From: a virus
Length of the DNA: 64,000 bases
Strand: one strand, 5' to 3'
IMG/VR virus record: IMGVR_UViG_3300028833_000010
Part shown: positions 1 to 64,000 of the stretch, one piece after another
How positions within the stretch are numbered: the first letter of the stretch is position 1
Layout of the letters: each line of letters starts with the position of its first letter
The notes under the pieces: model-generated
The model's database searches: none
Seen by the model: the letters and a program-made list of their open reading frames with translations, nothing else
What the model was told of the DNA's origin: nothing
Made by a program: the position numbers and the translations under genes

Positions 1-416
1 GTATCACCGAAAACATAAGACGTGGACGTGTTACTGGCGTTGGACGATTAAACCCAGAGGAGCTGCCTGCTTTGGAATGGAGTGGTTCTTTGTCTTGTTC
101 TTCTTATACCATCAACTTCAACCTTCTGGCTAACAAAATGAAGAAGGGTGCGTTCAGAAACGCTGGTACAGTGGAAGAATGGGCAAACGCTATTCTGCTT
201 CAGGAAGATGGGCTTGAAATTGCTATCCTTCGTAAAGTGAAGGATGGAGCGATTGACAACGAAACTGGTTTGGTTTCTACTAAATATGAGACCTTTGCGA
301 AAACTGTTGGAGCGTTCATGACACGTGAAGGCTTCGATATTCAAGAAGGTCAGATTTCAGGACGTGATACTGAATTTGAGTATTTGGAACCAATTCTGTA
401 TAATGGAATTGTTTAA
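1..416 (+). CDS. 3' part of a virion structural gene entering from upstream of the window (possible major tail/tube protein)
   Basis: The reading frame is open from nt 3 to TAA 414-416; the track ORF 72..416 merely starts at an internal TTG. A strong terminator follows. It lies directly upstream of the chaperone-like ORFs and the tape measure gene. No motif recognised. Confidence 0.45.
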   Translation, partial: ITENIRRGRVTGVGRLNPEELPALEWSGSLSCSSYTINFNLLANKMKKGAFRNAGTVEEWANAILLQEDGLEIAILRKVKDGAIDNETGLVSTKYETFAKTVGAFMTREGFDIQEGQISGRDTEFEYLEPILYNGIV

Positions 417-437
417 ACCAAAATAAACAGTTATAGG

Positions 438-471
438 AAGGTAGTATGTGAATAACGTACTACCTTTTTTA
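438..471 (+). terminator. Intrinsic terminator after the first structural gene
   Basis: AAGGTAGTA (438-446) pairs perfectly with TACTACCTT (458-466) and is followed by a T-run. Confidence 0.7.
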
Positions 472-495
472 TTGTAAATAACTAAATTGTAAGTC

Positions 496-894
496 ATGAT
501 TGAAAGACAGAAAAAATTCAGTATCGGAAAAAAGACGTTCACATGTCAATTTCCCAACGTTGGGCAGATAATTGACTTGGAAAGTCTGAAACAGGCTCTA
601 ACTAATAACCGATATGGGGTTATGGCAGCGAGTGGTGTAGCAAGCATGTATTATGCTCTTGATATAGTTGATGCTATTGCCTTCCTTCAGGTATGCGTTC
701 CGAGTGTGGCGAAGTATTATGATATTAAAAATTACACTGCCCTTGCTCCTGAAGATATCAAGGAATTGGTAGAAGTGTATCAGGAGGAATTGAAACCTTG
801 GTTCGACAATGTAATGGCAGAACTTAAAGGCATAAAACTGAACAATGGCGGAGACAAATCTGAAGAAGAGGTTGAATCTGGAGAGGAAGGTTGA
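496..894 (+). CDS. Tail assembly chaperone-like protein (assigned by position)
   Basis: 132-aa ORF with an ATG start, immediately upstream of the tape measure gene. Acidic C-terminus. Assignment rests on position only. Confidence 0.4.
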   Translation: MIERQKKFSIGKKTFTCQFPNVGQIIDLESLKQALTNNRYGVMAASGVASMYYALDIVDAIAFLQVCVPSVAKYYDIKNYTALAPEDIKELVEVYQEELKPWFDNVMAELKGIKLNNGGDKSEEEVESGEEG

Positions 895-1186
895 TAACTT
901 CCTTTCTTCTTGGCATCAATTCCTTATTGATTATTGGTGGCGTAAAAAATACAATGTGCCATTCGGTTCACCTCAGCATAGGGAAATGAACTTTATTGAT
1001 ATGTATATAGAGTTCCAAGAGGAAGTTGCTATCAATAGAGCTATTAATCATACCGACTATGATGAGGATGAAGTCGAAAATGAAGTGTTAGGATTGACAG
1101 ATACTAATAAGAAAGTTGTTAAAGTAACAGATAAAGAAATTGATGAAGACTTTGATAAATTAGATTTGAGTCAATTTGATAAATAA
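845..1186 (+). CDS. Second chaperone-like ORF, either independent or the downstream part of a frameshift fusion
   Basis: 113-aa ORF in the +1 frame relative to 496..894, overlapping it by 50 nt. Its frame is open only from nt 842. It ends 8 nt before the tape measure start. Confidence 0.35.
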   Translation: MAETNLKKRLNLERKVDNFLSSWHQFLIDYWWRKKYNVPFGSPQHREMNFIDMYIEFQEEVAINRAINHTDYDEDEVENEVLGLTDTNKKVVKVTDKEIDEDFDKLDLSQFDK

Positions 1187-1194
1187 GAATAATT

Positions 1195-3276
1195 ATGGCA
1201 GACGTAACAGTAAACATACGTGGTGACGCTTCCCAACTCCGAAATGAGTTAGACAATGTAAGCAGAAACCCAAGTTCAGACACCTCTGCTCCTACATCTT
1301 CTGAAGGCGGTAGGAGTGGAGGTTCAGCTGCTCCTACATCTTATGAAGGCAGGAATGGGGGTTCAGCTGTTCCTTCTAACGACCGAATGATTGAGGATGT
1401 TCGTAGGGAAATGCAGCAGCGTGGAGTTCTCTTGGTGCCTGGTTCTTCTTCGATGACTCAGATTATCAATCAGTATGGTCAAGCAACGAGAACAGCTGTT
1501 AATGACCGCATTTCGGAAAAGTACGACGCAAGGAGAGAAGACATGCGCAAGCGTATGAGTTCCGACTATGATGCCATTGAAGCCGATATTGATAAGAGGA
1601 GACAGGAAGGACTTCAAAGGCTTGGCCCAAGAGCTAATGACCCATTCTATACTGCTATACTTGACCAGCAATTAGAGCAGGAGAGGCAAAGACAGTACCG
1701 AATAGTAGGAAGTCAATATGACGATGAGGAGGAACAAATCAATCAAGAAGAAGCGAACGAAAGAACGCAAGCTGAAAATGAGTTGACCGATGCTATACGA
1801 GAACTGACAGAGTATTTCAACCGACAATCAAATCAAGGAGGAGGGGGAGATGCACCTGATTCATATATCGGTAAATTACGTGCTCGACAGAAAGAGTTAA
1901 TACAGCAACGTGATTCAGCAGATACTGAGGAAGGAGCTATTGCGGCTTCAAGAAGTCTTGCCGATGTGAACGAACAACTCCGAAGAGTATTGGGAGGAGG
2001 AACTGCTCAACAAGGCAGACCTTATTATGATTCAGTTTTGCAAGGAGTTCAAGGAATACAAGGACTTTTCAATGGACTTCAAAGCGGTGATATTGGAAAC
2101 ACTATAATGGGTGGAGGTTCAGCCATAGCAGGTTTATCAGGCATGAGTATGAAAGCAGCATTACGCTTCTTGGGGTGGGTAGGAGTTGCTGCAGGTGTAG
2201 CGAAGTCTCTGACTGGGACTTCTGATTCATATGAATCAATGGCTGGGTTAGCATCTTTGAGAGCTACTACTGGATATCAAGGTGGTGATGCTTCAAATTA
2301 TTTAGGAGCTATGCTGCCTGACGCTAATTTCAGAGGCATCAATTACACTGACTTTGGTTACAATACAGAGGAATTTGCTGGCAATGCTGTGAGAAGAATT
2401 AGGTCACGTGGTACTTCGGACGATTGGTATACTGAAGCCATGCGTCAAATCGGTTTGGAAAGAAACCTTGCTTTGGCAGAAGGTTCTTTAGAAAAAGGAA
2501 GTCAATATGACCGATATGGATTGAATGTAACAGAAGCAATATCACGTTTGGTAACTATATTGAATGGTATCGAAGGCTCAGGAGTATCTATGGGAGACTT
2601 CACGAGGGTTCAAGAGAAGTACGATATTCAGCAGCAGATAATGGGCTCATATATGAATAGAGCTGACCGACCAAATTATGATGTAGCGAATGCTAATTTA
2701 GCAGCATTCTCAGCAGTTCAAGGTATAACGCAGGATTCAAGAATTGGAACTGATTATCAATCTTTCCAAAACATGATTCAACAACCGATGAACGAGCGAA
2801 TGAGAGCGTTGATATATAGTTCAGTTGCCGACTTATTTCCAGAGACTGGCGGACGCATGGACTTGATTGACCGTGAACTTCGCAATCCTGAAAATGAAGG
2901 TAAAATCATGCAATCTGTTATACAGCGTATCACACAACAGTTTGGAGGCACGGACACTCAGATGGGTTACTTTGCTTTCAAGTCTTTGTTGCCTGATATA
3001 GCTCCTGATCGTTTAGACCAATATATCAGTCAGTTATCTGATACTGGTACAATGTCAGGAAGTATATTGAAGAAGGGAATTGGTAATCAAGAAGATTTTG
3101 ACATAGCTGGAAGACAGAATATGGATTTTTGGGCAGTACAATCTACTGAATTCACTACAGCTTGGACAAAGGGAAAGAATGAAGTTGTTTCAGTTCTCAA
3201 TCAAATTCTTGGTAAGATTACAGGCACAACAACTATGCCTACTCCAAACACAATTAAGAGAGGAGGGAACAACTAA
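1195..3276 (+). CDS. Tail tape measure protein
   Basis: 693 aa. Charged, helical-looking N-terminal third, Gly/Ala-rich hydrophobic core (GGSAIAGLSGMSMKAALRFLGWVGVAAGVA), and the canonical position after the chaperone-like ORFs. A tandem repeat lies near the N-terminus (APTSSEGGRSGGSA / APTSYEGRNGGSA). Confidence 0.65.
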   Translation: MADVTVNIRGDASQLRNELDNVSRNPSSDTSAPTSSEGGRSGGSAAPTSYEGRNGGSAVPSNDRMIEDVRREMQQRGVLLVPGSSSMTQIINQYGQATRTAVNDRISEKYDARREDMRKRMSSDYDAIEADIDKRRQEGLQRLGPRANDPFYTAILDQQLEQERQRQYRIVGSQYDDEEEQINQEEANERTQAENELTDAIRELTEYFNRQSNQGGGGDAPDSYIGKLRARQKELIQQRDSADTEEGAIAASRSLADVNEQLRRVLGGGTAQQGRPYYDSVLQGVQGIQGLFNGLQSGDIGNTIMGGGSAIAGLSGMSMKAALRFLGWVGVAAGVAKSLTGTSDSYESMAGLASLRATTGYQGGDASNYLGAMLPDANFRGINYTDFGYNTEEFAGNAVRRIRSRGTSDDWYTEAMRQIGLERNLALAEGSLEKGSQYDRYGLNVTEAISRLVTILNGIEGSGVSMGDFTRVQEKYDIQQQIMGSYMNRADRPNYDVANANLAAFSAVQGITQDSRIGTDYQSFQNMIQQPMNERMRALIYSSVADLFPETGGRMDLIDRELRNPENEGKIMQSVIQRITQQFGGTDTQMGYFAFKSLLPDIAPDRLDQYISQLSDTGTMSGSILKKGIGNQEDFDIAGRQNMDFWAVQSTEFTTAWTKGKNEVVSVLNQILGKITGTTTMPTPNTIKRGGNN

Positions 3277-4637
3277 TGGCAGAGACTACTCATAATAATA
3301 ATGATTATATCTTGCTTTATAATAGAGGCAAGAGAATGACCATATCAGACTATATGGAAAGGAATTATATTTATGGTATAAGTCCTCAAGAGTTGTTTGA
3401 CCTTAATAAGGATTTGATATGGCAACAATACACTGAACTTGATAAGGAAATAGAAAAGTCTGTAAGCGGTAAGTGGCCAGAGAGTGCTGACGACCTATCA
3501 TTGCAGTCCTGGCTGCCAGCTCCATGCGTTCTCCGAATAAATCCCAGTAAGGTTACGGCTGAGTTGGCAATAGCTCAAACAAATGCCCAAGTTAATACAG
3601 ATGACTTTTATGCGTTCGCTGCTGATAAGATACAAGATATATACCAAGATGAAGGTTATCGTGTAGCAGATAGCTCCAAACGAAGTCCTGATTGTTCAGT
3701 TCTTGGATGGTTCAAAAGTCTCTATTATGTAGGACTTGACTCAAAGGGAAAGAAAACTGGTAAAATAGAGCGTCAAGACTTCACAGAATTTGCTGACTTG
3801 AGCCGACATATAATTTCGCTTGCTACTTCGGTAACATCTAATGGAGGGAGTTTTACAATAAGGCTTCCAATCATTAGTGCCCGAAGCGAAGGAGTTTCAG
3901 TCATATACGAGGTGCTGAAGGGTGAGAACGGAGAAAAGATACATGGTGATATGTTAGGTCAAAAGGGCAATGCTTCCAAGAATGACGTTACATACGAATA
4001 TGGAAATAAAGGAGAGTATTATGATAAATCAAGTTTTGATGATATTGAAGCTAACTATTTCAATTGGTTGATAAGTTCTAACGACATTCTGTTTATTTCT
4101 TTTGAGAAACTTGATATGGAATTAGTCAAAGAAACAGCCAATTGGTATAGCGGTGATGCAGATAATTTCAAGATAGGCACTAAACTTGCTGAAGGTATAT
4201 ATGATATGATAGGTTTGGTAGATGAAGTAAAAGTTGTTACTAATTCTCAATCTTCGGATGCATATGTTGAAATCACTGGACGAGACTTGATGAAACTCTT
4301 GATTGAGGATGGTTCATTTTTCTTCAACCCATCTACTACTTCAGACCCAAGCGGAGTATTTGCTAATGAACAGAGCTATGGGAAGCAAGGAGATATTCGT
4401 GAAGCGGATGTTATGAATAATACCTATAACAATCCAATCAACAGACTTCGTAGAGTAACTGGAGAGATTGATATTTTTGCTAATCGAATCAATATGGATA
4501 TAAGCTATATTCTGAAAGGTGTTATTTCTCAGCTTGCCAACGTAGAAGTAGTGCCAGGATATGTCTTTGAAACTTGGGGTGAAGATAGAACTAAGTACAT
4601 AGAGCTTGAACCAGAAAAGAAGGAAAACAATGGCTAA
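3276..4637 (+). CDS. Tail tip/baseplate structural protein (distal-tail-like by position)
   Basis: 453-aa ORF whose start overlaps the tape measure stop (TAATG). Assignment rests on position only. Confidence 0.4.
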   Translation: MAETTHNNNDYILLYNRGKRMTISDYMERNYIYGISPQELFDLNKDLIWQQYTELDKEIEKSVSGKWPESADDLSLQSWLPAPCVLRINPSKVTAELAIAQTNAQVNTDDFYAFAADKIQDIYQDEGYRVADSSKRSPDCSVLGWFKSLYYVGLDSKGKKTGKIERQDFTEFADLSRHIISLATSVTSNGGSFTIRLPIISARSEGVSVIYEVLKGENGEKIHGDMLGQKGNASKNDVTYEYGNKGEYYDKSSFDDIEANYFNWLISSNDILFISFEKLDMELVKETANWYSGDADNFKIGTKLAEGIYDMIGLVDEVKVVTNSQSSDAYVEITGRDLMKLLIEDGSFFFNPSTTSDPSGVFANEQSYGKQGDIREADVMNNTYNNPINRLRRVTGEIDIFANRINMDISYILKGVISQLANVEVVPGYVFETWGEDRTKYIELEPEKKENNG

Positions 4638-6297
4638 TTATAAAACATTCTATAAAGGTTTTTTAGTAGGTCAATCGCAACTTATAGTTACGAGTGATTT
4701 TGGTAAAAGACATGTTGACGGTAAAATCAAAAACCATAATGGTATTGACTTTGGCGTTCCTGTTGGTACTGTTTTGAAAGCTCCTTTGGGCGGTAAGATT
4801 ATAACAAAGCAAGTTCAAAAGAACGGAGCTGGATTGTGCGTTACTATTCAACATCAGGTTGAGATGGGTGTGTATATCTATATTTTGTTAATGCACCTTC
4901 ATTCTGTTGATAGTCATATCTACGTGGGTTATCAGATAGCCGAAGGAGAACGAATTGGAACTACAGGAGGAGCAAAAGGAGACCCAAATGCAGGTCATTC
5001 TACTGGCCCACACTTACACTTGGAAGTACGAAAGGGAGGAAATTCAAGTGGTAATGCAGTTGACCCCAAGTATTGGTTTTTAGCAAAAGAACGATTAGTT
5101 TCAAAAAAGACTGGAAAGATACTTAATTATGGAGACTCATCTTGGTTAAGTTTTTCTGGAAGTGAAATCAAAACTCAAGCTGCTTATAAGTATTCTGCTC
5201 ACTCTGATATAACAGTTTTAGATGCTACAGAATATACTCCAAAGAAACAAACAAGACAGAATGTAGTAGCAAAAGAAAGATTAGCACCTGGTATATGGCA
5301 AATAACGAAACTTTTGGTTGATAGTTCGGTTGCTGATAAACAAGTTCTTGATTCAGGAATTTCAACCCAGCAAGGCTCTTTATTGAATTTCTTCCGAAAG
5401 GTATGTCAGGAGCCGTTGGTGGAGTTTATGGGAGATACATTTGGTAATCAATACTATTGGATTGTTCGTAAACCGCCTTTTGATAAAGAGAGTTTCACAA
5501 AGATGATTGACCTTACTTTGATAACTCTTGATGAAGCGGATATATTAACAACCGACATTACTTGGAATAATCAAGGAATATACTCATGGTATCAATATGT
5601 ACCTTATGCTGACCTACTTGGCATTAGAGAAGCTAATTTGTTTATGCCTGCAGTGTTCTTTCCAGAGTTTGCATCTGTTTGGGGAAGTAAACCGCTTTGC
5701 GTAGAAAGTAATTATTTCAACTACGCTTTCTCTGGACGTTTTAACTCCGATAAATCAGAAAATTCTCAGAATGGTGATAGAATTATACGCAACGCTGTGC
5801 GTGATTTTAAGTTTCTTATTGAAAGTAATGCTTACAATGCCTTCACCAGAAGAGGAACAATAACATTGATTGGAGACAGACGTATCAAAAGAGGTACTGT
5901 CATAATGCTTCCGACTTCTGGTGAGATATTTTACGTGGATGCTGTTACTAATACATATGACGTAACAACGCAAGGTGTGAACAGAATAACTACCTTGCAA
6001 GTGTCCAAGGGAATGTATCCTGCTTACATATATGGCAAAGAAATAGGATTGAAGAAATTCAGTTATTTCAATATCATAGACTTCGGAGAAGATTTTGATA
6101 TTGAAAAGATAACGGCTGATAATTGGAAGGACTATATTTCAAAGTGGAAAGTGAATGTTGATAATTTCGGCTTTTTCATGTCTAAACAACAATTATATTG
6201 GGAGAACATCAATAAGTATAGTATGATGGCAACAGGTAATGATTCATTTGAGGTAGTTGTTACCAAAGAAGATGCTATGACGGTCAAAAAGAAATAA
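4630..6297 (+). CDS. Tail-associated peptidoglycan hydrolase with an N-terminal M23 (LytM-type) peptidase domain
   Basis: Carries HNGIDFGVPVGT (HxxxD) and GPHLHLEV (HxH), the M23 metallopeptidase signatures. I placed the start at ATG 4630, which overlaps the upstream stop as ATGGCTAA, rather than the track's TTG at 4606. Confidence 0.75.
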   Translation: MANYKTFYKGFLVGQSQLIVTSDFGKRHVDGKIKNHNGIDFGVPVGTVLKAPLGGKIITKQVQKNGAGLCVTIQHQVEMGVYIYILLMHLHSVDSHIYVGYQIAEGERIGTTGGAKGDPNAGHSTGPHLHLEVRKGGNSSGNAVDPKYWFLAKERLVSKKTGKILNYGDSSWLSFSGSEIKTQAAYKYSAHSDITVLDATEYTPKKQTRQNVVAKERLAPGIWQITKLLVDSSVADKQVLDSGISTQQGSLLNFFRKVCQEPLVEFMGDTFGNQYYWIVRKPPFDKESFTKMIDLTLITLDEADILTTDITWNNQGIYSWYQYVPYADLLGIREANLFMPAVFFPEFASVWGSKPLCVESNYFNYAFSGRFNSDKSENSQNGDRIIRNAVRDFKFLIESNAYNAFTRRGTITLIGDRRIKRGTVIMLPTSGEIFYVDAVTNTYDVTTQGVNRITTLQVSKGMYPAYIYGKEIGLKKFSYFNIIDFGEDFDIEKITADNWKDYISKWKVNVDNFGFFMSKQQLYWENINKYSMMATGNDSFEVVVTKEDAMTVKKK

Positions 6298-6301
6298 AAT
6301 T

Positions 6302-7192
6302 ATGGAAGAAGAAGCAATTGGAATACAAAATTTGGATACTGGTATTGGTTCAGCTGGAGTAGGATTTGTTGTCGTACCTTCGGAGGTTGACCGAATTCAG
6401 TATATAAATGATTGCTACCGCACTAACACTCTGACTATAAACGGAGGTAAGGGATATGGATATTTCAGTGGCGTACATGCTGATATAAATGTTATGCAAT
6501 GCATAAAGTTCCCTACTGATGAAGAGAATAGAGGAACGCCAGTGGTTTGGGTTAAAGATGCTGTATCACAACTTCCTGTTATTGTAGCTGTATTGAGGAA
6601 ACAAGGTGATTATTATTCGTTGGATGAAAATCAATACCGCTTAAAAAGGGGAACAGAAACAAGAAATGTTGAGATATTTATTGACGGCAATACGGCTGGT
6701 TTAGATATAACAGTATTAGGAGACAAAGATGAACCTGCTAATATTGATATCAAGTTAAGCTCTGAGAACGCTGATTCAGTTTTGAATGTTTCTTGCGACA
6801 ATGAAATAAATATTATTGGTAATAAATCAGTAAATGTAGTTACTAATCATAAGGCTGTATTAAAAGTCAAGGAGAAGGGTGAAGAAAAAATGTCTTTGTC
6901 TTATGAACTTGGCGTAGGGTTGAATTACAAAGATGAATTTGAAAACGAGGTAGTTGCTAAAGATGGAGAAGTTAATATCATTAGCAATAAAATAAACCAC
7001 AATAGCGGCAAAGAGCCGATGGTATTGGGGAATACGTTAGCAGACCTTCTTGATGAATTTCTGAAAGCAGTTCAGAAAATAACAGTCATATCGCCAGTAG
7101 GTCAAACTTCCGTTCCTGTTAATATAGGAGACTTTGCTGCCATACAAGCTAAGTTAAATACAATTAAAAGTAAAATTTCTAATCTTGATTAA
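6302..7192 (+). CDS. Baseplate hub/central spike-like protein
   Basis: 296 aa. The repetitive segment (NVEIFIDGN..LDITVLGD..NIDIKLSS..) looks like beta strands. It sits between the lysin and the baseplate genes. Assigned by position and composition only. Confidence 0.35.
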   Translation: MEEEAIGIQNLDTGIGSAGVGFVVVPSEVDRIQYINDCYRTNTLTINGGKGYGYFSGVHADINVMQCIKFPTDEENRGTPVVWVKDAVSQLPVIVAVLRKQGDYYSLDENQYRLKRGTETRNVEIFIDGNTAGLDITVLGDKDEPANIDIKLSSENADSVLNVSCDNEINIIGNKSVNVVTNHKAVLKVKEKGEEKMSLSYELGVGLNYKDEFENEVVAKDGEVNIISNKINHNSGKEPMVLGNTLADLLDEFLKAVQKITVISPVGQTSVPVNIGDFAAIQAKLNTIKSKISNLD

Positions 7193-7195
7193 ATC

Positions 7196-7450
7196 ATGGC
7201 ACTGGATACTAATACATTGAAAGTCACTTTGACCGAAAAGATTATGCAAGCACTGAACGCTCCGATAAGCGAGAAGTCAGATTCAAACGAAGTTAAAAAG
7301 GCTTTTGCTACTGCTGTAGCTACTGCTGTTGCCGAAGGAGTAGATGTTTGGATAAAGACGGCAACTGTTACTGTTCAGCCTGGTATTCCAGTATCTACTT
7401 CAGGAGGAGCTGGAGCGACAAGTGGGCCAGGCACTGGAACTATATCGTAA
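7196..7450 (+). CDS. Small virion-module protein
   Basis: 84-aa ORF with a Gly-rich C-terminus, tightly spaced within the structural operon. Confidence 0.35.
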   Translation: MALDTNTLKVTLTEKIMQALNAPISEKSDSNEVKKAFATAVATAVAEGVDVWIKTATVTVQPGIPVSTSGGAGATSGPGTGTIS

Positions 7451-7487
7451 TAAGCAGTTATAAAGTTGATAAAATATAAATAAAGTT

Positions 7488-8270
7488 ATGGCATTTTTGA
7501 ATCAATCTGGTAGAATAGCAGGAAGTACAGTCAACAGTGTAGTTGAGAACGCAAGAGAAGCGTTAGCAACTGTTGGAAAGGCTGCACTTCATACACTCGC
7601 ACCAGACAACTTTGAATACTATATGTGTTCATTAGAGTTGTTAGATAGTTCTGGAAATACCAAAGGATTTATGACCTTTGTTGTTATGCCTAACAACATA
7701 TTGGAGAATAAGACTCAAATTGCTACCATAACTAAAACCAATAAAGGAGTTTCAACTCTGTTCAATTCAACCTTCGTTCCAATAGATATTTCAATTCAAG
7801 GTACGTTTGGTAGAAAGTTCAGATTGTTATTGGGTATGAAAGAGACAGAAAACGTTTCAACAATTCCTTTCTTTGGAGGCAATATGGGTTTTAGCGTTAT
7901 GGATAGTGATGTTTTGATAAAGACTGGATATGGACTTACAAAGATGTTGAAGAATATGGTTGATGCTTCTAATAAGCTGGATGATAACGGCAATCCATGT
8001 ATCTTGATATTCAACAATTATGCTTTGAATACTCACTACGTTGTAGAAGTAATGCAAGCCTCATATTCACAGAGCGTTGAAAATAACATGCTTTGGTACT
8101 ATTCTTTGGAGATGAAAGCCGTTGCACCTGTATCTGCTGTTAGAAATCAAAAGGAACAAAATTCCAAGTTTCTAACAACAGTTGCTTCAGGAGCTATTGC
8201 GAAGAGAATAGGTAATGTTTTGAAAGATGTTTCACGTGCTACCTTCGGAGCGTTAAATATTGGTATATAA
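7488..8270 (+). CDS. Baseplate-module protein
   Basis: 260-aa ORF in the structural operon. No motif recognised. Confidence 0.35.
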   Translation: MAFLNQSGRIAGSTVNSVVENAREALATVGKAALHTLAPDNFEYYMCSLELLDSSGNTKGFMTFVVMPNNILENKTQIATITKTNKGVSTLFNSTFVPIDISIQGTFGRKFRLLLGMKETENVSTIPFFGGNMGFSVMDSDVLIKTGYGLTKMLKNMVDASNKLDDNGNPCILIFNNYALNTHYVVEVMQASYSQSVENNMLWYYSLEMKAVAPVSAVRNQKEQNSKFLTTVASGAIAKRIGNVLKDVSRATFGALNIGI

Positions 8271-9190
8271 TGGAATCAATAGTATTAGAATTTGAACAAG
8301 TTACAAAATATCCACTTATCCAGTTCTTGGCTAAGTATCGGAGTTTCATGCTCAATTCATATCCTGAAATAAACCGATATTTTTCAGGACAAACAGAGGG
8401 TATTGATAACTCACATTTGATATTACTTCGGGAGCTTACTTCAGAATGTAAGGATGTTATGGCACAGTTCAAGAACTTCGCAAATAAGTTCGCTACTTGT
8501 GGATATTGGGAGCTGATGGATTATTTGGAAGATTTGAATACAACTATTGAAAAAATCAATAAACTTCCGAAGTTCCGCAGAACTTCTATAACTAAGAGAG
8601 GTTATCAACCTTTCATTCAAGTTGCTTCATCAGTAGGAGGTTACAGAACAGTGGAAGATGTAGCAAACTCCGTTAAACAAATCAACCAAGACAATTCAAA
8701 CTGGATTGACTTGATGTTGAGTAACGATATGAACGAAGGAGACTGGGAGATTGATAAACTCACTCCGATGAACGTTCTTGTAAACAATCAAGTAGATGTT
8801 GTTGTAACCACTATACTTGACCAGCCTATCGGAAAACGGATATATGGAAAAGATATTGCGAGGAAGATTACATTCAAATCTAATGATTTGGATATTGTAG
8901 AGTTCCAAGCTAACATAGAGCAAAAATGTGATATTCTGTTGGAGCTTAATCGGGGTGATGTTCCAGAAAATATGCTGTTTGGTAAAAACTCTAAACTAAT
9001 CACTGGAGTTAATACCAAAACATTCGCCTATCCTGAATTGGTATCTGATATTCAAAACAATTTCTTACAGAATGATTTGTTTGAATACGCTGTTATTACT
9101 GACTTTGCTTACGATAATGGAAGTATGACGATAACAGTTGAGATAAAAACAAAGTACAGTTATAAAACTGAGAAAAAAATAGTGATATGA
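8270..9190 (+). CDS. Baseplate-module protein
   Basis: 306-aa ORF with TAATG overlap to the upstream gene and ATGA overlap to the downstream gene. Confidence 0.35.
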   Translation: MESIVLEFEQVTKYPLIQFLAKYRSFMLNSYPEINRYFSGQTEGIDNSHLILLRELTSECKDVMAQFKNFANKFATCGYWELMDYLEDLNTTIEKINKLPKFRRTSITKRGYQPFIQVASSVGGYRTVEDVANSVKQINQDNSNWIDLMLSNDMNEGDWEIDKLTPMNVLVNNQVDVVVTTILDQPIGKRIYGKDIARKITFKSNDLDIVEFQANIEQKCDILLELNRGDVPENMLFGKNSKLITGVNTKTFAYPELVSDIQNNFLQNDLFEYAVITDFAYDNGSMTITVEIKTKYSYKTEKKIVI

Positions 9191-10383
9191 TTACAAAGAT
9201 AACACCTGTTAATGAGCTCAAGCTCATGTTCTTGGAAATACTCCTGAACAAAACAGATAGAATTAACGACATTGGAGCTGAATCAGTTTTGAACGGCATT
9301 GCCTTCGGTTGCGCTAAGGTAGGCCAGAAATGTCTTGTGAATCAAGCTATCGTGGAAGGTCATATTTTTCCTGATACAGCTTATGGAGTTTATTTGGATG
9401 AGCTTGCTGCTATTCGTGGCGTTTCTCCGAGATTTGGTGCGTCAGCAAGTTCTACTTATGTTCGACTTATTGCTGACGAGGGAACAACTTATTTTAAAGA
9501 CGTTCACACCTTTATCAGTACTTCTGGAATAACATTTTCATTAGAAGAGGATGTTGTAATTGGCGTGAACGGATATGCTTATGCAAAGGTACGTTGCGAC
9601 CAGGAAGGACTTAATACCAATGTTGACCCTTTGTCTATTAATAAGGTTAATCCAATACCGACTGGCCATTTGACTTGTACTAATGAATACCGAGCAACTG
9701 GCGGACGAGACGAAGAGGATGACGATTTGTTCCGTCAGAGAATTAAAGACAGTATCAATCAACTCGCAAGAACAACTCTATCTTACTTGGAGCAAGTTTT
9801 TATGAAAATCAATCCGAATGTATTAAGACTTTATAAAGGAGGTATTGATGAAGATGGACGATTGAACCTTATTGTCGTATCAGTAAATGGACAAGATTTC
9901 ACAGACGATGAATTCAATGAAATATTGAGTCTTTCAGAGGAGTATTTGTCGTTATCAGAGCTTTTGAGGATTTCAAATGATTATGCGTTGAAACTAAACA
10001 ACGTTGATTGGTTACCTGTTGATATTGAGTTCCGAGTAGACATTGACCCTGCTTATGACCAAGACAGAGTACGAAGGGAAATACAAATTCAAATGTCGAA
10101 GTTGTTCGATTATCGTTTTTGGAAGTATGGAGATAAGGTTGAGTGGGAAAACTTATTGTTCGCTGCTAAGAATGTAGATGGAGTTCGATACGTGCCTGAT
10201 ATACACTTTTATCCTCACGCTGATATAAATGTACCGAAATACCGACTTCCACGTGTTAGAGGGTTTGTAATGCGTGACCTTGACGGTAATATAATAGAAG
10301 ACAACGGAGGAGTTTTGGCAGAGGTTTATTATCCAAATGAAATTGATACTTCATTCCAGTCATCTGTATTAACAAACATCTGA
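9187..10383 (+). CDS. Baseplate J-like (gp6/gpJ family) wedge protein
   Basis: 398 aa. Its overall pattern (..LNGIAFGCAKVG..YLDELAAIRGVSPRFGASAS..VRL..; ..VRCDQEGLNTNVDPLSINKV) matches my recollection of the Baseplate_J family. The baseplate context agrees. Confidence 0.5.
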   Translation: MITKITPVNELKLMFLEILLNKTDRINDIGAESVLNGIAFGCAKVGQKCLVNQAIVEGHIFPDTAYGVYLDELAAIRGVSPRFGASASSTYVRLIADEGTTYFKDVHTFISTSGITFSLEEDVVIGVNGYAYAKVRCDQEGLNTNVDPLSINKVNPIPTGHLTCTNEYRATGGRDEEDDDLFRQRIKDSINQLARTTLSYLEQVFMKINPNVLRLYKGGIDEDGRLNLIVVSVNGQDFTDDEFNEILSLSEEYLSLSELLRISNDYALKLNNVDWLPVDIEFRVDIDPAYDQDRVRREIQIQMSKLFDYRFWKYGDKVEWENLLFAAKNVDGVRYVPDIHFYPHADINVPKYRLPRVRGFVMRDLDGNIIEDNGGVLAEVYYPNEIDTSFQSSVLTNI

Positions 10384-10384
10384 T

Positions 10385-10693
10385 ATGAGAACACAAGTAA
10401 GTGTAAAAACTATAACAGAAGTTGAGCAATCCAGTGGTTTGTTTATTATTGATTGTTTTTCGGATATGAACGACAATGGTTCAACAACTCCTTCTATATA
10501 TAAATCTCAAGTATTGGATAAACCTATGATTATTGACAATACTTCTGGGAAAGAAGGAGAGTTGATGTTATCTCATAGTGGTGAAACTGTTGGTAGTATA
10601 AACAATGATGGAGAATTGGTAATTGAACCTGAAGGGGACGATGCCAATAAGTATGTAAAAGAACAAGAAAACTTGACATATAATGAAGGATAA
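10385..10693 (+). CDS. Small baseplate-module protein
   Basis: 102-aa ORF starting 2 nt after the upstream stop. Confidence 0.35.
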   Translation: MRTQVSVKTITEVEQSSGLFIIDCFSDMNDNGSTTPSIYKSQVLDKPMIIDNTSGKEGELMLSHSGETVGSINNDGELVIEPEGDDANKYVKEQENLTYNEG

Positions 10694-12362
10694 TGTATTG
10701 AACGCAATTAGTGACGTACTGCTGATAGACGTTACACCTCAGATAACAGGAAGGGTTCATTTGACGGACTTTTCAGATGTTGTTGAAGGAGTAACCGCCA
10801 CACGCACTGTTCATAAAGAGTTCCGAATTTCACCAGATGGAGTTTTTTGGAACGATTGGAAAGACCTTACTCCAGTAAACCTTGCTTCTAAAGATTACAT
10901 TGTTGATAGTTCTTTAATAATTCAATTGAGATACACAAGAACTGGTTCTGATGATACTGGAGTTATTGAGTTCAAAAGTATAAACTTTATGGGCTCACGT
11001 GAGGCAATTCAATTTATCGCTCCTACTATTAATTCCAGCATTTTTGCCAACATAATCGGTACACCAGAGATGAAGGCTTTGGAAGAAAACATCTTCAAAA
11101 AGTTATATTATCGTGGCATTGTGCCTAACTATATTCGTAGAGCTGAAAACTCTGATGAGAATGAAGATAGGGACTATATTGATTTGTTCTTTTCAGTTGC
11201 TAGGTTTTACAGTATGTTCATTCGTTTTTTTAAGAGGTTTGAGAACTTTCAAAACGATTTTGACCTTATGCGAGAGCAGGTTAGGCAATATGGAATATAC
11301 TTCGATGAAGCAAACATTACTCTTGAAGACCTTCAATATTTGGCTCAAAATCTTTATGATCAAATACGACAAAGAGGAACTGAGATGATATTCAAGCGTA
11401 AAGGTTATTTGCTGCCAAACGGAAAAACTTTACAGATTGACGGAGAGTTTATCAGACTGATAAGAAGCAAGGTCAGTGATGAGCTTTTATACGAGAATAT
11501 CCCATTGGAAAAAGTAGGTTGGTGTTTAGGTCAATGTTCTCCGATGTATCGTGGTACAGCTATGTCTAAATATCTAAACAAAACAAAGGAAATGTCTGAA
11601 GATTTTGAAGACCTTTCTAATTTTGTTATGTCTAAAACTGGAACATCAAGTTATCAACTTATAGAATATGATGGCAAGAGAGTATTAGAATTGGAAGCAA
11701 GTGACGGAGGACGAGTTGGGTTGGGAAGACAAAATGAAAACACGAATGTTGATAACAACTTATATGTCGTTGATTCCAAACTTGATTATGAGATAACATT
11801 TGCTTTTCAAGTTGTAGGAGGAGTTAAACAAAATGCTACTTTGATATTTGGAGTAGAAGGATTTGATTCATTGAAAAATAAGTTAGATGATGCTTTTATA
11901 ACTCCGAATGGCTTTTCAGTTTCAGATACTTTCTTTGAGTTGGGAACTATTACAAAATTGAATTCTGTTTGGTATCATGTTAGAGGTATTATACACGCTT
12001 ATTCTACTTCAAACATTGACAATAGTCAAACTAATATTGGAGCTGGAACTAATTTGTATTTTTACAATTCTTTTGTGAAATACATATTGCCTAAAATACA
12101 AATAACAAGTTCAGTTCCTTCAGACATTGTAATATGGAATTATAAGATAAGGCCATTGGTAAGAGGAACGAACATACTACCTTTGAAAGATGGTACTATA
12201 AACTCTCAAAGTTTGGGCTTTATTCAAAGTTCACGCATTTTTTATGCTTATGTGAGAAACAATAACAATAGCTTGTCTCAAAGTGAAATTACAGATATTA
12301 TAGAAAAGTATCTGCTACCATTCAACATGACGGATATATTTATATTTATGAGTAATCATTAA
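10683..12362 (+). CDS. Baseplate/tail-fibre-module protein
   Basis: 559-aa ORF that overlaps the upstream gene by 11 nt. Confidence 0.4.
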   Translation: MKDNVLNAISDVLLIDVTPQITGRVHLTDFSDVVEGVTATRTVHKEFRISPDGVFWNDWKDLTPVNLASKDYIVDSSLIIQLRYTRTGSDDTGVIEFKSINFMGSREAIQFIAPTINSSIFANIIGTPEMKALEENIFKKLYYRGIVPNYIRRAENSDENEDRDYIDLFFSVARFYSMFIRFFKRFENFQNDFDLMREQVRQYGIYFDEANITLEDLQYLAQNLYDQIRQRGTEMIFKRKGYLLPNGKTLQIDGEFIRLIRSKVSDELLYENIPLEKVGWCLGQCSPMYRGTAMSKYLNKTKEMSEDFEDLSNFVMSKTGTSSYQLIEYDGKRVLELEASDGGRVGLGRQNENTNVDNNLYVVDSKLDYEITFAFQVVGGVKQNATLIFGVEGFDSLKNKLDDAFITPNGFSVSDTFFELGTITKLNSVWYHVRGIIHAYSTSNIDNSQTNIGAGTNLYFYNSFVKYILPKIQITSSVPSDIVIWNYKIRPLVRGTNILPLKDGTINSQSLGFIQSSRIFYAYVRNNNNSLSQSEITDIIEKYLLPFNMTDIFIFMSNH

Positions 12363-12375
12363 AACAATAGATAAT

Positions 12376-13827
12376 ATGTCGAGATTAAAATTCAGCGAAA
12401 ACTTATTTTTGGAGGTAAATGAACTCCAAAGGTTGGTTAAGTTTTTAGCCGATGACGGATATAAGTTGGCCATCAAGTCGCTTTCAAAATCATTCGGTAT
12501 TGTAGAAAATAATGGCAATACATATTTTAAAGTGACAAACAAAGCGGGCACATCTAATGTAGTTGTTATCAATCCAGGCATTGCGTTTGATAGCAATCTA
12601 AATGCCATTATAATGGAGAAGGCTTTGGAAATGCAAATTCTTAATACTGGCGTGAATCATTGGCTTGTTTTGTCTGGTAGCGTTAAGAACACTGAATCTG
12701 GTACTGTTACTATTAACACTGATGGTTCCTTATCAGGTATTGGAACAGAGTTTACAAAAGTTTTGCGTGGTCAACCTAACTTTCCAACCAAGGTAAAATT
12801 TGAATCAAATGTAAACACTGGCGAATATGAAGTTGTGAATGTAGTCTCTGATACGTCAGCTGTTATTTCAGGTTCCTTCGTAAACGAAAGTGAGCTTCAA
12901 TATTCTGTCATAGGAACGTTCACACCTGGATTTAGACCGCTTGAATCAAATAAGTTGATTTATGAATATGATTCATATAACATACGAATAGTGGATTCAG
13001 CAGACAAACCTTCTGTATCGGCTGATGAATTCATTATTGCCGGCATTTCTTTTGATGAAGTAGGAGGCATGAACATTTCAGATGAGCGTATATATTCTAT
13101 GTTTAACAATCCATATGTTCAACAAGGAGGTAGTTCTGAATCAGCTTACAAAAATCCATTAGCAAGTCTTTTAAGTGTAGCTGCTGTAGGAGGAGTAAAT
13201 GCTGTAAATGCAATATCAGTTGATTTAGAATTAATTGTTGAACATGGATACACGATAACGAAGTTTGAATTGGTAACAACTTCTACTTCTAACTCATTCA
13301 ATATCATTTCTGGGTCAAGCAATTATCTTGGTTCAGGAGCTATTCCTGACGGTTTGTTTAATAATTGGTTATTAGTGAATAGAACTAATATGAAATATGC
13401 TAAGATTGATAGTAATTCAAATAAATCTTTGTTTATTTCTAATCTTGACACTTCTATGATTTTGGACAATGATAATGATTTTATTGTTGTGCCTAATTTC
13501 TTGGAAATGGAATATGAAGTTAAATTATCGTCCAATGTAAATTTACCTTCCAAGCCTTTCTATTTTAGAGCTTCTATTTGGAATGTTGCAGAAAGGATGA
13601 AAGTTTATGCCTTCTTCCCTTCCGTTTCAGAAAGTTTTTCTGACGAGGTAACAATATCAATAGGTTATCGCATGTTGGATAATAGCGGTAAGCAATCACC
13701 ATTCGCTCCGCTTGCTATTGCTCAGTTTACGAATATCAATGGACAGCCTGAAACCTTATCGGGTAGTTCATTTGTTGTTAATCTTGCTGATATTGAGCCT
13801 CAAGCTAAACAACGCAATTACTCTTAA
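12376..13827 (+). CDS. Tail-fibre-module protein
   Basis: 483-aa ORF in the structural operon. Confidence 0.4.
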   Translation: MSRLKFSENLFLEVNELQRLVKFLADDGYKLAIKSLSKSFGIVENNGNTYFKVTNKAGTSNVVVINPGIAFDSNLNAIIMEKALEMQILNTGVNHWLVLSGSVKNTESGTVTINTDGSLSGIGTEFTKVLRGQPNFPTKVKFESNVNTGEYEVVNVVSDTSAVISGSFVNESELQYSVIGTFTPGFRPLESNKLIYEYDSYNIRIVDSADKPSVSADEFIIAGISFDEVGGMNISDERIYSMFNNPYVQQGGSSESAYKNPLASLLSVAAVGGVNAVNAISVDLELIVEHGYTITKFELVTTSTSNSFNIISGSSNYLGSGAIPDGLFNNWLLVNRTNMKYAKIDSNSNKSLFISNLDTSMILDNDNDFIVVPNFLEMEYEVKLSSNVNLPSKPFYFRASIWNVAERMKVYAFFPSVSESFSDEVTISIGYRMLDNSGKQSPFAPLAIAQFTNINGQPETLSGSSFVVNLADIEPQAKQRNYS

Positions 13828-13831
13828 AGTT

Positions 13832-14725
13832 ATGATGATATATTTGACGGGGGCAGCGACCTCATTAACAAAAACGCAAGACAATCCTCAATCAGATGCA
13901 TCAAGGAGCTTGGGTGGATACATTTCTTCCACCCCAGTTCCTAATGCAGCGTTGAATACGTTGTTTGACCTTATTTCTTCTTACACTTTAGAGAAGAAGT
14001 CAAAGGAAACAATAGCAATAGGACTTATAAATCAATTTGATAAACCAGTGAGGGATATTGAGTTGAAAATAGTAACAGACGAAAATCACGAAGCTGTTTT
14101 CAAAATAGCAGCCGTAGCAGTAAGTTCTGATGATTATGCTATGGAAAAGATAGCTAATAGATATCAAGAGCCTATGTTGGCGGAGTTTTATGATGCTTCT
14201 TTTTATCGAGCTGCCGTTGATTTGAAAATCGAACAATACGCTTCAGCAGGAGAGGAAATTGCTTTGTTCCCCTTTAATGTATCTTTTGAGGTAAAGGAAA
14301 CAGGAATTGAAGGCACTTGGTTAGCCTTTGAGGAGGCATTTAGCAATGATGAAACTTATAGTGTGAAGAGAATATCTGAAACGATATTCAGGATTGAGAG
14401 ACGTGACGAAACAGTGCTGGAAACTCCATTAGAATGCTCCTACATTACCACCGAAGGTTTTACGGCTGAATTTTTAGGCAAATTAAGTAATAAAGCTGAT
14501 AATGGAGTAATCATCAAAAATGAATTAAAACCGAAGGAAGCTGTAGGAATATGGATCCAAAGAATAATAAAGAAAAATCATTATCCTACCAACGAAGAGT
14601 TGTTGAAAGAATACAAAGACAAATATGTTCGTGAGACTGTAGAGGAGGTTGAGTTGGTTCTCAGTTATAATTTAGTTGATGATAAGAACTATCAAGAAAC
14701 TGATTACAATGAAAATTATTCGTAA
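13832..14725 (+). CDS. Tail-fibre-module protein
   Basis: I placed the start at ATG 13832, just after the upstream stop at 13827. The track's start at 13712 would overlap the upstream gene by 116 nt. Confidence 0.4.
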   Translation: MMIYLTGAATSLTKTQDNPQSDASRSLGGYISSTPVPNAALNTLFDLISSYTLEKKSKETIAIGLINQFDKPVRDIELKIVTDENHEAVFKIAAVAVSSDDYAMEKIANRYQEPMLAEFYDASFYRAAVDLKIEQYASAGEEIALFPFNVSFEVKETGIEGTWLAFEEAFSNDETYSVKRISETIFRIERRDETVLETPLECSYITTEGFTAEFLGKLSNKADNGVIIKNELKPKEAVGIWIQRIIKKNHYPTNEELLKEYKDKYVRETVEEVELVLSYNLVDDKNYQETDYNENYS

Positions 14726-14743
14726 CTTTTTATAATTTACAAT

Positions 14744-17236
14744 ATGGCAGGATATAATGACACTTATCAGATGATTATTTCTACTTTAATGGGGAGACCT
14801 GTTGGAACTGAAATTCAGCCTGATAATCAGCAAGCATATGAAATAAATATGCTTAATTATATTAGGAGTTTAGAGCTTCTTGCTAATGGACCATTGATTG
14901 GAATTGCTGAACCTGATACTCAGCCAATACAACCAGATGACGCAAAAGCTTGTTACATAGCAGGTGTTGCTCAAGACAGAACTGTTACGTTCCAAAATTT
15001 TCGAGATTATTTGGGTCAACCGATTCAGATAACAAACGGGCAAATGGAAGCGTGTTTGGTTATCTTTATTTGGGATACACAATGTTGGTCAGCTACCCAA
15101 ATTCCTACAAACATAATTAGTGCATCAGAACAAGCTAACTTCTATTACAGTTATAACATTCGCAAGACGTACCCATCAGTTGAGGCAATGAATGCTGATT
15201 CTGACAATCCTATTGGAACAAATGGTAAATACATACAAGTAGGCGATATAGTATCTGTTGTAAATACAACTAATTCAGGTGAAAACGGAATTTACAGTTA
15301 CACTGGTTCTGGTTGGCAATTACAAAGTTCATATAATTTCAACATACTTCAATCTACTGGTAATAGCATAAATGATACAATGTCTCAACAAGCCATTACG
15401 GAGGCGGTAGAGGCAGTGGAGGAAAAGGCCAGATTGGTAGTTGGAAAACGCACACAAAATCTGTTTGACGCTCAGCAGAGTAAGATTGGCGATTTATATT
15501 ATAAGTCAGGCAAGGAGTTTACGAGCAACATACAGGCGAGAACATTCGCCTTTCAGCATTCGGTTGTTGCTGGTAAATACTACTATGCCTATTCGGCTTG
15601 TTCTCCACATGACGAGACAGATGATTTTAGGTTTCAGTTCGCTGTCGCAAGCGCTATACCCACCGTAGGTGGGCATTACGATTATGCCTTCTCAGGCTCA
15701 ATAAGCGATACCTATGTACGAGCTGGAGGTCTAGCATCTGGAAATGCGTCTTATTTAGTGCTTACGCTATATGTACAGGCTGGCGTTCCAGGGCAGGGTG
15801 TAGACACTGCTAAGGTAGACAGAGTAGTCAAGAGCGTGCTTGACACTCTTATAATTGTAGAATCAGATACGGCTATGTCGTACCCGATAGGCTATGTCCC
15901 TTATGAGGTGCTTAGCATTACGGAAACAAATCTTAGCAACTCTATAAACGAGAAACTTAATTCAATACCCGAATCAGCAGAAGATTTAGGTGCTGTCTCC
16001 TTAAATCAAGGCTCAGTCCATGCAGGTTTGTACTTAAAGGTTGGTGCTGACGGACTTGTAACTTTAGGGGAAGGCAGCGGTGGCGGTGGTAGTCTTCCGT
16101 CTGATGTAGTTGCCCGAAAAGACTCTGTGTCTTTTCATATCGGAGAGAGCATTCTGACAGAGGCATCGGTTCAATTAGGGAATGGCTGGTCTGGAACGCT
16201 TGCAGGTGGTTTTGCGCATTCCGGAAGTAGTACTGAGTCACTTACCTTTAATGTTAACACAATAAGCGGTAAGCCCTATTTAGTGCTTATAAATGCGACG
16301 GGTGTCACGGAGGGTAGCCTATACGTTAAGATAGGCAATAGTCCTGTCGTTGACACATACAATGGTAGCAGTAGTATAGTCATAGGCTTTATCACTGATG
16401 GAGGTACGTTAAGTGTTATTCCTACAACATCTAATTCGATAAATATAAGCAGTATTAGGTTGTGCGAAGTTACTGAGAGCGGAGAAGAGATAGCTCTTGC
16501 CCTTTACAATGTAACAGCTGGACAGACGCTCGATAACCTAACTGGGTTTTGGAATGTCGCAATCAGCTCTGATGCTTTAGCAAGCAATCAGAATGGTTCA
16601 CGCAATGTGGCAATAGGCAGGATGGCGATGAATGCACTCATTAGCGGAACACGCAATGTGGCAGTAGGTTCGTTTTCGATGCCATTCATAACTGAAGGCG
16701 ACAGAAATATAGCAATTGGCTCCGATACTATTTATTCAACGTCCTCAACTGGTCGGAAAAAGGCTACTGACAATGTGGCGATAGGGAAAGGAGTGCTAAA
16801 AGCAGGTTCTGACATAAAGAACAACGTTGCAATCGGAAGTGGGGCAATGGGTAGTTCAACCGACACTTCAAACGGCAACGTAGCGGTTGGAAGACAAGCA
16901 GGCAATTATGCGTCTACTTATAACACGCACATAGGGTATCGTGCCGGGTATTACACAAAGGGTAATCAGAACGTTTCCCTGGGCGCTTCTGCCTATTCTG
17001 ACTCAAACAACTCTGGCAGTGGTAATATCTGCATCGGCTATAATGCAGGAACTAAAGACCCAGCATCATCTTCGAGCAACCCTGTAACCATTGATGACTC
17101 GATAGCGATTGGCAGAAATGTGAAGGCTACTAAGTCAAAACAGGCAGTTATTGGAGTAGCTGATAGCGAAATTGTCTTGGGAGGGCGAAAGCTGATATTT
17201 AATCAAGATGGAACGGTCAGTTGGGAAACGTTATAG
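14744..17236 (+). CDS. Long tail fibre / receptor-binding protein with YadA/Hep_Hag-like NVAIG repeats in the C-terminal third
   Basis: 830 aa. Repeated motifs: RNVAIGRMA, RNVAVGSFS, RNIAIGSDT, DNVAIGKGV, NNVAIGSGA, GNVAVGRQA, NICIGYNA, DSIAIGRNV. It is the last gene of the structural module. Confidence 0.6.
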   Translation: MAGYNDTYQMIISTLMGRPVGTEIQPDNQQAYEINMLNYIRSLELLANGPLIGIAEPDTQPIQPDDAKACYIAGVAQDRTVTFQNFRDYLGQPIQITNGQMEACLVIFIWDTQCWSATQIPTNIISASEQANFYYSYNIRKTYPSVEAMNADSDNPIGTNGKYIQVGDIVSVVNTTNSGENGIYSYTGSGWQLQSSYNFNILQSTGNSINDTMSQQAITEAVEAVEEKARLVVGKRTQNLFDAQQSKIGDLYYKSGKEFTSNIQARTFAFQHSVVAGKYYYAYSACSPHDETDDFRFQFAVASAIPTVGGHYDYAFSGSISDTYVRAGGLASGNASYLVLTLYVQAGVPGQGVDTAKVDRVVKSVLDTLIIVESDTAMSYPIGYVPYEVLSITETNLSNSINEKLNSIPESAEDLGAVSLNQGSVHAGLYLKVGADGLVTLGEGSGGGGSLPSDVVARKDSVSFHIGESILTEASVQLGNGWSGTLAGGFAHSGSSTESLTFNVNTISGKPYLVLINATGVTEGSLYVKIGNSPVVDTYNGSSSIVIGFITDGGTLSVIPTTSNSINISSIRLCEVTESGEEIALALYNVTAGQTLDNLTGFWNVAISSDALASNQNGSRNVAIGRMAMNALISGTRNVAVGSFSMPFITEGDRNIAIGSDTIYSTSSTGRKKATDNVAIGKGVLKAGSDIKNNVAIGSGAMGSSTDTSNGNVAVGRQAGNYASTYNTHIGYRAGYYTKGNQNVSLGASAYSDSNNSGSGNICIGYNAGTKDPASSSSNPVTIDDSIAIGRNVKATKSKQAVIGVADSEIVLGGRKLIFNQDGTVSWETL

Positions 17237-17332
17237 CAACCTTTCGTTTCTTTAACATAAACCGCATCAGGTGCTGATTTAATCTGATACAAAATGAAGA
17301 TTGTAACAGAATAATAAAAATAACTTTAAGAA

Positions 17333-17369
17333 AGGAGCATAAATAAACGTCTATGCTCCTTTTTTTTTC
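17333..17369 (+). terminator. Intrinsic terminator closing the structural module
   Basis: AGGAGCAT (17333-17340) pairs with ATGCTCCT (17353-17360) and is followed by a T9 tract. Confidence 0.75.
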
Positions 17370-17538
17370 TTTTTGTATTCGATGTCATATGAGTATATGT
17401 AGCGAGATATTATAGAAAAGATTATAAGTCACGAGCAGGCATGTAAATCATTTCTATGATTAACGATTTATCAAAGTTATACCGAAAGAGTGTGAACGTA
17501 TTGACCAGTAACACCAAAATAGGCAGCTCTGTCCTTGT

Positions 17539-17654
17539 GATTGAGGGGTAACTTCTGACAACTGCCGACTATCATACCCAAGTAATTTGTAACAGATGTT
17601 TAACAAGGGGGATTGAGGGGGTAACATTCTCTATATCCTAACACCCCAAGTAAT
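17539..17654 (+). promoter_or_regulatory. Two tandem GATTGAGGGG(G)TAAC ... CCC(C)AAGTAAT units (potential hairpins) immediately upstream of the first replication-module gene
   Basis: Unit 1 is 17539-17586 and unit 2 is 17611-17654, a period of about 72 nt. In each unit TTG(A)GGGG can pair with CCCCAA. Confidence 0.45.
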
Positions 17655-17663
17655 AATGATAAC

Positions 17664-17960
17664 ATGGAATCAAAGAAAACAGTTTGGAGCATCTTCCGAG
17701 ATTATGTCAATAGCAAACCTATTGGAACGGAAATAACTAGACAACAGGTTTTGTCCGTTATTAAAGATTACAGATTAGCAAGATTTTCAGACGTTACTGT
17801 TGATTGTAATCGCAACATGAGTGAGAAGGTAGGATATTTAGCTAAGACAAGCAAGTTAGGCATATATAGAGTAGTAAAACACTTTGCTGCTGATTATACG
17901 GCTGGACAGCTCAGAAAAGACTACGACAATGGCAATAGAAATAATAGTAACAAGAATTAA
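17664..17960 (+). CDS. Hypothetical protein, first gene of the replication module
   Basis: 98-aa ORF with an ATG start. Confidence 0.4.
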   Translation: MESKKTVWSIFRDYVNSKPIGTEITRQQVLSVIKDYRLARFSDVTVDCNRNMSEKVGYLAKTSKLGIYRVVKHFAADYTAGQLRKDYDNGNRNNSNKN

Positions 17961-19437
17961 CAATTTTGAATATTCATTTAAGCTATCAAGCAAAAATGGA
18001 ATAAGGCATGTTGCAAAAGCATTGACTTTTCGCAACCCTGACCCTTTTGCCTATTCGTCAAAAATAGAGAAATTTGACAAAAAGAAGTTTACTTTCAAAA
18101 TAGGCATGTTGCCTACGTTGGAAAAGTATATCCGAGTTAACAACCTTTCATATCAGATTTCAGACTATGATTTCAACCTTCCAGAGGGTGTGGAGATAGA
18201 TAATAGAATGACGGGGAAGTACATTCACCAACGTAAGGCAGTTGAAGCTTTTTATAAAAAGAGATTTGGAATCATAGTCGTACCGACCAGGGGAGGAAAA
18301 ACATTTATTGCTTCTGAGATATTGCGTATTTTCTTGAATAGCGATGATGGTAACTTCTTATTTCTTACTGATAACACAACCTTGTTTAATCAGGCTGTTA
18401 ATGATATTAAGGAGTATTTTCAGCCGTATGGCGGTGTAGAGGTAGGAGAAATCAAAGCAGGCAAGATTGACGTTGGCAAGCGTGTAACTGTAGGAATGAT
18501 ACAAACCATACAATCTACGTTCTCTGCCAGATGTAAAGACAAAGTCAAGAAAAAAGAGCTTGATAAGTATTTCAAAACATTGAAGTTTCTTTGTATTGAC
18601 GAGATACACGATAATTGTTCTGATGCTAAGCTCAAGACATATAAGAAAGCTAAGCAATTGGAATATCAACTCTGTCTTTCAGCAACTCCGTATCGAACAG
18701 GTGCATTGGTTCAGAATTTGAAGCTCAAAGAATGGAGTGGTGACGTTGTTTATACAATAACCGAGAAGAGGTTGAGAGAAAGGAAGGTGTTGTCAGACTA
18801 TCGTGTGTTTATGCTACTTATTGACCATAATGATATTGAGTATGATATTGAAGCGGATGATTATAACAGTTGTCGAAGAGAGTTGATATTTGAGTCAAAA
18901 CTTCGTAACAAGATACTGATGCAGGTTATCGGAATACTACGAGAGTTGAATCTAAAAACGCTTGTGTTATTCCAAAGCGTAGAGCATGGACGCAGGGTGG
19001 AAAGTCTTTCGGGAATACCTTTTATCAGCGGAGAGAATGACAGCGAAGAGCGTGAGCGAGCAAAAGAAGAGTTCTTGGAGGGTGAAGGCGGTTTTCTTTT
19101 GGCGTCAAATATCTTCAAGAAAGGTGTTACACTTCCTCAAGTTGAAGTCATGATAAACGTTGACGGAGGATTGGAAGATGCTAACACTATTCAAAAGAAA
19201 GGACGTGTATTGGGAGCCACGAAAACCAAGAGCCGAAGTCTGATAATTGACTTCTTTGATTTGTATGACGCTTATTTTTCCGAACACTCTGAAACAAGGT
19301 TAAATACTTATATTGGAGCTATCGGTGAGAAGCGAGTAGGCATATTGGATACTTCAATTGATGATTGGAAAGAAACTATTAAAAGATGGACAATAAAGTG
19401 GTTCGCCGCAGACAAAGGCTATTCAGATGTGCAGTAG
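17929..19437 (+). CDS. Superfamily-2 DEAD/DEAH-type DNA helicase (UvsW / type III res-subunit-like)
   Basis: Motif I VVPTRGGKTFIA, motif II CIDEIHD, motif III SATP, motif VI QKKGRVLG. I placed the start at ATG 17929. Confidence 0.7.
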   Translation: MAIEIIVTRINNFEYSFKLSSKNGIRHVAKALTFRNPDPFAYSSKIEKFDKKKFTFKIGMLPTLEKYIRVNNLSYQISDYDFNLPEGVEIDNRMTGKYIHQRKAVEAFYKKRFGIIVVPTRGGKTFIASEILRIFLNSDDGNFLFLTDNTTLFNQAVNDIKEYFQPYGGVEVGEIKAGKIDVGKRVTVGMIQTIQSTFSARCKDKVKKKELDKYFKTLKFLCIDEIHDNCSDAKLKTYKKAKQLEYQLCLSATPYRTGALVQNLKLKEWSGDVVYTITEKRLRERKVLSDYRVFMLLIDHNDIEYDIEADDYNSCRRELIFESKLRNKILMQVIGILRELNLKTLVLFQSVEHGRRVESLSGIPFISGENDSEERERAKEEFLEGEGGFLLASNIFKKGVTLPQVEVMINVDGGLEDANTIQKKGRVLGATKTKSRSLIIDFFDLYDAYFSEHSETRLNTYIGAIGEKRVGILDTSIDDWKETIKRWTIKWFAADKGYSDVQ

Positions 19438-19985
19438 ATACTTTTGTAGAGCTATTGGAACAAGTTACAAAACGAAAAGTTAATTACAAATGTAACAACT
19501 CTGATACGGCTTGTTGGAATAACTTTATGGATACCTTCTCTGACCTTATCGGAGAAGAGTTTGTGAGGAAGTTTTGCGAATATGGTATTCAATCTTGGTT
19601 TAATTCAGGAGCAAAGAAGGACTACTCACGAGAAATAAGGTTCAATTGGGTGTTCGGAAAAACTGCCATAGCAAGGTGGAAAAAGTACGACATAGACACT
19701 AATGTATATATTACAAGAATTGGGTTGAAGAAAGACCATAAAATCAATGTAATAAAGAAGAAAACAGAAATACCAGCGTTAATATCTATTATCAGACCTG
19801 CGGAGGAGAAATTCAAAGCAGACTATCATAATACCAACAGAGGATTTTTGTGGTGCATAGCAAATACAACTTTGTATTTTCACAAAAGTTCTAAATGTGC
19901 AACTTGTAAATTCAAATGTGAATGTAAGGAACTTCTGAAATCAGAATATCCGAAAATATATGTAAAAAGAGGTTATGGCGAATAG
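19386..19985 (+). CDS. Hypothetical Cys-rich protein between the two helicases
   Basis: 199-aa ORF with a C-terminal CATCKFKCEC cluster. The start is uncertain because ATG 19386 overlaps the helicase by 52 nt. Confidence 0.35.
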   Translation: MDNKVVRRRQRLFRCAVDTFVELLEQVTKRKVNYKCNNSDTACWNNFMDTFSDLIGEEFVRKFCEYGIQSWFNSGAKKDYSREIRFNWVFGKTAIARWKKYDIDTNVYITRIGLKKDHKINVIKKKTEIPALISIIRPAEEKFKADYHNTNRGFLWCIANTTLYFHKSSKCATCKFKCECKELLKSEYPKIYVKRGYGE

Positions 19986-21351
19986 TGATAGATTAGCAAG
20001 CAACTTTATTGTTGAGCTTCTTGCAGCTGCTTTAGAGAAAAGAACAGTATTTGAAATTGTAAGACAATACTTGAAATTCTCTTATTTGCAAATTGAAAGT
20101 GAGAAGAAACTGTGGCAATGGGTTACAAAAAGATATGACCTAACAGGTAAGGTTCCAACTATTGGTCAAATTCAACAACAATTCCAAGATGATGAAAATG
20201 TATTAGAGAAGCTTGAAGAGATTGACGATGTAGAAATTGACGAGCAAGGCGGTCATGATATGATTATTGATACTTTCGAGAAGTTCATCAAGAAGATGAA
20301 ATTTTTGGAAGCTAATGACAAGATTGCTGATTTATATAATCAAGGTAAGAAAGAACAATCTTGGGACATGTTCGTCAAATACGCTGAAGACTTTTCCAAA
20401 TTCTCTATTCAGTCTGCTAAGTTTGAAACTGTATTTGGAGACTTTGCGGAACGTCAGGCGAAAAGAAGAAGTGATGATTGGCAGTTTCGTTATAAAATAC
20501 CAACTGGTATTGATGAAATAGATTATCGGTTGGGCGGTGAGAATGGCGGTCCAGAGACTGGTGAGTGTGTTCTTTGGTTAGGAGATTCAGGAGCTGGTAA
20601 AAGTCAGGTTCTGGTTTCTGTAGGCATATCTGCTGCCCGACAAGGGTTCAGAGTAGCACACTTTCAGTTAGAAGGCACAAAAGAACAGTGTTTAAATAGA
20701 TATGATGCTGCTTGGACAGGTACGTTGTATCAGGATGTTAAACTTGGTAACATTACTGCCAAGAAGATGGAGGTGACCAAGCGCATTATCAAGAAGTTGA
20801 GAAAGAGTGATATCATAGTAAGTTCCGAGGAAACATTTAATGCTAAGACTTTGCCTGATGTTAGGAGAGAAGTCAAGGAAATGGAGAAAACTTATGGTAA
20901 GATTGATGTAATTGTAATAGACTATTTGGAGTTATTGGAAGTGGGTGACGGTCATAACTATACACCTAATGAAGAGCGTTTCAGACAAGCAAAACTTGCA
21001 AAAGGTATGAAGATGCTTGCTATGGAGTTTAATGCTGTAGTTCATACCGCTACTCAGTCAAGTAGTATTGGAGAGGAGCAAAAGAACGACCCAGAGTTTG
21101 TAATCACACGTGCTCAACTCAGCGAAGATAAAGGAAAAATCCGTCCATTCGACATCTTTGTTACTATTAATCAAACACGTGATGAAGCAAAAGAAGAGAT
21201 TATGCGACTTCATACTGATAAGCTACGAGACTACAAGAATGGTGACCCAATTCACATCTGTAATAATTTTGCTTATGCACGCTTCTACGACCGCAAGCGT
21301 ACTATGAACACCGACTGGGATGAATATGAAACAAACAGCAAGGAAGATTGA
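19975..21351 (+). CDS. DnaB-like replicative helicase (RecA-fold hexameric helicase)
   Basis: Walker A GDSGAGKSQ, Walker B VIVIDYLELL, and a typical DnaB-family C-terminal domain pattern. Confidence 0.7.
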   Translation: MANSDRLASNFIVELLAAALEKRTVFEIVRQYLKFSYLQIESEKKLWQWVTKRYDLTGKVPTIGQIQQQFQDDENVLEKLEEIDDVEIDEQGGHDMIIDTFEKFIKKMKFLEANDKIADLYNQGKKEQSWDMFVKYAEDFSKFSIQSAKFETVFGDFAERQAKRRSDDWQFRYKIPTGIDEIDYRLGGENGGPETGECVLWLGDSGAGKSQVLVSVGISAARQGFRVAHFQLEGTKEQCLNRYDAAWTGTLYQDVKLGNITAKKMEVTKRIIKKLRKSDIIVSSEETFNAKTLPDVRREVKEMEKTYGKIDVIVIDYLELLEVGDGHNYTPNEERFRQAKLAKGMKMLAMEFNAVVHTATQSSSIGEEQKNDPEFVITRAQLSEDKGKIRPFDIFVTINQTRDEAKEEIMRLHTDKLRDYKNGDPIHICNNFAYARFYDRKRTMNTDWDEYETNSKED

Positions 21352-22300
21352 TGATGCTGACCTTCGTGATTTGTTAATCAATCCGAAGTTAAACCGAAGA
21401 GGACAATACATTTGCGATTGTCCTTTTTGTGGTAAAGAAAAGCATTTTTATATATCACGTCAAACTCAGCTTTGGGATTGCAAGAAGTGTGGCGAACATG
21501 GAAGTATTTACAAACTTCTCAAACAGCTGGACAAAACTTATCTATTAGGTGGCGCAACAGTTGAGATTAGAGATACTATTCAGAGCCTTCGTAATATAGT
21601 TGCTGAAAGCATAGAGGATGATGAGGTGACGTTAAAGGAGTTGCCTGTTATAAAGATGCCTGTGGGATGGAAAGTGTCCGTAGCAAGCACGAAATATCTA
21701 TTGGGACGCAGAATAACACCTGCTGATTGTAAGCGTTATAACATAGGAGCTACTGATTTATATCGGAAATATCAAAACTATGTATTGGTACCAATTTACG
21801 ATGGTGGAAAGATACGAGGTTTTTTGGGACGTTATGGAGCTAAGAAAGTTCCTTCAAACCGATTAAGATACAATAACAGTGTTGGTACTGAGTTCTCTGA
21901 GCTTTTGTTTGGATATGACGAAATAACTAAGAACACCACAACTGTTATATTAGTAGAAGGAATTTTTGACAAGATAGCGGTTGACAAAGTTCTTCACTTA
22001 TGGGAGGGAGAGGACATAAAATGCGTTTGTACATTCGGTAAGAAAATCAGTCCAGCGCAATCTAAAAAGTTAATGATAAAGGGGGTCACAAATGTCATAT
22101 TGTTATATGATTTTGACGCTATCAAAGATATCAAAAAGTATGGCTTGGAACTGGAAAATAACTTTGTTACAAGTATTACATATACAAGTGCTAAAAAAGA
22201 TATTGACGAATGTACGGAGCAAGAAGCATTGGAAGTTTTCACCCACCTTCAGAAACCGAGAGAGTTCAACGAGGATGTAATTGGTAAATTAAAGAAGTGA
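21320..22300 (+). CDS. DNA primase (zinc-binding domain plus TOPRIM)
   Basis: Zinc motif CDCPFCGKEKHF...CKKCGEHG. TOPRIM residues VILVEGIFDKI and ILLYDFDA. Confidence 0.7.
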   Translation: MNMKQTARKIDDADLRDLLINPKLNRRGQYICDCPFCGKEKHFYISRQTQLWDCKKCGEHGSIYKLLKQLDKTYLLGGATVEIRDTIQSLRNIVAESIEDDEVTLKELPVIKMPVGWKVSVASTKYLLGRRITPADCKRYNIGATDLYRKYQNYVLVPIYDGGKIRGFLGRYGAKKVPSNRLRYNNSVGTEFSELLFGYDEITKNTTTVILVEGIFDKIAVDKVLHLWEGEDIKCVCTFGKKISPAQSKKLMIKGVTNVILLYDFDAIKDIKKYGLELENNFVTSITYTSAKKDIDECTEQEALEVFTHLQKPREFNEDVIGKLKK

Positions 22301-22305
22301 CGAAT

Positions 22306-22734
22306 ATGGATAAGACAAGAAACTTATCAGTAGCAGAATACTTCTCTGTGATACAGAAAGAGTATTTGATTGCTGAATTTAGAAAAAAGATATATTACAA
22401 CCCAAAAGATAAGGCATATTATCAAAGGGTAATGACGCACAAAGCTAAGAAGATAAACGACATTGCTAAACGCAATCGTTTAGATAGTATTCTGAATAAT
22501 TCCAGTAAGTTAGAAGAGGTGAGAAGCGAGCTGTTTGATAAACTTGGTAAACCTAAGTTTGAATTAAATGAGCTTGATGTTAAAAATTATTACGCCATTG
22601 GTAATGAGTTTTCGTTCAGGGGAGGTATATGGATTTTGGACCAAGTTAAGTCCGATGGAACATTGACGCTTTATTCTGCAAAGCTACAAGAATACGAAGA
22701 TGTTAATAAAGATGACGTATGTCGGATATTGTAG
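22306..22734 (+). CDS. Hypothetical protein
   Basis: ORF following the primase. The start could be ATG 22306 or the GTG at 22297, which overlaps the primase stop. Confidence 0.4.
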   Translation: MDKTRNLSVAEYFSVIQKEYLIAEFRKKIYYNPKDKAYYQRVMTHKAKKINDIAKRNRLDSILNNSSKLEEVRSELFDKLGKPKFELNELDVKNYYAIGNEFSFRGGIWILDQVKSDGTLTLYSAKLQEYEDVNKDDVCRIL

Positions 22735-22768
22735 AAAATATAATTTGTTATTTATCTAATAAATCATT

Positions 22769-22818
22769 GGGTTTGTCTGGGGTTTTGATTAATAAAAGTT
22801 AAACCTTTAGACAAACCC
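22769..22818 (+). terminator. Long hairpin ending the helicase-primase unit
   Basis: GGGTTTGTCT (22769-22778) pairs with AGACAAACCC (22809-22818), with an inner GGTTT/AAACC pairing. Confidence 0.6.
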
Positions 22819-22837
22819 AAAATTTCTTCCTTTTTTA

Positions 22838-22871
22838 TTTTGCCGATACAAAAATACTTCTTATCTTCGTA
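22838..22871 (+). promoter_or_regulatory. Class-1 promoter copy P1 (TTTTGCCG - 16 nt - TATCTTCGTA)
   Basis: TTTG ends at 22842 and TATCTTCG begins at 22862, a 19-nt gap. This fits the Bacteroidota -33 TTTG / -7 TAnnTTTG architecture. It is near-identical to four other copies. Confidence 0.6.
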
Positions 22872-22901
22872 TCGGAATTGTAAATCAAATCGTAAATCGC
22901 A

Positions 22902-23546
22902 ATGGGACAAAAGATGAAAATGTCAGAAAAACTCTATTATAGATATGAATATCTTGCGAAGAAGTACGCATCTAAGATATTCTCATATGAAGAACTGTCC
23001 TTTGAATTTGAGGACTTGGTTCAGGAGTTTCGCTTGAAAATCTTTACTTCCATAAAATCATACGGCAAGAGATGGGCCAAATATCGGAGAAACGAAGCAT
23101 CAAAGCCAGTACCAATCCGATTTTATTTAGAAGCTGCTTGTTCAAACAAGTCCAGAGATTTTATGAAGTATATAAACAGAGAGAGCTACAAAACCAGAAT
23201 TGATGAAATCAATTTTGATTATGGCATCGAAGAAGATACACAAATTTCTCCTGAATCAAACAAGTTTGTACTTAATGGAGTAGATTTGTTAGAAGGATTG
23301 ACGGGCAAAGAAAGAGTTATATTTTCACTTTTCTTGCGAGGTTACAATACAAAAATTCTTAACAAAGTTTATTTTAACAACGAGTCAGAGAAACGAGCAA
23401 GAAAGGAAATCTTGGACAATGATGATGAACCAATTGGAGTAGCAGATATAATAAATTTGCAAAAAAGTTACCTGATTCAGAAATATGGTAACGAATTGCT
23501 ACAACAAAAAAAAGTATTTTCAACTTACAGTTTCGATGAAGAGTAA
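22902..23546 (+). CDS. Sigma-70-family (ECF-like, region 2 + region 4) factor candidate
   Basis: Region-2-like FEDLVQEFRLKIF...RFYLEAACSNKSRDFMK and region-4-like LTGKERVIFSLFLRGYNTKIL. It is the first gene after promoter P1. Confidence 0.45.
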   Translation: MGQKMKMSEKLYYRYEYLAKKYASKIFSYEELSFEFEDLVQEFRLKIFTSIKSYGKRWAKYRRNEASKPVPIRFYLEAACSNKSRDFMKYINRESYKTRIDEINFDYGIEEDTQISPESNKFVLNGVDLLEGLTGKERVIFSLFLRGYNTKILNKVYFNNESEKRARKEILDNDDEPIGVADIINLQKSYLIQKYGNELLQQKKVFSTYSFDEE

Positions 23547-23589
23547 TAAACAATTTAACAAAAATAGTAATCATTAAAATCGTAAAACA

Positions 23590-24825
23590 ATGGCAACGAA
23601 AATGAATGCAGCAACAGAAAAAAGAGTGAAGGCATTAAAGATTAATGCAAAGAACGAAGAAGAAGCACGTGAAAAACTTCTTGAAATCTTGGTAGAAAAC
23701 GGAATTGAAGGCATGGAGGAAGAGGAAACAGACACCCTTCTGGACATTGCTGAATCCTTCGTAGAAGACAACAACTCAGGCGATGATGAAAAGACCGAAG
23801 AGGAAGAAAACGATGAACTTGCCGATGAAGTTGAAGAAGAGGAGGATGAAAAACCGAAGAAACCTGCCAAAAAGGCTTCTAAGAAAGTTGAAGAGCCTGA
23901 AGATGAGGAGGAAGAGGAAGAAGAGCCTGAAGATGAGGAGGAAGAGGAGCCTGAGGATGAAGAGGAAGAAGCTGATGAGTTCACAGAAATGGACAGAACA
24001 GAGCTGAAAGCCTACATCAAGGACAACGAGTTGGACATCACTGTTAAGAAGTCTATGACTGACGATGATATTCGTGACCTTATTCGTGCTGAAGTTGGAG
24101 AAGAAAAGGAAGAGGAAGAGAAGCCTGCTCCTAAGTCAAAGGCAAGTACGAAAACCTCTGAAAAAGTAGCTCCGAAGAAAGAGGATAAGAAAGCTGCCAC
24201 TGCTAAGAAGGCTGAGAAGAAGGAAACGAAACCTACTGCCGGCAAACGTGGAACGAAACTTGACCCTAAAAACAATGAAGATGACCGCAAAGCGTTCGCA
24301 CCATTGAAGAAGTTGTTCCCTGAAAGTGAGTACGCATATGCTTGGGTAGCGAGTGCGGGTGTAACTATCAAACATAAGGGCAAAAACTCTCAGCGTTCTA
24401 TGGTTCTTATTGAGAACTGTTCAAAACAGGATGACGGCTCTATCAAGTGTAACTTGTATCTGTTAACCTTCACGAAACAGACCGAAGTGCTGGACAAAGC
24501 AGGTATTGATTACGAGCCTTGCTGGAGTGGAGCACCGCTTATTAAGGGCATTACTCTTTCTGAAGCTATTGAAATCATTACTGAACTCATGGAATATATT
24601 ACGACAACTGTTCAGAAAATCGACAAGAAGCTGGGTGAAAACCGCAAGAAGATGGAAGAGAACTTGACCAAAAAGGCTTCTAAGAAAGTTGAAGAGCCTG
24701 AAGATGAGGAGGAAGAGGAAGAAGAGCCTGAAGAGGAGGAGGAAGAAGAGGATGAAGCACCAGCTCCAAAAAAGAAAGTTGCTTCAAAATCAGCTCCTGC
24801 TAAAAAGACTACCAAGAAGAAATAA
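23590..24825 (+). CDS. Poly-acidic/poly-basic protein with an HeH (SAP/Rho-N-like) motif and a globular central domain
   Basis: 411 aa. Poly-Glu tracts (EEEEEEEPEDEEEEE) occur twice, with Lys/Ala-rich tracts and the motif MDRTELKAYIKDNELDITVKKSMTDDDIRDLIRAEV. Coding is intact through the low-complexity parts. Confidence 0.6.
   Translation: MATKMNAATEKRVKALKINAKNEEEAREKLLEILVENGIEGMEEEETDTLLDIAESFVEDNNSGDDEKTEEEENDELADEVEEEEDEKPKKPAKKASKKVEEPEDEEEEEEEPEDEEEEEPEDEEEEADEFTEMDRTELKAYIKDNELDITVKKSMTDDDIRDLIRAEVGEEKEEEEKPAPKSKASTKTSEKVAPKKEDKKAATAKKAEKKETKPTAGKRGTKLDPKNNEDDRKAFAPLKKLFPESEYAYAWVASAGVTIKHKGKNSQRSMVLIENCSKQDDGSIKCNLYLLTFTKQTEVLDKAGIDYEPCWSGAPLIKGITLSEAIEIITELMEYITTTVQKIDKKLGENRKKMEENLTKKASKKVEEPEDEEEEEEEPEEEEEEEDEAPAPKKKVASKSAPAKKTTKKK
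23868..23933 (+). repeat. 66-nt perfect direct repeat, copy 1 (copy 2 at 24669-24734)
   Basis: An identical 66-nt string encoding KKASKKVEEPEDEEEEEEEPE. The copies are 801 nt apart, which keeps them in frame. Confidence 0.85.
24669..24734 (+). repeat. 66-nt perfect direct repeat, copy 2
   Basis: Identical to 23868-23933. Confidence 0.85.
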
Positions 24826-24852
24826 ACCTGATTGGTAATCAATAGAGAAGAA

Positions 24853-24885
24853 GGAGAGCATGTTGAGTGTTCTCCTTTCTTTTTA
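24853..24885 (+). terminator. Intrinsic terminator
   Basis: GGAGAGCA pairs with TGTTCTCC and is followed by a TTTCTTTTT tract. Confidence 0.6.
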
Positions 24886-24938
24886 TACAAAGTTTATAAT
24901 GGAGAACGATAATAATAAAATTCAAATAAATAATTGAT

Positions 24939-26180
24939 ATGAGTATTCCGAGTAACAATGTTTACGTTCCTGAGTTAGGAGTAGCAAAAACAGACACCTT
25001 TGCAGCGTTGTACCCTGCTATAAATTACTACCTGTTCACCCAGAAGGACTACGAGCCGAGCCGTGATGGAGAGGTTAAGGAGGTGCTTGATTTTAAGACG
25101 CAGTTGACCAATCCTTATCGTAGATGTGTAGGTGGTTATGAGCGTGATATAAATGTGTTCTTTTTGTTGGCTGAAGCGATGTGGATAGCAATGGGAAGGA
25201 AAGATGTTCATTTCTTGACTTTGTTCAATAAGAAGATGGCAGACTTTTCAGATGACGGGGAAACATTCCACGCTCCTTATGGTTATCGGTTACGTCATTG
25301 GGGCATTCGTACAGAAGATAAGTTTGTAAAAGATAATTTGGATGCAAGTAAGGGGTATGACCAAGTGATAGATGCTATCAAGATATTATCTGAAAATCCA
25401 AACAGTCGTCAGGTAGTTATGGAGATTTGGAATCCAAACTTTGACTTGGGATACAAAACTAAAGATATTCCATGTAATGATATAGTGATGTTGAAAATAC
25501 GAGAAGGAAAGCTCATCACTACTATCGGAAACCGAAGCAATGACCTTCATTGGGGATTGCCAACAAACATATTCCAATTCAGCTTTTTGACTGAGCTTAT
25601 AGCAGGAGCATTGGGAGTAAAACTTGGAACACAAACTCATAATTCTCAAAGTCTGCATATATACGAGTGGAATAAGATTGCTAAAACAATGAGCGACTTG
25701 TATGTTGAACAAAAAGGCGGTGGTTCTGTTATCGGGAATATGTATGATGATTGCGGTGCTCAAGAGCGTAGAATAGATTTCAACTTCAGCCATGAAGTAG
25801 CCGTCAATCGTTTCCGTGAAATTGAATACAATCTTCAAATCATTATTGATAACCTCATACGAGTATCAGAGGGAGAAGAGCCGATTGAGGCTGAAATCCA
25901 GCAGTTAGCAAACTTTTCTAACTATCTGTATAACTCTTATCTACTTTTGAAGATATATTTGGAATACAAGCTGAAAATGACTATTCTCAAAACTCCTGAC
26001 GAGAAAGATGTAGCACGTCATACCGCTATTTCTGAAATTGAAGTCTTGGAAGCTCATATGGAGGATAATAGCGGAACAGGAGTAATGGGCTACAATTGGG
26101 ATATATCTATGCTTGCAAAGAACTTCTTTGCCGCAAGGTTATCTAAAAAAGTGGAACATGAATATCTTGGTAAGCTATGA
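24939..26180 (+). CDS. ThyA-fold enzyme: thymidylate synthase or dUMP hydroxymethylase, with a ~130-aa C-terminal extension
   Basis: ThyA-family blocks: YGYRLRHW, DQV..AI..L..NPNSRQ, WNP, catalytic DIPCN, GNRSNDLHWGLPTNIFQFSFL, and HIY. Asn in the PTN block corresponds to the uracil-specifying Asn of ThyA. Confidence 0.7.
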   Translation: MSIPSNNVYVPELGVAKTDTFAALYPAINYYLFTQKDYEPSRDGEVKEVLDFKTQLTNPYRRCVGGYERDINVFFLLAEAMWIAMGRKDVHFLTLFNKKMADFSDDGETFHAPYGYRLRHWGIRTEDKFVKDNLDASKGYDQVIDAIKILSENPNSRQVVMEIWNPNFDLGYKTKDIPCNDIVMLKIREGKLITTIGNRSNDLHWGLPTNIFQFSFLTELIAGALGVKLGTQTHNSQSLHIYEWNKIAKTMSDLYVEQKGGGSVIGNMYDDCGAQERRIDFNFSHEVAVNRFREIEYNLQIIIDNLIRVSEGEEPIEAEIQQLANFSNYLYNSYLLLKIYLEYKLKMTILKTPDEKDVARHTAISEIEVLEAHMEDNSGTGVMGYNWDISMLAKNFFAARLSKKVEHEYLGKL

Positions 26181-29100
26181 CAGAAACATTAGCAAAGTGG
26201 TTAGAAGAGAACAAGATGACAGTATCGGAGTCAGAATTGGATGGCTCCGATATTATTACCATAGATGAGATTGGTACATTTCTTTATCTTCAACCATTTG
26301 ATGGTAAAATAATTGATGAAGATTTTGCCTTTATCCTTTCAGACGAGGAGTTTGATGTATTGGATGAAAAGAAGGTAAACTACATATTATTTGAATTTGG
26401 AGGCAAATTCTATTATTCAGGCATTAAGAAAGATAAAAATCGTTACAATGAATTAGTATTCAAACCAGAGTTCAATGATTTCAAATATCTGGGTAAAACG
26501 AGCGAGCCGAAAGTCATGGACTTCGTGCACTTGGGAGTACATTCGGAATATGAAATTATGAACGGCTCAGGCTCCTGTGAGCTTTGGGCGAAGAAGGCAA
26601 GTTTTATGGAATGTAAGGCAGTTGGTATTTGCGACAAGAATACCTTGGCTGGAGTTCTTTCGTTTCAGACCGCTTGCGAAAAAAAGAAAATCAAATCAAT
26701 AATTGGAGAAACTGTTACAGTAGCAGTTAATTACTCAGAAGATAAACAGAATCAAGAAACCTTTGAACTGAAGTTCTTTGTTTTGAACTACGAAGGTTGG
26801 AAGAATTTACTGCTCATCAATAAAGCTATAAATGTAGATTACAATGGTTTCATTCCTGATACGCTTCTTTATACGCTAGGTAAAGGACTTTGCTGCGTAG
26901 TGCCGAAGGAGAGTGAATTTAACTATGTAAAAGACGATAAGAAGGCTGCTGTAAAACTTATAGCAAAATACAAGAAAGTATTTGACAAAGTGTTCTATCA
27001 GATAGACACAGTTGAGTATGTTTCGCAACAACTATTCAGAAGACATCTTGAGAACATAGACACATATCTTTGTAATTATCGAAAGATGTTGAAACCTATC
27101 TTGATAAATGACTCCTATTATCTTGATGAGGAAGAAAGTGGGTTGAAGTCAATTCTCAATAAAGTAAACAACAAGGCTACACCAGAGTCAAATAACCAAT
27201 ACTTCAAGAGTGTAGCAGATACTATAAACTCTTATGAAGAATGGATTGATAACGTAGAGCCATTGTTTGAGGCAATTGTAACTGGTATAGAGAATGCTTC
27301 AAAGCTATCTGACTCCATAGACTTTCGGATAAATACAGGAGTGCGTAAACTGCCTCATTTTGAGGTTAAGGATGTTGAAGGTAAATTCTTTGAGGAGTTG
27401 GAGAAAGGCATCAATGAACGTCTTGGACACCTAAAACCGAAAGAGATGAATAAGTACATGAAGCAAATTGAAACCGAGTGTGCTGTAATAGTTCCGAATG
27501 GTTTGTGTGATTATTTCATGATACTTTGGGATATTATTAAATGGTGTCACGATAATGATATCAATGTGGGAACTGGACGTGGTTCAGTTTGCGGTAGTCT
27601 TGTTGCTTATTGTTTACATATTACTGAAGTTGACCCATTGAAATATGGATTGATGTTTGAGCGTTTCTTGAATGAAACACGTGTATCGGGAGAGCGTGCG
27701 AAGTCTGCTGACTCTATGCCTGATATTGACGTTGATTTTCCAACCGAGTTCCGTGATGCAGTTAAGGAGTATATCAAAAACAAATACGGATATGCCTACA
27801 CATGTAGCATAGGAACGTACACACGAATGAAGCTCAAAACTTGTATTAAAGACTTTGGAAAGGTTAAGGGACTTTCGTTTGATTTAACAAACAAACTTAC
27901 TAAGGATATTGACGACCAGATTGAATACACTTGGGGAGACTTGATTGAATACGCTTCAAAATCAAAACTTCTTTTCAAATTCGTTCAAGAAAACCCAGAG
28001 CTAGTTCATTTGACTAAATATGCCTTGCTACAGCCGAAAGCGGAGAGTGTTCACCCTTCTGCTGTTGTTATAGTGCCGAAGCATAGAGTTGATGGTAGCA
28101 ATGCCGAAATTGACTTATGGGAGTGGATGCCCGTCAAGAAGATTGATGGAGTATTAGTATCTGAGTGGGAAGGTAAATACATTGACAAATCAGGCTTCTT
28201 GAAGGAGGATATTCTTGGACTATCTCAACTTGATAAGTTTAAGAGTATCTTGACTTTGATAAAGAAAAACACTGGCAAGAACATAGATTTAAACAAGATA
28301 CCATTGGATGATGAAGCAACATTTCGATACTTCAAAAGAGGGTGGAATGAGGATGTGTTTCAGTTCGGTACCACTGGGCTGATGAACTATTGCCGACAGG
28401 TGAAACCTGATACGCTTGAAAACCTTGTGGCGATGTCGGCTCTTTTCAGACCTGGTCCAATGGAAATGAATGCTCATCAGGATTTTTGCGATATCAAAAA
28501 TGGCAAGAAAAAACCAACCTATGATTTTGGAATGGAAAACATAACTCACGAGACTTTTGGGTTGTATGTTTATCAGGAACAAATCATGAAAGCGGTTGTA
28601 GTAGGAGGATTGACCGAAGTGGAATCAGATGTACTGCGTACTACCATTAAAAAGAAAGACATCAAAACTCTAAGTTCATTTGGCGAAAAATTCAAGATTG
28701 GCTATACAAAGTTGCTTGAAAAGAATGGTATTGAGAAACCGAAGGAATATGCTGAACGTGTTTGGGATAAACTTCTTGCCTTCTCTGGTTATGGTTTCAA
28801 CAAGTCTCACGCTGTTGCTTACTCTTTAATATCTTATTGGAGTCAATGGTTGAAAGTGAACTATCCATTAGAGTTTTGGACAACGGCTCTTCAATTCTCC
28901 AAAGAGGGTGAAGTGCCATACCGACTTGCCGAGTTGAAGAAAACAGGAGTTGATGTTGAGATACGTCCACCTGATGTTAATTTCTCTGATATAAATTTCA
29001 CGTGTGACTCGAAAGAACAGCGTATCTTCTTTAGCTTGACAAAAATTAAAGGTGTAGGAGAGGTAGCAGTTCAGAATATCATGAATACAAGACGTGAGGG

Positions 29101-29728
29101 TGGGCAATTCTATTCGTTGGAAGAGTTCCTGAGTAGAGTACCTTCAAAAGTGAATAAAACTGTTGTAAAATGCCTTATAATTGCTGGAGCATTCGACCTT
29201 ATTGAAGACATCAAAAATCCAAGAGACAGAAAGAAACTACTGGAGAAGTATCTTGATATGAATGGTGATACTTTATCAGAGGAGTACTCAACGCCAGATA
29301 GTAATTCAAATGCTTTTTGGATTTTGGAGCAAAAACGTCTTACTGGTTTTGGAGAGGTTGATTATGAGAACATGATAAGGGATGCTATACCAAATAAGCG
29401 AATTGCTAACATATTCGTTAATGAAGTAGAGTTCTTGGCTGCTAATGAGAAGAAAGAAGTTGCTATTGCCGGCAAACTTATAACTTACAGGGAAAAAGAC
29501 ATTAAGACAGGAACAATGTGTACTCTGAATATAGATTGCAATAATACGATTATACCAGTACTCATGTGGCCAGATGCTTATGAGAAGATAGGAGAGAATA
29601 TTGCTGATATAAAGGGGTGTGTTGTAGCTATAAGCGGTACTGTTGAGAAAGATACTTGGAAAAACGAAAAGAAATTGTTTAGTAACAACAAAACAAAGTT
29701 ATATGTATTGTCTGACCATAAAAACTAA
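26177..29728 (+). CDS. dnaE: DNA polymerase III alpha (DnaE-type, family C) replicative polymerase
   Basis: PHP start FVHLGVHSEYEIMNG, palm motif MPDIDVDFPTEFRD, GTGRGSVCGSLVAYCLHITEVDPL, FNKSHAVAYS, and a C-terminal OB-like segment. A ~110-aa N-terminal extension precedes the PHP domain. Confidence 0.85.
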   Translation: MTETLAKWLEENKMTVSESELDGSDIITIDEIGTFLYLQPFDGKIIDEDFAFILSDEEFDVLDEKKVNYILFEFGGKFYYSGIKKDKNRYNELVFKPEFNDFKYLGKTSEPKVMDFVHLGVHSEYEIMNGSGSCELWAKKASFMECKAVGICDKNTLAGVLSFQTACEKKKIKSIIGETVTVAVNYSEDKQNQETFELKFFVLNYEGWKNLLLINKAINVDYNGFIPDTLLYTLGKGLCCVVPKESEFNYVKDDKKAAVKLIAKYKKVFDKVFYQIDTVEYVSQQLFRRHLENIDTYLCNYRKMLKPILINDSYYLDEEESGLKSILNKVNNKATPESNNQYFKSVADTINSYEEWIDNVEPLFEAIVTGIENASKLSDSIDFRINTGVRKLPHFEVKDVEGKFFEELEKGINERLGHLKPKEMNKYMKQIETECAVIVPNGLCDYFMILWDIIKWCHDNDINVGTGRGSVCGSLVAYCLHITEVDPLKYGLMFERFLNETRVSGERAKSADSMPDIDVDFPTEFRDAVKEYIKNKYGYAYTCSIGTYTRMKLKTCIKDFGKVKGLSFDLTNKLTKDIDDQIEYTWGDLIEYASKSKLLFKFVQENPELVHLTKYALLQPKAESVHPSAVVIVPKHRVDGSNAEIDLWEWMPVKKIDGVLVSEWEGKYIDKSGFLKEDILGLSQLDKFKSILTLIKKNTGKNIDLNKIPLDDEATFRYFKRGWNEDVFQFGTTGLMNYCRQVKPDTLENLVAMSALFRPGPMEMNAHQDFCDIKNGKKKPTYDFGMENITHETFGLYVYQEQIMKAVVVGGLTEVESDVLRTTIKKKDIKTLSSFGEKFKIGYTKLLEKNGIEKPKEYAERVWDKLLAFSGYGFNKSHAVAYSLISYWSQWLKVNYPLEFWTTALQFSKEGEVPYRLAELKKTGVDVEIRPPDVNFSDINFTCDSKEQRIFFSLTKIKGVGEVAVQNIMNTRREGGQFYSLEEFLSRVPSKVNKTVVKCLIIAGAFDLIEDIKNPRDRKKLLEKYLDMNGDTLSEEYSTPDSNSNAFWILEQKRLTGFGEVDYENMIRDAIPNKRIANIFVNEVEFLAANEKKEVAIAGKLITYREKDIKTGTMCTLNIDCNNTIIPVLMWPDAYEKIGENIADIKGCVVAISGTVEKDTWKNEKKLFSNNKTKLYVLSDHKN

Positions 29729-29753
29729 ATCGTAAATTAAAATTGATAAAATT

Positions 29754-30407
29754 ATGTTAGCGAAAATTTTCAATGGAGCTTATCTGAAAAGGCTTGATAA
29801 CATCAAGCAGTGGCAAGAAATGGACGTTTTCAAAGAGGAAAGCGTGAGTCAACATTCTTATAAAGTATCAATCTTTGGAAGGATATTACTTGAAGATATA
29901 TTTGGGTTTGATAACCAAGATGCGAAAGTATTGGCATTCAAACTTGATTGTGTAGATGCGTTTGCGTTCCACGATTGGGATGAAGCGTTGATACTCAGAG
30001 ATATGTCTCATGAGACAAAGTACAATAATTATAATGGTACTGAAATCAGACAAGCTCTCAATAACCTATCAAAACATAAAGCAATTGATGAGTTCAGAGA
30101 AGATGATGGAAATAATTGCGGTAATTGTAGTGCTTCTGCTTACTTGGTTATTGGCAATATTACACGTCAAGGAGATGATGTTAAAATCTTTTGTAAACTG
30201 GTTGATTGGTTAGCTCTTATCTTCTATATGAAAAGGGAACGTGAGTTGGGTAACAAGGGACTAAGTGCTCAATGGGAGAATGGTAAAGAAGAACTGAAAC
30301 AGGCTGTTACGAATGTAATTGAAATGTTGAATAGAAAGTTTGAAGGTTATTATTTGAACTTAACAGAATTAAATAACTTAATCAAAAATGTGTATGACGA
30401 ACATTAA
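29754..30407 (+). CDS. HD-domain phosphohydrolase (YfbR-like 5'-deoxynucleotidase candidate)
   Basis: ESVSQHSYKVSIFGRILL (the H of the HD domain) and AFHDWDEALILRDMSHETKY (the HD..E..D block), resembling the YfbR pattern. Confidence 0.5.
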   Translation: MLAKIFNGAYLKRLDNIKQWQEMDVFKEESVSQHSYKVSIFGRILLEDIFGFDNQDAKVLAFKLDCVDAFAFHDWDEALILRDMSHETKYNNYNGTEIRQALNNLSKHKAIDEFREDDGNNCGNCSASAYLVIGNITRQGDDVKIFCKLVDWLALIFYMKRERELGNKGLSAQWENGKEELKQAVTNVIEMLNRKFEGYYLNLTELNNLIKNVYDEH

Positions 30408-30417
30408 ACCGAAGGAG

Positions 30418-30693
30418 ATGACTAAAGAGAGTATAGATAGCATCTTCAATGGCATGAACGAATTGCTGGTAAAGAAAAACCATGATTACAAGGGAGCTTC
30501 TTTTGACCTTGGGATGAACGGCAATATGGTTCATTTATGGGACAAAGTTAGTAGGTATCGTAACATGGTAGAAAACAAGATGCGTGGAGAACAACCAAAC
30601 TTTGAAGGCATTGAAGATACGTTGAAAGATATTATCGGATATGCAGTGATTGGGCTACATATCTTGAAAGCCGAAGAAAACGAAAAGGAGTAA
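30418..30693 (+). CDS. All-alpha MazG-like / DUF1599-like (nucleotide-modification-associated) small protein
   Basis: KKNHDYKGASFDLGMNGNMVHLWDKVSRYRNMVE...EDTLKDIIGYAVIGL matches my recollection of the DUF1599/MazG-like pattern. I placed the start at ATG 30418, which is preceded by GAAGGAG. Confidence 0.4.
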   Translation: MTKESIDSIFNGMNELLVKKNHDYKGASFDLGMNGNMVHLWDKVSRYRNMVENKMRGEQPNFEGIEDTLKDIIGYAVIGLHILKAEENEKE

Positions 30694-30696
30694 CAG

Positions 30697-31218
30697 ATGG
30701 ACAAGAAACTCATTACAATTAGTGGCAAAACTTACAAGCTATTATTTGACAACTTTGATGAGGACATGGATATTGACTCTTTATTGAAGATAGATTATTC
30801 AAACCTTATTGGAGAGCTTGTAACATTCCCAGTAATTGTAAACCGATTTGGTCAATTACTTGCTGAAGCTGAATCTCAAGTTGCAGAAGCTAAACTCAAT
30901 CTGGAAGTATTTGAAGCTAAAACCAAAGAGAGATTGAGAAGTGAATTAGCAGCTGAAAATAACGGCAAAGCTCCTACTGTTGAGGCTCTCAATAATGCGG
31001 TTGTGGGTAACAAAGCTTACCAAGCAATGAGAAAGAAGTTTATTGAGGTTCAGAAAACAAGAGATTACATGAACTCAATCTTTTGGTCTGCTAAAGATAA
31101 GAGTGAGAAGTTGGACAAACTTTCTCTTACTGTTCAGCAAGGTGATATTACTGATTCGGTTATCGAAGGAAGAGTGAATGGCATCTTGATAAAGAGAACG
31201 AAAAAATTGATTGATTAA
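30697..31218 (+). CDS. Coiled-coil protein, possible UvsY-like recombination mediator
   Basis: 173 aa. It lies directly upstream of the SSB-like and RecA-like genes. Only a loose resemblance in architecture to UvsY. Confidence 0.25.
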   Translation: MDKKLITISGKTYKLLFDNFDEDMDIDSLLKIDYSNLIGELVTFPVIVNRFGQLLAEAESQVAEAKLNLEVFEAKTKERLRSELAAENNGKAPTVEALNNAVVGNKAYQAMRKKFIEVQKTRDYMNSIFWSAKDKSEKLDKLSLTVQQGDITDSVIEGRVNGILIKRTKKLID

Positions 31219-31245
31219 CAATAACATAGTAGATTTAAGAAAATC

Positions 31246-32592
31246 ATGGAAAAGAAAAATTCAAGCGGAGATTTGCGTTCACAGTTGAAAGCAACTCCTA
31301 TTAAAAAGCTGAAAAAGCGTGTCGATGAAGACAATGAAATGGTGGGCGGTAGCAGCAACGAGTATCTGAATTTGGAAGATGGAAAGACATTGAAAATTCG
31401 TATATTCCCAGCTCACCCTGGCGTTGAAGACTTTTATATTCCAAAGAAGTGTTACTGGCTTACAATTGCTGGTAAGGATGGAGACCCAAGACGTACTACT
31501 GTGCTTGACTCTAAGGTTCACGGAGGTACGAAGTGGGACTTGGTAGAAGAGTATGTAAAATTTGCTAAGAAGAAATGGGCAAAAGATGCAGATAAATTAG
31601 ATGCTCTTACAGGTACTGGTCAAAACCAAAACAGCCTCAATCCTTCTTACACTTGGTTGTGCTATGCTGCACAAGTTACGGCTGACGAAGAGTTGCGTGC
31701 TAAGTTGTGGGAGTTTAAGAAAATGGTTCGGGATGCGATGAACAAGTTGGCATTTTCCGAAGATGAGGATGAAGCAATTGAAGTTGACCCATTTACTGAT
31801 CCAGATGAAGGTCTGCCTATCTTGGTTAAGTATATGAAAAATCCAAACAAGAAGAAGGGTGAAAACTATTATGAAGTATCATTCCCGAAGAAGGTATCAG
31901 CAAGACCGCTTACAGATGAGGAAATTGAGTATTTCATGACTCTGAAACCGCTTACTGAAGTATTGCCTAAGTACGGAATGAGAGACTTTGAGAAAGCGTT
32001 GGAAGGTTTGCAGAACTTTGACGAAGAACATGAAATGGAATTGTTCGAGGATGATGCTTGGCTAGAACACGTTGAGGAAATCAAATCTCAGTATGATGCT
32101 GAAGATGATGAAGAAGATGATAAACCTTCTAAAAAGAAAATTTCCAAGAAAGTTACCAAAAAGGTAGTTGACGAAGAAGATGAGGACGAGGGTGATGATG
32201 ACTCCGATGATGAGGAAGAGGAGGAAGAAAAACCTAAGAAAAAGTTAGCGAAAGCTCCTGCTAAGAAAGCTGCCAATAAGGTAGAAGATGAGGATGAAGA
32301 AGAGGAAGAGGAGGAAGAGCCTGAGGATGAAGCAGACGAAGAAGAGGATGATTCAGATGAAGCTGAAGACGATGGCTTGGACGACATGGACAGAACTGAA
32401 CTGAAAAAGTATATCAATGAAAATGACTTGGAAGTATCGGTTAAGAAGTCTATGACGGATGACGACTTGCGTGAAGCTATTCGGGAAGCGATGAATAGCA
32501 ATGACTCTGATGAAGATGAAGAAGATGAGGAAGAAGCACCGAAAAGCAAAATTTCTCTGAAAGACATCAAGAAGAAACTTGCTGGAAAATAA
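31246..32592 (+). CDS. gp32-like ssDNA-binding protein with a greatly expanded acidic C-terminal tail containing an HeH motif
   Basis: N-terminal blocks align by eye with T4 gp32: TLKIRIFPA vs AVIRFLPS, SYTWLCYA...LWEFKKMV vs SYWANILV...VFKYRFGKKI, and VDPFTDPDEGLPILVKY vs VDVTCPWEGANFVLKV. The tail is about 170 aa of D/E runs plus MDRTELKKYINENDLEVSVKKSMTDDDLREAIREAM. Confidence 0.5.
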   Translation: MEKKNSSGDLRSQLKATPIKKLKKRVDEDNEMVGGSSNEYLNLEDGKTLKIRIFPAHPGVEDFYIPKKCYWLTIAGKDGDPRRTTVLDSKVHGGTKWDLVEEYVKFAKKKWAKDADKLDALTGTGQNQNSLNPSYTWLCYAAQVTADEELRAKLWEFKKMVRDAMNKLAFSEDEDEAIEVDPFTDPDEGLPILVKYMKNPNKKKGENYYEVSFPKKVSARPLTDEEIEYFMTLKPLTEVLPKYGMRDFEKALEGLQNFDEEHEMELFEDDAWLEHVEEIKSQYDAEDDEEDDKPSKKKISKKVTKKVVDEEDEDEGDDDSDDEEEEEEKPKKKLAKAPAKKAANKVEDEDEEEEEEEEPEDEADEEEDDSDEAEDDGLDDMDRTELKKYINENDLEVSVKKSMTDDDLREAIREAMNSNDSDEDEEDEEEAPKSKISLKDIKKKLAGK

Positions 32593-32625
32593 ATTTCATC
32601 TACTTTCATATTGTTAACAAACGAG

Positions 32626-32661
32626 ATAAGCCAGCGGTTGAAATATATCGTTGGCTTATTT
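32626..32661 (+). terminator. Hairpin between the SSB-like and RecA-like genes (terminator or attenuator)
   Basis: ATAAGCCAGCG (32626-32636) pairs with CGTTGGCTTAT (32649-32659): 11 bp including one G-U pair. Confidence 0.45.
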
Positions 32662-32679
32662 CATATAAAACAAAAGTTT

Positions 32680-33810
32680 ATGGCGAAAACAAAAAGCATT
32701 ATTGATAAGATTGTCGATAAATTCAACTCTGAGGACGTCATTAAGTTCTCTGATAAGGATGGATTCAAAGACGTGAAGAGCTGGGCACATACAGGCAGTC
32801 CTACGCTTGATTATAACCTTCGTACTTTCGGACTACCAACTGGCATTATAGAGATAGCAGGCAAGAGCCGTAGTGGTAAAACTACGTTGGGACTCATGGC
32901 TATGAAATACTTTCTTCAGGAAAATCCAGAAGATGGTATTGCTGTTATTCTTTCAAGTGAAAACCGAGACAATAAAGACTACGCATTACAGCTTGGTTTG
33001 CCAGTTCACAGAATAATTATAATCAAGGTAAAATATGTTGAGGCGATGTTCATGCAAGTTAAAAAACTTGTTATGGATGCTGATGAGGTATTGAAAGCCG
33101 AGAAGATGAAACCCAAGTTCTTCTTTCTTTGGGATAGCTTGGGAGCAACTCTGTCGAAGTCTGAGCTTGACACAATGGAAGAAAATACTAAGCTGTTAGA
33201 GAAGGAGCTTCAGAAAGGTTCAGATGTTGAAGACATTGAGTTGAAGAACGAGAAGATGATGGCATTCGCAAAAGAAGCTAAGAAGTTTGCGAAATCTATT
33301 ATGTCTGAAATGTACACCCATATAATGCACTTTGTAATGCTAAATCATCAGTACGAACAAAGTACTATGGGCATAACTACTCGAAAGAGTACTGGAGGAG
33401 AATGGGTTGAACTTATGCCTACTATTCGTTTGTCTATGAAGCTAATCAAGCATGAAAAGATTGACGATGTAGAAGTTGCTCAGATAACTGAAGTTAAGGT
33501 TGTGAAGAACGACTTTGGAAGCAGAAAGAAAACGGATATACGCATACTGCTTGGTTATGGTATAATCTTATCTCAAGATGATATTGACTATGCTTGTGAG
33601 ATGGGAATAATCAAGAAAGAAGGAGCAAAGAAAATGAGCTTTTTGAACGGAAAGTTGGAGTGGAGTTCTCCGAGAGAATTTTTCAAACATTACTACGACC
33701 ATAACAAACTGTTGGTAGTTCTTCATAACAAAATCAAGAAGTCTATGCAGAACGATTTGGTTGAGTTGAAGAAGTCTCTGGCTAATGGACTTGAAGAAGA
33801 GGATGATTAA
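32680..33810 (+). CDS. RecA-superfamily recombinase (UvsX/RadA-like)
   Basis: Walker A AGKSRSGKTTLGL and Walker-B-like FFFLWDSLGA. The context is a recombination module. I placed the start at ATG 32680 rather than the track's TTG. Confidence 0.6.
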   Translation: MAKTKSIIDKIVDKFNSEDVIKFSDKDGFKDVKSWAHTGSPTLDYNLRTFGLPTGIIEIAGKSRSGKTTLGLMAMKYFLQENPEDGIAVILSSENRDNKDYALQLGLPVHRIIIIKVKYVEAMFMQVKKLVMDADEVLKAEKMKPKFFFLWDSLGATLSKSELDTMEENTKLLEKELQKGSDVEDIELKNEKMMAFAKEAKKFAKSIMSEMYTHIMHFVMLNHQYEQSTMGITTRKSTGGEWVELMPTIRLSMKLIKHEKIDDVEVAQITEVKVVKNDFGSRKKTDIRILLGYGIILSQDDIDYACEMGIIKKEGAKKMSFLNGKLEWSSPREFFKHYYDHNKLLVVLHNKIKKSMQNDLVELKKSLANGLEEEDD

Positions 33811-33837
33811 CAGCGTTTATAAGGAAAATATGAATTT

Positions 33838-34923
33838 ATGAAGAAACAAGCAATTGGCATACTTGTAAATGATATTCATCTTGATAAGGACAATGGTGAG
33901 TTGGTGAAAGACATTTTTCGTCAGCTCATCAGTCTTTGTCGGGAGTATGACACTAAACGTATATTCTGCGGTGGGGATGTATTTACCAATCGTTCAGGTC
34001 AGCCGTTACAATGTCTGACTGATTGGAAGGATATACTGGTTATGTTATCTGAAGAGGACATTGAATTGCACGTTATTCCAGGCAATCATGATAAAACTGA
34101 TAGCGATGATGAGAAAAGTTACTTGGATGTTTATTCTGAGTCTTGTGTCCATTTGTACCGCAATGGCGTTTGGAGTATAATTGGCGGAGCTGTTGTAGCA
34201 TTCATTCCATATTTCAAAGACGATAAATGGCTTGAGGAATATGCTAAGATTAATGAGGACATAGAAGAAAATTTCAAAGATGGGGACATTGATGAAAACA
34301 CTCCTTTGTTTTTGATAACTCATTCAGGCTTTGATGGGGTAGTAAATAATGATGGTTCAAGAGTGTCTTCTATTATAAAACCTTCAATGTTTGAAATGTG
34401 GACGAAGGTATTGATTGGCCATTATCATAACGCTTCTAAGTTAGCGGATAATGTTATATATACTGGTTCTGCTTATCAAAATAATTACGGAGAGAATATC
34501 ACCGACAAAGGGTTCACAGTCATATTCGATGATGGTTCAATTAAATTTGTTCCTTCTAAATTCCCGAAGTATATCAAGGAAGTGATTGATGCTAACGACA
34601 AGGAGACTTTGATGAACCTTTTGGAAAAGTATGAAGACGAGGAGTATGACCATATTAGATTTATTTTTACTGGTAAGAAGGTAGATTGTCAAAAGATAAA
34701 CATTGCTGATATACAAGGAAAATATGGCATAGATTGCAAATTTGAGGCAACAGAAACAACAGATGCAATCGAAATATCCGAGTCAGACAGCGTTTTGAAT
34801 TACGATAAGAAAACAATAACAAAAGACTTCTTGAAGTTCTGTACCGAGAATAATATCAATGGTAGCAAGTTCAAGTATGGTTTTGATTTAATAAAGCAAA
34901 TGCGGTATGTGGAATCCAAGTAA
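33838..34923 (+). CDS. SbcD/Mre11-family nuclease (T4 gp47-like)
   Basis: Calcineurin-like phosphoesterase motifs: NDIHLD, CGGDVF, PGNHD, ITHSG, GHYH. Confidence 0.75.
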   Translation: MKKQAIGILVNDIHLDKDNGELVKDIFRQLISLCREYDTKRIFCGGDVFTNRSGQPLQCLTDWKDILVMLSEEDIELHVIPGNHDKTDSDDEKSYLDVYSESCVHLYRNGVWSIIGGAVVAFIPYFKDDKWLEEYAKINEDIEENFKDGDIDENTPLFLITHSGFDGVVNNDGSRVSSIIKPSMFEMWTKVLIGHYHNASKLADNVIYTGSAYQNNYGENITDKGFTVIFDDGSIKFVPSKFPKYIKEVIDANDKETLMNLLEKYEDEEYDHIRFIFTGKKVDCQKINIADIQGKYGIDCKFEATETTDAIEISESDSVLNYDKKTITKDFLKFCTENNINGSKFKYGFDLIKQMRYVESK

Positions 34924-36763
34924 AATTGAGATATATAATTTGTTTGCTCACAAGGAGTCAGTATATGACTTCAAGAACAATACTTGTACAGTTATCTTCG
35001 GAAGGAATGAAACTGATAGAGGTTTGGAGAATAATGGAGCTGGTAAGACCACCTTGTTTGAAGCAATTTGTATAGCTCTTACCAATGAGAGTCTACGAGC
35101 TATCAAGAAAGATAGTTTCATCAATCGGGATGAGGAAGAATGCAAAATTGTTTTCCATCTTTACAATCCTGTTCTAAAAATGAAGCTCTGTATCATTCGT
35201 CAGTTCTTTCGTGGTAATAAGTCAGCAAAGGTTGAGATATGGGAAAATGACAAATTGAATAAACAAGTCGTATCTGTAAACGAAGCAAACAAGCGTGTTC
35301 TTGAGCTTATTGGGATAAGTCGTGAAGATTTGCTAAGATACTTCATAATTAGTCAAGATAATCAATATACGTTCTTCACTGCCAGTGATAGCGAGAAGAA
35401 GGAGATAATGAACCGCATTACTTCTGCTGATATGATTAACCCAGTCATTGAAGAACTTGATTTGCGTTACAAAGAGAAGAATGCTGAATATAAGGGGATT
35501 GATGATGAGATTGGTAAGTTATCGGATAAGAAGGAACTATTGGTGGAGCAAAGAGAAGAAGTGCTTGCTAATGATAATACCGAAGAAGAGTTGAGCGAGC
35601 TATCTGAAAAGATAAATAAAGCTGAAGAAGAGATTGTTGAAATTGACGGCAACTTGGAAAAATGGCGTAGGGCGGTAAAAACAATAGAGGAACAAATTCA
35701 AGCAATAACTGTTGAAGATACTACTCAATTGAAGAAAGAACGAAAAAAGCTCAAAGAAGAAATAGAGGAGCTTGATTCAGAATTATCTGAGAATAAGAGA
35801 TTAGAGAAGAAGCTCAAAGCAGAGCTTGAAGATACCATAATTTGTCCGAAGTGTTCTCATGAATTCATACACGAGTCAGAGTTGAATTTGTCGCTTGAAG
35901 ATACTAAGTCATTGCTTAATGAAGCTCAAAGCGAGATTAAGAAGCAGAATAAGGAATATGAAGCAAAAGAAACTAAACTCAAAAATCTTAACAAGAAGAT
36001 AAAGGAAGCTGAGCAAGCCGAAGAACTTGTTGTAGAGATTGATGAAGAGAAAAGTAGTTATGAACGCAAAATCAAGAATAAGACGCAAGACCGTGCTGAC
36101 CTTCTTGAAAAGATAGCTAAATGGGAAAATGAGAAGAAAGCTATCAAGAAAAGAAAGAAGGATGACAAATTGTTAAACAGTCTTAACCAACGTATCATAG
36201 AATGCGATACTGAGATAGAGAAGCTAAACAAACAACTCCTACCAATCAGTGAAGAGATGGAGACAATTAAGTTTTGGCAGTTTAACATGGGACGTTCAGG
36301 GTTCATGACTTATCTTGCTAATAAATCAATCAAAATAATCGAAGGTATCACGAACAGCTATTTGAGAAAATTTGGCGTTGATATATCGGTATTGATTAAT
36401 GGTTTTACAATTCTAAAATCAGGAGAAGTCAGAGAAAAGATTGATGTGTTTGTTTTGAATGACGGAGTAACCGCTGAACAGTTCTTGGCTAAGTCAGGAG
36501 GTGAAAGAGGACGTGTTACATTAGCAGGAGTTCTTGGAATTCAGCATCTCATAAATCTGTCTACGAACGGACGTGGATTGAACCTTATTTGTTTTGACGA
36601 GTGCTTCCACGGAATGGATAGTAAAGGACAAGAAAATATCATCAAAATCTTTGAAAAAATGGGTATGACTATTTTGGTGATAACCCAAAATGTTAGTGAG
36701 TCTTTCAACAATGAGAACACGCTCTATGTGGTTAAAGAAAAAGATGTGAGCCGATATGTATAA
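34907..36763 (+). CDS. SbcC/Rad50-family ATPase (T4 gp46-like)
   Basis: Walker A NNGAGKTTLFEAI, a long coiled coil with a CPKCSHEF hook-like motif, signature SGGERGRVTLA, and Walker B LICFDE. Confidence 0.75.
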   Translation: MWNPSKIEIYNLFAHKESVYDFKNNTCTVIFGRNETDRGLENNGAGKTTLFEAICIALTNESLRAIKKDSFINRDEEECKIVFHLYNPVLKMKLCIIRQFFRGNKSAKVEIWENDKLNKQVVSVNEANKRVLELIGISREDLLRYFIISQDNQYTFFTASDSEKKEIMNRITSADMINPVIEELDLRYKEKNAEYKGIDDEIGKLSDKKELLVEQREEVLANDNTEEELSELSEKINKAEEEIVEIDGNLEKWRRAVKTIEEQIQAITVEDTTQLKKERKKLKEEIEELDSELSENKRLEKKLKAELEDTIICPKCSHEFIHESELNLSLEDTKSLLNEAQSEIKKQNKEYEAKETKLKNLNKKIKEAEQAEELVVEIDEEKSSYERKIKNKTQDRADLLEKIAKWENEKKAIKKRKKDDKLLNSLNQRIIECDTEIEKLNKQLLPISEEMETIKFWQFNMGRSGFMTYLANKSIKIIEGITNSYLRKFGVDISVLINGFTILKSGEVREKIDVFVLNDGVTAEQFLAKSGGERGRVTLAGVLGIQHLINLSTNGRGLNLICFDECFHGMDSKGQENIIKIFEKMGMTILVITQNVSESFNNENTLYVVKEKDVSRYV

Positions 36764-36814
36764 GCATCTCAAAGTTTATAGAGATAATATGAACAATGTA
36801 AACTTTTATTATAG

Positions 36815-37330
36815 ATGGAAAATAAAGAATGGATAAAATCCATAAATGACAAAAAGTTAATTGCAGTTGACCCTGGCAAAGAGGGTGGAATTGTAGTATT
36901 TTCACTTGATAGAAACGAGATAATAACAGTAATTCATATGCCTGAAACTCCTCAGGATTTATTGAATTTTATCACGAAGTATCAGAAGAATGCGACATGC
37001 TACTTGGAAAAGGTAGGAGGACTTCCAGGAATGGGAGGCAGTTCAATGTTTAATTTCGGAAAGGGGTTTGGTCACTTGGAAATGGCTCTTTTATGCAGAA
37101 AGATACCTACTATGGAGGTTACTCCTCAGAAGTGGCAGAAGGAGCTACAAGTGGGCAATAAAGGGAAGAAAACCACTACGCAGTGGAAAACTAAACTGAA
37201 AGAACGTGCTCAACAAATTTATCCGAGTGTAGGAGAGAAGTTCAACTTGAAGACAAAACAAGATTGGATGAGAGTTTCAGACGCTCTTTTGATTTTAGAA
37301 TACGCAAGAATAACAGAAAAACGAAGATAA
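36815..37330 (+). CDS. RuvC-like Holliday junction resolvase candidate
   Basis: The N-terminal KLIAVDPGKEGGIVVF resembles the RuvC/RNase-H-fold first acidic motif. Recombination-module context agrees. Confidence 0.45.
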   Translation: MENKEWIKSINDKKLIAVDPGKEGGIVVFSLDRNEIITVIHMPETPQDLLNFITKYQKNATCYLEKVGGLPGMGGSSMFNFGKGFGHLEMALLCRKIPTMEVTPQKWQKELQVGNKGKKTTTQWKTKLKERAQQIYPSVGEKFNLKTKQDWMRVSDALLILEYARITEKRR

Positions 37331-37332
37331 AT

Positions 37333-37671
37333 ATGGTAAAATTTGTTTGTAGAAACGAAGAGTGCAAGAGAAAGGGAGTTGAAGATGAATACTATTCAAA
37401 TACCTATCATATGGTTAACGGACATCTTCAAAGCAATAACGCTCCTTGTCCATGTTGCGGTAAAGTACGAGAGGAAATCAATCCAGCCGATGATATTCCG
37501 TTGAGTCAGAAAAATATCGACATTGCTAAGTATGGTAGTGCTTCACTTGAAGATAAAAGAGCAATGTTGAAGAAACGTTCTCATGACCATTATGAGAAAG
37601 AAATAAAACCTTTCAAGGAACATCAACTGCATGAGGCAGTTAAGCGATTTAAGGACGCAAGTAAGAATTGA
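37333..37671 (+). CDS. Zinc-ribbon protein
   Basis: CRNEEC...CPCCGK cysteine pairs. I placed the start at ATG 37333. Confidence 0.4.
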   Translation: MVKFVCRNEECKRKGVEDEYYSNTYHMVNGHLQSNNAPCPCCGKVREEINPADDIPLSQKNIDIAKYGSASLEDKRAMLKKRSHDHYEKEIKPFKEHQLHEAVKRFKDASKN

Positions 37672-37675
37672 CGGT

Positions 37676-38302
37676 ATGGGATTGGAGAGCATGTATTTCA
37701 AAGCAGATTATCATTACAAGGCTAAACTTGTCAATAAGTGGATTGCGATAATCAGATACTCAACAAATGAAAAGCGAGTTAAGGCATATAAGAATTTGGT
37801 ATTCAAGATGATGAAAGATATTGTCAAGAAAAATATTGCCAATTATCTAAATCTTCTTAACAATACTGAAGTGAAATACATGTCTGATAGAGATGAATTG
37901 GTTGCCGATTGTTATATCATCTTTGACAAATGTTTGGAGAAATATATAATTAAGGGCAATTACAATTTTTATTTCTATTTCAACAAATCATTATCAAGAA
38001 ATTTTTACAGAGATTATCAGAAGGAGTTACAGAGGAGCAATGGATGCGTAGAAATTTCAGAAGCATTGGAGGCAGTGAATAAGGGGTTTCACGATTATCG
38101 GGAGCCTGATGCAACTGAGCTTTTGATGGAGCATCTTGGTTTAGATGAATTAGAAAAGCGGATATGTCGTTCAAGAATGTTGGGTCAAAAAACTTCCGAG
38201 TTTTTGAAGGAAAATCCAGATGTAACAAACGGACAATATTCACGTTGTCTCAAGAAAATAAAAGAAGTACTAATAATGTTTCAAGAGAAAGGAGAAATTT
38301 AA
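37676..38302 (+). CDS. Second sigma-70-family-like (region 2/4) factor candidate
   Basis: ELVADCYIIFDKCLEKY resembles region 2. ELEKRICRSRMLGQKTSEFL...YSRCLKKIKEVL resembles a region-4 HTH. Confidence 0.35.
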   Translation: MGLESMYFKADYHYKAKLVNKWIAIIRYSTNEKRVKAYKNLVFKMMKDIVKKNIANYLNLLNNTEVKYMSDRDELVADCYIIFDKCLEKYIIKGNYNFYFYFNKSLSRNFYRDYQKELQRSNGCVEISEALEAVNKGFHDYREPDATELLMEHLGLDELEKRICRSRMLGQKTSEFLKENPDVTNGQYSRCLKKIKEVLIMFQEKGEI

Positions 38303-38303
38303 T

Positions 38304-38645
38304 ATGGAAGCGAACATTTATCAAAAAGCCATAGAACAGCTGGTATTGGAAGGAAATACGATATTACAAGTGTGTACTCCGAACAAGGATGAGTTCTTGT
38401 TCTTTGCCGTATATAAATGGCAAGAAGGGTATTTTAACACGGCTCAGTCTATTGATTTCAATACTGTGGAAGGTGTAAACATTACAGAGTTCTTAACTAA
38501 GAACGCAGCAATGTACTCTAATAGAACAAACTTTATATCGTCATTCAACCGAGTAATGGAAGAAGGAGTTTTGGTACGTTGCGAGTTCACAAAGAGTGCA
38601 ACTTGGTTTAAGTGGGCAGCTCCGAATGGTACAAAGAAACTGTAA
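38304..38645 (+). CDS. Hypothetical protein
   Basis: 113-aa ORF starting 2 nt after the upstream stop. Confidence 0.4.
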   Translation: MEANIYQKAIEQLVLEGNTILQVCTPNKDEFLFFAVYKWQEGYFNTAQSIDFNTVEGVNITEFLTKNAAMYSNRTNFISSFNRVMEEGVLVRCEFTKSATWFKWAAPNGTKKL

Positions 38646-38650
38646 ATAAA

Positions 38651-40138
38651 ATGAAACTGAGTAGATATCAAACAACGATTTATAAAGTATTTCAAAAGAC
38701 GAAGAAAGATATCAACATTTCAGCAGTTGCAGGTTCAGGGAAAACTACGGTGTTATTGGAGTTATTGAATTTTATTCCGAACAACGCCAGTTCCCTGTTC
38801 CTTGCTTTTAATAACTCAATTATTGATGAGTTAAAGGAGCGAAACAAACGAAAAGATGTTGAAATCATGACTATACATTCTTGCGGTTGGCGTTCTATAT
38901 TGAGCCGATACGGAGGAAGAGTGAAGATGAATCCAAACAAGGGCATTGCTAAAACAGAGAGAGCGTTGAAGGGTTTTGAAGACATTCCTGAAAATAAGCG
39001 AGGTTGGTATTATTTTATAATACCAAAAATGCTTGACCTTATGCGTTGTAACTTGTGCGAGAATACTGAAGAAGCTATAAACGAGTTGTCTGAACACTAT
39101 GATTTGAATGTCGGAGAAACGGAGGTGAAAGTTGCTATGAAAGCATTTGAGCTTCTGATTAAGGATAAGGGACAATTTGATTTCATGGATATGATATATG
39201 TTCCTGTTACTGACCCTTCGATACGTTTCAGAAAGTATGACTATGTATTTTGTGATGAAAGTCAAGACTTCTCAATATGTCAACATCAGTTCATAAAGAA
39301 TTGTTTGAACCGAAAAGGAAGGTTGGTGACTGTGGGAGACAAAAGGCAAGCAATATACGGCTTCGCAGGAGCTGACGCAGAAAGTTACGACCGACTGGCT
39401 AACATTAACGGACAAGCAATTAAACTGCCTTTGAGTGTGTCTTATCGGTGTGCTGTTAATATAGTGAAGGAAGCTCAGAAGATAGTGCCTGAAATATCAT
39501 ATGCTCCGAATGCTGAAGAAGGGATAGTCAAAGATGGAAGCCTGACCGAGATAGAGCAAGGTGATTGGATACTTTGTCGAAACTTAAAACCATTGGTTCA
39601 AACTTATCTTTGGTTAATGAAAAACAAAATCAAATCAAAGATACGAGGGAAAGAGATTGGCGAAGGTATTCTTGGACTGATAAGCAAAACAGGAGCTAAA
39701 ACAATCAATGGTTTGTTCTCTATGCTTGATGTTGAAAAGGATAATTTATTGAGGAAACTGGAAAAACGAGGAGTGCGAAAACCGAGCCTGCACTCTAAGA
39801 TGGAAGTGCTTCAGCAAAAGATAGAAGTTATTGAATGTCTTTGCGAGGAGGTTGAAAGCGTGGCTGAATTGAAAAAGCTAATCAATAGCATATTTAGCGA
39901 TGATATTAAAGGTATAATGTTATCTACTATTCACAAGGCGAAAGGCTTGGAGAATGCCCGCATTTTCTTCCTATGCCCAGAGTTGATACCGAGTAAATAT
40001 GCTACTTTGCCATGGCAGTATGAACAAGAACAAAATTTGAAATATGTGGCAATAACGAGAGCAAAGAAAGAACTAATATATGTTAGTGGAAATACTTTCA
40101 ATCAAGACATCAAAGACAGAGTTATTATTCAAAAATAG
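38651..40138 (+). CDS. UvrD/Rep-like SF1 DNA helicase, paralog 1
   Basis: AVAGSGKTT (motif I), FCDESQDF (II), VGDKRQAIYGFAGA (III), STIHKAKGLE (V), YVAITRAK (VI). I placed the start at ATG 38651. Confidence 0.75.
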   Translation: MKLSRYQTTIYKVFQKTKKDINISAVAGSGKTTVLLELLNFIPNNASSLFLAFNNSIIDELKERNKRKDVEIMTIHSCGWRSILSRYGGRVKMNPNKGIAKTERALKGFEDIPENKRGWYYFIIPKMLDLMRCNLCENTEEAINELSEHYDLNVGETEVKVAMKAFELLIKDKGQFDFMDMIYVPVTDPSIRFRKYDYVFCDESQDFSICQHQFIKNCLNRKGRLVTVGDKRQAIYGFAGADAESYDRLANINGQAIKLPLSVSYRCAVNIVKEAQKIVPEISYAPNAEEGIVKDGSLTEIEQGDWILCRNLKPLVQTYLWLMKNKIKSKIRGKEIGEGILGLISKTGAKTINGLFSMLDVEKDNLLRKLEKRGVRKPSLHSKMEVLQQKIEVIECLCEEVESVAELKKLINSIFSDDIKGIMLSTIHKAKGLENARIFFLCPELIPSKYATLPWQYEQEQNLKYVAITRAKKELIYVSGNTFNQDIKDRVIIQK

Positions 40139-40146
40139 AAACAATT

Positions 40147-40290
40147 ATGGAAGACATTAGAAAGAAAGCTCAAGATGATGAGCTTAACAAGGATGAAGAC
40201 AAAGAGGATATTGGTAAAGCTCCGAGAAAGCGCATACCAGTTCCCAAAGCAGACAAGAAAGGCGACAAAGACAAGAAATTTAAAGATTGA
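40147..40290 (+). CDS. Small charged protein (47 aa)
   Basis: ATG-to-TGA ORF I translated by hand (MEDIRKKAQDDELNKDEDKEDIGKAPRKRIPVPKADKKGDKDKKFKD). It is below the track's size cutoff. It fills the gap before the terminator at 40318. Confidence 0.25.
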   Translation: MEDIRKKAQDDELNKDEDKEDIGKAPRKRIPVPKADKKGDKDKKFKD

Positions 40291-40317
40291 AAACAATTTT
40301 CTTGACGTTTTATTGTG

Positions 40318-40350
40318 AGAAGAGAATGTATTGCGGCATTCTCTTTTTTA
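40318..40350 (+). terminator. Intrinsic terminator
   Basis: AGAGAATG (40321-40328) pairs with CATTCTCT (40337-40344) and is followed by a T-run. Confidence 0.7.
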
Positions 40351-40392
40351 TTTTACAAAGTTATTAAATACAAACTATTGTATTATAAAGTT

Positions 40393-41298
40393 ATGGCAAT
40401 GAAATTTACACCCGAAAGGATTGAAGAATTGAAACCAGGTGAGATATTTGTATTTGGTTCCAATATGAATGGAGCTCACATGGGAGGAGCTGCCCGCATA
40501 GCCTACGATAATTTTGGAGCAAAGTGGGGCAAAAGTGAAGGATTGACAGGACACTCTTATGCTATTCCGACTTTGGACAAGAACATGGAGAAAGTATCGG
40601 AGAGTGCATTGGAAGCAAGTATTGACAAATTCATAGACTTTGTATTGAATAATCAACAATTGACGTTCTATCTTACTAAGATAGGTTGCGGAATTGCTGG
40701 TTGGGACATAGAAGATGTGAAAAGGATATTTTGGAAGATTGTAGAAAAAAATTACAAGAAAGGTACGAAAAGGATATTTTGGAAGGCTGTAGAAGAAGAT
40801 TACATGTTTGACTCAGAATGCTATATTCCAATTAATTTAATAATTCCAATAGAGTTTTATGATAGAACATTGGAAATACTTGACGAGTGCTTCTCAAATG
40901 TTAAGTTTATTAAAAGGGAAAATGAAAATAATAATTATATGAAAGAAGACAAAATTCACAACATCTGTCAGTTCAGGCAACTGAAAAGTCTTGTAGAGTG
41001 GTGCCAAAACCAACGAAAGCAAGGAAATCTACACGTTGACGAAGGCTTCTCAGAGGAGGAACTTGAGATTATCTGCTCAAACTTGTGCGAGGTTGACCCG
41101 AACACGCTAATGGGTGTCTCCGAGTACATGGAACTGGAAAAGTATTGTGAGGAAATAACTGAGTTAGAAATAACAGTTTCTGATGTTGAGAGTTTTATTG
41201 TGTCACACAAGTTCACTATGGGGATAGAGGAGGCTATTAGAACATTGCGTGCATTAAAATACACCAATGATGGAATACTTAAAATAGCTGAAAATTAG
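40393..41298 (+). CDS. Protein with an N-terminal 'FVFGSNxxGxHxGGAA' Rossmann-like (macro/SLOG-like, A1S_2505-type) domain and an unrelated C-terminal half
   Basis: EIFVFGSNMNGAHMGGAARIAYDNFGAKWGKSEGLTGHSYAIPT matches a phage/bacterial family I recall as the 'A1S_2505 family phage non-structural protein'. I placed the start at ATG 40393. Confidence 0.45.
   Translation: MAMKFTPERIEELKPGEIFVFGSNMNGAHMGGAARIAYDNFGAKWGKSEGLTGHSYAIPTLDKNMEKVSESALEASIDKFIDFVLNNQQLTFYLTKIGCGIAGWDIEDVKRIFWKIVEKNYKKGTKRIFWKAVEEDYMFDSECYIPINLIIPIEFYDRTLEILDECFSNVKFIKRENENNNYMKEDKIHNICQFRQLKSLVEWCQNQRKQGNLHVDEGFSEEELEIICSNLCEVDPNTLMGVSEYMELEKYCEEITELEITVSDVESFIVSHKFTMGIEEAIRTLRALKYTNDGILKIAEN
40719..40794 (+). repeat. 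48-nt-period tandem duplication inside the gene (KRIFWKIVEK / KRIFWKAVEE)
   Basis: GAAAAGGATATTTTGGAAG occurs at 40719 and again at 40767. Confidence 0.8.
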
Positions 41299-41308
41299 AA
41301 TAATATAA

Positions 41309-41608
41309 ATGAAAATAACAATAGAGCTAACAAAACTCAGATGTGTGTTAACCAAAGCTTATAGAGATGGTTATTCATGTGGATATAAGGTAGGGAAGAA
41401 AGAGGGAGTAAAAGATGTTTTAAAGAAAGATATACATGAAATTCCTTTTGAGTCAGACTATTTTTTAATGGATAATGCGTTGTATCTTTGTACTTTACAT
41501 TCAAATGAAGTCACTATTTGCGAATATAAAGATGGTCAGTTTCATAAACATGAAGGGTCAAAAGAAGTTGTTAAAATAGAAGATATATACAAATGGAAAA
41601 GGATATAA
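41309..41608 (+). CDS. Hypothetical small protein
   Basis: 99-aa ORF in a tightly packed small-gene array. Confidence 0.35.
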   Translation: MKITIELTKLRCVLTKAYRDGYSCGYKVGKKEGVKDVLKKDIHEIPFESDYFLMDNALYLCTLHSNEVTICEYKDGQFHKHEGSKEVVKIEDIYKWKRI

Positions 41609-42039
41609 AAACAAAGAAAGTTCCTTTTGACGTTGAAAAAGCAAAGACTGGAGCTAAGATAATTACAAGAAATAAAAGACCAGTAAGAATTTTGGACTAT
41701 AACTTAAAAAGTATAGATACGCCCATTGTAGCTGCTGTTATGGAAGATACATACGAGCATGTATTTAAATATAAGATAAACGGCAAACATGAATGCAAAA
41801 GCCTTTATGAATTTGACCTTTTTATCGAAGAAGAAGTCAAGTCAAGACAAATGACCCGCCAAGAACTCGCAGACTGGTTGCGAGACGCTCCCGAAGAACA
41901 CCGAGAGTATAGGTATGCAGGTGATAAAGACGTTTATAACACTTACGATTATCCAGAAGATGAGGCAAATACTCCAGAAGGAGGTGTATTCATTCGTAGG
42001 AATCACGGTGAGTGGCAAGAGCCACTTATAGAATTGTAA
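41593..42039 (+). CDS. Hypothetical protein
   Basis: 148-aa ORF that overlaps the upstream gene by 16 nt. Confidence 0.35.
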   Translation: MEKDIKTKKVPFDVEKAKTGAKIITRNKRPVRILDYNLKSIDTPIVAAVMEDTYEHVFKYKINGKHECKSLYEFDLFIEEEVKSRQMTRQELADWLRDAPEEHREYRYAGDKDVYNTYDYPEDEANTPEGGVFIRRNHGEWQEPLIEL

Positions 42040-42049
42040 GAATAATGCG

Positions 42050-42268
42050 ATGAAAAAGAGACTGATAAAGAAATGGCATTTCCTTCTATGTTCTCATTAT
42101 AGTTATTGTGTAGAAAATTTGGATTTTTATTGTGTTACAAACTGTAAGAAGATGTTCTCAGTTAGCAAAAGACAAAAGAATTTTTATTACAGATTTTGTA
42201 AGAAATTAAAACAATGGAAACACGGCAGTAAAAACATAGACATATACGAGGATGATGAAAAAGTATAG
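42050..42268 (+). CDS. Mini Cys-rich (zinc-ribbon-like) protein, paralog A
   Basis: MKKRLIKKWHFLLCSHYSYC..C..NC. Its first 37 coding nt are identical to those of the gene at 43427. Confidence 0.45.
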   Translation: MKKRLIKKWHFLLCSHYSYCVENLDFYCVTNCKKMFSVSKRQKNFYYRFCKKLKQWKHGSKNIDIYEDDEKV

Positions 42269-42482
42269 GATAATAAAGATTAACAGAGGGGGACTTTCTC
42301 TGTATCGGATTCAGAAAAGATTGCTTTTCTGGTGGTTTGATGTTAGTTTAGATGGAGATGTAGTTGCTCCATACATTGGCCCTCAGTACTATCCATTTGA
42401 TTATAGTTCTTTGGAGGGAGCAAGAAAGTCTCTTAAAGAGATAATTAACAATCAAAAGAAAGTAATAATTGACGAGATTTGA
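42252..42482 (+). CDS. Hypothetical small protein
   Basis: 76-aa ORF. Confidence 0.3.
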   Translation: MMKKYRIIKINRGGLSLYRIQKRLLFWWFDVSLDGDVVAPYIGPQYYPFDYSSLEGARKSLKEIINNQKKVIIDEI

Positions 42483-42502
42483 AAATTAAACAATAATGAA
42501 TT

Positions 42503-42892
42503 ATGGAAATAAAAATTGACGAAATTAAAGAGGCAGCATCTAAAGTAACCGATTTTATTGACAACGAAGAAGAGCGTTATTACAACAAACAAAAGGGTGC
42601 TGAATATGATAAATTTATTGAAGGAGCTCAATGGGCTATTCAAAAAATGAAAAATGATGATTGCTCTCAAACTTCCACGACTATTAAAGTATTGTATTCA
42701 GAGGAAGGAACTAAAGAGTATATTTCATTGGCTACGGGCAAAGAAGAGACTAACAAAACAGTTGCTTATAAAGAAACTACCGCAAATGGTTCTACAACTC
42801 TTTCTGAGTTAATTGATAGCTTGGATTTAACTGTAAAGGACCAAGGGCTCACTATCAAACACATTGAAATTTCTAAATTGAAAGACGTATGA
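42503..42892 (+). CDS. Hypothetical protein
   Basis: 129-aa ORF. Confidence 0.35.
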   Translation: MEIKIDEIKEAASKVTDFIDNEEERYYNKQKGAEYDKFIEGAQWAIQKMKNDDCSQTSTTIKVLYSEEGTKEYISLATGKEETNKTVAYKETTANGSTTLSELIDSLDLTVKDQGLTIKHIEISKLKDV

Positions 42893-43095
42893 AATGGGCA
42901 ATTTTAGTATTAACGATTAACGGCAATTATGCACCATGGGCTACCTTTAATGATAGTATTGATGCGGCAAGCTATAAAACTCAATTGTTTGCGTATAACA
43001 GACGCAATTCCTTGTCTATCAAAGCGCATGGTTGGATTATACCGACTAATTGGCAAGATTTTAATCGAAATGTAATAATTAAAAAAGACGAATGA
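42889..43095 (+). CDS. Hypothetical small protein
   Basis: 68-aa ORF with an ATGA overlap to the upstream gene. Confidence 0.3.
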   Translation: MKWAILVLTINGNYAPWATFNDSIDAASYKTQLFAYNRRNSLSIKAHGWIIPTNWQDFNRNVIIKKDE

Positions 43096-43096
43096 C

Positions 43097-43420
43097 ATGG
43101 CATTTTTAAGCGATGAGTTGGAAGCACTCTATAAAGAGTGGAACAATGGAGGTTCAATAATTGATATTAATAGAAAATTTAATATCTACACAGCTGATAA
43201 AATTAAAGAGGGTAATATAACAACTACAAGGGATTTGGTTGACCACGTTACTTATGTAAATGGTATTGTAAACAAATCTTCCTTTGTTACAAATTCAATC
43301 ATTCCTCGCAACGTAGTTGTACGCATGGTACTTGACAGCCTTCCAAAAGAAATGGCAAAGAAGCCGTATGATTATTTCACTACCTTAAAGGAGAAATTGG
43401 AAGAATTATTAAATTGTTGA
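43097..43420 (+). CDS. Hypothetical protein
   Basis: 107-aa ORF. Confidence 0.35.
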   Translation: MAFLSDELEALYKEWNNGGSIIDINRKFNIYTADKIKEGNITTTRDLVDHVTYVNGIVNKSSFVTNSIIPRNVVVRMVLDSLPKEMAKKPYDYFTTLKEKLEELLNC

Positions 43421-43426
43421 CAGGAG

Positions 43427-43609
43427 ATGAAAAAGAGACTGATAAAGAAATGGCATTTCCTTCGCTGTACGCTTCGGTACGAATGTATTGGAACACGATA
43501 TTCCGATTGTATTTTATGCCGGCATTTCTTTGTAGGCAGAAAGGATAGGAGAGAACATTATATCTTATTGAAGATGCTAAAGAAGCATTTAACAGGCATA
43601 AAAGAATAG
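43427..43609 (+). CDS. Mini Cys-rich (zinc-ribbon-like) protein, paralog B
   Basis: MKKRLIKKWHFLRCTLRYEC..C..C, with the same CX5C-X7-CX2-3C spacing as paralog A. Confidence 0.45.
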   Translation: MKKRLIKKWHFLRCTLRYECIGTRYSDCILCRHFFVGRKDRREHYILLKMLKKHLTGIKE

Positions 43610-43613
43610 AAAA

Positions 43614-43892
43614 ATGACGTTGAAGGAACTTGAATACAATTTATCGTTAAGAGATAAGAATGTCAAATTGAAAGAAGATGCATATTTGTCTTTTCGCATA
43701 TTTATATATTCACTAATGGGCAAAAGAAAGATATTGACATTTATGGATAAACAAAGAGAGTTCCGAGTGACCAAAATATCTAATTACCCAGACCAAGGCA
43801 AACAATATCCTATTTGTGTATTAAGAGTAGAAAGATTGCGATTGAAGAAAAAAGTAGTTAAACCAAAGCGAAACGCAACAAATAAGTCTTGA
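43614..43892 (+). CDS. Hypothetical basic protein
   Basis: 92-aa ORF. Confidence 0.3.
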   Translation: MTLKELEYNLSLRDKNVKLKEDAYLSFRIFIYSLMGKRKILTFMDKQREFRVTKISNYPDQGKQYPICVLRVERLRLKKKVVKPKRNATNKS

Positions 43893-43937
43893 AACGCAAA
43901 TATAAGTATATGTATGAAAAAGTAATCGTAAATAAAA

Positions 43938-45170
43938 ATGGAAGAAAAGAAACATATTACAATTCCAGAGGATGTTGTAAATCCAACGGAGTATAAAAAG
44001 ATGCTTGCTTTGGAAAGACACCCTATTATACGTAACACTATTTACATAAGTAGTGAAGGGGATGAAATCAACATTGCTATGCTACCACATAGGCTGGCGA
44101 AATATATTGAACATCTCAGTTCCAAGGAGCAAGAAGATATATTGGAGCTCAAGAGAAAGTATAATCAGATGCGGGCAAAGATAAGCACCGCAAAGTCTCT
44201 TGCTTTTGGTAGAGCAGGAAGGTATGGGGGCAAGAAGAAAGAGGACTTGGCTGTATATAAACTCAGTCCGTTTGAAGAGGATATTATTGAGCTCCTTGGA
44301 CGTATGTTTACAGTTGCCGAGGTTGTAAAGATAATGGGTGAGGACAACGGAGTAATTGTCAACGAGGATGACGTCAAGGGAATACTGAAGAAGCATATTG
44401 TTGAGATTGAAAGAAAGCGTGAAGAGTTCCGAAACAGAGTAGCTGATGTCAGACTATATAACAAGAGACCAAGACTTGAGGAGCTTGCTTGGATGTATTC
44501 TAAGATGAAGAATAAGTATATTGTTCTTAATTCGATTGACTCTTACAACGCAATGCTTCGTACCTTGGAGCAGATACGCAAGGAAGCAGAAGGAGACATA
44601 CTCAATATAAATGGAGTAGTTGACGTCAATGTCGAAGTAACAATCCAAAATCATATTCAGAAGGAGATACTCAAAACAATAAACCTCAAAGAGATTATCT
44701 TGGGACGTGTAGCGGCACGCATGAAATATGACCCCAAGAAATTGATTGCGGGTTTGCATAATTCGTACTATGCTAAGTTTGTCGATATATCTGGAGAGTA
44801 TGATGCAGATGCTGAAATGAATTATCCATCCAACTCAGCCTATGATTTTACCGCAATAGAGCGTACTGCCGGCAAAGAGGTAATGGACGTTAAGGCAGAA
44901 GATGTTACTGAAGCAGAACATTCCTCAGCTTCTAATATCAAAGATTTGTTCTTGTCTAAGATACGCAAACAAAGGCAAGATATGGAAGCACGTCAATCTG
45001 GATGGGATGCAGAAGCCGAAAGAAAAAGACCTATTGCGGAGGATGAAACTCCAATTGACCGAAGTTCAGCTGGACGAGGTAAGGACAAGATACCACCTAG
45101 CAAGACAAAAGCTGGGCAGCGCAAGAATAAAGATAAGCCATATGGTAAAGAGATAAGGGTGAAGAAATAA
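43938..45170 (+). CDS. Hypothetical protein with a basic, disordered-looking C-terminus
   Basis: 410-aa ORF preceded by the AATCGTAAAT leader motif. No catalytic motif recognised. Confidence 0.45.
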   Translation: MEEKKHITIPEDVVNPTEYKKMLALERHPIIRNTIYISSEGDEINIAMLPHRLAKYIEHLSSKEQEDILELKRKYNQMRAKISTAKSLAFGRAGRYGGKKKEDLAVYKLSPFEEDIIELLGRMFTVAEVVKIMGEDNGVIVNEDDVKGILKKHIVEIERKREEFRNRVADVRLYNKRPRLEELAWMYSKMKNKYIVLNSIDSYNAMLRTLEQIRKEAEGDILNINGVVDVNVEVTIQNHIQKEILKTINLKEIILGRVAARMKYDPKKLIAGLHNSYYAKFVDISGEYDADAEMNYPSNSAYDFTAIERTAGKEVMDVKAEDVTEAEHSSASNIKDLFLSKIRKQRQDMEARQSGWDAEAERKRPIAEDETPIDRSSAGRGKDKIPPSKTKAGQRKNKDKPYGKEIRVKK

Positions 45171-45195
45171 ATCATTGTAAAAAGCATATAAAGAT

Positions 45196-45732
45196 ATGAA
45201 AGCACGATACAAACGTTACTTCTCATTGATAGATAAATGGGATGATAAAATAGCAAACAACTTTATTTCTCTTGGGTATGCAGTGAGTATTGTAGTACCA
45301 TTGGAGAAAGTAAAGGTATGTTTGCTCATTCATCAGTATATCGAAAATGAACAAGGACATTGGCCTGTTAAGACAGTTGTGTTTGTAGATATGAATTGGT
45401 ATGTTCAATACAAGACAAGAGGGTTTGAAGAACAATTTAAAAGAGTTTTAACAATAGAGGACTTACAAATAAAGGCTTGGGAGTTAAACAAGCAATATGA
45501 TAATCTATCAACATTTGAAGCTACGGACATTCAGAAGTTTATTCAAGACAATGTTCCTGATGTAGAAATGCGAGAAGATTTTGCTGAATACAAAACATTA
45601 AAGGAATGCCTTGCTAATCCAAATCTATGCAATCGTACTCAGGCGGCAGAATTGTTTGAAAAGTTCATATACATAAAAGATAAGCTGTTTATGGAGGCAA
45701 TGGATAATTGGTTAAAAAGAGGAAATAATTAA
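45196..45732 (+). CDS. Hypothetical protein
   Basis: 178-aa ORF. Confidence 0.4.
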   Translation: MKARYKRYFSLIDKWDDKIANNFISLGYAVSIVVPLEKVKVCLLIHQYIENEQGHWPVKTVVFVDMNWYVQYKTRGFEEQFKRVLTIEDLQIKAWELNKQYDNLSTFEATDIQKFIQDNVPDVEMREDFAEYKTLKECLANPNLCNRTQAAELFEKFIYIKDKLFMEAMDNWLKRGNN

Positions 45733-45782
45733 ACAACGTTTATTAATAATGACTTTGAATAAAAGCTATTATAATGAATTTG

Positions 45783-45815
45783 GAAGCTCTAGGCTGTGAA
45801 GTTCGGAGCTTTTTA
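45783..45815 (+). terminator. Intrinsic terminator
   Basis: AAGCTC (45784-45789) pairs with GAGCTT (45806-45811) and is followed by TTTTATT. Confidence 0.55.
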
Positions 45816-45857
45816 TTGCCCAAAATTAAATTTTCCCCAAAAATAATTGGTAAAAAG

Positions 45858-45891
45858 TTTTGCCGTTTCGCAAGAAGTTCGTAACTTTACG
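45858..45891 (+). promoter_or_regulatory. Class-1 promoter copy P5
   Basis: TTTTGCCG (45858-45865), a 19-nt gap after TTTG, then TAACTTTACG (45882-45891). Confidence 0.55.
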
Positions 45892-45927
45892 TTGTAATTA
45901 GATAATATCAAATAAATAATTAAGCGT

Positions 45928-46098
45928 ATGTATAATTCATTAACAACTCCTCACACTTATTACGTATCAGTAGATTCATCTCATTGCCCTAAACAGGTAA
46001 GTAAAACAACGTATTTCCGCTATAAACGTAAATACAGGGTGCGTGAATACGTTAACAATTTATACGGCTATAAACAGCATGTAATTGAGGTACTGTAA
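45928..46098 (+). CDS. Possible 56-aa Tyr/Arg/Lys-rich peptide
   Basis: Translated by hand: MYNSLTTPHTYYVSVDSSHCPKQVSKTTYFRYKRKYRVREYVNNLYGYKQHVIEVL. It is the first ATG ORF after promoter P5 and is below the track's size cutoff. Confidence 0.2.
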   Translation: MYNSLTTPHTYYVSVDSSHCPKQVSKTTYFRYKRKYRVREYVNNLYGYKQHVIEVL

Positions 46099-46202
46099 TG
46101 CAAGCGTTGGGCTTAATCCTGATATAATCGCTTATATCAACAGTCAAGAAGTTACAAGGTTAATAACAATCAAGAAGTAAAACTCAATCAAACAAAAATA
46201 AT

Positions 46203-47090
46203 ATGGCAACAAAAAACATCAAGACCGCAAAGGTGGAAGACAGCAAGAACGTAAACAATGCAGTTGATAACTTCAACGCTCCTGTGATGGACGAGCGTAT
46301 CTTGAAGTTGAACGAATTGAAAGCTGTGAAGATGGCTAACCTATCAAGGGGCAAGAGACCTGCAGCAAAGGAAGCAAAAGAACTTGCTACCTATATTCTC
46401 AACAACTGGGATAATTTTGAAGGGTTGAAGATTATCAAGAGCGAGGATGTGACAAATGAAGACCTTCAGAACATTCTGGCCAGTCGTTTGAAGGATTTTG
46501 AAGACGCAAGCAAAGAAGCAGAAAAAGCTGAGAAAGCTCCGATGGAGAAAAGCGAGAAGAAGGAAACAAAGAAAGATGCACCTGCTAAGGCACTGAAGGC
46601 TGATAGCAAGAAAGAAGATAAACCAGCTAAAACTGCCCGCAAAGTGGGAGATGTTCACCCTAATCACCCAACTTGGGTTTGGACGGAGTATGCTGAAGGA
46701 AAATTCGATTGGAGAACTAATCCATCTGATAAGAAGCAAGGTCAGAGAACGGACAAGGCAGCGACTTCTGAAAAGAAGCCTGGGGTGAAGAAAGAAGATA
46801 AGAAAGCGTCAAACAAAAAGGTAGCCAAGGGCGACAAGGCTGAAACCAAGAAGGAATTGACAATTGACGAGTTCGTTGCCCTACCAGTCAAGATTGCGAG
46901 AGGCAACAAGAAACCGAGCAAGGCTCAAAAGGAAGCATTTAAGCTCATTATGAAAGGCTATCGGATAACGGCTGATAAGAAGTTATTTGAAAACGCAGAA
47001 GGTGATAGAAAGGCATGCAATTGGGCATCTGTCGAAGCTATGCTAAAGAGATACGGAATGGAGTATGTGCCTGCAGGATTGGTAAAGTGA
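46203..47090 (+). CDS. Lys/Ala-rich (histone-H1-like composition) protein with the GDVHPN..W.W..DWRT motif
   Basis: 295 aa with KKETKKDAPAKALKADSKKEDKPAKTARK tracts. It shares a motif with the protein at 49987..50706. Confidence 0.5.
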   Translation: MATKNIKTAKVEDSKNVNNAVDNFNAPVMDERILKLNELKAVKMANLSRGKRPAAKEAKELATYILNNWDNFEGLKIIKSEDVTNEDLQNILASRLKDFEDASKEAEKAEKAPMEKSEKKETKKDAPAKALKADSKKEDKPAKTARKVGDVHPNHPTWVWTEYAEGKFDWRTNPSDKKQGQRTDKAATSEKKPGVKKEDKKASNKKVAKGDKAETKKELTIDEFVALPVKIARGNKKPSKAQKEAFKLIMKGYRITADKKLFENAEGDRKACNWASVEAMLKRYGMEYVPAGLVK

Positions 47091-47323
47091 GAAAAGTAAC
47101 ATTAAAGGAAGCAGTTGAGGAGCTTGGTTTGGGATGCGTTCTGATAAAAGCTCCTGCTGCTAAAAACTGCTACTACATTGATAGCAAAATAAATATAAAC
47201 GGAGTTTGGACGGATTGTGGAGCAAAAGAGTTCGCAAGGATGGTAGTTACAGCACCCATACAGCGTTCAAGATTGACGAAACCTTTTTTATTGTATAGAA
47301 ATGACCGAAGTAAAAGAAAATAG
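47087..47323 (+). CDS. Hypothetical small protein
   Basis: GTG 47087 overlaps the upstream TGA (GTGA). The track's start at 47015 would overlap the upstream gene by 76 nt. Confidence 0.3.
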   Translation: MRKVTLKEAVEELGLGCVLIKAPAAKNCYYIDSKININGVWTDCGAKEFARMVVTAPIQRSRLTKPFLLYRNDRSKRK

Positions 47324-47807
47324 CTTGATTGCGGAACTTCGTAACATTGCCCAGTTCCTTGGAAAAGGAAAGCAGGCTGAGTTCTATCGTCAGATGTTGA
47401 AAGACGCAAATCCTATCAAAGTTGTACGATTATCAGAGGTATTCACAGAAACCCAGATAGCAGCAATAAAGAGGTGCGTCGAGCCTAAAGCAAAAGAATG
47501 TTTTCGCAACGCAACTCTATTTGCTCAAAACTTCCCAGACGTCAAATATGTGGAAGGAAGAATGACAATTTGCGGAGCGTTGGGAATAGAACATGCTTGG
47601 AATAAGATAGGTGATAAGTACGTTGATATTACCATGGAGCTTGTTTTGGAACGAGACCCAACGAAAGAAGAATACATAACATTGGGAGAGTATGACCGAG
47701 AAACAGTTTGTAATATCTGCATTGAGTCAGGTTTGTATGGCAATATCTATCCCACATTGTACGGGCAAAAGATTAAAGGGAAATGCAGGAGGAATAAGCA
47801 AGTGTGA
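47301..47807 (+). CDS. Transglutaminase-like / papain-fold cysteine peptidase candidate
   Basis: The ordered Cys...His...Asp pattern (ECFRNATLFAQ ... GIEHAWNKIGDKYVDIT) resembles the transglutaminase-core C / HAW / D arrangement. Confidence 0.4.
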   Translation: MTEVKENSLIAELRNIAQFLGKGKQAEFYRQMLKDANPIKVVRLSEVFTETQIAAIKRCVEPKAKECFRNATLFAQNFPDVKYVEGRMTICGALGIEHAWNKIGDKYVDITMELVLERDPTKEEYITLGEYDRETVCNICIESGLYGNIYPTLYGQKIKGKCRRNKQV

Positions 47808-47868
47808 TTTTGCTTTCCAAAGTTAATGGTAACAAGAGCAATATTTATTAATCGTTAAATTTAACAAC

Positions 47869-48144
47869 ATGGCAAAGATTTATAAAGCAAATGGTGAAGT
47901 GTTAGACATAGAGCCAGAGAACGGAACAGACTTCCAGCTGGAAGAATTACAAGAAATCGTAGGTGGTTTAATAGACTGCAAAATGACAAACGATGGTAAT
48001 GATTTGATTATATTCAATGACGAAGGTAAGTTGCTTGGACTGCCTTATAACGACAAGGCAACGGATATTTACCAAGAGAGAGTTTATGAAGGAGACTTCT
48101 TGGTTGGAGATGTTTTAATTTGTAAAAATAGCGAAATGTTATAA
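47869..48144 (+). CDS. DUF3846-like small protein
   Basis: EPENGTDFQLEELQEIVGGLIDC...IIFNDEGKLLGLPYNDKAT matches my recollection of the DUF3846 pattern, which is common in plasmid/phage leading regions. Confidence 0.45.
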   Translation: MAKIYKANGEVLDIEPENGTDFQLEELQEIVGGLIDCKMTNDGNDLIIFNDEGKLLGLPYNDKATDIYQERVYEGDFLVGDVLICKNSEML

Positions 48145-48146
48145 TT

Positions 48147-48635
48147 ATGGGAAAGTTATATGACCGATTAAAGAAGCAATTAAAATCTAAGGAGTGCAAG
48201 AAAGATGCCGAAGATTGTATCAAGATATATGAAATACTCAAAGAAATGAATAATGGTAACGTTTGGTATTCAGACTGGCATATGTTAGTGACTGTTAAGT
48301 TTGTAGGCACATATCCTAATTCAAAGCCGATATATAAACCAAGCAAAGAAGGTTATATTTTTCTGAAAGGTATTGAGGAAGAAGAGAAGGAGTGTGAAGC
48401 AGGAGTTCGGTACATATCAGTACAAACGGCTATTATGAGTCATCTATCGGATGCACAAGAATTAATGTCTATGGCGGTAGAATTTGGCACTGTTTCATCA
48501 GGTTATGTTAGCGTCAAGAAAAGAAGCGCAGACACACATATCAACTTTGCAAAGCAATTAGTATTAACTTATCCAGACACTTCTGTCAAGGTATCAGAAA
48601 ACGAATTAAATGAGCTTTGGAATAAGACAATGTGA
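48147..48635 (+). CDS. Hypothetical protein
   Basis: 162-aa ORF. Confidence 0.4.
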   Translation: MGKLYDRLKKQLKSKECKKDAEDCIKIYEILKEMNNGNVWYSDWHMLVTVKFVGTYPNSKPIYKPSKEGYIFLKGIEEEEKECEAGVRYISVQTAIMSHLSDAQELMSMAVEFGTVSSGYVSVKKRSADTHINFAKQLVLTYPDTSVKVSENELNELWNKTM

Positions 48636-48817
48636 GCAAGGTTACAATTTCCAGTAGTTATAACAAAAGAAAAAAAATTGAAATGAGCAAAAAATTATCA
48701 AAAGCAATCTCTGAGCTTGAGCAGATAGCAAAGGAGTTGGGCATCAAAGTAAACAACTATAAAGTTATTGAGGAGTATCGAAAAAGACACCCTGAAGAGT
48801 TCAAAAGAAAAGGATGA
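48632..48817 (+). CDS. Hypothetical small protein
   Basis: GTG start overlapping the upstream stop. An alternative start is ATG 48683. Confidence 0.3.
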   Translation: MSKVTISSSYNKRKKIEMSKKLSKAISELEQIAKELGIKVNNYKVIEEYRKRHPEEFKRKG

Positions 48818-49041
48818 TGACAATGAACAAGAAATACAATATAGCAAGACTTATTAACATACTGGTATGCATGGGCATAATAGTAGCTATAATGCTTTGT
48901 ACTTACAACGCTTGGAGTTTGAATGGCGAATATACATTATTCAGTTTCTTTGCTTCTTTGGTAATGCACGGAGTATTGGGAATAATGATATATTGCGTAG
49001 TTGATTATATACTCTGTAGATTGTTTCATCAAATTAAGTGA
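48814..49041 (+). CDS. Small two-pass membrane protein
   Basis: Two hydrophobic segments: LINILVCMGIIVAIMLC and FFASLVMHGVLGIMIYCVV. Confidence 0.4.
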   Translation: MMTMNKKYNIARLINILVCMGIIVAIMLCTYNAWSLNGEYTLFSFFASLVMHGVLGIMIYCVVDYILCRLFHQIK

Positions 49042-49043
49042 AG

Positions 49044-49256
49044 ATGAGAAAATTTATTTGGTTTTGGGAAGTTCCTAATTCAGCCGACAATCCACTCCAA
49101 ACTAACTTTGTAGATAACGAAGGCAAAGTGAAAGAAGAAGGATTGGTGAGGATATTCGGAACACCTACCCAGAAGTTTACGAGAAAACAAAGAATGATGT
49201 TAAACAATATTAAAGAACGAGCAGAAGATGTCAAATTTGAAGAGATTCAAGATTAA
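49044..49256 (+). CDS. Hypothetical small protein
   Basis: ATG 49044; a GTG at 49038 is also possible. Confidence 0.3.
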   Translation: MRKFIWFWEVPNSADNPLQTNFVDNEGKVKEEGLVRIFGTPTQKFTRKQRMMLNNIKERAEDVKFEEIQD

Positions 49257-49413
49257 GTTCTTTGGTAGCAAAAAACGTAAAGAACAAATCAAACAAGTTA
49301 AAAATTTTATCGTTGATGCTCCAAAGCGAGAAGATGTTGAGGATGTACTTCGTCATCAATATGGTTACGAGGTAATCAATGGATTGAAAATTCACGATTA
49401 TGAAGAAGAATGA
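49228..49413 (+). CDS. Hypothetical small protein
   Basis: 61-aa ORF. Confidence 0.3.
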   Translation: MSNLKRFKIKFFGSKKRKEQIKQVKNFIVDAPKREDVEDVLRHQYGYEVINGLKIHDYEEE

Positions 49414-49853
49414 AAAACATTAATTCTAAACTTGTGGCGAAAGCAACTTGTTTATGCGGTTGTCTGACTATGATAGCGTTTTTAGCAATAGTTATCTTCA
49501 CCAGTTGTAACGGAGCTTTTGAACGCAAAGACCCAAGGGCAGTAACATATCGGGAGAAGGTGAATGATACATATACTTCGGAGATATGGAGAAACGTCAC
49601 CTATGAGCTTGTAAATGTGACTTATGATACTGTATCGAAGGTTGAGCGAGAACGAAGTACACTGGAGCCTGAAATTTTAGCTCCAAGGGTTCAGATTGTA
49701 CCGAAAGACAGAGTTGATTTAAATGATTATCTTGGTAGTCCAGACGATGATACTGATTGGAATTACACAGAGATAGACGATGAGGCGGCAAAGTATCTTG
49801 ATAGTTTAGGAATTTATTGGGATGGCAACAAAGGATATTGGCGAAAGCATTAA
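49410..49853 (+). CDS. Putative lipoprotein / membrane-anchored protein
   Basis: N-terminal hydrophobic segment ending FTSC, which resembles a lipobox. Confidence 0.4.
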   Translation: MKNINSKLVAKATCLCGCLTMIAFLAIVIFTSCNGAFERKDPRAVTYREKVNDTYTSEIWRNVTYELVNVTYDTVSKVERERSTLEPEILAPRVQIVPKDRVDLNDYLGSPDDDTDWNYTEIDDEAAKYLDSLGIYWDGNKGYWRKH

Positions 49854-49873
49854 TCTTTGGTCATTTTAGTTAA

Positions 49874-49910
49874 GGGAGGAAGTTTACCAAACTTTCTTCC
49901 CTTTTTATTT
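49874..49910 (+). terminator. Intrinsic terminator
   Basis: GGGAGGAAGTTT pairs with AAACTTTCTTCCC (imperfectly) and is followed by TTTTTATTTT. Confidence 0.65.
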
Positions 49911-49941
49911 TGCCGTTTGCTAAATATTTTATAACTTCGTA
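49908..49941 (+). promoter_or_regulatory. Class-1 promoter copy P2
   Basis: TTTTGCCG (49908-49915), a 19-nt gap after TTTG, then TAACTTCGTA (49932-49941). Confidence 0.6.
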
Positions 49942-49986
49942 GTGTAATTCAGTTATAATAGTTTTAACAATTAAATTCTAATCATT

Positions 49987-50706
49987 ATGTATAACGGAGA
50001 AGATATAAAAATGCAAAGAGAAGCTATTGCAAACCAAATTGTAAAAGGTTTCTCAAATTCTGATGATTTGTTAGAGAAAGCCCATAACCACGGAGACATT
50101 CACCCAAACGGCAAATGGTATTGGGAAAGTTCTGCAAATGGAGGTAAAGGAGATTGGAGGACAATTAAGGGAGCTGGTAAAGCAACTAACTCAAAGCAGA
50201 AATCGGAGAAGAAAGAAGATGATGCTGACAATAAGCGCAAGGAAGCAAAGAAACCTGCTGAGTTTGTTCCTAAGCAGACTTTCAAGAATGCTAAAGACAT
50301 GGCAAATAAAATAGATATGTATCTTGAGAAGAATGTTGATATTCAGCCGTTCGTAGATATTCTTGGCAAGACTGTGTATGATAAAGGCGCAGGAACTAAA
50401 TACAGATGCATCAATGCTGGTAGCGGTCATTATGGAGAATGGGATTGCAGTACATTATCGTACCTTCAAAAGGATGGCAGCGGAGATTATCTTGAGTTCA
50501 AGGATAAGCCGAGTCAGGAGAAACTTGACAAGTGTTCTAAGTTACTGAAGGATAAACTTGCTAAGGAAGGTTATGATGTCAATCCTAAGTTTATTGTACT
50601 TGACCACAATTCTTATTATCAGCACGTTGAAACATTTGGCGTAGGCATTTCTATCAAAATTACCAAGAAAGAGGTACAATCATCTTCCAAAAAAAAAAGT
50701 AGATGA
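49987..50706 (+). CDS. Lys-rich protein with the GDIHPN..W.W..DWRT motif (paralog of the motif in 46203..47090)
   Basis: HGDIHPNGKWYWESSANGGKGDWRT is followed by a K/E-rich tract. Confidence 0.5.
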   Translation: MYNGEDIKMQREAIANQIVKGFSNSDDLLEKAHNHGDIHPNGKWYWESSANGGKGDWRTIKGAGKATNSKQKSEKKEDDADNKRKEAKKPAEFVPKQTFKNAKDMANKIDMYLEKNVDIQPFVDILGKTVYDKGAGTKYRCINAGSGHYGEWDCSTLSYLQKDGSGDYLEFKDKPSQEKLDKCSKLLKDKLAKEGYDVNPKFIVLDHNSYYQHVETFGVGISIKITKKEVQSSSKKKSR

Positions 50707-50719
50707 ATCTCAACTGAAA

Positions 50720-51286
50720 GTGGGAGCGAATGGAAAAGAAGATGATAATACAGCTATCACTGCTAAACAAGCATTTGCTGATATTCAGTCTCTCAATCCT
50801 TCTGCTTCCATAATCAGTTCAATCGGTACGTTTGTAAGCAGTCAAAACCAGCAGATTGCGGATGATAAGGCAAAAGAAATCATGGGTTATTTACCAAAGG
50901 ATTCACTTGCTTACAAAATCGTATCTTCGGCAAGCAAGTTTTCAGACAAACAACTTTGGGTTATAGCTTACGAATTGGTGAAGAATAAAGACTACCAAAA
51001 GTATTTGGCTGAAAAGATAGAAGAAAGAGAAAGACAAGCCGCATATCAGAAGGCAAGAAAATCTGCTAAAATGAAAGCTAAATCTGAGAAAATTAAACAA
51101 GCTAAGGCAGCTGCAGATGAAGCTATGAAGAAGTACGACAATATTGATGATGGAGATAAGGTTGAGCACCCAATTTTTGGAGAAGGCAAAGTAATGTCAC
51201 AAACAGATGACAAAATAACAGTGCTTTTCAAGAAAGTTGGAGAGAAGGTATTGTTAAAGAAATATACATCATTGAATAAGTTATGA
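50720..51286 (+). CDS. Protein with a C-terminal UvrD/PcrA-C-terminal-like (Tudor-like, DUF3553-type) domain
   Basis: GDKVEHPIFGEGKVMSQTDDKITVLFKKVGEKVLLKKY resembles the conserved C-terminal motif of PcrA/UvrD. The start is a GTG. Confidence 0.4.
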   Translation: MGANGKEDDNTAITAKQAFADIQSLNPSASIISSIGTFVSSQNQQIADDKAKEIMGYLPKDSLAYKIVSSASKFSDKQLWVIAYELVKNKDYQKYLAEKIEERERQAAYQKARKSAKMKAKSEKIKQAKAAADEAMKKYDNIDDGDKVEHPIFGEGKVMSQTDDKITVLFKKVGEKVLLKKYTSLNKL

Positions 51287-51318
51287 AATAACAATAAATT
51301 CTAACACATAGCAAGGTT

Positions 51319-51380
51319 GCTAGTGAACTCCAACCTTCGGGGTGATAAAAGATTCGGAGGAGAAATTGGAGGTCATTAGC
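51319..51380 (+). ncRNA. Candidate structured RNA element: 15-bp outer stem enclosing a cUUCGg hairpin
   Basis: GCTAGTGAACTCCAA (51319-51333) pairs with TTGGAGGTCATTAGC (51366-51380): 13 Watson-Crick pairs, 1 G-U and 1 mismatch. The inner hairpin is CCTTCGGG. It could equally be a terminator. Confidence 0.3.
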
Positions 51381-51424
51381 AATCATTATTTTATTGTCTA
51401 ATGAAACCAATAACATTTTGCTAT

Positions 51425-51446
51425 AAGGGGGGTTAAAGGGGGGTTA
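51425..51446 (+). repeat. Perfect tandem repeat AAGGGGGGTTA x2
   Basis: Read directly from the sequence. It resembles AAGGGGGATTGAGGGGGTAAC at 17605-17625. Confidence 0.85.
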
Positions 51447-51453
51447 TTCTGCA

Positions 51454-51471
51454 TACGTATGTACATACGTA
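51454..51471. repeat. Perfect 18-bp palindrome TACGTATGTACATACGTA
   Basis: Read directly from the sequence; it is its own reverse complement. Confidence 0.9.
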
Positions 51472-51607
51472 AAAGCAAATTTCTTTACTTCTCAGAAAAT
51501 AAGATATAACAAATAATTGAGAACTTTCTTTGCTACTTTCTTTGGTTCATAAGGGGCATGCCATCAAAGTTATCCTATCCAGTAACATTAAAAGAACAAG
51601 GATTGTT

Positions 51608-51976
51608 ATGAAACTAAACATTTGGAAGGAAGGTCAAGATGATATTCAAGAAATGTTACACGAATATCCAAACCTTCAAAAATACTACGATATGGTAGCA
51701 AATGAGCTTGGTTGTAAGGTTGAAGAAATAACTTGTCTTGCCGTTCACCCTGATAATGAGAGTATTGATGAGGAAGGTTGGCAAGTGAAATCATTCTTTC
51801 CAAGAGGAGTTGGACTTCAAATTGAAACTATTGATAACGATTATCATACCAGTGATTTTACTGTTGGTAAGGTCATTCGTGTTAAACTGAATGGAATTAT
51901 ATTCGTAGCTGACGCAAATGATTCTCCTTGGTCTGTATATGCTAATTCAAATAATGTAAAGATATGGTCAAAGTAA
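51608..51976 (+). CDS. Hypothetical protein
   Basis: I placed the start at ATG 51608. The track's TTG start at 51530 would lie within the intergenic repeat region. Confidence 0.4.
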   Translation: MKLNIWKEGQDDIQEMLHEYPNLQKYYDMVANELGCKVEEITCLAVHPDNESIDEEGWQVKSFFPRGVGLQIETIDNDYHTSDFTVGKVIRVKLNGIIFVADANDSPWSVYANSNNVKIWSK

Positions 51977-52389
51977 TAGTTAGTCAAATTCCAGAAGAAA
52001 GCGGCAAGCCTAAGATTCAAAAGAAAATGAAAACCACGACAAAGAAGGCAAAGGACTTCGATGATGAGGAAGATGATAGCTTGGACGATACAGACGAAGA
52101 GGAGGATGAGCCAAAGCGTTTGAAGAAAACAATGATTAATTTCTCAGAAGAGGGAATTGTTATTTCAGCCTACGATTTGAATTGCATTGAAAAGGATATG
52201 AGATTTGTTGAGAAGCCGAATGCTCACTGGGAGTTCGGTATCACGATAAACAAAGGACTCAATCCAGGACAGTTTATTAATAAAACAGACTTATCTATGT
52301 GGTATATCAAGGAAGAAGTCAGAGACCAAAAATGGAACAGGCTGATGGAACTCCTGAAATTAGAAGGTCTCAACGTTATTGAGGTATAA
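51964..52389 (+). CDS. Hypothetical protein with an acidic tract
   Basis: 141-aa ORF overlapping the upstream gene by 13 nt. Confidence 0.4.
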   Translation: MVKVIVSQIPEESGKPKIQKKMKTTTKKAKDFDDEEDDSLDDTDEEEDEPKRLKKTMINFSEEGIVISAYDLNCIEKDMRFVEKPNAHWEFGITINKGLNPGQFINKTDLSMWYIKEEVRDQKWNRLMELLKLEGLNVIEV

Positions 52390-52439
52390 TAAACAGTTAT
52401 AGTACTGTTACATTTGTTAAATTTAATTGTAAAAAGAAA

Positions 52440-52742
52440 ATGAAAAAGTATGAATTGGTAGCCGCAGTGGCTAAGGAAACTGGTATGACCCAGACAGACG
52501 TGAACAAAGTAATTGACGCAATGTGTCCTGTAATCGTAAAGGCTTGCGTTGAGGATGGTGATGAAGTGAACCTGCCGGCTCTTGGTAAGTTTAAACAGAA
52601 GGTCAACCCTGCTCGAAAGGGTATCAATCCGTTGACTAAGAAACCGATGGATGTGCCTGAAAGCCATACGTTGAAGTTCACACCAACTGCTACTATCAAG
52701 AAGGTGGTAGATACCAAACCAGCAAAGAAAGCTAAAAAGTAA
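52440..52742 (+). CDS. HU/IHF-family DNA-binding protein
   Basis: MKKYELVAAVAKETGMTQTDVNKVIDAM...LPALGKFKQKVNPARKGINPLTKKPMDVPESHTLKFTP is the classic HU fold pattern, including the beta-arm RxGxNP. Confidence 0.8.
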   Translation: MKKYELVAAVAKETGMTQTDVNKVIDAMCPVIVKACVEDGDEVNLPALGKFKQKVNPARKGINPLTKKPMDVPESHTLKFTPTATIKKVVDTKPAKKAKK

Positions 52743-52765
52743 TCAAGACATTTTCTAATTTTGAG

Positions 52766-52812
52766 ACGGAGATTAGCGAATCATGTTTGCTTTTCTCCGT
52801 TTCTTTTATTTT
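52766..52812 (+). terminator. Intrinsic terminator
   Basis: ACGGAGA (52766-52772) pairs with TCTCCGT (52794-52800) and is followed by TTCTTTTATTTT. Confidence 0.6.
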
Positions 52813-52852
52813 ACCAAAGTTTATAATTACAATTTAACAAAAGTAGAATATA

Positions 52853-53188
52853 ATGAAAGCAATAACAACGAAAGAAAAGTTGCCAAAATTTCTTGTAGTG
52901 AACGGAGAGCCTGAAAGCAAACCTTGGAATAAACATCTTTTGAAGCCTTTCAAGAAAGGTGAGATTGTAAAGGTAGCTCCATTTGAGGAACAAGTAAGAA
53001 ATGACAAACATGATTACTTGTTTCAGTATTACAAAACTAACAACGACCCAGAGTTTTTCCGCAAAAGATATGTAGTTGTTTATCGAAAAGATGATGAAGG
53101 CAAGTGGACGCTCAAATACACTGAAGTGTGGAATTCATTTGATTTATTAACAATAAAAAAGAAGGAGTGTGACAAGGTTAATAACTAA
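52853..53188 (+). CDS. Hypothetical protein
   Basis: 111-aa ORF. Confidence 0.4.
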   Translation: MKAITTKEKLPKFLVVNGEPESKPWNKHLLKPFKKGEIVKVAPFEEQVRNDKHDYLFQYYKTNNDPEFFRKRYVVVYRKDDEGKWTLKYTEVWNSFDLLTIKKKECDKVNN

Positions 53189-53218
53189 GTCACATGGTTT
53201 CAACATTAATAACAATAT

Positions 53219-53881
53219 ATGATAAAGAGTAATTACATAGTGTTTGATTGCGAGACAGGTGGGTTGTGTGAGGACAAAAATCCAATAACTCAATATGCTG
53301 CTGTAGTTCTTGACGGCTCTACTTTGAAGGAGATTGACCGTTGGGAAACATTCGTCAAGCCTTATGCTGATTTAGTTATCGAACAAGATGCTTTGGATAG
53401 AACTATGGTGAGTATGTCTGATATAAACAAAGGCATGAGCGTTAAAGAGTTTATATCAACTGCTACTGAATTCTGGGAAACTCATAGAGTGAAATCCAAG
53501 AAAAAGGAAATGGGAAGACTTGTACCAGTAGGTCATAATGTTCCTTTTGATATTCGTTTTTTGAATTACGCTCTTTCTCTTCAGAAGAAGGACAATGTTG
53601 AGTTTTGGATGTATCCGAATATCATTGACACCTTTCCACTTGCTAAATTAGCTTGGGGAATTAATGGAGAAGAGAAACTCAACTTGGGAGCTTCTTGCGA
53701 GAGGGCAAAGATACGACTTACAGACGCTCATGGTGCTATGAACGATGTAGAAGCGACAGCCGACCTTTTACGATGGTATATGCGTAAACTTCGAGCAAAG
53801 AGAGGTGATGGTGTAGAGGAAGTTGCGAAAGGCAGGGCAAAGGGAAGTGAGTTTTTTGAATTTAAGTGTGGTGCAAAATAG
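53219..53881 (+). CDS. DnaQ-like DEDDh 3'-5' exonuclease
   Basis: Exo I IVFDCETGGL, Exo II VGHNVPFDIRFL, Exo III HGAMNDVEATADLL. Confidence 0.75.
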   Translation: MIKSNYIVFDCETGGLCEDKNPITQYAAVVLDGSTLKEIDRWETFVKPYADLVIEQDALDRTMVSMSDINKGMSVKEFISTATEFWETHRVKSKKKEMGRLVPVGHNVPFDIRFLNYALSLQKKDNVEFWMYPNIIDTFPLAKLAWGINGEEKLNLGASCERAKIRLTDAHGAMNDVEATADLLRWYMRKLRAKRGDGVEEVAKGRAKGSEFFEFKCGAK

Positions 53882-53909
53882 ATTGTTTAACAATAAAATC
53901 GAAAATCGT

Positions 53910-54668
53910 ATGTCTGAAACAAATGAAACTCCGAAACGCAAACGGAGGACAAAGGAAGAGATTGAAGCTGCTAAGGCAGCAGGAACTTACAAACCAAGAA
54001 CAAGGAAGAAGGTTGAGGAAGCTCTAAAGGAGGAAACAGTGAAGGCTCCTGAGGAATTTCAAGCAAAACCTACGAAACTGCCTGCTGAACAATCCGTTCT
54101 GATTATGGCTTGCCTTCAGCCTGAGGTATCAAAGAAGGTTACTGACTTTGCAAAGGAGAAGGGTGTTGAGGTTGTAATTCTTGAAGACCGAGTAATTCAT
54201 GACTATTTGAGCGTCAGAGACCGTGAAGGAAAAGAGGAGAGAAGTTTGGGAGACTTTCTGAATGATACTTCCAATCGTTTACATGCTGAAGACCAATGTG
54301 TAAAGCTATGGATGATACTTACGAAAGGTCAACCGATTGAGAACGCAGAGCAAAGAGTATTCACGAGAACAGAAGTTGTTAAAGCAACTAATCTATCTCA
54401 CAGAAAAGCCGAGCAAGTCTTTCAGTTGCTCCGAGCCTTTGGAATGTTAAGATTTACAAAAGGAACTCACGAGTTTGTTCTCAACTTCGGTAAGAAGAAA
54501 TGTCAAGATACTATCAAGACAGAAGTTCTTGCGATGTGCAAAGCGTTGAACAGCGACATTCTCCGTTACAAGACATCAATCGAAGCTGATGCTGAATTAA
54601 CGAAAAAGCAAAAAGATGAAATGCTCAGAGAGTTACAAAAATCTGTTGATGAGACGATTGAGTATTAA
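53910..54668 (+). CDS. Hypothetical DNA-binding-like protein (possible small terminase by position)
   Basis: I placed the start at ATG 53910, after the exonuclease stop. It has a basic N-terminus and a wHTH-like segment (TRTEVVKATNLSHRKAEQVFQLLRAFGML). It lies immediately upstream of the large terminase. Confidence 0.3.
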   Translation: MSETNETPKRKRRTKEEIEAAKAAGTYKPRTRKKVEEALKEETVKAPEEFQAKPTKLPAEQSVLIMACLQPEVSKKVTDFAKEKGVEVVILEDRVIHDYLSVRDREGKEERSLGDFLNDTSNRLHAEDQCVKLWMILTKGQPIENAEQRVFTRTEVVKATNLSHRKAEQVFQLLRAFGMLRFTKGTHEFVLNFGKKKCQDTIKTEVLAMCKALNSDILRYKTSIEADAELTKKQKDEMLRELQKSVDETIEY

Positions 54669-54693
54669 GTAGAAACAATATAAAAATAGTTTG

Positions 54694-54725
54694 AAAGCTA
54701 ACAGGGCGCAATCCTTGTTAGCTTT
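54694..54725 (+). terminator. Hairpin upstream of the terminase gene
   Basis: AAAGCTAACAGG pairs with CCTTGTTAGCTTT, with one bulge. Confidence 0.5.
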
Positions 54726-54745
54726 GTCATATAAATAGGATTGAT

Positions 54746-56464
54746 ATGATAGCAACAGCATCAGACGTAATTACAAAAACTCCTGTGACCTTGTTACAGT
54801 CTCCGATGCATCAATTGGAATGTCTCAATATAGTAGACGAGATAATTGACGGCATGGATGATAAGGGCATATTGGAGCTTATGCAAGGTTCAGAAGGAGA
54901 CTTGGATTGGGTATTAGATAACTTGATGAAAGACACGTATCAGGTTATGTACACTGGCGACCCAAATATTGACTTCGCTCCGAAATACACAGAGAGACTT
55001 TCACAGTCAATCGAAGAAACATTGCGGACACGCAACCTTACTTACTTTATTACTTCTGTAATGCCAGACTTTCAATTATCTTGGCATCATTTGGAATGGG
55101 GAGACTTGGTACACCGATACAATAAATTATGTATCAATGCCGCACGTGACCACGGCAAATCATATTACTTCTCAAATGCCTATTGTGCATGGAAGCTCTA
55201 TTCTTACGCAAAACCAAAATCAAGTGCATTCTCTGCACGACCTACAAAGAGCAATTCCAATCGTGGATATTTGTTTAGCTTCTCACTCCAGCAGTCTGTT
55301 GACCTTATGGAGATTTTGAAGGGAACAATTGAAAGTAATGATATTCTCAAAGATAGGCTGTATCCTGATTCAAGGAATAGTGGAGCATGGGCGAGTACGA
55401 ACATAGTATGTAGGAACGGAGCGAGGTTGACGTGTAAGGGATTTGGGTCATCAGTACGTGGTGCTCACCCATACTGGATAGTAGTAGATGATGGATTGAA
55501 AGATAACGTCATCTACAGTGCCCTACAACGTCAGAAAAGCATAGATTATTTTCACTCTGTTATAATGAACATGCTCGTGCCAGGAGGACAAATCATTGTC
55601 GTTGGTACTCCGTTCCATGCTTCTGACTTATACGGAGATTTGAAGAGTAAGAGCATATTTGCCACACATAATAAGAAGGGGTGGTTTGTAATCGAATACC
55701 CTGCTATATTTCCTGATGGACGTATATTATGGCCACAGCGTTGGAGTTTCTTCGATTTGATGGACAAGAAAGCAACGCAAGGTAATATCATTTTCAGTCG
55801 TGAGAACTTATGTAGACCTATTACCAATGAGGCTTCTATATTCCCATTGAAAGTCTTGGAGCGTTCGTTGGTACGTATGGAGAACTATACGTTGGTACGC
55901 AATCGTGATGACTTCCCAATTAAGTTTAACAAAGTAGTTACTGGTTGTGACTTCGCAATATCTGCTAACGTAGGAAGTGACTACACTGTGTTCACAACTT
56001 GGGGTGTTGATGACGAAACAGGAGAGCGTTGGTTGTTGAACTTCTACAGAGATAAAGGCAAGACTTTCCACGAACAGATGCAAATATTGAAAGGAATTAA
56101 CGCAAGATTTAGACCTGATAGCATGGTGATGGAGCAAAACACATTCCAACAGATATTTGTTGAGGAAAGTGATAAACAAGGGTTGCCAGTTATAGGACAT
56201 ACCACTGGAATAGATAAGTACGACTTGAAGACAGGGTGGCCTGGACTGGCCATAGATTTTGAGCGAGGTAAGATACATATACCAATTGGCGATAAGTATT
56301 CACAAGACGTGAAAGATTTGATTTTCTCAGACCTTGGTTCTGTAGCGTTCACCGATAAGGGTTTGGAGAGTGTAGGTGAGCATGACGATATTTCGTCAAG
56401 TTTTTGGCTTGCTAAATTAGCTGCTAACTTGATAACCACTGGCTTCAAATACACCTTCCTTTAA
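54746..56464 (+). CDS. terL: Terminase large subunit
   Basis: Walker A-like NAARDHGKS, Walker B YWIVVDDG, coupling motif VVGTPFH, and a C-terminal RNase-H-like nuclease beginning VTGCDFAIS. Confidence 0.7.
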   Translation: MIATASDVITKTPVTLLQSPMHQLECLNIVDEIIDGMDDKGILELMQGSEGDLDWVLDNLMKDTYQVMYTGDPNIDFAPKYTERLSQSIEETLRTRNLTYFITSVMPDFQLSWHHLEWGDLVHRYNKLCINAARDHGKSYYFSNAYCAWKLYSYAKPKSSAFSARPTKSNSNRGYLFSFSLQQSVDLMEILKGTIESNDILKDRLYPDSRNSGAWASTNIVCRNGARLTCKGFGSSVRGAHPYWIVVDDGLKDNVIYSALQRQKSIDYFHSVIMNMLVPGGQIIVVGTPFHASDLYGDLKSKSIFATHNKKGWFVIEYPAIFPDGRILWPQRWSFFDLMDKKATQGNIIFSRENLCRPITNEASIFPLKVLERSLVRMENYTLVRNRDDFPIKFNKVVTGCDFAISANVGSDYTVFTTWGVDDETGERWLLNFYRDKGKTFHEQMQILKGINARFRPDSMVMEQNTFQQIFVEESDKQGLPVIGHTTGIDKYDLKTGWPGLAIDFERGKIHIPIGDKYSQDVKDLIFSDLGSVAFTDKGLESVGEHDDISSSFWLAKLAANLITTGFKYTFL

Positions 56465-56524
56465 TGCCCAGAGTTTATAATGATGTAGATGTTTAGATTT
56501 AATAACAATAAAAGAAGATTAGAC

Positions 56525-56968
56525 ATGAAACAAAGAAAAGTCAAGATGATTTTAAAAGATGGTGGTGAAGCTCCTGTCTATGCTACTCCTGGAAGTTCAG
56601 GAGCTGATGTTAGAGCAAATGAAACTTTCACAATTCAGCCTAATGAACGCAAGATGATTCACACTGGTATTTACATGCAATTGCCAGAAGACATGGAAGT
56701 TCAAGTAAGACCAAGAAGCGGACTTGCTATAAAACATGGCATTACTTGCGTTAACGCACCAGGCACTATTGATAGCGATTATCATGGTGAGTGCAATGTC
56801 CTTCTTATAAATCACGGAGACAAAGAAGTGAGCTTTGAGAAGGGAGAACGCATTGCTCAGTTTGTATTTGTAGAGAATGTTGTTCATGCAGACTTTGAGT
56901 TTGTTGAAGAGTTTTCCGAGACTACGGAAAGAGGAGAAGGAGGATTTGGTCACACAGGAACTAAATAA
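56525..56968 (+). CDS. dut: dUTP diphosphatase (trimeric dUTPase)
   Basis: Motifs GSSGADVRA, RPRSGLA, GTIDSDYHGE, RIAQ and ERGEGGFGHTG. I placed the start at ATG 56525. Confidence 0.85.
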   Translation: MKQRKVKMILKDGGEAPVYATPGSSGADVRANETFTIQPNERKMIHTGIYMQLPEDMEVQVRPRSGLAIKHGITCVNAPGTIDSDYHGECNVLLINHGDKEVSFEKGERIAQFVFVENVVHADFEFVEEFSETTERGEGGFGHTGTK

Positions 56969-56995
56969 CAGAATGAGCCTGTGAATTAAACAGAT

Positions 56996-57292
56996 ATGAA
57001 GATTGAAAGTTTTATATTAAAAATTCTCAAGAATATTGAAGAGACTTGGCCAGAAGTTGTTTGCTATGCTTATAAGACTGGTAATGCTATGATGACTTAT
57101 GTTTGGTGGGAAGTCTCTGTTTCAGATTTTGAATTATATATGCACGATAAGCGTTTCAAGACTTTAATCAACGCTTGGTATAAGGCAGCGAAAGTTCAAG
57201 GACATAAGATAATTTTTGTTTGCGATTGGAAGCCTACGGAGGAGAAACTTGTGAAACTGGCAGAAGATGATAACTTGATATTGAGTGTGTAA
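56996..57292 (+). CDS. Hypothetical protein
   Basis: 98-aa ORF. Confidence 0.4.
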   Translation: MKIESFILKILKNIEETWPEVVCYAYKTGNAMMTYVWWEVSVSDFELYMHDKRFKTLINAWYKAAKVQGHKIIFVCDWKPTEEKLVKLAEDDNLILSV

Positions 57293-57317
57293 TTTTTTTA
57301 TTTTTCATAGAGGTAGT

Positions 57318-57358
57318 GGGAGGAGTTGCTTGTGAAAGTAGCTCTTCCTTTTTTTTTT
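57318..57358 (+). terminator. Imperfect hairpin plus T10 tract
   Basis: GGGAGGAGTTGCT...AGTAGCTCTTCC followed by TTTTTTTTTT. Confidence 0.55.
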
Positions 57359-57395
57359 ACAAAAAGTTAAATTTAGCAAAGTTTTTTATAAAAAG

Positions 57396-57429
57396 TTTTG
57401 CGGTCATAAAATAAGTTCGTATCTTCGTA
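57396..57429 (+). promoter_or_regulatory. Class-1 promoter copy P4
   Basis: GTTTTGCGG with TTTG ending at 57400, a 19-nt gap, then TATCTTCGTA (57420-57429). Confidence 0.55.
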
Positions 57430-57452
57430 CAGATAATCAATATAACAAAGTC

Positions 57453-58934
57453 ATGGGAACATTCATACCAAGTAAATATCAAAGAGCTGTTTACACCTAC
57501 ATTGAGAAGGGTAAGGGCAATGCGGTTATAGATGCAGTAGCAGGTTCAGGTAAATCTACAACAATTGTAAATGCGTTGAAACTTATTCCGAAGGATAAAA
57601 GAGTATTATTTTTAGCATTCAACAAGGCAATTGTAGAGGAACTAAAAATCAAAGTGGGCAATCTCAACAACGTAGACATTAAAACGCTACACAGCTTGGG
57701 AGCTTCAGCAACTATGCGAGCTTTGAACTCCCAGCTTCAGGTTGATAAATATACGGCTTGGGTAAATAATGGTATTAAATACTCTTCACTTTCTCCGAAG
57801 TCTGATTTGTTGCCTGAACAGATGTCGACTTGGAAGGGAAATATATTGAAGCTTATTGACCTTGGTAGAGTGAACTTGGTTAAGTCAGAGAAGGAATTGG
57901 AAGAACTTGCTTGGAAACATAATATTGATTTGGAAGATAACGAAGTTGATATTGCTATTAAGGGTATAAATTGGGGAGAAGTAGAAACACAAGTCATAGA
58001 TTTTACAGACATGATATATTTCCCCAACGTCAAACGAATAAAGATGTTCCAATATGATTGGGTATTTATAGATGAATGTCAAGACCTTAATGCAGCTCAA
58101 AGAAACTTGTTTTTGAAATGTTTGAAACCGAATGGAAGATTTGTAGCCGTAGGAGACCCACGTCAGGCAATATATGGGTTTGCTGGAGCAGACGTTGAAA
58201 GTTTCAATCTTTTGAAGAGACTTCCGCATACAGTGAAACTTCCTTTGTCTGTATGTTATCGTTGCGATGGAGACATAATTAGTTTAGCTAAGGATATAGT
58301 GCCTCAGATAGAAGCAAGAGAAGGTGCGCCAGCAGGTGTAGTTAGTAGAGAAAGTGTTGTGGCGGATGTTAAGGATGGTGATATGATACTTTGCAGGGTT
58401 TCAGCTCCGTTGGTTAAATTATGTATGCAATATATCGGGAAGGGAGTGAAAGCATATGTGAAAGGTAAGGATGTTGGAACTAATCTTATTAACATGATAA
58501 AGAAAACTAATCGCAAGCAGATTAAAGACGTAATGGAACGGCTTGAAAGGGAATTATCACGGATAATTGGAAAGGTGGTAGCAAAGCAGGGATGCACCGA
58601 AGCTGAAGCAAAAGAACATGAAATGTACAAGAGCTACGAAGATAAGTTGAAAGCAATAGAAGTTCTTTCAGAAGGATTGGAAACTTCACAAGAAGTTATT
58701 GACCGCATAGATATGATTTTCTCCGATGATAACAAGAATGGTATTTGTTTGAGCACAATTCATAAATCGAAGGGATTGGAAAGCGACAGAGTATTCATCA
58801 TATGTGAAGATAAGCTGTATTTGAAATATTGTATGTCTGTTCCTTGGATGGCAGAACAAGAAAGGAACTTGGTTTATGTAGCTTATACAAGAGCAAAACA
58901 TTTCCTTGGTTTCATTCAGGACTTCGTGGCATAA
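57453..58934 (+). CDS. UvrD/Rep-like SF1 DNA helicase, paralog 2
   Basis: AVAGSGKST, FIDECQDL, VGDPRQAIYGFAGA, STIHKSKGLE and YVAYTRAK. It is collinear with the helicase at 38651..40138. Confidence 0.75.
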   Translation: MGTFIPSKYQRAVYTYIEKGKGNAVIDAVAGSGKSTTIVNALKLIPKDKRVLFLAFNKAIVEELKIKVGNLNNVDIKTLHSLGASATMRALNSQLQVDKYTAWVNNGIKYSSLSPKSDLLPEQMSTWKGNILKLIDLGRVNLVKSEKELEELAWKHNIDLEDNEVDIAIKGINWGEVETQVIDFTDMIYFPNVKRIKMFQYDWVFIDECQDLNAAQRNLFLKCLKPNGRFVAVGDPRQAIYGFAGADVESFNLLKRLPHTVKLPLSVCYRCDGDIISLAKDIVPQIEAREGAPAGVVSRESVVADVKDGDMILCRVSAPLVKLCMQYIGKGVKAYVKGKDVGTNLINMIKKTNRKQIKDVMERLERELSRIIGKVVAKQGCTEAEAKEHEMYKSYEDKLKAIEVLSEGLETSQEVIDRIDMIFSDDNKNGICLSTIHKSKGLESDRVFIICEDKLYLKYCMSVPWMAEQERNLVYVAYTRAKHFLGFIQDFVA

Positions 58935-58965
58935 TCTAAGGATTGATTGTGATGAAAGTTAAAAA

Positions 58966-58996
58966 GCGAGAATTTTCCAAAGATTTTCGCTTTTTT
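58966..58996 (+). terminator. Intrinsic terminator
   Basis: GCGAGAATT pairs with AGATTTTCGC (with G-U pairs) and is followed by a T6 tract. Confidence 0.65.
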
Positions 58997-58997
58997 A

Positions 58998-59031
58998 TTT
59001 TGCCGTTTCAAAAATACTTCGTATCTTCGTA
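58998..59031 (+). promoter_or_regulatory. Class-1 promoter copy P3
   Basis: TTTTGCCG (58998-59005), a 19-nt gap after TTTG, then TATCTTCGTA (59022-59031). Confidence 0.6.
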
Positions 59032-59079
59032 GTGTAATTGTAAATAAAGATTGTAAATCAAACAGTAAATTTCAAACAT

Positions 59080-59859
59080 ATGGAAGCAACAAATCAAAAT
59101 TTGGACAGCGTATTAAAGAAGCTGAGAAAGTTACAAAACCTTTATGAAGGTGCAAAGAAAATTAATTCTGAAGGGGAAGCAAACGCAGCAGCTGCGGCAA
59201 TCCAAAGACTTCTCACCCAGTACAATTTGTCGATGGACGAGATTGGAACGGATGAGGAGAAAGCAAAAGACTCTGTGCTTGAGGAAAAGGTAGATGGTTT
59301 TACTTACAAGAGTATCGGAGGTGAATGGGAGTTCCGTTTGTTGTACGTTATTTGTAAGTGGAATTTTTGCAAATGTTTTCAAGTAGGAGGCACTTACAAG
59401 AAATTGATGATTTTCGGCAAGAAAGAAAATATTGAAACTGTTAAGTGGTTGCGTTCGATGCTTGCTGAACGTTTTGTATCATTCTCCAAAAACAGATTCA
59501 ACGAGTACAAGAAAACTATGGAGTATGCTCTAAATCCTATCAGTATGGATAAGTATCAGAGAAGTTACTTGATGGGATGTGCGGCTGGACTGGATGCTAA
59601 ACTGAAAGAAGAGAGCGACCGAGAAAAAGCGAAGGATGCCGAATTTGGAGCAAAAGTAACTGCCTTGGTAGTTCGTAATGATGCAGCCGTTACCGAGTAT
59701 ATTGAAAGCAAATACAAGATAGGTAAGGGAAAGGCAAGAAGAGAGAAATTTGATTCAGCCAGAGCCTTCGGGTTCAGAGATGGCAAAAATACTGAGCTTC
59801 ATAAACAAGTAAGTTCGGGAGCGAAGAGTCAAGCCAGTGGAGTGAAATTGCTTAAATGA
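59080..59859 (+). CDS. DUF2786-like protein
   Basis: The N-terminal LKKLRKLQNLYEGAKKINSEGEANAAAAAIQRLLTQYNLSMDEI matches my recollection of the DUF2786 helical motif. Confidence 0.45.
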   Translation: MEATNQNLDSVLKKLRKLQNLYEGAKKINSEGEANAAAAAIQRLLTQYNLSMDEIGTDEEKAKDSVLEEKVDGFTYKSIGGEWEFRLLYVICKWNFCKCFQVGGTYKKLMIFGKKENIETVKWLRSMLAERFVSFSKNRFNEYKKTMEYALNPISMDKYQRSYLMGCAAGLDAKLKEESDREKAKDAEFGAKVTALVVRNDAAVTEYIESKYKIGKGKARREKFDSARAFGFRDGKNTELHKQVSSGAKSQASGVKLLK

Positions 59860-59880
59860 CCATATGTGTTTGATTGAGAT

Positions 59881-59912
59881 TATGGGGGTTGTTCTTCGGA
59901 ATGACTCCCATA
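59881..59912 (+). terminator. Long hairpin with a UUCG tetraloop
   Basis: TATGGGGGTTGTTC-TTCG-GAATGACTCCCATA pairs throughout, with G-U pairs. Confidence 0.55.
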
Positions 59913-59937
59913 GTTATTTATAAGAAAACTTTTGAAC

Positions 59938-60912
59938 ATGAATATATTATTTGATGGTAACTATTTGTTCCACAAAACATTCTCCGTTTTCTCTACTTAT
60001 TACAAAGGGCAGGACATGGGAGAAGTTTTACAAGATAAGGAGAAACAACAAGTATTGATACGCAAATGTATTATGGATATGTGCTTTGCTTTAAAAAAGT
60101 TTAAGGACATCAAACGAGTAGCATTTGTGATAGATAGCTCTTCATGGCGTTACAGTATATACGATGATTATAAGTACGCTCTTACGAGGGTCAGAGACCC
60201 ATTTTACAAGCATTTCCTGACTGTATTAGATATGTTTGAGGCTCTTCTTCGGAAAAAGGGGTTAATCGTCAGTAGGGTCATGGGAGCAGAGGGTGATGAC
60301 CTTCTGTACGTATGGGGGTTGTATTTCGGATATTGTTTGGACGAGGAATTGGTGATAATCACTGGTGACTCTGATATTCGACAAATCATGAATAAAAATG
60401 TTTCCTTGTTCAATAACAACTCAAAGAACTTGAAAATGTATTGTATTCCAGAGAAGGAAGTATTTTGGAACGAGTATCTTGAAACCGATGTTCAGGTCAT
60501 ACCTACGAAGCCATTTGAGGTTTTGTTATATAAGGTCATCATGGGAGACACTTCTGATAACATTCCGAAGCTCAAAGTGGGGTTTGGACAAAAGGCTTTT
60601 GATAAGTTTATTGAATCAATTTCTCCTTATCAAGAGCCAAAGGATATTGACCTTGTACCAATGGCTCAATGGATTGCTAAACATTTCTCTGAGTTTACGA
60701 AAATGAAAGAGGAGGAAGTGTTGGGACAAGTTTTATTTAATCTGAAGATGACGTGGTTGAACTTGTCTGTATATAACAATACCGATTATCAGACAGAAAA
60801 CGGCAAAAGCCTTCTTGAAAATATGCTTGACGATGTAAACGAACAAAAAAATAAATACAGTTATAGTAAGGCATACACATTAGAAGATTTTTATGGCATG
60901 GCAATTAAATAA
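59938..60912 (+). CDS. 5'-3' exonuclease / flap endonuclease (T4 RNase H / FEN, PIN-like)
   Basis: ILFDGNYLFHK, VIDSSSWRY, GAEGDDL, ITGDSDIRQ and MGDTSDNIPKL..GFGQK, the FEN-family acidic clusters plus an H3TH-like segment. Confidence 0.7.
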   Translation: MNILFDGNYLFHKTFSVFSTYYKGQDMGEVLQDKEKQQVLIRKCIMDMCFALKKFKDIKRVAFVIDSSSWRYSIYDDYKYALTRVRDPFYKHFLTVLDMFEALLRKKGLIVSRVMGAEGDDLLYVWGLYFGYCLDEELVIITGDSDIRQIMNKNVSLFNNNSKNLKMYCIPEKEVFWNEYLETDVQVIPTKPFEVLLYKVIMGDTSDNIPKLKVGFGQKAFDKFIESISPYQEPKDIDLVPMAQWIAKHFSEFTKMKEEEVLGQVLFNLKMTWLNLSVYNNTDYQTENGKSLLENMLDDVNEQKNKYSYSKAYTLEDFYGMAIK

Positions 60913-60918
60913 ACATTG

Positions 60919-61098
60919 ATGAATATGAAAAAGAAAACAATCATCTGGGTTGCAATTATTGTAGCTGTAGTTATCGGAGTGTTGGTGTATATGCATTACA
61001 CTCCTGTTTGGGTATCAATCTCAAACGTTGTGAGTTTAGCAATCGGTGTCGTTGTCGGCTGGATTGCTCATGTTTTGTATAACAAATATATCAAATAG
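60919..61098 (+). CDS. Small two-pass membrane protein
   Basis: Hydrophobic segments IIWVAIIVAVVIGVLVY and VVSLAIGVVVGWIAHVLY. Confidence 0.4.
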   Translation: MNMKKKTIIWVAIIVAVVIGVLVYMHYTPVWVSISNVVSLAIGVVVGWIAHVLYNKYIK

Positions 61099-61103
61099 TA
61101 ATC

Positions 61104-61763
61104 ATGGACGAAATTAGAAAAGCAATTCAAGGAGCAAGAGCTGCTCAGCGAGAACGCATCATGGAAAGTTTTTTAAACTTCCAAGAAGTAACAGCGGATG
61201 ATGATGCTATCCGCAAGGGTGAAGAAGATGAAAATCCATTTGATATAGCTGCCGAAGAAGCTGACATGGAGAAGTCTGATATAATGGATGCTTTAAGCTA
61301 TCAGTCAGACATTAAAGTGTCCAAGACTGGTAAGGAGATTAAAGACCAAGTGGACACTGTTATACTGCCTGATATTAATGCAGACTTGGCTGTAAAGGAA
61401 GCTGAAGCTGACGAGAAGTTGAAAGACTGCGGAACAGCTCCGACCAAAGACCCAGACAAATATTGGACAGACGGCATTGAGATGGATTGTGGTTACAAAA
61501 TCTATGATTGGAACGAAACCTATGTTCCAGACAATAACTCAGGAAATATGATGAGTTCTCTTTCAGCCGAAGATGCGGAAGCTAAGAAAGGTAACGTGCC
61601 TGAAAATCAAGAACAAGCATTGTGTCGTAGAGAGTACAACGAAATTGTAAGAGCCATTTGTAATATCAAAGTTGATATCAAAGCGTGTGAGATTTTGAAA
61701 ACTCTTGCGGATAACAAAGAGTTTGAACTTTCACCACGTCAGGTATTAGCATTGAGATTTTAG
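61104..61763 (+). CDS. Hypothetical acidic protein
   Basis: 219-aa ORF. Confidence 0.4.
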   Translation: MDEIRKAIQGARAAQRERIMESFLNFQEVTADDDAIRKGEEDENPFDIAAEEADMEKSDIMDALSYQSDIKVSKTGKEIKDQVDTVILPDINADLAVKEAEADEKLKDCGTAPTKDPDKYWTDGIEMDCGYKIYDWNETYVPDNNSGNMMSSLSAEDAEAKKGNVPENQEQALCRREYNEIVRAICNIKVDIKACEILKTLADNKEFELSPRQVLALRF

Positions 61764-61791
61764 TGTGTGGGGTTTTTATTGAGTTGAAGAG

Positions 61792-61830
61792 GGGAATTGA
61801 GTTGTGAAACTTGATTCCCTTTCATTTTTA
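61792..61830 (+). terminator. Intrinsic terminator with a GTGA loop
   Basis: GGGAATTGAGTT (61792-61803) pairs with AACTTGATTCCC (61808-61819), including two G-U pairs, and is followed by a T-rich tract. Confidence 0.65.
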
Positions 61831-61862
61831 TTTCCCATAGTTATTAAGTAAAATGTTATAGT

Positions 61863-62204
61863 ATGTCAATAGATAACAATAATCCAAAAGTCTGGAGCTA
61901 CTTTAAGCGAGGAGATATTGTCAATGATTCAGAAGATAGTGTGTGGGGTAATACTAAATTTGAAATCACTGGGTTTCATGGTAATTGGTACTGTCCTTTA
62001 TTATCAACGAATATATGTGGCAAGTTATATCCCAGTGGCAAGCCTCAGCGTTGTAATTTAGTAGCAACAGAAGCAAGGTTAATTAATGCAGCTCAACGAC
62101 CTTTCAAAAGAATGAAAAAAGTTCCTTTGCTGAAATTAATGGCGAAAGGAAACTTGGAAGCGAGGAGAGAATTTGTTATGAGAGTAAACACAAAAACTTT
62201 ATAA
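61863..62204 (+). CDS. Hypothetical protein
   Basis: 113-aa ORF. Confidence 0.4.
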   Translation: MSIDNNNPKVWSYFKRGDIVNDSEDSVWGNTKFEITGFHGNWYCPLLSTNICGKLYPSGKPQRCNLVATEARLINAAQRPFKRMKKVPLLKLMAKGNLEARREFVMRVNTKTL

Positions 62205-62207
62205 TTT

Positions 62208-63320
62208 ATGTTTGAACAAGCAACATGGTATGACAAGCTCCCAGACGAGACCTTGGAAGTATACGAGCCTCATTTGAGATTATTCTTTGAGACTATGTAT
62301 GAGCGACAAATGATTTGGAAACGTAGGTTCATAGATAAGAAGGAGAGACCTTGGACAGATAACAAGATATTCCAAGAGTCAAAATTTACGAACGTGTACA
62401 GAGAACTTGACCGAAACAGTCAGTGGCAAATCAAAAACATTCTTCTTGATGAAAGTCTTTCTTTGAAAAACTTGATTTGGAAGATGATGGTTTTCCGTTT
62501 CTTCAACAATCCTGAAACCTTCGAGTTTGAATCAAGGGGAAAGAGTGTTCAACTCAGTTTATTTGGAGCACCTATCAAATCAGGACTTAAACAAGCTCAA
62601 TCCAAAGATGAGCTCATTTCAGCTAAAAAATGGAAAAATGGTATTCCTGATTGGGAGGAGTATGATGAGGATGAATTTAGTCGTTTTATTGCTGGTGTTA
62701 GGAGTTCAGGACAAAATCCATATACAACTGCTTATTTGATAAACTCTCAGGCAACACCTGGTCAACCGAGAGATTATTGTTATACAAAGGTTGTAATTCC
62801 TCACCTTCATAAAAATGTAGGAAAACTCATTGATACAGTGATGAAAGCTAAGAAGCCAGAAGATATTATTGAGTATCTGAAAACATTCCCTGCGGTTGCT
62901 GACTTTATTGCTCATGAGTTCTATCAGGACTTCACATATATAGAGCGGTACAGAGGTAAGCAATTTATGAAGTTCGACCAAAATGACTTCACGAATGTTG
63001 GACCAGGGTGCAGTATCGGCATACGACTTATTTATCCAAACCTTTCAACAATCAAAGAACAGAAGCCTGCTATTTATTGGCTCAGAGACCTTGCTGCAGA
63101 ATGGCTTGAAAAGATTGGCGAAGAGAAGGGTGAGCGTTTTCCATATCTTTATTGGGACATAAAAGAAGGTAAGTATTATACAGCCGATGAGCCAAACATA
63201 ACTCTTCATCAGATTGAGATGTGGCTATGCGAGTTCCAAAAATATTGGAAGATGATTATTGGAGAAGGTAAGCAGCGTAGCAAATTTCAACCAAGGAGTA
63301 AATCAATCATTTCAAAATAA
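62208..63320 (+). CDS. Candidate DNA base-hypermodification protein (aGPT-pyrophosphorylase / 5-hmdU-DNA-kinase helical-domain superfamily)
   Basis: The N-terminal YERQMIWKRRFIDKKERPWTDNKIFQESKFTNVYRELDRNSQW matches the signature I recall for this all-alpha family (..R..I...R......PWT.D.I....FTN.YR..DR.SQ). No P-loop is present. Confidence 0.5.
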   Translation: MFEQATWYDKLPDETLEVYEPHLRLFFETMYERQMIWKRRFIDKKERPWTDNKIFQESKFTNVYRELDRNSQWQIKNILLDESLSLKNLIWKMMVFRFFNNPETFEFESRGKSVQLSLFGAPIKSGLKQAQSKDELISAKKWKNGIPDWEEYDEDEFSRFIAGVRSSGQNPYTTAYLINSQATPGQPRDYCYTKVVIPHLHKNVGKLIDTVMKAKKPEDIIEYLKTFPAVADFIAHEFYQDFTYIERYRGKQFMKFDQNDFTNVGPGCSIGIRLIYPNLSTIKEQKPAIYWLRDLAAEWLEKIGEEKGERFPYLYWDIKEGKYYTADEPNITLHQIEMWLCEFQKYWKMIIGEGKQRSKFQPRSKSIISK

Positions 63321-63321
63321 A

Positions 63322-64000
63322 ATGGACAAGAAATTAACAGAATTTTTTGAGAATAAGGGGTTTGAGGTAGTGGAAAAGAAAACCACTACCCAAATTCTTA
63401 TTGAGAACTTACTTGCGTTCAGTGTGCGTGAGAAGAATGGAGGGTTGTTTGATATTTCAATCAACATGGTAAAGGATGAGGAAGAAAAGGAGAAGTTGAG
63501 AAAACGTATCAACCATGAAAGCTCTTCGGAGAATGAAGGTTGGAACATTGACTTGGAGAAAACTCCTATACTTCACAATGTAACGATAAGTCAGTTTGAA
63601 GCATTTTGCAAGCAAACTAAGCTCATTGCTCAGGTGAAACGTCTTTCTGAGTTCCGAGAGGTGCAGAGCGAATTTACGTTGGCAGTAGCAGAGAAGGGGG
63701 GCAAGACGTTGAAGTGGCGTTCAAACCTTCCTACAGAGAAGCATATTGTTGATGCAGTATTCAAAGGTAGTGAGTACACCCACCGCTCAGTAGGTTTGGG
63801 CGGTTTAACTCTTACTAATAAAGACATTGTGTTGGACTTGGGAGGTAATATCGGTGCTTTCACGTGCGACATATTCGATAAAGTCAAAAAGGTCATTGTA
63901 TTTGAACCTGAAGATGTGAACTATGAATTTCTATCTACGAACATAGAAGACAATGGAGCAAAGAATGTAATTGCCCATAAACAAGCAGTAGTTGGTAATG
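63322..64000 (+). CDS. SAM-dependent methyltransferase (FkbM-like), 3'-truncated by the window end
   Basis: ATG 63322 is 2 nt after the upstream stop and the frame stays open to nt 64000. Motif I VLDLGGNIGAFT and motif II-like KVIVFEPE are present. The gene is absent from the ORF track because it has no stop inside the window. Confidence 0.55.
   Translation, partial: MDKKLTEFFENKGFEVVEKKTTTQILIENLLAFSVREKNGGLFDISINMVKDEEEKEKLRKRINHESSSENEGWNIDLEKTPILHNVTISQFEAFCKQTKLIAQVKRLSEFREVQSEFTLAVAEKGGKTLKWRSNLPTEKHIVDAVFKGSEYTHRSVGLGGLTLTNKDIVLDLGGNIGAFTCDIFDKVKKVIVFEPEDVNYEFLSTNIEDNGAKNVIAHKQAVVGN

What the first reader, a model, noticed from the sequence alone, without database searches (positions are those of the whole stretch)
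24939..26180. ThyA-fold enzyme with a non-canonical active-site neighbourhood and a long C-terminal extension: dUMP hydroxymethylase candidate
The ORF has the ThyA blocks, including the catalytic Cys. That Cys sits in DIPCN, whereas I recall PCH in E. coli ThyA. The pyrimidine-specifying residue in GLPTNIFQ is Asn, which indicates a uracil (dUMP) substrate rather than cytosine. About 130 extra residues follow the canonical C-terminus, which normally closes the folate site. Phages that make 5-hmdU DNA (the SPO1 type) use exactly such ThyA paralogs. The gene is also translationally coupled (ATGA overlap) to the replicative polymerase gene. Sequence alone cannot separate methylation from hydroxymethylation.
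Basis: partly seen in the sequence, partly recalled or inferred. Interest (0 to 1): 0.65.

Follow-up and report, generated by a model that had tools for sequence, protein, structure and literature searches.

The report
Phage dUMP hydroxymethylase, new uncultured lineage
The gene encodes a thymidylate-synthase-like enzyme that almost certainly makes 5-hydroxymethyl-dUMP rather than dTMP, so this uncultured phage probably replaces thymine with 5-hydroxymethyluracil; this trick is already known from SPO1-type phages, and here it appears in a new lineage.

Summary
The ORF at 24939..26180 (413 aa) is real and all four sequence observations hold: DIPCN, GLPTNIFQ, the long C-terminal region and the ATGA overlap with a DnaE-type polymerase gene.

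The hydroxymethylase reading is well supported by sequence.
- The best cultured-phage hits are the dUMP hydroxymethylases of SP-10, SPO1 (gp29) and SP8, then the M6 homologue.
- In a bootstrapped NJ tree it groups with them against canonical TS and T4 dCMP hydroxymethylase (94/100).
- It scores far below every NCBIfam thymidylate-synthase cut-off.
- It has the published hydroxymethylase signature, Asp three residues before the catalytic Cys (D176-x-x-C179), where TS has Leu.
- It keeps the uracil-specifying Asn210 and the deoxyribose-type residues R157 and S200.
- The TS Trp pair and the folate-closing tail are absent.

The 'extension' is a trait of the whole clade (351-413 aa). A confident AlphaFold model shows it as an all-helical domain replacing the TS tail.

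The genomic context fits. The hydroxymethylase-to-DnaE order is conserved in 75/76 related loci. The window also holds an HD 5'-deoxynucleotidase, DUF1599, a dUTPase, an HU homologue and a homologue of M6 gp55 / the SP10 gp186 C-terminal domain. No DHFR, second TS or P-loop 5-hmdU DNA kinase was found.

Verdict: a new member of a known kind. The product is inferred, not assayed.

The parts
24850..24878 (+). Terminator-like hairpin (12 bp stem followed by a T-run) directly upstream. It probably marks the start of a new transcription unit running hydroxymethylase, DnaE, HD, DUF1599.
   Evidence: No other + strand terminator-like site was found up to 31400.
24939..25667 (+). Catalytic TS-fold core (residues 1-243) of the dUMP hydroxymethylase candidate. 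Key residues: R42, E79, Y114, R157, D176, C179 (nucleophile, nt 25473-25475), N180, R199, S200, D202, N210 (uracil specificity, nt 25566-25568), H240, Y242.
   Evidence: alignments and signature residues. (AF2 model, pLDDT 90). (Foldseek: MilA, then TS).
25668..26180 (+). C-terminal all-helical domain (residues 244-413, seven helices) that replaces the TS C-terminal strands and the folate-closing tail. It is conserved within the lineage. On its own it has no detectable fold or sequence relative.
   Evidence: models. (no PDB match, best E = 1.7). (hhalign against the SPO1 and M6 C-terminal regions not significant). (conserved residues within the lineage).
26177..29728 (+). DnaE-type (Pol III alpha) replicative polymerase. 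Its start overlaps the hydroxymethylase stop (ATGA). It is the presumed incorporator of 5-hmdUTP.
   Evidence: Adjacency is conserved within 100 nt in 75/76 related loci.
29754..30407 (+). YfbR-like HD 5'-deoxynucleotidase. It is a candidate dTMP-clearing enzyme, analogous to the dTMPase of hmU phages. M6 also has an HD hydrolase next to its hydroxymethylase.
   Evidence: PF12917, 1e-10. (NF003009, below cut-off).. (M6 gp59). Function inferred.
30388..30693 (+). DUF1599, 'nucleotide modification associated domain 1' protein.
   Evidence: PF07659, 5e-7, above cut-off. (PHROG 1485; weak hit to a 'hydrolase' family).
52440..52742 (+). HU-family DNA-binding protein, 33% identical over its full length to SPO1 TF1 (the HU homologue of an hmU phage).
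   Evidence: PF00216. (BLASTP 1e-13 to TF1). Circumstantial only.
56489..56968 (+). Trimeric dUTPase. It supplies dUMP and removes dUTP.
   Evidence: (NF001862, 2e-52, above cut-off).
62208..63320 (+). Stand-alone 'HMUDK_hel' protein (370 aa, no P-loop). It is homologous to the C-terminal, non-kinase half of SP10 gp186, to M6 gp55 and to the ViI gp160-type protein, a family listed as unique to thymidine-hypermodifying phages. Its function has not been established.
   Evidence: PF18723, 1.6e-49. (BLAST). PMC5889632 table 3. PMC8989533.
63322..64000 (+). 5' part of an FkbM-family (Methyltransf_21) methyltransferase gene that runs off the window. The full 373-aa product is in L004. It is an accessory gene, present in only 24/78 related loci.
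   Evidence: TIGR01444, 6e-19..

Best explanation
The ORF encodes a dUMP hydroxymethylase (dUMP + 5,10-CH2-THF + H2O -> 5-hmdUMP + THF). It belongs to a large uncharacterised lineage of the SPO1-gp29-type branch of the thymidylate-synthase superfamily.

Proposed mechanism, inferred from TS and dCH chemistry and from the residues conserved here:
1. The Cys179 thiolate adds to C6 of dUMP. The uracil is oriented by Asn210, the phosphate is held by R42, R157', R199 and S200, and the 3'-OH by H240 and Y242.
2. C5 attacks the iminium form of CH2-THF. N10 protonation goes through E79.
3. Y114, with a water molecule, removes the C5 proton and THF is eliminated, leaving the exocyclic methylene intermediate.
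4. The hydrophobic lid of TS is absent (W80, W83, L143 and the C-terminal tail), and Asp176 sits where TS has Leu143. A water molecule activated by Asp176 therefore adds to C7 in place of hydride transfer from THF C6. This gives 5-hmdUMP, and THF rather than DHF.

Proposed downstream pathway (inferred): kinases not identified here raise 5-hmdUMP to the triphosphate. The DnaE polymerase encoded immediately downstream incorporates it. The dUTPase, the HD 5'-deoxynucleotidase and possibly DUF1599 bias the nucleotide pools against dUTP and dTMP/dTTP. The virion DNA would then carry 5-hmU in place of some or all T, protecting it from host nucleases.

The C-terminal helical domain is a clade-typical structural module. 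It is not a fused enzyme.
For: Shown here:
- The best cultured-phage homologues are the SP-10 enzyme annotated 'dUMP hydroxymethylase', SPO1 gp29 and SP8. They are 40-47% identical over residues ~22-254, E about 1e-42 to 1e-44. The hydroxymethylase homologues of the thymidine-hypermodifying phage M6 and its relatives come next.
- The best PHROG (5131, 1.5e-69) is a 357-position profile, longer than canonical TS.
- NJ tree with 100 bootstraps: known dUMP hydroxymethylases + window + 38 representatives separate from canonical TS + T4 dCH in 94/100 replicates. TS is monophyletic in 100/100.
- Identity on the trimmed alignment is 30-36% to SPO1, SP10, M6 and YungSlug, and about 19% to TS and dCH.
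- NCBIfam scores are far below every TS equivalog cut-off (75.9 vs 174.6; 70.6 vs 327; 60.7 vs 108.4).
- Signature residues are shared with all known dUMP hydroxymethylases, and (except where noted) with 38/38 representatives. E. coli equivalents are in brackets: D176 (L143), C179 (C146), N180 (H147), N198 (Q165; N in 29/38), N201, W205 (L172; 35/38), T209 (F176; T 23, A 14) and N210 (N177). The WDEW region is replaced by FSDDG.
- Asp at -3 from the Cys is the published hydroxymethylase signature. T4 dCH D145N is inactive and TS has Leu at this position (PMC6400193). MilA also has this Asp (alignment).
- The residues at the two MilA positions whose mutation (K133R, A176S) shifts preference from CMP to dCMP are R157 and S200 here, i.e. 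the deoxy type (alignment; PMC6400193).
- The AF2 model (pLDDT 90, pTM 0.91) has the TS core followed by helices only, with no TS-like C-terminal strands or tail.
- The best PDB fold match is the hydroxymethylase MilA (E = 5e-17, TMt 0.78, 350-380 aligned columns), ahead of all TS entries.

Context:
- No DHFR, ThyX or second TS appears among all ORFs scanned.
- A dUTPase, an HD 5'-deoxynucleotidase and DUF1599 are present.
- A homologue of M6 gp55 / SP10 gp186C is present. This family is reported as unique to thymidine-hypermodifying phages (PMC5889632).
- An HU homologue is present, 33% identical to SPO1 TF1.
- The hydroxymethylase-to-DnaE adjacency is conserved in 75/76 loci.
Against: - No member of the window's own sub-lineage (22 representatives, bootstrap 91) has been characterised. 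Its position relative to the SPO1, M6 and ViI branches inside the clade is unresolved (bootstraps 24-40), so the function is extrapolated across about 30-35% identity.
- The second half of the published dCH signature is not met. The Ser two residues before the catalytic Tyr (S94 in T4 dCH) is Ala112 here. It is also Ala in SPO1 gp29, and T4 S94A keeps about 25% activity.
- The alignment of the W80/W83 loop is gap-rich, so those equivalences are less certain.
- No dNMP kinase for 5-hmdUMP and no dCMP deaminase were recognised in the window.
- Only NJ trees were built, not ML.
- I could not inspect model coordinates, so the position of the helical domain relative to the folate site is unknown.
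Confidence: 0.8

Rival explanations
1. It is a divergent but functional thymidylate synthase that makes dTMP + DHF, with an unrelated helical domain fused at the C-terminus.
For: It belongs to Pfam Thymidylat_synt. Public sources that name homologues call them 'thymidylate synthase'. The core catalytic residues (Cys, Glu, Tyr, Arg, Asn, His/Tyr) are all present. It is the only TS-family gene found in the window.
Against: - It fails all NCBIfam TS equivalog cut-offs by a factor of 2-5.
- It clusters with dUMP hydroxymethylases rather than TS (94/100).
- It lacks the residues TS needs to seal the site for hydride transfer. L143 is Asp, W80 and W83 are replaced, and there is no C-terminal tail (PMC6400193).
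- No DHFR is encoded nearby, whereas canonical phage td genes in RB69 and FelixO1 sit next to frd.
Confidence: 0.07
2. It is a cytosine-specific or ribonucleotide-specific hydroxymethylase, that is T4 gp42-like (dCMP) or MilA-like (CMP).
For: MilA is the best structural match and one of the best PDB sequence matches. The protein shares the Asp-x-x-Cys signature with both enzymes.
Against: - The pyrimidine-specifying residue is Asn210, as in TS and SPO1 gp29. It is Asp in T4 dCH (D179) and in MilA.
- The two positions that set ribo versus deoxy preference in MilA (K133, A176) are Arg157 and Ser200 here, the deoxy type (PMC6400193).
- T4 dCH falls outside the clade.
Confidence: 0.04
3. It uses the TS-fold exocyclic-methylene chemistry but traps the intermediate with a nucleophile other than water, or feeds a modification other than plain 5-hmU. 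The C-terminal domain would recruit a partner or a co-substrate.
For: The C-terminal domain has no known relative and is conserved within the lineage. The lineage is uncharacterised. The genome carries an orphan gp55/gp160-type protein without the usual kinase.
Against: The active-site residues are essentially identical to those of the characterised dUMP hydroxymethylases. Comparable helical C-terminal regions exist in SPO1 gp29, SP10, M6 and MilA, where the product is a plain hydroxymethyl nucleotide. In MilA the domain lies away from the active site (PMC5175136).
Confidence: 0.06

Closest known systems
SPO1 gp29 / SP-10 gp188 dUMP hydroxymethylase (deoxyuridylate hydroxymethyltransferase; Wilhelm & Rueger 1992, as cited in PMC5175136 and PMC6400193)
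   Same: - TS fold.
- The Asp-x-Pro-Cys-Asn motif (D176 / C179 / N180 here).
- The NRSND-HWG motif and the uracil-specifying Asn.
- The FSDDG loop in place of WDEW.
- A non-TS helical C-terminal region of 130-170 residues.
- A gene close to the phage DNA polymerase gene and to an HU-family gene.
   Different: - Only 30-36% identity.
- The C-terminal domains are not detectably homologous by profile comparison.
- The host phage is a ~97-100 kb uncultured type whose nearest cultured relatives are Bacteroides, Chryseobacterium and Cellulophaga phages. It uses a DnaE polymerase, whereas SPO1-type phages are Bacillus herelleviruses with a Pol A-type polymerase.
Hydroxymethylase homologues of the thymidine-hypermodifying phages M6 (gp58), ViI and PhiW-14 (PMC5889632, PMC8989533)
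   Same: - The same enzyme clade and the same signature residues.
- An HD hydrolase encoded nearby, as in M6.
- The genome also carries a homologue of M6 gp55 / ViI gp160.
   Different: - No P-loop 5-hmdU DNA kinase, aGPT-Pplase2, PLP enzyme or radical-SAM enzyme was found in the ~83 kb examined.
- The known hypermodification route therefore cannot be assumed here.
MilA CMP hydroxymethylase (PDB 5jnh, 5b6d)
   Same: - Best structural match to the full-length model.
- Asp at -3 from the catalytic Cys.
- An extra C-terminal helical domain in place of the TS tail.
   Different: - MilA is cytosine- and ribose-preferring (Asp at the specificity position; K133 and A176).
- The window protein has Asn210, Arg157 and Ser200.
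- The isolated C-terminal domain does not retrieve MilA.
T4 gp42 dCMP hydroxymethylase
   Same: - The same water-addition chemistry.
- The Asp-x-x-Cys signature.
- No TS C-terminal tail.
   Different: - gp42 is 246 aa with no helical C-terminal domain.
- It has Asp179 for cytosine.
- It falls outside the clade in the tree.
- About 19% identity.
Canonical ThyA (E. coli; phage td)
   Same: - The overall fold and the covalent Cys-C6 catalysis using CH2-THF.
   Different: - L143 is Asp, H147 is Asn, Q165 is Asn.
- W80 and W83 are lost.
- There is no folate-closing C-terminal tail.
- The protein fails the TS equivalog cut-offs.
- There is no DHFR partner gene.

Membership tests
dUMP hydroxymethylase (SPO1 gp29 type, TS superfamily) | TS/dCMP-hydroxymethylase fold with the catalytic Cys | tested here: met
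   PF00303 at 8e-25. C179 aligns with E. coli C146. AF2 model plus Foldseek hits to MilA and TS.
dUMP hydroxymethylase (SPO1 gp29 type, TS superfamily) | Asn at the pyrimidine-specifying position (uracil rather than cytosine) | tested here: met
   N210 aligns with E. coli N177. T4 dCH has Asp at this position.
dUMP hydroxymethylase (SPO1 gp29 type, TS superfamily) | Acidic residue three positions before the catalytic Cys (the water-activating hydroxymethylase signature; Leu in TS) | tested here: met
   D176-I-P-C179. Asp is present in all 5 known hydroxymethylases, 38/38 representatives, T4 dCH and MilA. TS has Leu or Ile (PMC6400193).
dUMP hydroxymethylase (SPO1 gp29 type, TS superfamily) | Ser/Thr two residues before the catalytic Tyr (second part of the signature proposed for dCH) | tested here: not met
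   The residue is A112 (HAPYG). It is also Ala in SPO1 gp29 and SP10, so this feature seems specific to dCH rather than defining for dUMP hydroxymethylases.
dUMP hydroxymethylase (SPO1 gp29 type, TS superfamily) | Absence of the TS C-terminal folate-closing tail, replaced by a helical region | tested here: met
   The model shows only helices after residue 245. SPO1, SP10, M6 and YungSlug proteins are 351-413 aa with non-TS C-terminal regions.
dUMP hydroxymethylase (SPO1 gp29 type, TS superfamily) | Groups with characterised dUMP hydroxymethylases rather than with TS or dCH | tested here: met
   NJ bootstrap 94/100 for the hydroxymethylase-like clade. The branching order inside the clade is unresolved.
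dUMP hydroxymethylase (SPO1 gp29 type, TS superfamily) | Catalyses dUMP + CH2-THF -> 5-hmdUMP + THF | not testable with these tools
   This needs an enzyme assay or analysis of virion DNA.
Canonical thymidylate synthase ThyA | Reaches the curated family score (NCBIfam equivalogs) | tested here: not met
   Best scores are 75.9 bits vs a cut-off of 174.6, 70.6 vs 327 and 60.7 vs 108.4.
Canonical thymidylate synthase ThyA | Hydrophobic seal for hydride transfer (W80, W83, L143 and the C-terminal tail) | tested here: not met
   The equivalents are A101, F103 and D176, and there is no tail.
dCMP hydroxymethylase (T4 gp42) | Asp at the base-specifying position | tested here: not met
   The residue is N210.
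MilA-type CMP hydroxymethylase | Cytosine-specifying Asp plus the ribose-preference residues (Lys133, Ala176) | tested here: not met
   The equivalents are N210, R157 and S200 (alignment; PMC6400193).
Thymidine hypermodification system (5-HMUDK + aGPT-Pplase2 and tailoring enzymes) | P-loop 5-hmdU DNA kinase | tested here: not met
   No tblastn hit to M6 gp54 or SP10 gp186N. The only Walker A motifs are in the DnaB-like, RecA-like and two UvrD-like proteins and the terminase. This covers the window, 9.3 kb downstream and 10 kb upstream. About 14 kb of the genome was not seen.
Thymidine hypermodification system (5-HMUDK + aGPT-Pplase2 and tailoring enzymes) | aGPT-Pplase2 amino-acid:DNA transferase | tested here: not met
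   No Pfam hit in any ORF scanned and no tblastn hit to M6 gp51.
Thymidine hypermodification system (5-HMUDK + aGPT-Pplase2 and tailoring enzymes) | gp55 / gp160 / gp186C-type helical protein (Pfam HMUDK_hel) | tested here: met
   Window 62208..63320, PF18723 at 1.6e-49. BLASTP to SP10 gp186 residues 316-597 at 7e-25 and to M6 gp55 at 3e-14.

The most novel reading that the evidence does not exclude
This widespread, uncultured lineage of ~97-100 kb phages, distantly related to Bacteroides phages, may make 5-hmU DNA and then process it by a route not yet described. It keeps the gp55 / gp160 / gp186C-type 'HMUDK_hel' protein, whose function is unknown even in M6, ViI and SP10. It lacks the P-loop kinase and aGPT-Pplase2 that define the known pathway. 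In about a third of relatives, an FkbM-family methyltransferase gene is inserted directly after the HMUDK_hel gene. The outcome could be a new thymidine derivative, for example an O-methylated hmU. Alternatively, it could reveal the long-unknown enzyme that converts hmU in DNA back to T.
Probability: 0.12. Interest if true: 0.7.

Novelty: new member of a known kind. Interest (0 to 1): 0.3.

Why it matters
- If the prediction holds, a large and abundant group of uncultured phages carries 5-hmU in place of T. The group comprises hundreds of metagenomic contigs of 92-100 kb, and its nearest cultured relatives are Bacteroides, Chryseobacterium and Cellulophaga phages.
- That would matter for phage-host defence interplay. 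It would also affect how well such genomes are recovered by restriction-, ligation- or polymerase-based library methods.
- These proteins are currently labelled 'thymidylate synthase' where a public source names them at all, so the annotation would need correcting.
- The lineage would extend the sequence space of dUMP hydroxymethylases. It also offers a natural test of the Asp(-3) water-activation model in a uracil-specific enzyme.
- The enzyme class itself is not new.

Tried and rejected
- Megablast of 12 kb around the gene against GenBank phages found no match, so there is no close cultured relative.
- I tested whether the C-terminal domain is a known fold or a fused enzyme. A separate AF2 model (pLDDT 87) searched against the PDB gave nothing better than E = 1.7. 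Pfam shows no second domain. hhalign against the C-terminal regions of the SPO1 and M6 clades was not significant. I therefore do not claim homology to the MilA C-terminal domain. I claim only that full-length MilA is the best superposition.
- The search for a P-loop 5-hmdU DNA kinase and aGPT-Pplase2 in the window and its flanks was negative.
- I tested whether the FkbM methyltransferase is an obligate partner of the HMUDK_hel protein. It is not: it is present in 24/78 loci.
- A scan of bacterial and archaeal genomes for prophage or host clues returned one irrelevant 2-kb MAG fragment.
- The window HD protein shows no BLAST similarity to the M6 gp59 HD protein.
- The DUF1599 protein has no PDB sequence relative.
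About 14 kb of the genome remains unseen.
- A first bootstrap attempt with Biopython's distance calculator timed out. I repeated it with my own Kimura-distance NJ.
Full report
**Observation.** The window carries an ATG-initiated ORF at 24939..26180 on the + strand, encoding 413 aa.
- Its last four bases form an ATGA overlap with a 1183-aa ORF at 26177..29728. That ORF is a DnaE-type Pol III alpha. Its closest cultured relatives are in Chryseobacterium, Tenacibaculum, Cellulophaga and Bacteroides phages, at 32-34% identity. A relative's copy carries the PHP, DNA_pol3_alpha, finger and HHH_6 Pfam domains.
- DIPCN is residues 176-180 and GLPTNIFQ is residues 206-213.
- In HMMER alignments to solved structures, C179 aligns with the TS nucleophile and N210 with the TS Asn.
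- The match to Pfam Thymidylat_synt (8e-25) covers only residues 75-243, which are profile positions 54-212 of 266.
- 171 residues follow the conserved H240-x-Y242, against 55 in E. coli ThyA. I checked my typed E. coli sequence as identical to PDB 1aob.

**Closest relatives.**
- tblastn against 50,697 GenBank phage records puts Bacillus phages first: SP-10 (CDS annotated 'dUMP hydroxymethylase'), SPO1 (gene 29), SP8, SP82G and relatives. These are 40-47% identical over residues ~22-254. Pseudomonas phage M6 and its relatives follow.
- SPO1 gp29 is the biochemically characterised deoxyuridylate hydroxymethylase (Wilhelm & Rueger 1992, cited in PMC5175136 and PMC6400193).
- SP10, PhiW-14, M6 and ViI build their hypermodified thymidines from 5-hmdU, which is made by such a TS homologue (PMC5889632, PMC8989533).
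- These proteins are all long. SPO1 gp29 is 383 aa, SP-10 382, M6 gp58 351 and YungSlug 413. The 'long C-terminal extension' is therefore a trait of the clade, not a peculiarity of this ORF.

**How large the family is.**
- The 5.8-billion-protein search returned 758 homologues at E <= 1e-10. The top 120 are 60-95% identical and full length, and many lie on contigs of 92-100 kb.
- The exhaustive search of 50%-identity representatives found 392 representatives at E <= 1e-30. Many of those listed align end to end at 42-52% identity.

**Tree and family cut-offs.**
- I aligned the window protein with 38 representatives and five hydroxymethylases from phages known or inferred to use hmU (SPO1, SP10, YungSlug, M6 and a ViI-like phage). 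I added T4 gp42 and five canonical TS sequences: E. coli, a Bacillus phage, RB69 td, FelixO1 td and a Microbacterium phage.
- In NJ trees with 100 bootstraps, the hydroxymethylase-like sequences separate from TS + dCH in 94 replicates. TS is monophyletic in 100.
- The window's own sub-lineage (22 representatives) has 91% support and contains no characterised member. The order of the sub-lineages inside the clade is unresolved.
- Identity on the trimmed alignment is 30-36% to the SPO1, SP10, M6 and YungSlug enzymes, 26% to the ViI-like one, and about 19% to every TS and to dCH.
- Against NCBIfam, the protein hits seven thymidylate-synthase equivalog models, all far below their curated cut-offs.

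**Active site.**
- The shared catalytic machinery is intact. E. coli numbers are in brackets: R42 (R21), E79 (E58), Y114 (Y94), R157 (R126), C179 (C146), R199 (R166), S200 (S167), D202 (D169), N210 (N177), H240 (H207) and Y242 (Y209).
- The differences from TS are systematic, and all known dUMP hydroxymethylases share them. In the window protein L143 is D176, H147 is N180, Q165 is N198, C168 is N201, L172 is W205, F176 is T209 and R127 is Q158. Across the clade, D176, N180 and N201 are invariant in 38/38 representatives. N198 is Asn in 29/38 and W205 is Trp in 35/38. T209 is Thr or Ala in 37/38, and position 158 is Arg (26) or Gln (12).
- The WDEW folate-contact segment is replaced by a shorter FSDDG loop.
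- The T4 dCH ternary-complex study showed that Trp83 and Leu143 of E. coli TS control solvent access. In dCH, the Asp three residues before the Cys (D145) activates the substrate water, and D145N is inactive. The authors propose this Asp, Leu in TS, as the signature of hydroxymethylation (PMC6400193). The window protein has that Asp. So does MilA (alignment).
- The companion Ser of the dCH signature is Ala112 here, and also Ala in SPO1 gp29, so that part does not transfer to the uracil enzymes.
- Two MilA positions, K133 and A176, shift that enzyme's preference from CMP towards dCMP when mutated to Arg and Ser. Here they are R157 and S200, the deoxy type. The MilA and dCH cytosine-specifying Asp is Asn210 here.

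**Structure.**
- An AlphaFold2 model from a 58-sequence alignment is confident (pLDDT 90, pTM 0.91). It shows the TS alpha/beta core to about residue 242, followed only by helices: 246-259, 268-272, 288-310, 317-326, 328-347, 353-372 and 388-398.
- Foldseek against the PDB ranks the CMP hydroxymethylase MilA first (E = 5e-17, TMt 0.78-0.79, 350-380 aligned columns). All thymidylate synthases come after it (about 1e-14 to 1e-13, about 290 columns).
- MilA likewise has five extra C-terminal helices that lie away from the active site, and its truncations are insoluble (PMC5175136).
- The window's C-terminal domain modelled alone (pLDDT 87) has no PDB match better than E = 1.7. Profile-profile comparison with the SPO1-type and M6-type C-terminal regions is not significant.
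- The domain is conserved within the lineage, with invariant or nearly invariant residues to the last residue.
- I therefore describe it as a fast-evolving, clade-typical helical module standing where the TS folate-closing tail would be. I do not claim homology to MilA's domain or any specific function.

**Genome context.**
- All genes are on one strand.
- A terminator-like hairpin at 24850-24878 precedes the gene. No further terminator-like site follows on the + strand up to 31400. The hydroxymethylase, DnaE, a YfbR-like HD 5'-deoxynucleotidase (29754..30407) and a DUF1599 'nucleotide modification associated domain 1' protein (30388..30693) thus probably form one transcription unit.
- In 80 related IMG/VR loci, DnaE follows the hydroxymethylase within 100 nt in 75 of the 76 that have room for it. 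The junction varies: ATGA, TAATG or spacers of 3-5 nt.
- Elsewhere the window encodes a dUTPase (56489..56968) and an HU-family protein 33% identical to SPO1 TF1 (52440..52742).
- At 62208..63320 there is a 370-aa protein matching Pfam HMUDK_hel (1.6e-49). It has no P-loop. It aligns with the C-terminal half of SP10 gp186, whose N-terminal half is the 5-hmdU DNA kinase, and with M6 gp55 and the ViI gp160-type protein. [quoted passage not shown] Its role is unknown: M6 gp55 is dispensable in vitro, and SP10 gp186 is an active kinase without this domain (PMC8989533).
- No DHFR, ThyX, second TS, dCMP deaminase, P-loop hmU kinase or aGPT-Pplase2 was detected in any ORF scanned. Nor was any found in 9.3 kb downstream (L004) or 10 kb upstream (L018). 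Those flanks hold the portal gene, an endolysin-type glycoside hydrolase and unannotated ORFs.
- An FkbM-family methyltransferase gene starts right after the HMUDK_hel gene and runs off the window. It is present in only 24 of 78 related loci and is therefore accessory.
- The nearest cultured phages by terminase (35%) and DnaE (32%) are the Bacteroides thetaiotaomicron phages DAC and SJC. A Bacteroidota host is plausible but not shown.

**Interpretation.**
- The best-supported explanation is that this is a dUMP hydroxymethylase. It would use the common TS-family covalent mechanism up to the exocyclic methylene intermediate. A water molecule activated by Asp176 would then add to C7, because the hydrophobic seal and tail needed for hydride transfer are missing. 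The products would be 5-hmdUMP and THF.
- The steps rest on homology to TS and dCH chemistry and on residue conservation. None was measured.
- Downstream phosphorylation, incorporation by the adjacent DnaE and pool clearing by the dUTPase, HD and DUF1599 proteins are inferred by analogy with SPO1-type phages (PMC8989533, introduction).
- Whether the DNA stays as hmU or is processed further cannot be decided.

**Novelty and score.**
- The enzyme class, its signature residues, the long helical C-terminal region and its genomic association with replication genes are all known.
- What is new is the lineage: large, uncultured and not represented among cultured GenBank phages. Where a public source names these proteins at all, it calls them 'thymidylate synthase'.
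- I rate it a new member of a known kind, with interest 0.3.
- The more interesting open point is the orphan HMUDK_hel protein without the kinase and transferase partners.

Noticed in passing
window 62208..63320: A stand-alone 'HMUDK_hel' protein (370 aa, no Walker A). It is homologous to the non-kinase C-terminal half of SP10 gp186, to M6 gp55 and to the ViI gp160-type protein. Neither the P-loop 5-hmdU DNA kinase nor aGPT-Pplase2 was found in about 83 kb of this genome. The function of this family is unknown even in the model phages.
   Followed up: partly
window 63322..64000 (full gene in L004:11052-12173): An FkbM-family (Methyltransf_21) methyltransferase with an unassigned N-terminal region of about 175 aa, encoded immediately after the HMUDK_hel gene. 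It is present in only 24 of 78 related IMG/VR loci, so it is an accessory insertion. Its target (hmU hydroxyl, another base, or not DNA at all) is unknown.
   Followed up: partly
window 23590..24825: A 411-aa extremely acidic, Lys-rich protein with a near-identical segment (…KKASKKVEEPEDEEEEEEEPE…) near residue 95 and again near the C-terminus. It has no Pfam hit. It is conserved directly upstream of the hydroxymethylase in 74/80 related loci.
   Followed up: no
window 52440..52742: An HU-family DNA-binding protein, 33% identical over its full length to SPO1 TF1. SP-10 and YungSlug also encode an HU homologue next to their hydroxymethylase.
   Followed up: partly
window 29754..30693: A YfbR-like HD 5'-deoxynucleotidase overlapping a DUF1599 ('nucleotide modification associated domain 1') gene, directly after the polymerase gene. 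These are candidate dTMP/dTTP-clearing enzymes. The HD protein has no BLAST similarity to the HD protein next to the M6 hydroxymethylase.
   Followed up: partly
window 38612..40138 and 57453..58934: Two paralogous UvrD/Rep-type helicases (508 and 493 aa) in one phage genome. The genome also encodes DnaB-like, DEAD/ResIII, RecA-like and SbcCD-like proteins.
   Followed up: no
window 1..64000: Every credible gene is on the + strand. GC skew is positive in all sixteen 4-kb bins (0.10-0.26), so the cumulative skew rises without a turning point.
   Followed up: no
window 40315..41298: A 327-aa protein with an N-terminal 'A1S_2505 family phage non-structural protein' domain (NCBIfam, 2.6e-38) and a weak hit to a PHROG family labelled phosphatase.
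   Followed up: no

What the first reader, a model, noticed from the sequence alone, without database searches (positions are those of the whole stretch)
62208..64000. Candidate thymidine-hypermodification enzyme translationally coupled to a methyltransferase: a possible new DNA modification
The 370-aa ORF at 62208 opens with YERQMIWKRRF..KERPWTDNKIFQESKFTNVYRELDRNSQW. I recognise this as the signature of the all-alpha aGPT-pyrophosphorylase / 5-hmdU DNA-kinase helical-domain superfamily. Comparative genomics (Iyer et al. 2013) and biochemistry (Lee et al. 2018) link that superfamily to post-replicative conversion of 5-hydroxymethyl-dU in phage DNA into hypermodified thymidines. The ORF has no P-loop, so it looks like the transferase type rather than the kinase type. 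Its stop is 2 nt from the start of an FkbM-like SAM methyltransferase (VLDLGGNIGAFT). As far as I recall, the characterised pathways (putrescinyl-, glutamyl-, aminoethoxy-methyl- and aminoethyl-dU) do not use a methyltransferase partner. The pairing could therefore produce an undescribed adduct in a probable Bacteroidota phage. Supporting genes elsewhere in the window are a ThyA-fold enzyme (24939), an HD nucleotidase and a MazG-like protein (29754-30693), and a dUTPase (56525). I saw no P-loop 5-hmdU DNA kinase in the window.
Basis: partly seen in the sequence, partly recalled or inferred. Interest (0 to 1): 0.85.

Follow-up and report, generated by a model that had tools for sequence, protein, structure and literature searches.

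The report
Kinase-less thymidine-modification enzyme plus methyltransferase
A common gut phage that probably replaces thymine with 5-hydroxymethyluracil carries an uncharacterised enzyme related to known phage DNA-base transferases, joined to an optional methyltransferase but with no activating kinase, which points to a still undescribed chemical modification of phage DNA.

Summary
ORF 62208-63320 (370 aa) is a full-length, stand-alone member of Pfam HMUDK_hel (E 1.6e-49). This family holds ViI gp160, M6 gp55, PaMx11 gp50 and SP10 gp186C, which are uncharacterised paralogues of the amino-acid:DNA transferases (ADDT, formerly aGPT-Pplase2). It keeps the ADDT catalytic Glu-x3-Cys motif (E337/C341, at least 90% conserved in 139 relatives). 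One nucleotide after its stop begins an FkbM-family SAM methyltransferase with an intact SAM site.

The phage also encodes a dUMP-hydroxymethylase-like ThyA homologue, a dUTPase, an HD nucleotidase and an NMAD1 protein. I found no P-loop 5-hmdU DNA kinase, ADDT or PLP enzyme in the window. I also found none in the remaining ~26 kb of the genome, read in a relative about 90% identical in DNA.

The methyltransferase is optional in this clade: 24 of 73 related loci have it. The slot after HMUDK_hel is a variable cassette holding the methyltransferase, a TET-associated glycosyltransferase plus methyltransferase, a radical-SAM enzyme plus glycosyltransferase, or nothing. A second phage lineage of ~50 kb always pairs HMUDK_hel with a methyltransferase of a different family (14 of 14 loci).

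A kinase-independent, methyl-containing thymidine derivative is plausible but unproven.

The parts
62208..63320 (+). Stand-alone HMUDK_hel-family protein (370 aa). It has an all-alpha, HhH-glycosylase-like fold and a conserved E337-x3-C341-E342 motif.
   Evidence: Pfam PF18723 E 1.6e-49. AF2 model pLDDT 93.1, pTM 0.91. Foldseek against BFVD: top hit SP10 '5-hmdU DNA kinase' gp186, E 6e-14, TMq 0.67. Foldseek against PDB: top hits 8Z2N/8Z2M (PaMx11 gp46), E 0.16. Conserved residues from the 139-sequence alignment A1. Motif alignment to gp46 Cys247.
63322..64000 (+). 5' two-thirds of an FkbM-family SAM methyltransferase. The full protein is 352 aa: an N-terminal domain of ~150 aa with no family match, then the methyltransferase domain. 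The gene is cut by the window end.
   Evidence: Translation. Full gene in L001 11115-12173. TIGR01444 5.7e-19 and PF05050 7.5e-9. SAM motif VLDLGGNIGAF and the acidic FEPE are invariant in alignment A2. AF2 model of an 86%-identical homologue has pLDDT 93.5 and a class I methyltransferase fold.
61863..62204 (+). Conserved 113-aa protein of unknown function. It is the first gene of the same tightly packed unit, 3 nt upstream of the HMUDK_hel start.
   Evidence: Syntenic in nearly all relatives at 32-90% identity. No Pfam or PHROG match.
61789..61822 (+). Terminator-like hairpin (15-bp stem followed by a T run) that closes the upstream unit. A second hairpin follows the 119-aa gene just beyond the window (L001 12566-12597). 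The two bracket the unit p113-HMUDK_hel-methyltransferase-p119.
   Evidence: Consensus scan on L001 9582-9615 and 12566-12597. L001 coordinate + 52207 = window coordinate. Pattern match only.
24939..26180 (+). ThyA-family enzyme (413 aa), most likely a dUMP hydroxymethylase that makes 5-hmdUMP.
   Evidence: PF00303 8.3e-25. It fails every NCBIfam thymidylate-synthase equivalog cut-off (best 75.9 bits against 174.55). Best cultured-phage matches are SP-10 'dUMP hydroxymethylase' (44.6%), SPO1-like phages and M6. It is 41% identical to PaMx11 gp51. The catalytic Cys (IPCND) and the uracil-specifying Asn (LPTN) are retained.
29754..30407 (+). HD-domain 5'-deoxynucleotidase (YfbR-like). It probably helps reshape the pyrimidine pool.
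   Evidence: PF12917 on record. NCBIfam NF003009 2.1e-8, below its cut-off. PHROG 7076 1e-15. PaMx11 has an HD gene next to its hydroxymethylase.
30388..30693 (+). DUF1599 / 'nucleotide modification associated domain 1' protein (101 aa).
   Evidence: PF07659 5e-7, 30.4 bits against a cut-off of 25.
56489..56968 (+). dUTPase (159 aa).
   Evidence: NCBIfam NF001862 2e-52, 176.8 bits against 103.

Best explanation
The 370-aa ORF is the conserved core enzyme of a pyrimidine-modification module in a widespread gut phage clade of ~90-100 kb, probably infecting Bacteroidota.

Step 1 (inferred from homology). The ThyA-like enzyme makes 5-hmdUMP. The dUTPase, the HD nucleotidase and NMAD1 bias the nucleotide pool. 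The DNA is replicated with 5-hmdU in place of some or all T.

Step 2 (inferred from family, fold and motif). The HMUDK_hel protein is a glycosylase-like, base-flipping all-alpha enzyme. It engages 5-hmdU and uses Cys341, with Glu337 and Glu342, in the same way as the amino-acid:DNA transferases. The thiol adds at C6, the substituent on the 5-methylene carbon leaves, and a nucleophile adds. This gives a 5-(X-methyl)-dU.

Step 3 (inferred from gene context). Genes in the slot immediately downstream tailor the product. In this phage the tailoring gene is an FkbM-type SAM methyltransferase, so the end product would carry a methyl group, for example a methoxymethyl derivative or a methylated adduct. 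Relatives carry a TET-associated glycosyltransferase, a radical-SAM enzyme or nothing in that slot, and would end with other products.

The pathway differs from every characterised one because no 5-hmdU DNA kinase and no ADDT enzyme is encoded.

The identity of X, the methyl acceptor, and whether the chemistry happens on DNA or on free nucleotides are all unknown.
For: Family membership: Pfam hit; structural match to SP10 gp186, PhiW-14 and phiRSL1 HMUDK_hel proteins and to Pplase1.

Catalytic motif: E337, C341, E342, K345 and Y346 are at least 90% conserved across 139 relatives down to 25% identity. The only local alignment of the family profile to PaMx11 gp46 places C341 on the catalytic Cys247 and E337 on Glu243 (residue roles from PMC11472151 and PMC8989533).

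Link to 5-hmdU: tblastn finds homologues of the 370-aa ORF in 438 cultured-phage records, mostly groups known to derive T modifications from 5-hmdU (ViI-like, M6-like) and other groups. Homologues of the window's hydroxymethylase-like gene occur in nearly the same numbers per host genus (Salmonella 164 against 162, Vibrio 62 against 66, Klebsiella 45 against 44).

Core status: the gene is present at the same position in all 73 informative related loci.

Variable tailoring slot: FkbM methyltransferase in 24 of 73 loci; TAGT (PF20691, 4e-10) plus methyltransferase; radical-SAM/SPASM plus a TAGT-like gene.

Independent methyltransferase pairing: the block DUF6378 - HMUDK_hel - Methyltransf_23 - dUTPase - x - ThyA-like occurs in 14 of 14 loci of a ~50 kb lineage.

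FkbM-like homologues in other phages sit in pyrimidine modules, next to a glycosyltransferase, a ThyA-like gene and a dUTPase, or among a dCMP deaminase, dUTPase, HD enzyme, dTMP-kinase-like gene and ThyX.

Operon-like packing: gaps of 3 nt and 1 nt, an overlap, and flanking hairpins.

No kinase, ADDT or PLP enzyme in the window or in the rest of a relative's genome.
Against: - No HMUDK_hel protein has a demonstrated activity. M6 gp55 was dispensable for in-vitro reconstitution, and ViI gp160 was never shown to be required (PMC8989533).
- The structural and sequence links to ADDT are weak: Foldseek E 0.16-0.4 with TM 0.34-0.44, hmmsearch E 0.19, hhalign inconclusive.
- Without a kinase the leaving group would be hydroxide or water, which is chemically harder.
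- The methyltransferase is absent from two-thirds of relatives.
- FkbM enzymes are, from general knowledge, small-molecule or sugar O-methyltransferases, not known DNA enzymes.
- The rest of the genome was read in a relative about 90% identical in DNA, not in this phage itself.
- Many ORFs have no annotation and could hide a non-P-loop kinase.
Confidence: 0.45

Rival explanations
1. The phage DNA carries plain 5-hmdU, as in SPO1. The HMUDK_hel protein is not a transferase. It would recognise, bind or protect hmU-DNA, for example during late gene expression or packaging. The methyltransferase would be an unrelated accessory gene that happens to occupy a permissive insertion site.
For: The gene sits in a late-looking unit just upstream of the portal gene in every relative. 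The same intergenic neighbourhood also takes up unrelated cargo, such as head-fibre-like ORFs and homing endonucleases. HMUDK_hel paralogues were not needed for known pathways in vitro (PMC8989533). A stand-alone homologue exists in Bacillus phage YungSlug with no P-loop gene next to it.
Against: A near-invariant Glu-x3-Cys-Glu motif equivalent to the catalytic dyad of ADDT is hard to explain for a mere binding protein. The cargo in the slot is enriched for nucleic-acid-modification enzymes: methyltransferase, TAGT, radical SAM. A second lineage fixes HMUDK_hel next to a different methyltransferase inside a dUTPase/ThyA cluster in 14 of 14 loci.
Confidence: 0.18
2. The methyltransferase acts on a sugar, not on the base. 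5-hmdU in DNA would be glycosylated by a phage glycosyltransferase (TAGT in some relatives; the 483-aa GT1-like protein next to a 225-aa protein with an LmbE-like motif beyond the window). The FkbM enzyme would then O-methylate that sugar. HMUDK_hel would serve a separate or auxiliary role.
For: TAGT lies exactly between HMUDK_hel and the methyltransferase in L036, L038 and L039. In another phage an FkbM homologue overlaps a glycosyltransferase gene near a ThyA-like gene and a dUTPase. A GT1-like gene and the gene with an LmbE-like motif are conserved in the clade. FkbM-family enzymes typically methylate hydroxyl groups of sugars and natural products (general knowledge). O-methyltransferases are listed among domains co-occurring with phage T-dioxygenase and glycosyltransferase pathways (PMC13229309).
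Against: This phage has no TAGT in the window or in its close relative's genome. The GT1-like hit is below Pfam threshold (E 3.6e-4, 20.5 bits against 26.4), and that gene lies ~10 kb away in the morphogenesis region, where it could serve another purpose. The 225-aa protein has no Pfam match at all. The ~50 kb lineage pairs HMUDK_hel with a methyltransferase and has no glycosyltransferase in the block.
Confidence: 0.15
3. The pathway is canonical and kinase-dependent. An unrecognised kinase, divergent or not of the P-loop type, phosphorylates 5-hmdU in DNA. HMUDK_hel then substitutes the phosphate as ADDT does.
For: In every experimentally studied phage with this family a 5-hmdU DNA kinase is present, and in SP10 it is fused to this domain (PMC5889632). 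Three near-invariant arginines (R33, R65, R97) could bind a phosphate. Known kinases are very divergent: PaMx11 gp49 finds only 28 phage records by tblastn. Dozens of ORFs here have no annotation.
Against: A Walker-A scan of the window and of the remaining genome of a relative finds only DnaB, RecA, two UvrD-like helicases, TerL and a 660-aa protein. One database record names that protein TniB-like, and it has no kinase-family hit. No PF18748, PF18747, AAA_33 or Zeta_toxin hit appears on any called gene. The ~50 kb lineage's compact block also lacks a kinase.
Confidence: 0.12
4. The module works before replication on free nucleotides. HMUDK_hel and the methyltransferase would convert 5-hmdUMP (or dUMP) into a modified nucleotide that is then polymerised.
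For: In the ~50 kb lineage the pair is embedded among nucleotide-level enzymes (dUTPase, ThyA-like). FkbM homologues elsewhere sit among a dCMP deaminase, dUTPase, HD enzyme, dTMP-kinase-like gene and ThyX. The third-best PDB fold match is QNG1/DUF2419, which to my knowledge is a glycosylase-fold enzyme that acts on a free nucleotide.
Against: The relatives with known function (ADDT) act on DNA, and the fold is that of DNA glycosylases (PMC11472151, PMC13458397). In this phage the gene is in a late-looking unit next to the portal gene, far from the nucleotide-metabolism genes. The QNG1 match is not significant (E 0.63).
Confidence: 0.1

Closest known systems
Stand-alone HMUDK_hel proteins of characterised thymidine-hypermodifying phages: ViI gp160 (equivalent to CBA120 orf156), M6 gp55, PaMx11 gp50, PhiW-14 gp72. 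Lee et al. 2018 listed most of these as 'aG/PT-PPlase1'.
   Same: Same Pfam family: CBA120 orf156 1.6e-83, PaMx11 gp50 5.6e-41. They are 24-26% identical over the full length. They share the IE..LCE(F/L).KY motif, are stand-alone, and occur in genomes with a dUMP hydroxymethylase.
   Different: Those phages also encode a P-loop 5-hmdU DNA kinase and an ADDT enzyme, often adjacent (PaMx11 gp49 and gp46). This phage has neither. None of them has a methyltransferase neighbour. Their own function is unknown and they were dispensable in vitro (PMC8989533). This protein also has an extra insert of ~40 aa (residues ~107-145, low pLDDT).
Amino-acid:DNA transferases (Pfam ADDT PF18724, formerly aGPT-Pplase clade 2): PaMx11 gp46/PUGT (PDB 8Z2M, 8Z2N), M6 gp51, ViI gp247, PhiW-14 gp109, SH-Ab 15599 Pplase2.
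   Same: These are the best PDB fold match. The Glu-x3-Cys motif sits at the equivalent C-terminal helix. Both are all-alpha with HhH-like elements.
   Different: This is a different Pfam family: there is no ADDT hit for this protein, BLAST finds no similarity, and TM-scores are only 0.34-0.44. ADDT enzymes need 5-phosphomethyl-dU made by a kinase and a bound metal (PMC13458397). Neither requirement can be shown here.
SP10 gp186, a fusion of a 5-hmdU DNA kinase with the helical domain.
   Same: Best structural match of the model (E 6e-14, TMq 0.67, 24% identity).
   Different: SP10 gp186 is 637 aa and carries a P-loop kinase domain. The window protein is the helical domain alone.
FkbM-family O-methyltransferases (PF05050, TIGR01444).
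   Same: The downstream gene passes both curated cut-offs and keeps the SAM-binding residues.
   Different: It carries a ~150-aa N-terminal domain that was seen only in the versions next to HMUDK_hel. No family member is known to me to act on DNA or nucleotides. The best fold matches are generic nucleic-acid methyltransferases (RumA, RlmCD, TYW2, fibrillarin) at TM 0.3-0.5.
TET/JBP-associated glycosyltransferase (TAGT) systems and base J.
   Same: Some relatives place a TAGT gene between HMUDK_hel and the methyltransferase, which suggests glycosylation of a hydroxymethyl-pyrimidine.
   Different: This window has no TAGT. Here hmU would come from a ThyA-type hydroxymethylase before replication, not from a dioxygenase.

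Membership tests
Pfam HMUDK_hel (PF18723) | Profile score above the curated gathering threshold over the whole domain | tested here: met
   169.2 bits against 25, E 1.6e-49. Two stretches cover profile positions up to 278 of 281.
Pfam HMUDK_hel (PF18723) | Fold shared with recognised members | tested here: met
   The AF2 model (pLDDT 93.1) matches the predicted structures of the SP10, phiRSL1, Nodularia-phage, Microbacterium-phage and PhiW-14 HMUDK_hel proteins at E 6e-14 to 9e-6 and TM 0.55-0.70.
Pfam HMUDK_hel (PF18723) | Family-wide conserved residues (PWT, FTNVYRELDR, GPG hairpin, E-x3-C-E-x2-K-Y) | tested here: met
   All invariant or at-least-90% columns of the 139-sequence alignment are present in the window protein.
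Pfam HMUDK_hel (PF18723) | Fusion to, or co-occurrence with, a P-loop 5-hmdU DNA kinase (the origin of the family name) | tested here: not met
   No Walker A in the protein. No kinase-family hit and no kinase-like P-loop ORF in the window or in the remaining ~26 kb of a relative about 90% identical in DNA. Most representatives of the family are likewise 285-430 aa and stand-alone.
Amino-acid:DNA transferase (ADDT, PF18724, formerly aGPT-Pplase2) | Profile match to PF18724 | tested here: not met
   No ADDT hit at E<=1. The control PaMx11 gp46 scores 1.6e-27.
Amino-acid:DNA transferase (ADDT, PF18724, formerly aGPT-Pplase2) | Essential active-site Cys and neighbouring Glu | tested here: inconclusive
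   E337/C341 line up with gp46 E243/C247 by eye and in the only hmmsearch local alignment, but that alignment is not significant on its own (E 0.19). hhalign against a single sequence was uninformative.
Amino-acid:DNA transferase (ADDT, PF18724, formerly aGPT-Pplase2) | Same fold as the solved structures (8Z2M, 8Z2N) | tested here: inconclusive
   These are the top PDB hits, but at E 0.16, probability 0.77-0.82 and TM 0.32-0.41.
Amino-acid:DNA transferase (ADDT, PF18724, formerly aGPT-Pplase2) | Active-site metal ligands and dependence on 5-phosphomethyl-dU | not testable with these tools
   This needs a residue-level structural superposition and biochemistry.
Canonical thymidine hypermodification pathway (Lee et al. 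2018, 2021) | dUMP hydroxymethylase supplying 5-hmdU | tested here: met
   By homology only. The gene is 41-45% identical to the SP10 and PaMx11 hydroxymethylases, fails the thymidylate-synthase equivalog cut-offs, and keeps the uracil-specifying Asn.
Canonical thymidine hypermodification pathway (Lee et al. 2018, 2021) | 5-hmdU DNA kinase, plus an ADDT enzyme, plus a PLP, radical-SAM or FAD tailoring enzyme | tested here: not met
   None detected in this genome. A radical-SAM/SPASM gene occurs only in some relatives.
FkbM methyltransferase family (PF05050, TIGR01444) | Profile score above the curated cut-offs and intact SAM-binding motifs | tested here: met
   TIGR01444 69 bits against 37.7; PF05050 36.4 bits against 22.7. 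D/G/N/G of motif I and the acidic residue after strand 2 are invariant.
Classical DNA methyltransferases (N6A, N4C, C5C) | Profile match to a DNA methyltransferase family | tested here: not met
   The only Pfam matches are FkbM, plus weak RrnaAD and TRM5-TYW2 hits. Reading the sequence by eye, I saw no DPPY/NPPY or PC-Q motif.
Terminase small subunit (suggested by the label of PHROG 800) | Genuine TerS homology | tested here: not met
   The label traces to a RefSeq misannotation. The experimentally proven 5-hmdU DNA kinase PaMx11 gp49 is annotated 'terminase small subunit' (PMC8989533). The hit covers only profile positions 293-474 of 511 at 2e-11.

The most novel reading that the evidence does not exclude
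An abundant clade of human-gut phages, and a second ~50 kb lineage, make a thymidine derivative by a route that needs no nucleobase kinase. A stand-alone HMUDK_hel enzyme would act directly on 5-hydroxymethyl-dU through its Cys/Glu centre. Interchangeable downstream genes (SAM methyltransferase, TET-associated glycosyltransferase, radical-SAM enzyme) would diversify the product. Methyltransferase-positive phages such as this one would then carry a methyl-bearing base not yet described in any DNA, for example 5-methoxymethyl-dU or a methylated adduct. This would also assign a first function to the HMUDK_hel family (ViI gp160, M6 gp55), which has had none since 2013.
Probability: 0.3. Interest if true: 0.82.

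Novelty: new variant of a known kind. Interest (0 to 1): 0.66.

Why it matters
Thymidine hypermodifications protect phage DNA from restriction enzymes and other nucleases, and their enzymes have become tools for DNA chemistry. All characterised routes start with a nucleobase kinase followed by an ADDT transferase. The paralogous HMUDK_hel family, present in the same phages, has never been given a function.

In this clade HMUDK_hel is the only member of the superfamily in the genome. It is universally conserved. It keeps the catalytic motif. It is wired to swappable tailoring enzymes, including methyltransferases of two unrelated families.

That makes the family's function directly testable: recombinant protein on 5-hmdU DNA, with or without SAM. 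It also predicts new DNA bases in phages that are common in human gut metagenomes, where such modifications would affect host range, sequencing bias and defence evasion.

Tried and rejected
- Megablast of 60000-64000 against GenBank phages found nothing.
- A sequence search of PDB with the 370-aa protein found nothing even at E<=10. The link to solved ADDT structures therefore rests on Foldseek and a motif.
- hhalign of the family alignment against a single gp46 sequence gave only a 24-column, non-significant match.
- Terminase small subunit reading (PHROG 800): rejected. The label comes from a misannotated kinase, and TerL has its own upstream neighbour.
- The 660-aa P-loop protein of the relative as the missing kinase: rejected as unsupported. 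It has no Pfam or PDB match, and one database record calls it TniB-like.
I walked instead with the search for related loci and stitched three loci of IMGVR_UViG_3300045988_086496.
- One tblastn was wasted on a truncated 60-aa kinase query. The full-length query showed that the kinases are too divergent to build a general probe.
- The search for related loci with the family alignment returned only close relatives, because the best 80 are kept. A family-wide census of gene neighbours was therefore not possible.
- A Bacteroidetes-type promoter pattern (TTTG..TAnnTTTG) gave no match in L001. Sigma-70-like hits were at chance level.
- The methyltransferase fold search gave only generic class I hits. 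The ranking (m5U RNA methyltransferases, TYW2, fibrillarin) is not strong enough to name a substrate.
- tblastn of the methyltransferase against cultured phages found 11 records, none from known thymidine-hypermodifying phages.


Full report

Yes. A 370-codon ORF runs from ATG 62208 to TAA 63318-63320 on the + strand.

- Pfam assigns it to PF18723 HMUDK_hel at E 1.6e-49 (169 bits, cut-off 25). No other family matches.
- PHROGs gives phrog_2396 (unknown function) at 8.5e-47.
- The protein has no Walker A motif.
- It has 619 close homologues in the 5.8-billion-protein collection. Among the 1.84 billion cluster representatives, 2363 match at E<=1e-3, and most of the best 150 are stand-alone proteins of 285-430 aa.

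The next ATG is at 63322, one nucleotide after the stop, not two. That ORF runs off the window. A Logan contig identical to window 52208-64000 gives the full 352-aa product. It is an FkbM-family methyltransferase: TIGR01444 5.7e-19, 69 bits against 37.7; PF05050 7.5e-9.

**2. Genome setting**

All genes in the window are on the + strand.

| Window position | Content |
|---|---|
| 1-17 kb | tail and baseplate |
| 17.6-36.7 kb | replication: helicases, DnaB, primase, ThyA-like 24939-26180, Pol III alpha, HD nucleotidase 29754-30407, DUF1599/NMAD1 30388-30693, RecA, SbcCD |
| then | small unknown genes, an HU homologue, a DEDDh exonuclease |
| 54746-56464 | TerL (phrog_38, 7e-55) |
| 56489-56968 | dUTPase |
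| downstream | a UvrD-like helicase, DUF7168, a 5'-3' exonuclease |
| 61863 onward | the unit p113 - HMUDK_hel - methyltransferase - p119, followed by the portal gene |

Terminator-like hairpins lie just before p113 (window 61789-61822) and just after p119. Gaps inside the unit are 3 nt, 1 nt and an overlap.

TerL's nearest cultured relatives are Bacteroides thetaiotaomicron phages, at 35% identity. This gives modest support to a Bacteroidota host.

To see the part of the genome outside the window, I stitched three loci of IMG/VR contig 3300045988_086496 (about 90% DNA identity). The stitch runs from window ~56.1 kb, past 64000, and back into window 3-3038. The genome is therefore circular or circularly permuted, at about 90 kb. 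The unseen ~26 kb is mainly morphogenesis and lysis genes.

**3. Which enzyme is it?**

The literature separates two paralogous groups of 'DNA-glycosylase-like' proteins in thymidine-hypermodifying phages.

- One group is the proven amino-acid:DNA transferases: M6 gp51, ViI gp247, PaMx11 gp46, PhiW-14 gp109. They substitute the phosphate of 5-phosphomethyl-dU through a covalent Cys-C6 intermediate (PMC8989533, PMC11472151, PMC13458397).
- The other group includes ViI gp160, M6 gp55 and the C-terminal part of SP10 gp186 (PMC5889632, Table 3). It was left out of the minimal reconstitutions and has no assigned function (PMC8989533).

Current Pfam calls the first group ADDT (PF18724) and the second HMUDK_hel. 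As controls, PaMx11 gp46 scores ADDT 1.6e-27, PaMx11 gp50 scores HMUDK_hel 5.6e-41, and CBA120 orf156 (the ViI gp160 type) scores HMUDK_hel 1.6e-83.

The window protein belongs to the second group.

- It is 24-26% identical over its full length to gp50, orf156 and a Bacillus phage homologue. It shows no BLAST similarity to gp46.
- An AlphaFold model built on a 139-sequence alignment is confident (pLDDT 93.1, pTM 0.91).
- Against predicted viral structures it matches SP10 gp186 (E 6e-14, TMq 0.67), HMUDK_hel proteins of phiRSL1 and PhiW-14, a 'Pplase1' protein (2e-4), and only weakly an ADDT protein (E 0.4).
- Against PDB the top two hits are the gp46 structures 8Z2N and 8Z2M (E 0.16, TM 0.32-0.41). 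Next come QNG1 and the HhH glycosylases AlkA and Ogg, none of them significant.

**4. Is it likely to be catalytic?**

The alignment of 139 family members, which reaches down to 25% identity, shows invariant R33, D68, F233 and G267. At least 90% conserved are W49, F60, N62, R65, R97, N100, A175, D241, G265, P266, G271, E337, C341, E342, K345 and Y346.

The C-terminal motif IE(M/H)xLCEFxKY has the same form as gp46 VETILC247KW. The only local alignment that the family HMM finds in gp46 puts C341 on Cys247 and E337 on Glu243. That alignment is not significant by itself. In ADDT enzymes this Cys and a nearby Glu are essential (PMC8989533, PMC11472151).

I take this as good, though indirect, evidence that HMUDK_hel proteins are enzymes using related chemistry on a pyrimidine.

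**5. Is 5-hmdU available?**

The ThyA homologue fails all NCBIfam thymidylate-synthase equivalog thresholds (best 75.9 bits against 174.55).

Its best cultured-phage matches are the SP-10 'dUMP hydroxymethylase' (44.6%), SPO1-like phages, and M6 and PaMx11 (41%). It keeps the nucleophilic Cys and the Asn that specifies uracil.

Across cultured phages, homologues of the window's HMUDK_hel gene and of its hydroxymethylase-like gene occur in almost the same numbers per host genus.

Together with the dUTPase, the HD nucleotidase and NMAD1, a 5-hmdU-containing genome is the most reasonable reading. It remains unproven.

**6. What is missing?**

I found no 5-hmdU DNA kinase (PF18748, PF18747), no ADDT and no PLP enzyme. 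The search covered the precomputed Pfam hits of all called genes and my own scans.

A Walker-A scan of the window and of the stitched relative found only DnaB, RecA, two UvrD-like helicases, TerL and one 660-aa protein. That protein has no Pfam or PDB match, and a single database record names it TniB-like.

There are three caveats. The extra 26 kb was read in a relative. Known kinases are highly divergent. Many ORFs are unannotated.

**7. Is the methyltransferase a partner?**

In 73 informative related IMG/VR loci (HMUDK_hel 50-95% identical), the order p113 - HMUDK_hel - p119 - portal is conserved. Only 24 of them carry the methyltransferase.

Four observations nevertheless argue that the association is functional.

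- (a) Adjacency persists at low identity. It holds in L080 (HMUDK_hel 51%, methyltransferase 53%). It holds in a 90-kb ENA contig where a 44%-identical methyltransferase overlaps the HMUDK_hel stop.
- (b) The two-domain (~340-355 aa) form of the methyltransferase was found only in this clade.
- (c) The same slot holds other nucleic-acid-modification genes in other relatives. These are a TET-associated glycosyltransferase (PF20691, 4e-10) followed by the methyltransferase, or a radical-SAM/SPASM protein plus a TAGT-like gene. Some relatives instead have head-fibre-like ORFs there, or nothing.
- (d) A separate ~50 kb phage lineage (HMUDK_hel 41% identical) has the block DUF6378 - HMUDK_hel - methyltransferase - dUTPase - x - ThyA-like in 14 of 14 loci. 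There the methyltransferase is of a different family, Methyltransf_23/12/25.

Two further points fit this picture. Short FkbM homologues in unrelated phages also sit inside pyrimidine-metabolism clusters. Replacement of a neighbour by an analogous enzyme from another family is classic evidence for a functional link.

None of the characterised pathways that I read includes a methyltransferase. O-methyltransferase domains are only listed among genes co-occurring with phage T-dioxygenases (PMC13229309).

**8. What does the methyltransferase act on?**

This is unknown. The SAM-binding residues are intact. The model is confident (pLDDT 93.5). Its fold matches are generic class I enzymes (RumA, RlmCD and TrmA, TYW2, fibrillarin; TM 0.3-0.5).

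From general knowledge, FkbM enzymes methylate hydroxyl groups of sugars and natural products. Candidates therefore include the 5-hydroxymethyl oxygen, a hydroxyl of an appended group, or a sugar installed by a glycosyltransferase.

**9. Verdict**

The ORF is a new member of a known but functionally uncharacterised family. The context is new: it is the sole superfamily member in a kinase-less genome, and a swappable tailoring slot with methyltransferases of two families follows it.

My best explanation (confidence 0.45) is a kinase-independent pathway that derivatises 5-hmdU, with the methyltransferase as an optional tailoring step. The rivals are:

- plain 5-hmdU DNA with a non-catalytic HMUDK_hel;
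- methylation of a glycosyl-hmU;
- an undetected kinase;
- nucleotide-level chemistry.

Sequence analysis cannot name the product. Nucleoside mass spectrometry and a simple recombinant assay would decide the question.

Noticed in passing
NC_028770.1 39217-39786 (L135 9218-9787); PHROG phrog_800: PaMx11 gp49, shown experimentally to be the 5-hmdU DNA kinase (PMC8989533), is annotated 'terminase small subunit' in RefSeq. So are its orthologues in Ab18, ZC01, Ab19, PAKlein3 and Rhodoferax phage P26218. The label seems to have spread to PHROG 800, which the window protein hits at 2e-11.
   Followed up: partly
beyond the window: stitched relative IMGVR_UViG_3300045988_086496 (L098 10001-12814), and L027 19263-21100: A conserved trio lies after the Mu-F-like head gene. 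It consists of a 225-aa protein with an LmbE/PIG-L-like 'PHSDD' motif (no Pfam hit), a 483-aa protein with sub-threshold GT1 hits and, in many methyltransferase-negative relatives, a radical-SAM/SPASM protein. It could be a second modification module for DNA or the virion.
   Followed up: partly
L083 9559-13908; L211-L224: A second phage lineage of ~50 kb has an invariant compact block: DUF6378 - HMUDK_hel (413 aa, with an AT-hook-like RGRGRPRK N-terminus) - Methyltransf_23 - dUTPase - 143 aa - ThyA-like. No kinase lies in the block. It may be a cleaner system for testing HMUDK_hel plus methyltransferase chemistry.
   Followed up: partly
window 52440-52742: An HU-family DNA-binding protein (PF00216). 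From memory, SPO1, a 5-hmdU phage, encodes the HU-like TF1 that prefers hmU-DNA. I did not compare the two.
   Followed up: no
window 54746-56464 versus portal at L001 12660-14360 (about window 64867-66567): The TerL and portal genes are separated by ~8 kb of DNA-metabolism genes (dUTPase, UvrD-like helicase, DUF7168, 5'-3' exonuclease) and the modification unit. This layout is unusual but is conserved across the clade.
   Followed up: partly
window 38612-40138 and 57453-58934: Two paralogous UvrD-like helicases, both matching phrog_1967 at ~1e-92.
   Followed up: no
stitched relative 325-921, 7000-7767, 21853-22614 (no counterparts in the window): The close relative carries three ORFs that look like GIY-YIG homing endonucleases from their N-terminal sequence. 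One of them has a NUMOD3 match. It also carries a 645-aa insert near the dUTPase. These account for much of the ~10 kb size difference between the genomes.
   Followed up: no
L098 12869-14848 (relative; outside the window): A 660-aa protein with a Walker A motif (GGAGIGKS) is 99-100% conserved across dozens of ~100 kb contigs. It has no Pfam or PDB match, and one nr record names it 'TniB'. Its function in a virulent-looking phage is unexplained.
   Followed up: partly
L008 5965-7023 (Bacillus phage YungSlug, MT416612.2): A cultured Herelleviridae phage has a stand-alone HMUDK_hel gene (2.2e-53) and a 413-aa ThyA-like gene 1 kb downstream, with no P-loop gene adjacent. If the rest of its genome also lacks a kinase, it would be a tractable model for the kinase-less case.
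   Followed up: partly
L190-L207, positions ~600-1420: In a sub-clade with 55-57% identical HMUDK_hel, a TAGT glycosyltransferase (PF20691, 1.1e-14) sits between TerL and the dUTPase, 5 kb upstream of HMUDK_hel, followed by a ferritin-like protein.
   Followed up: partly
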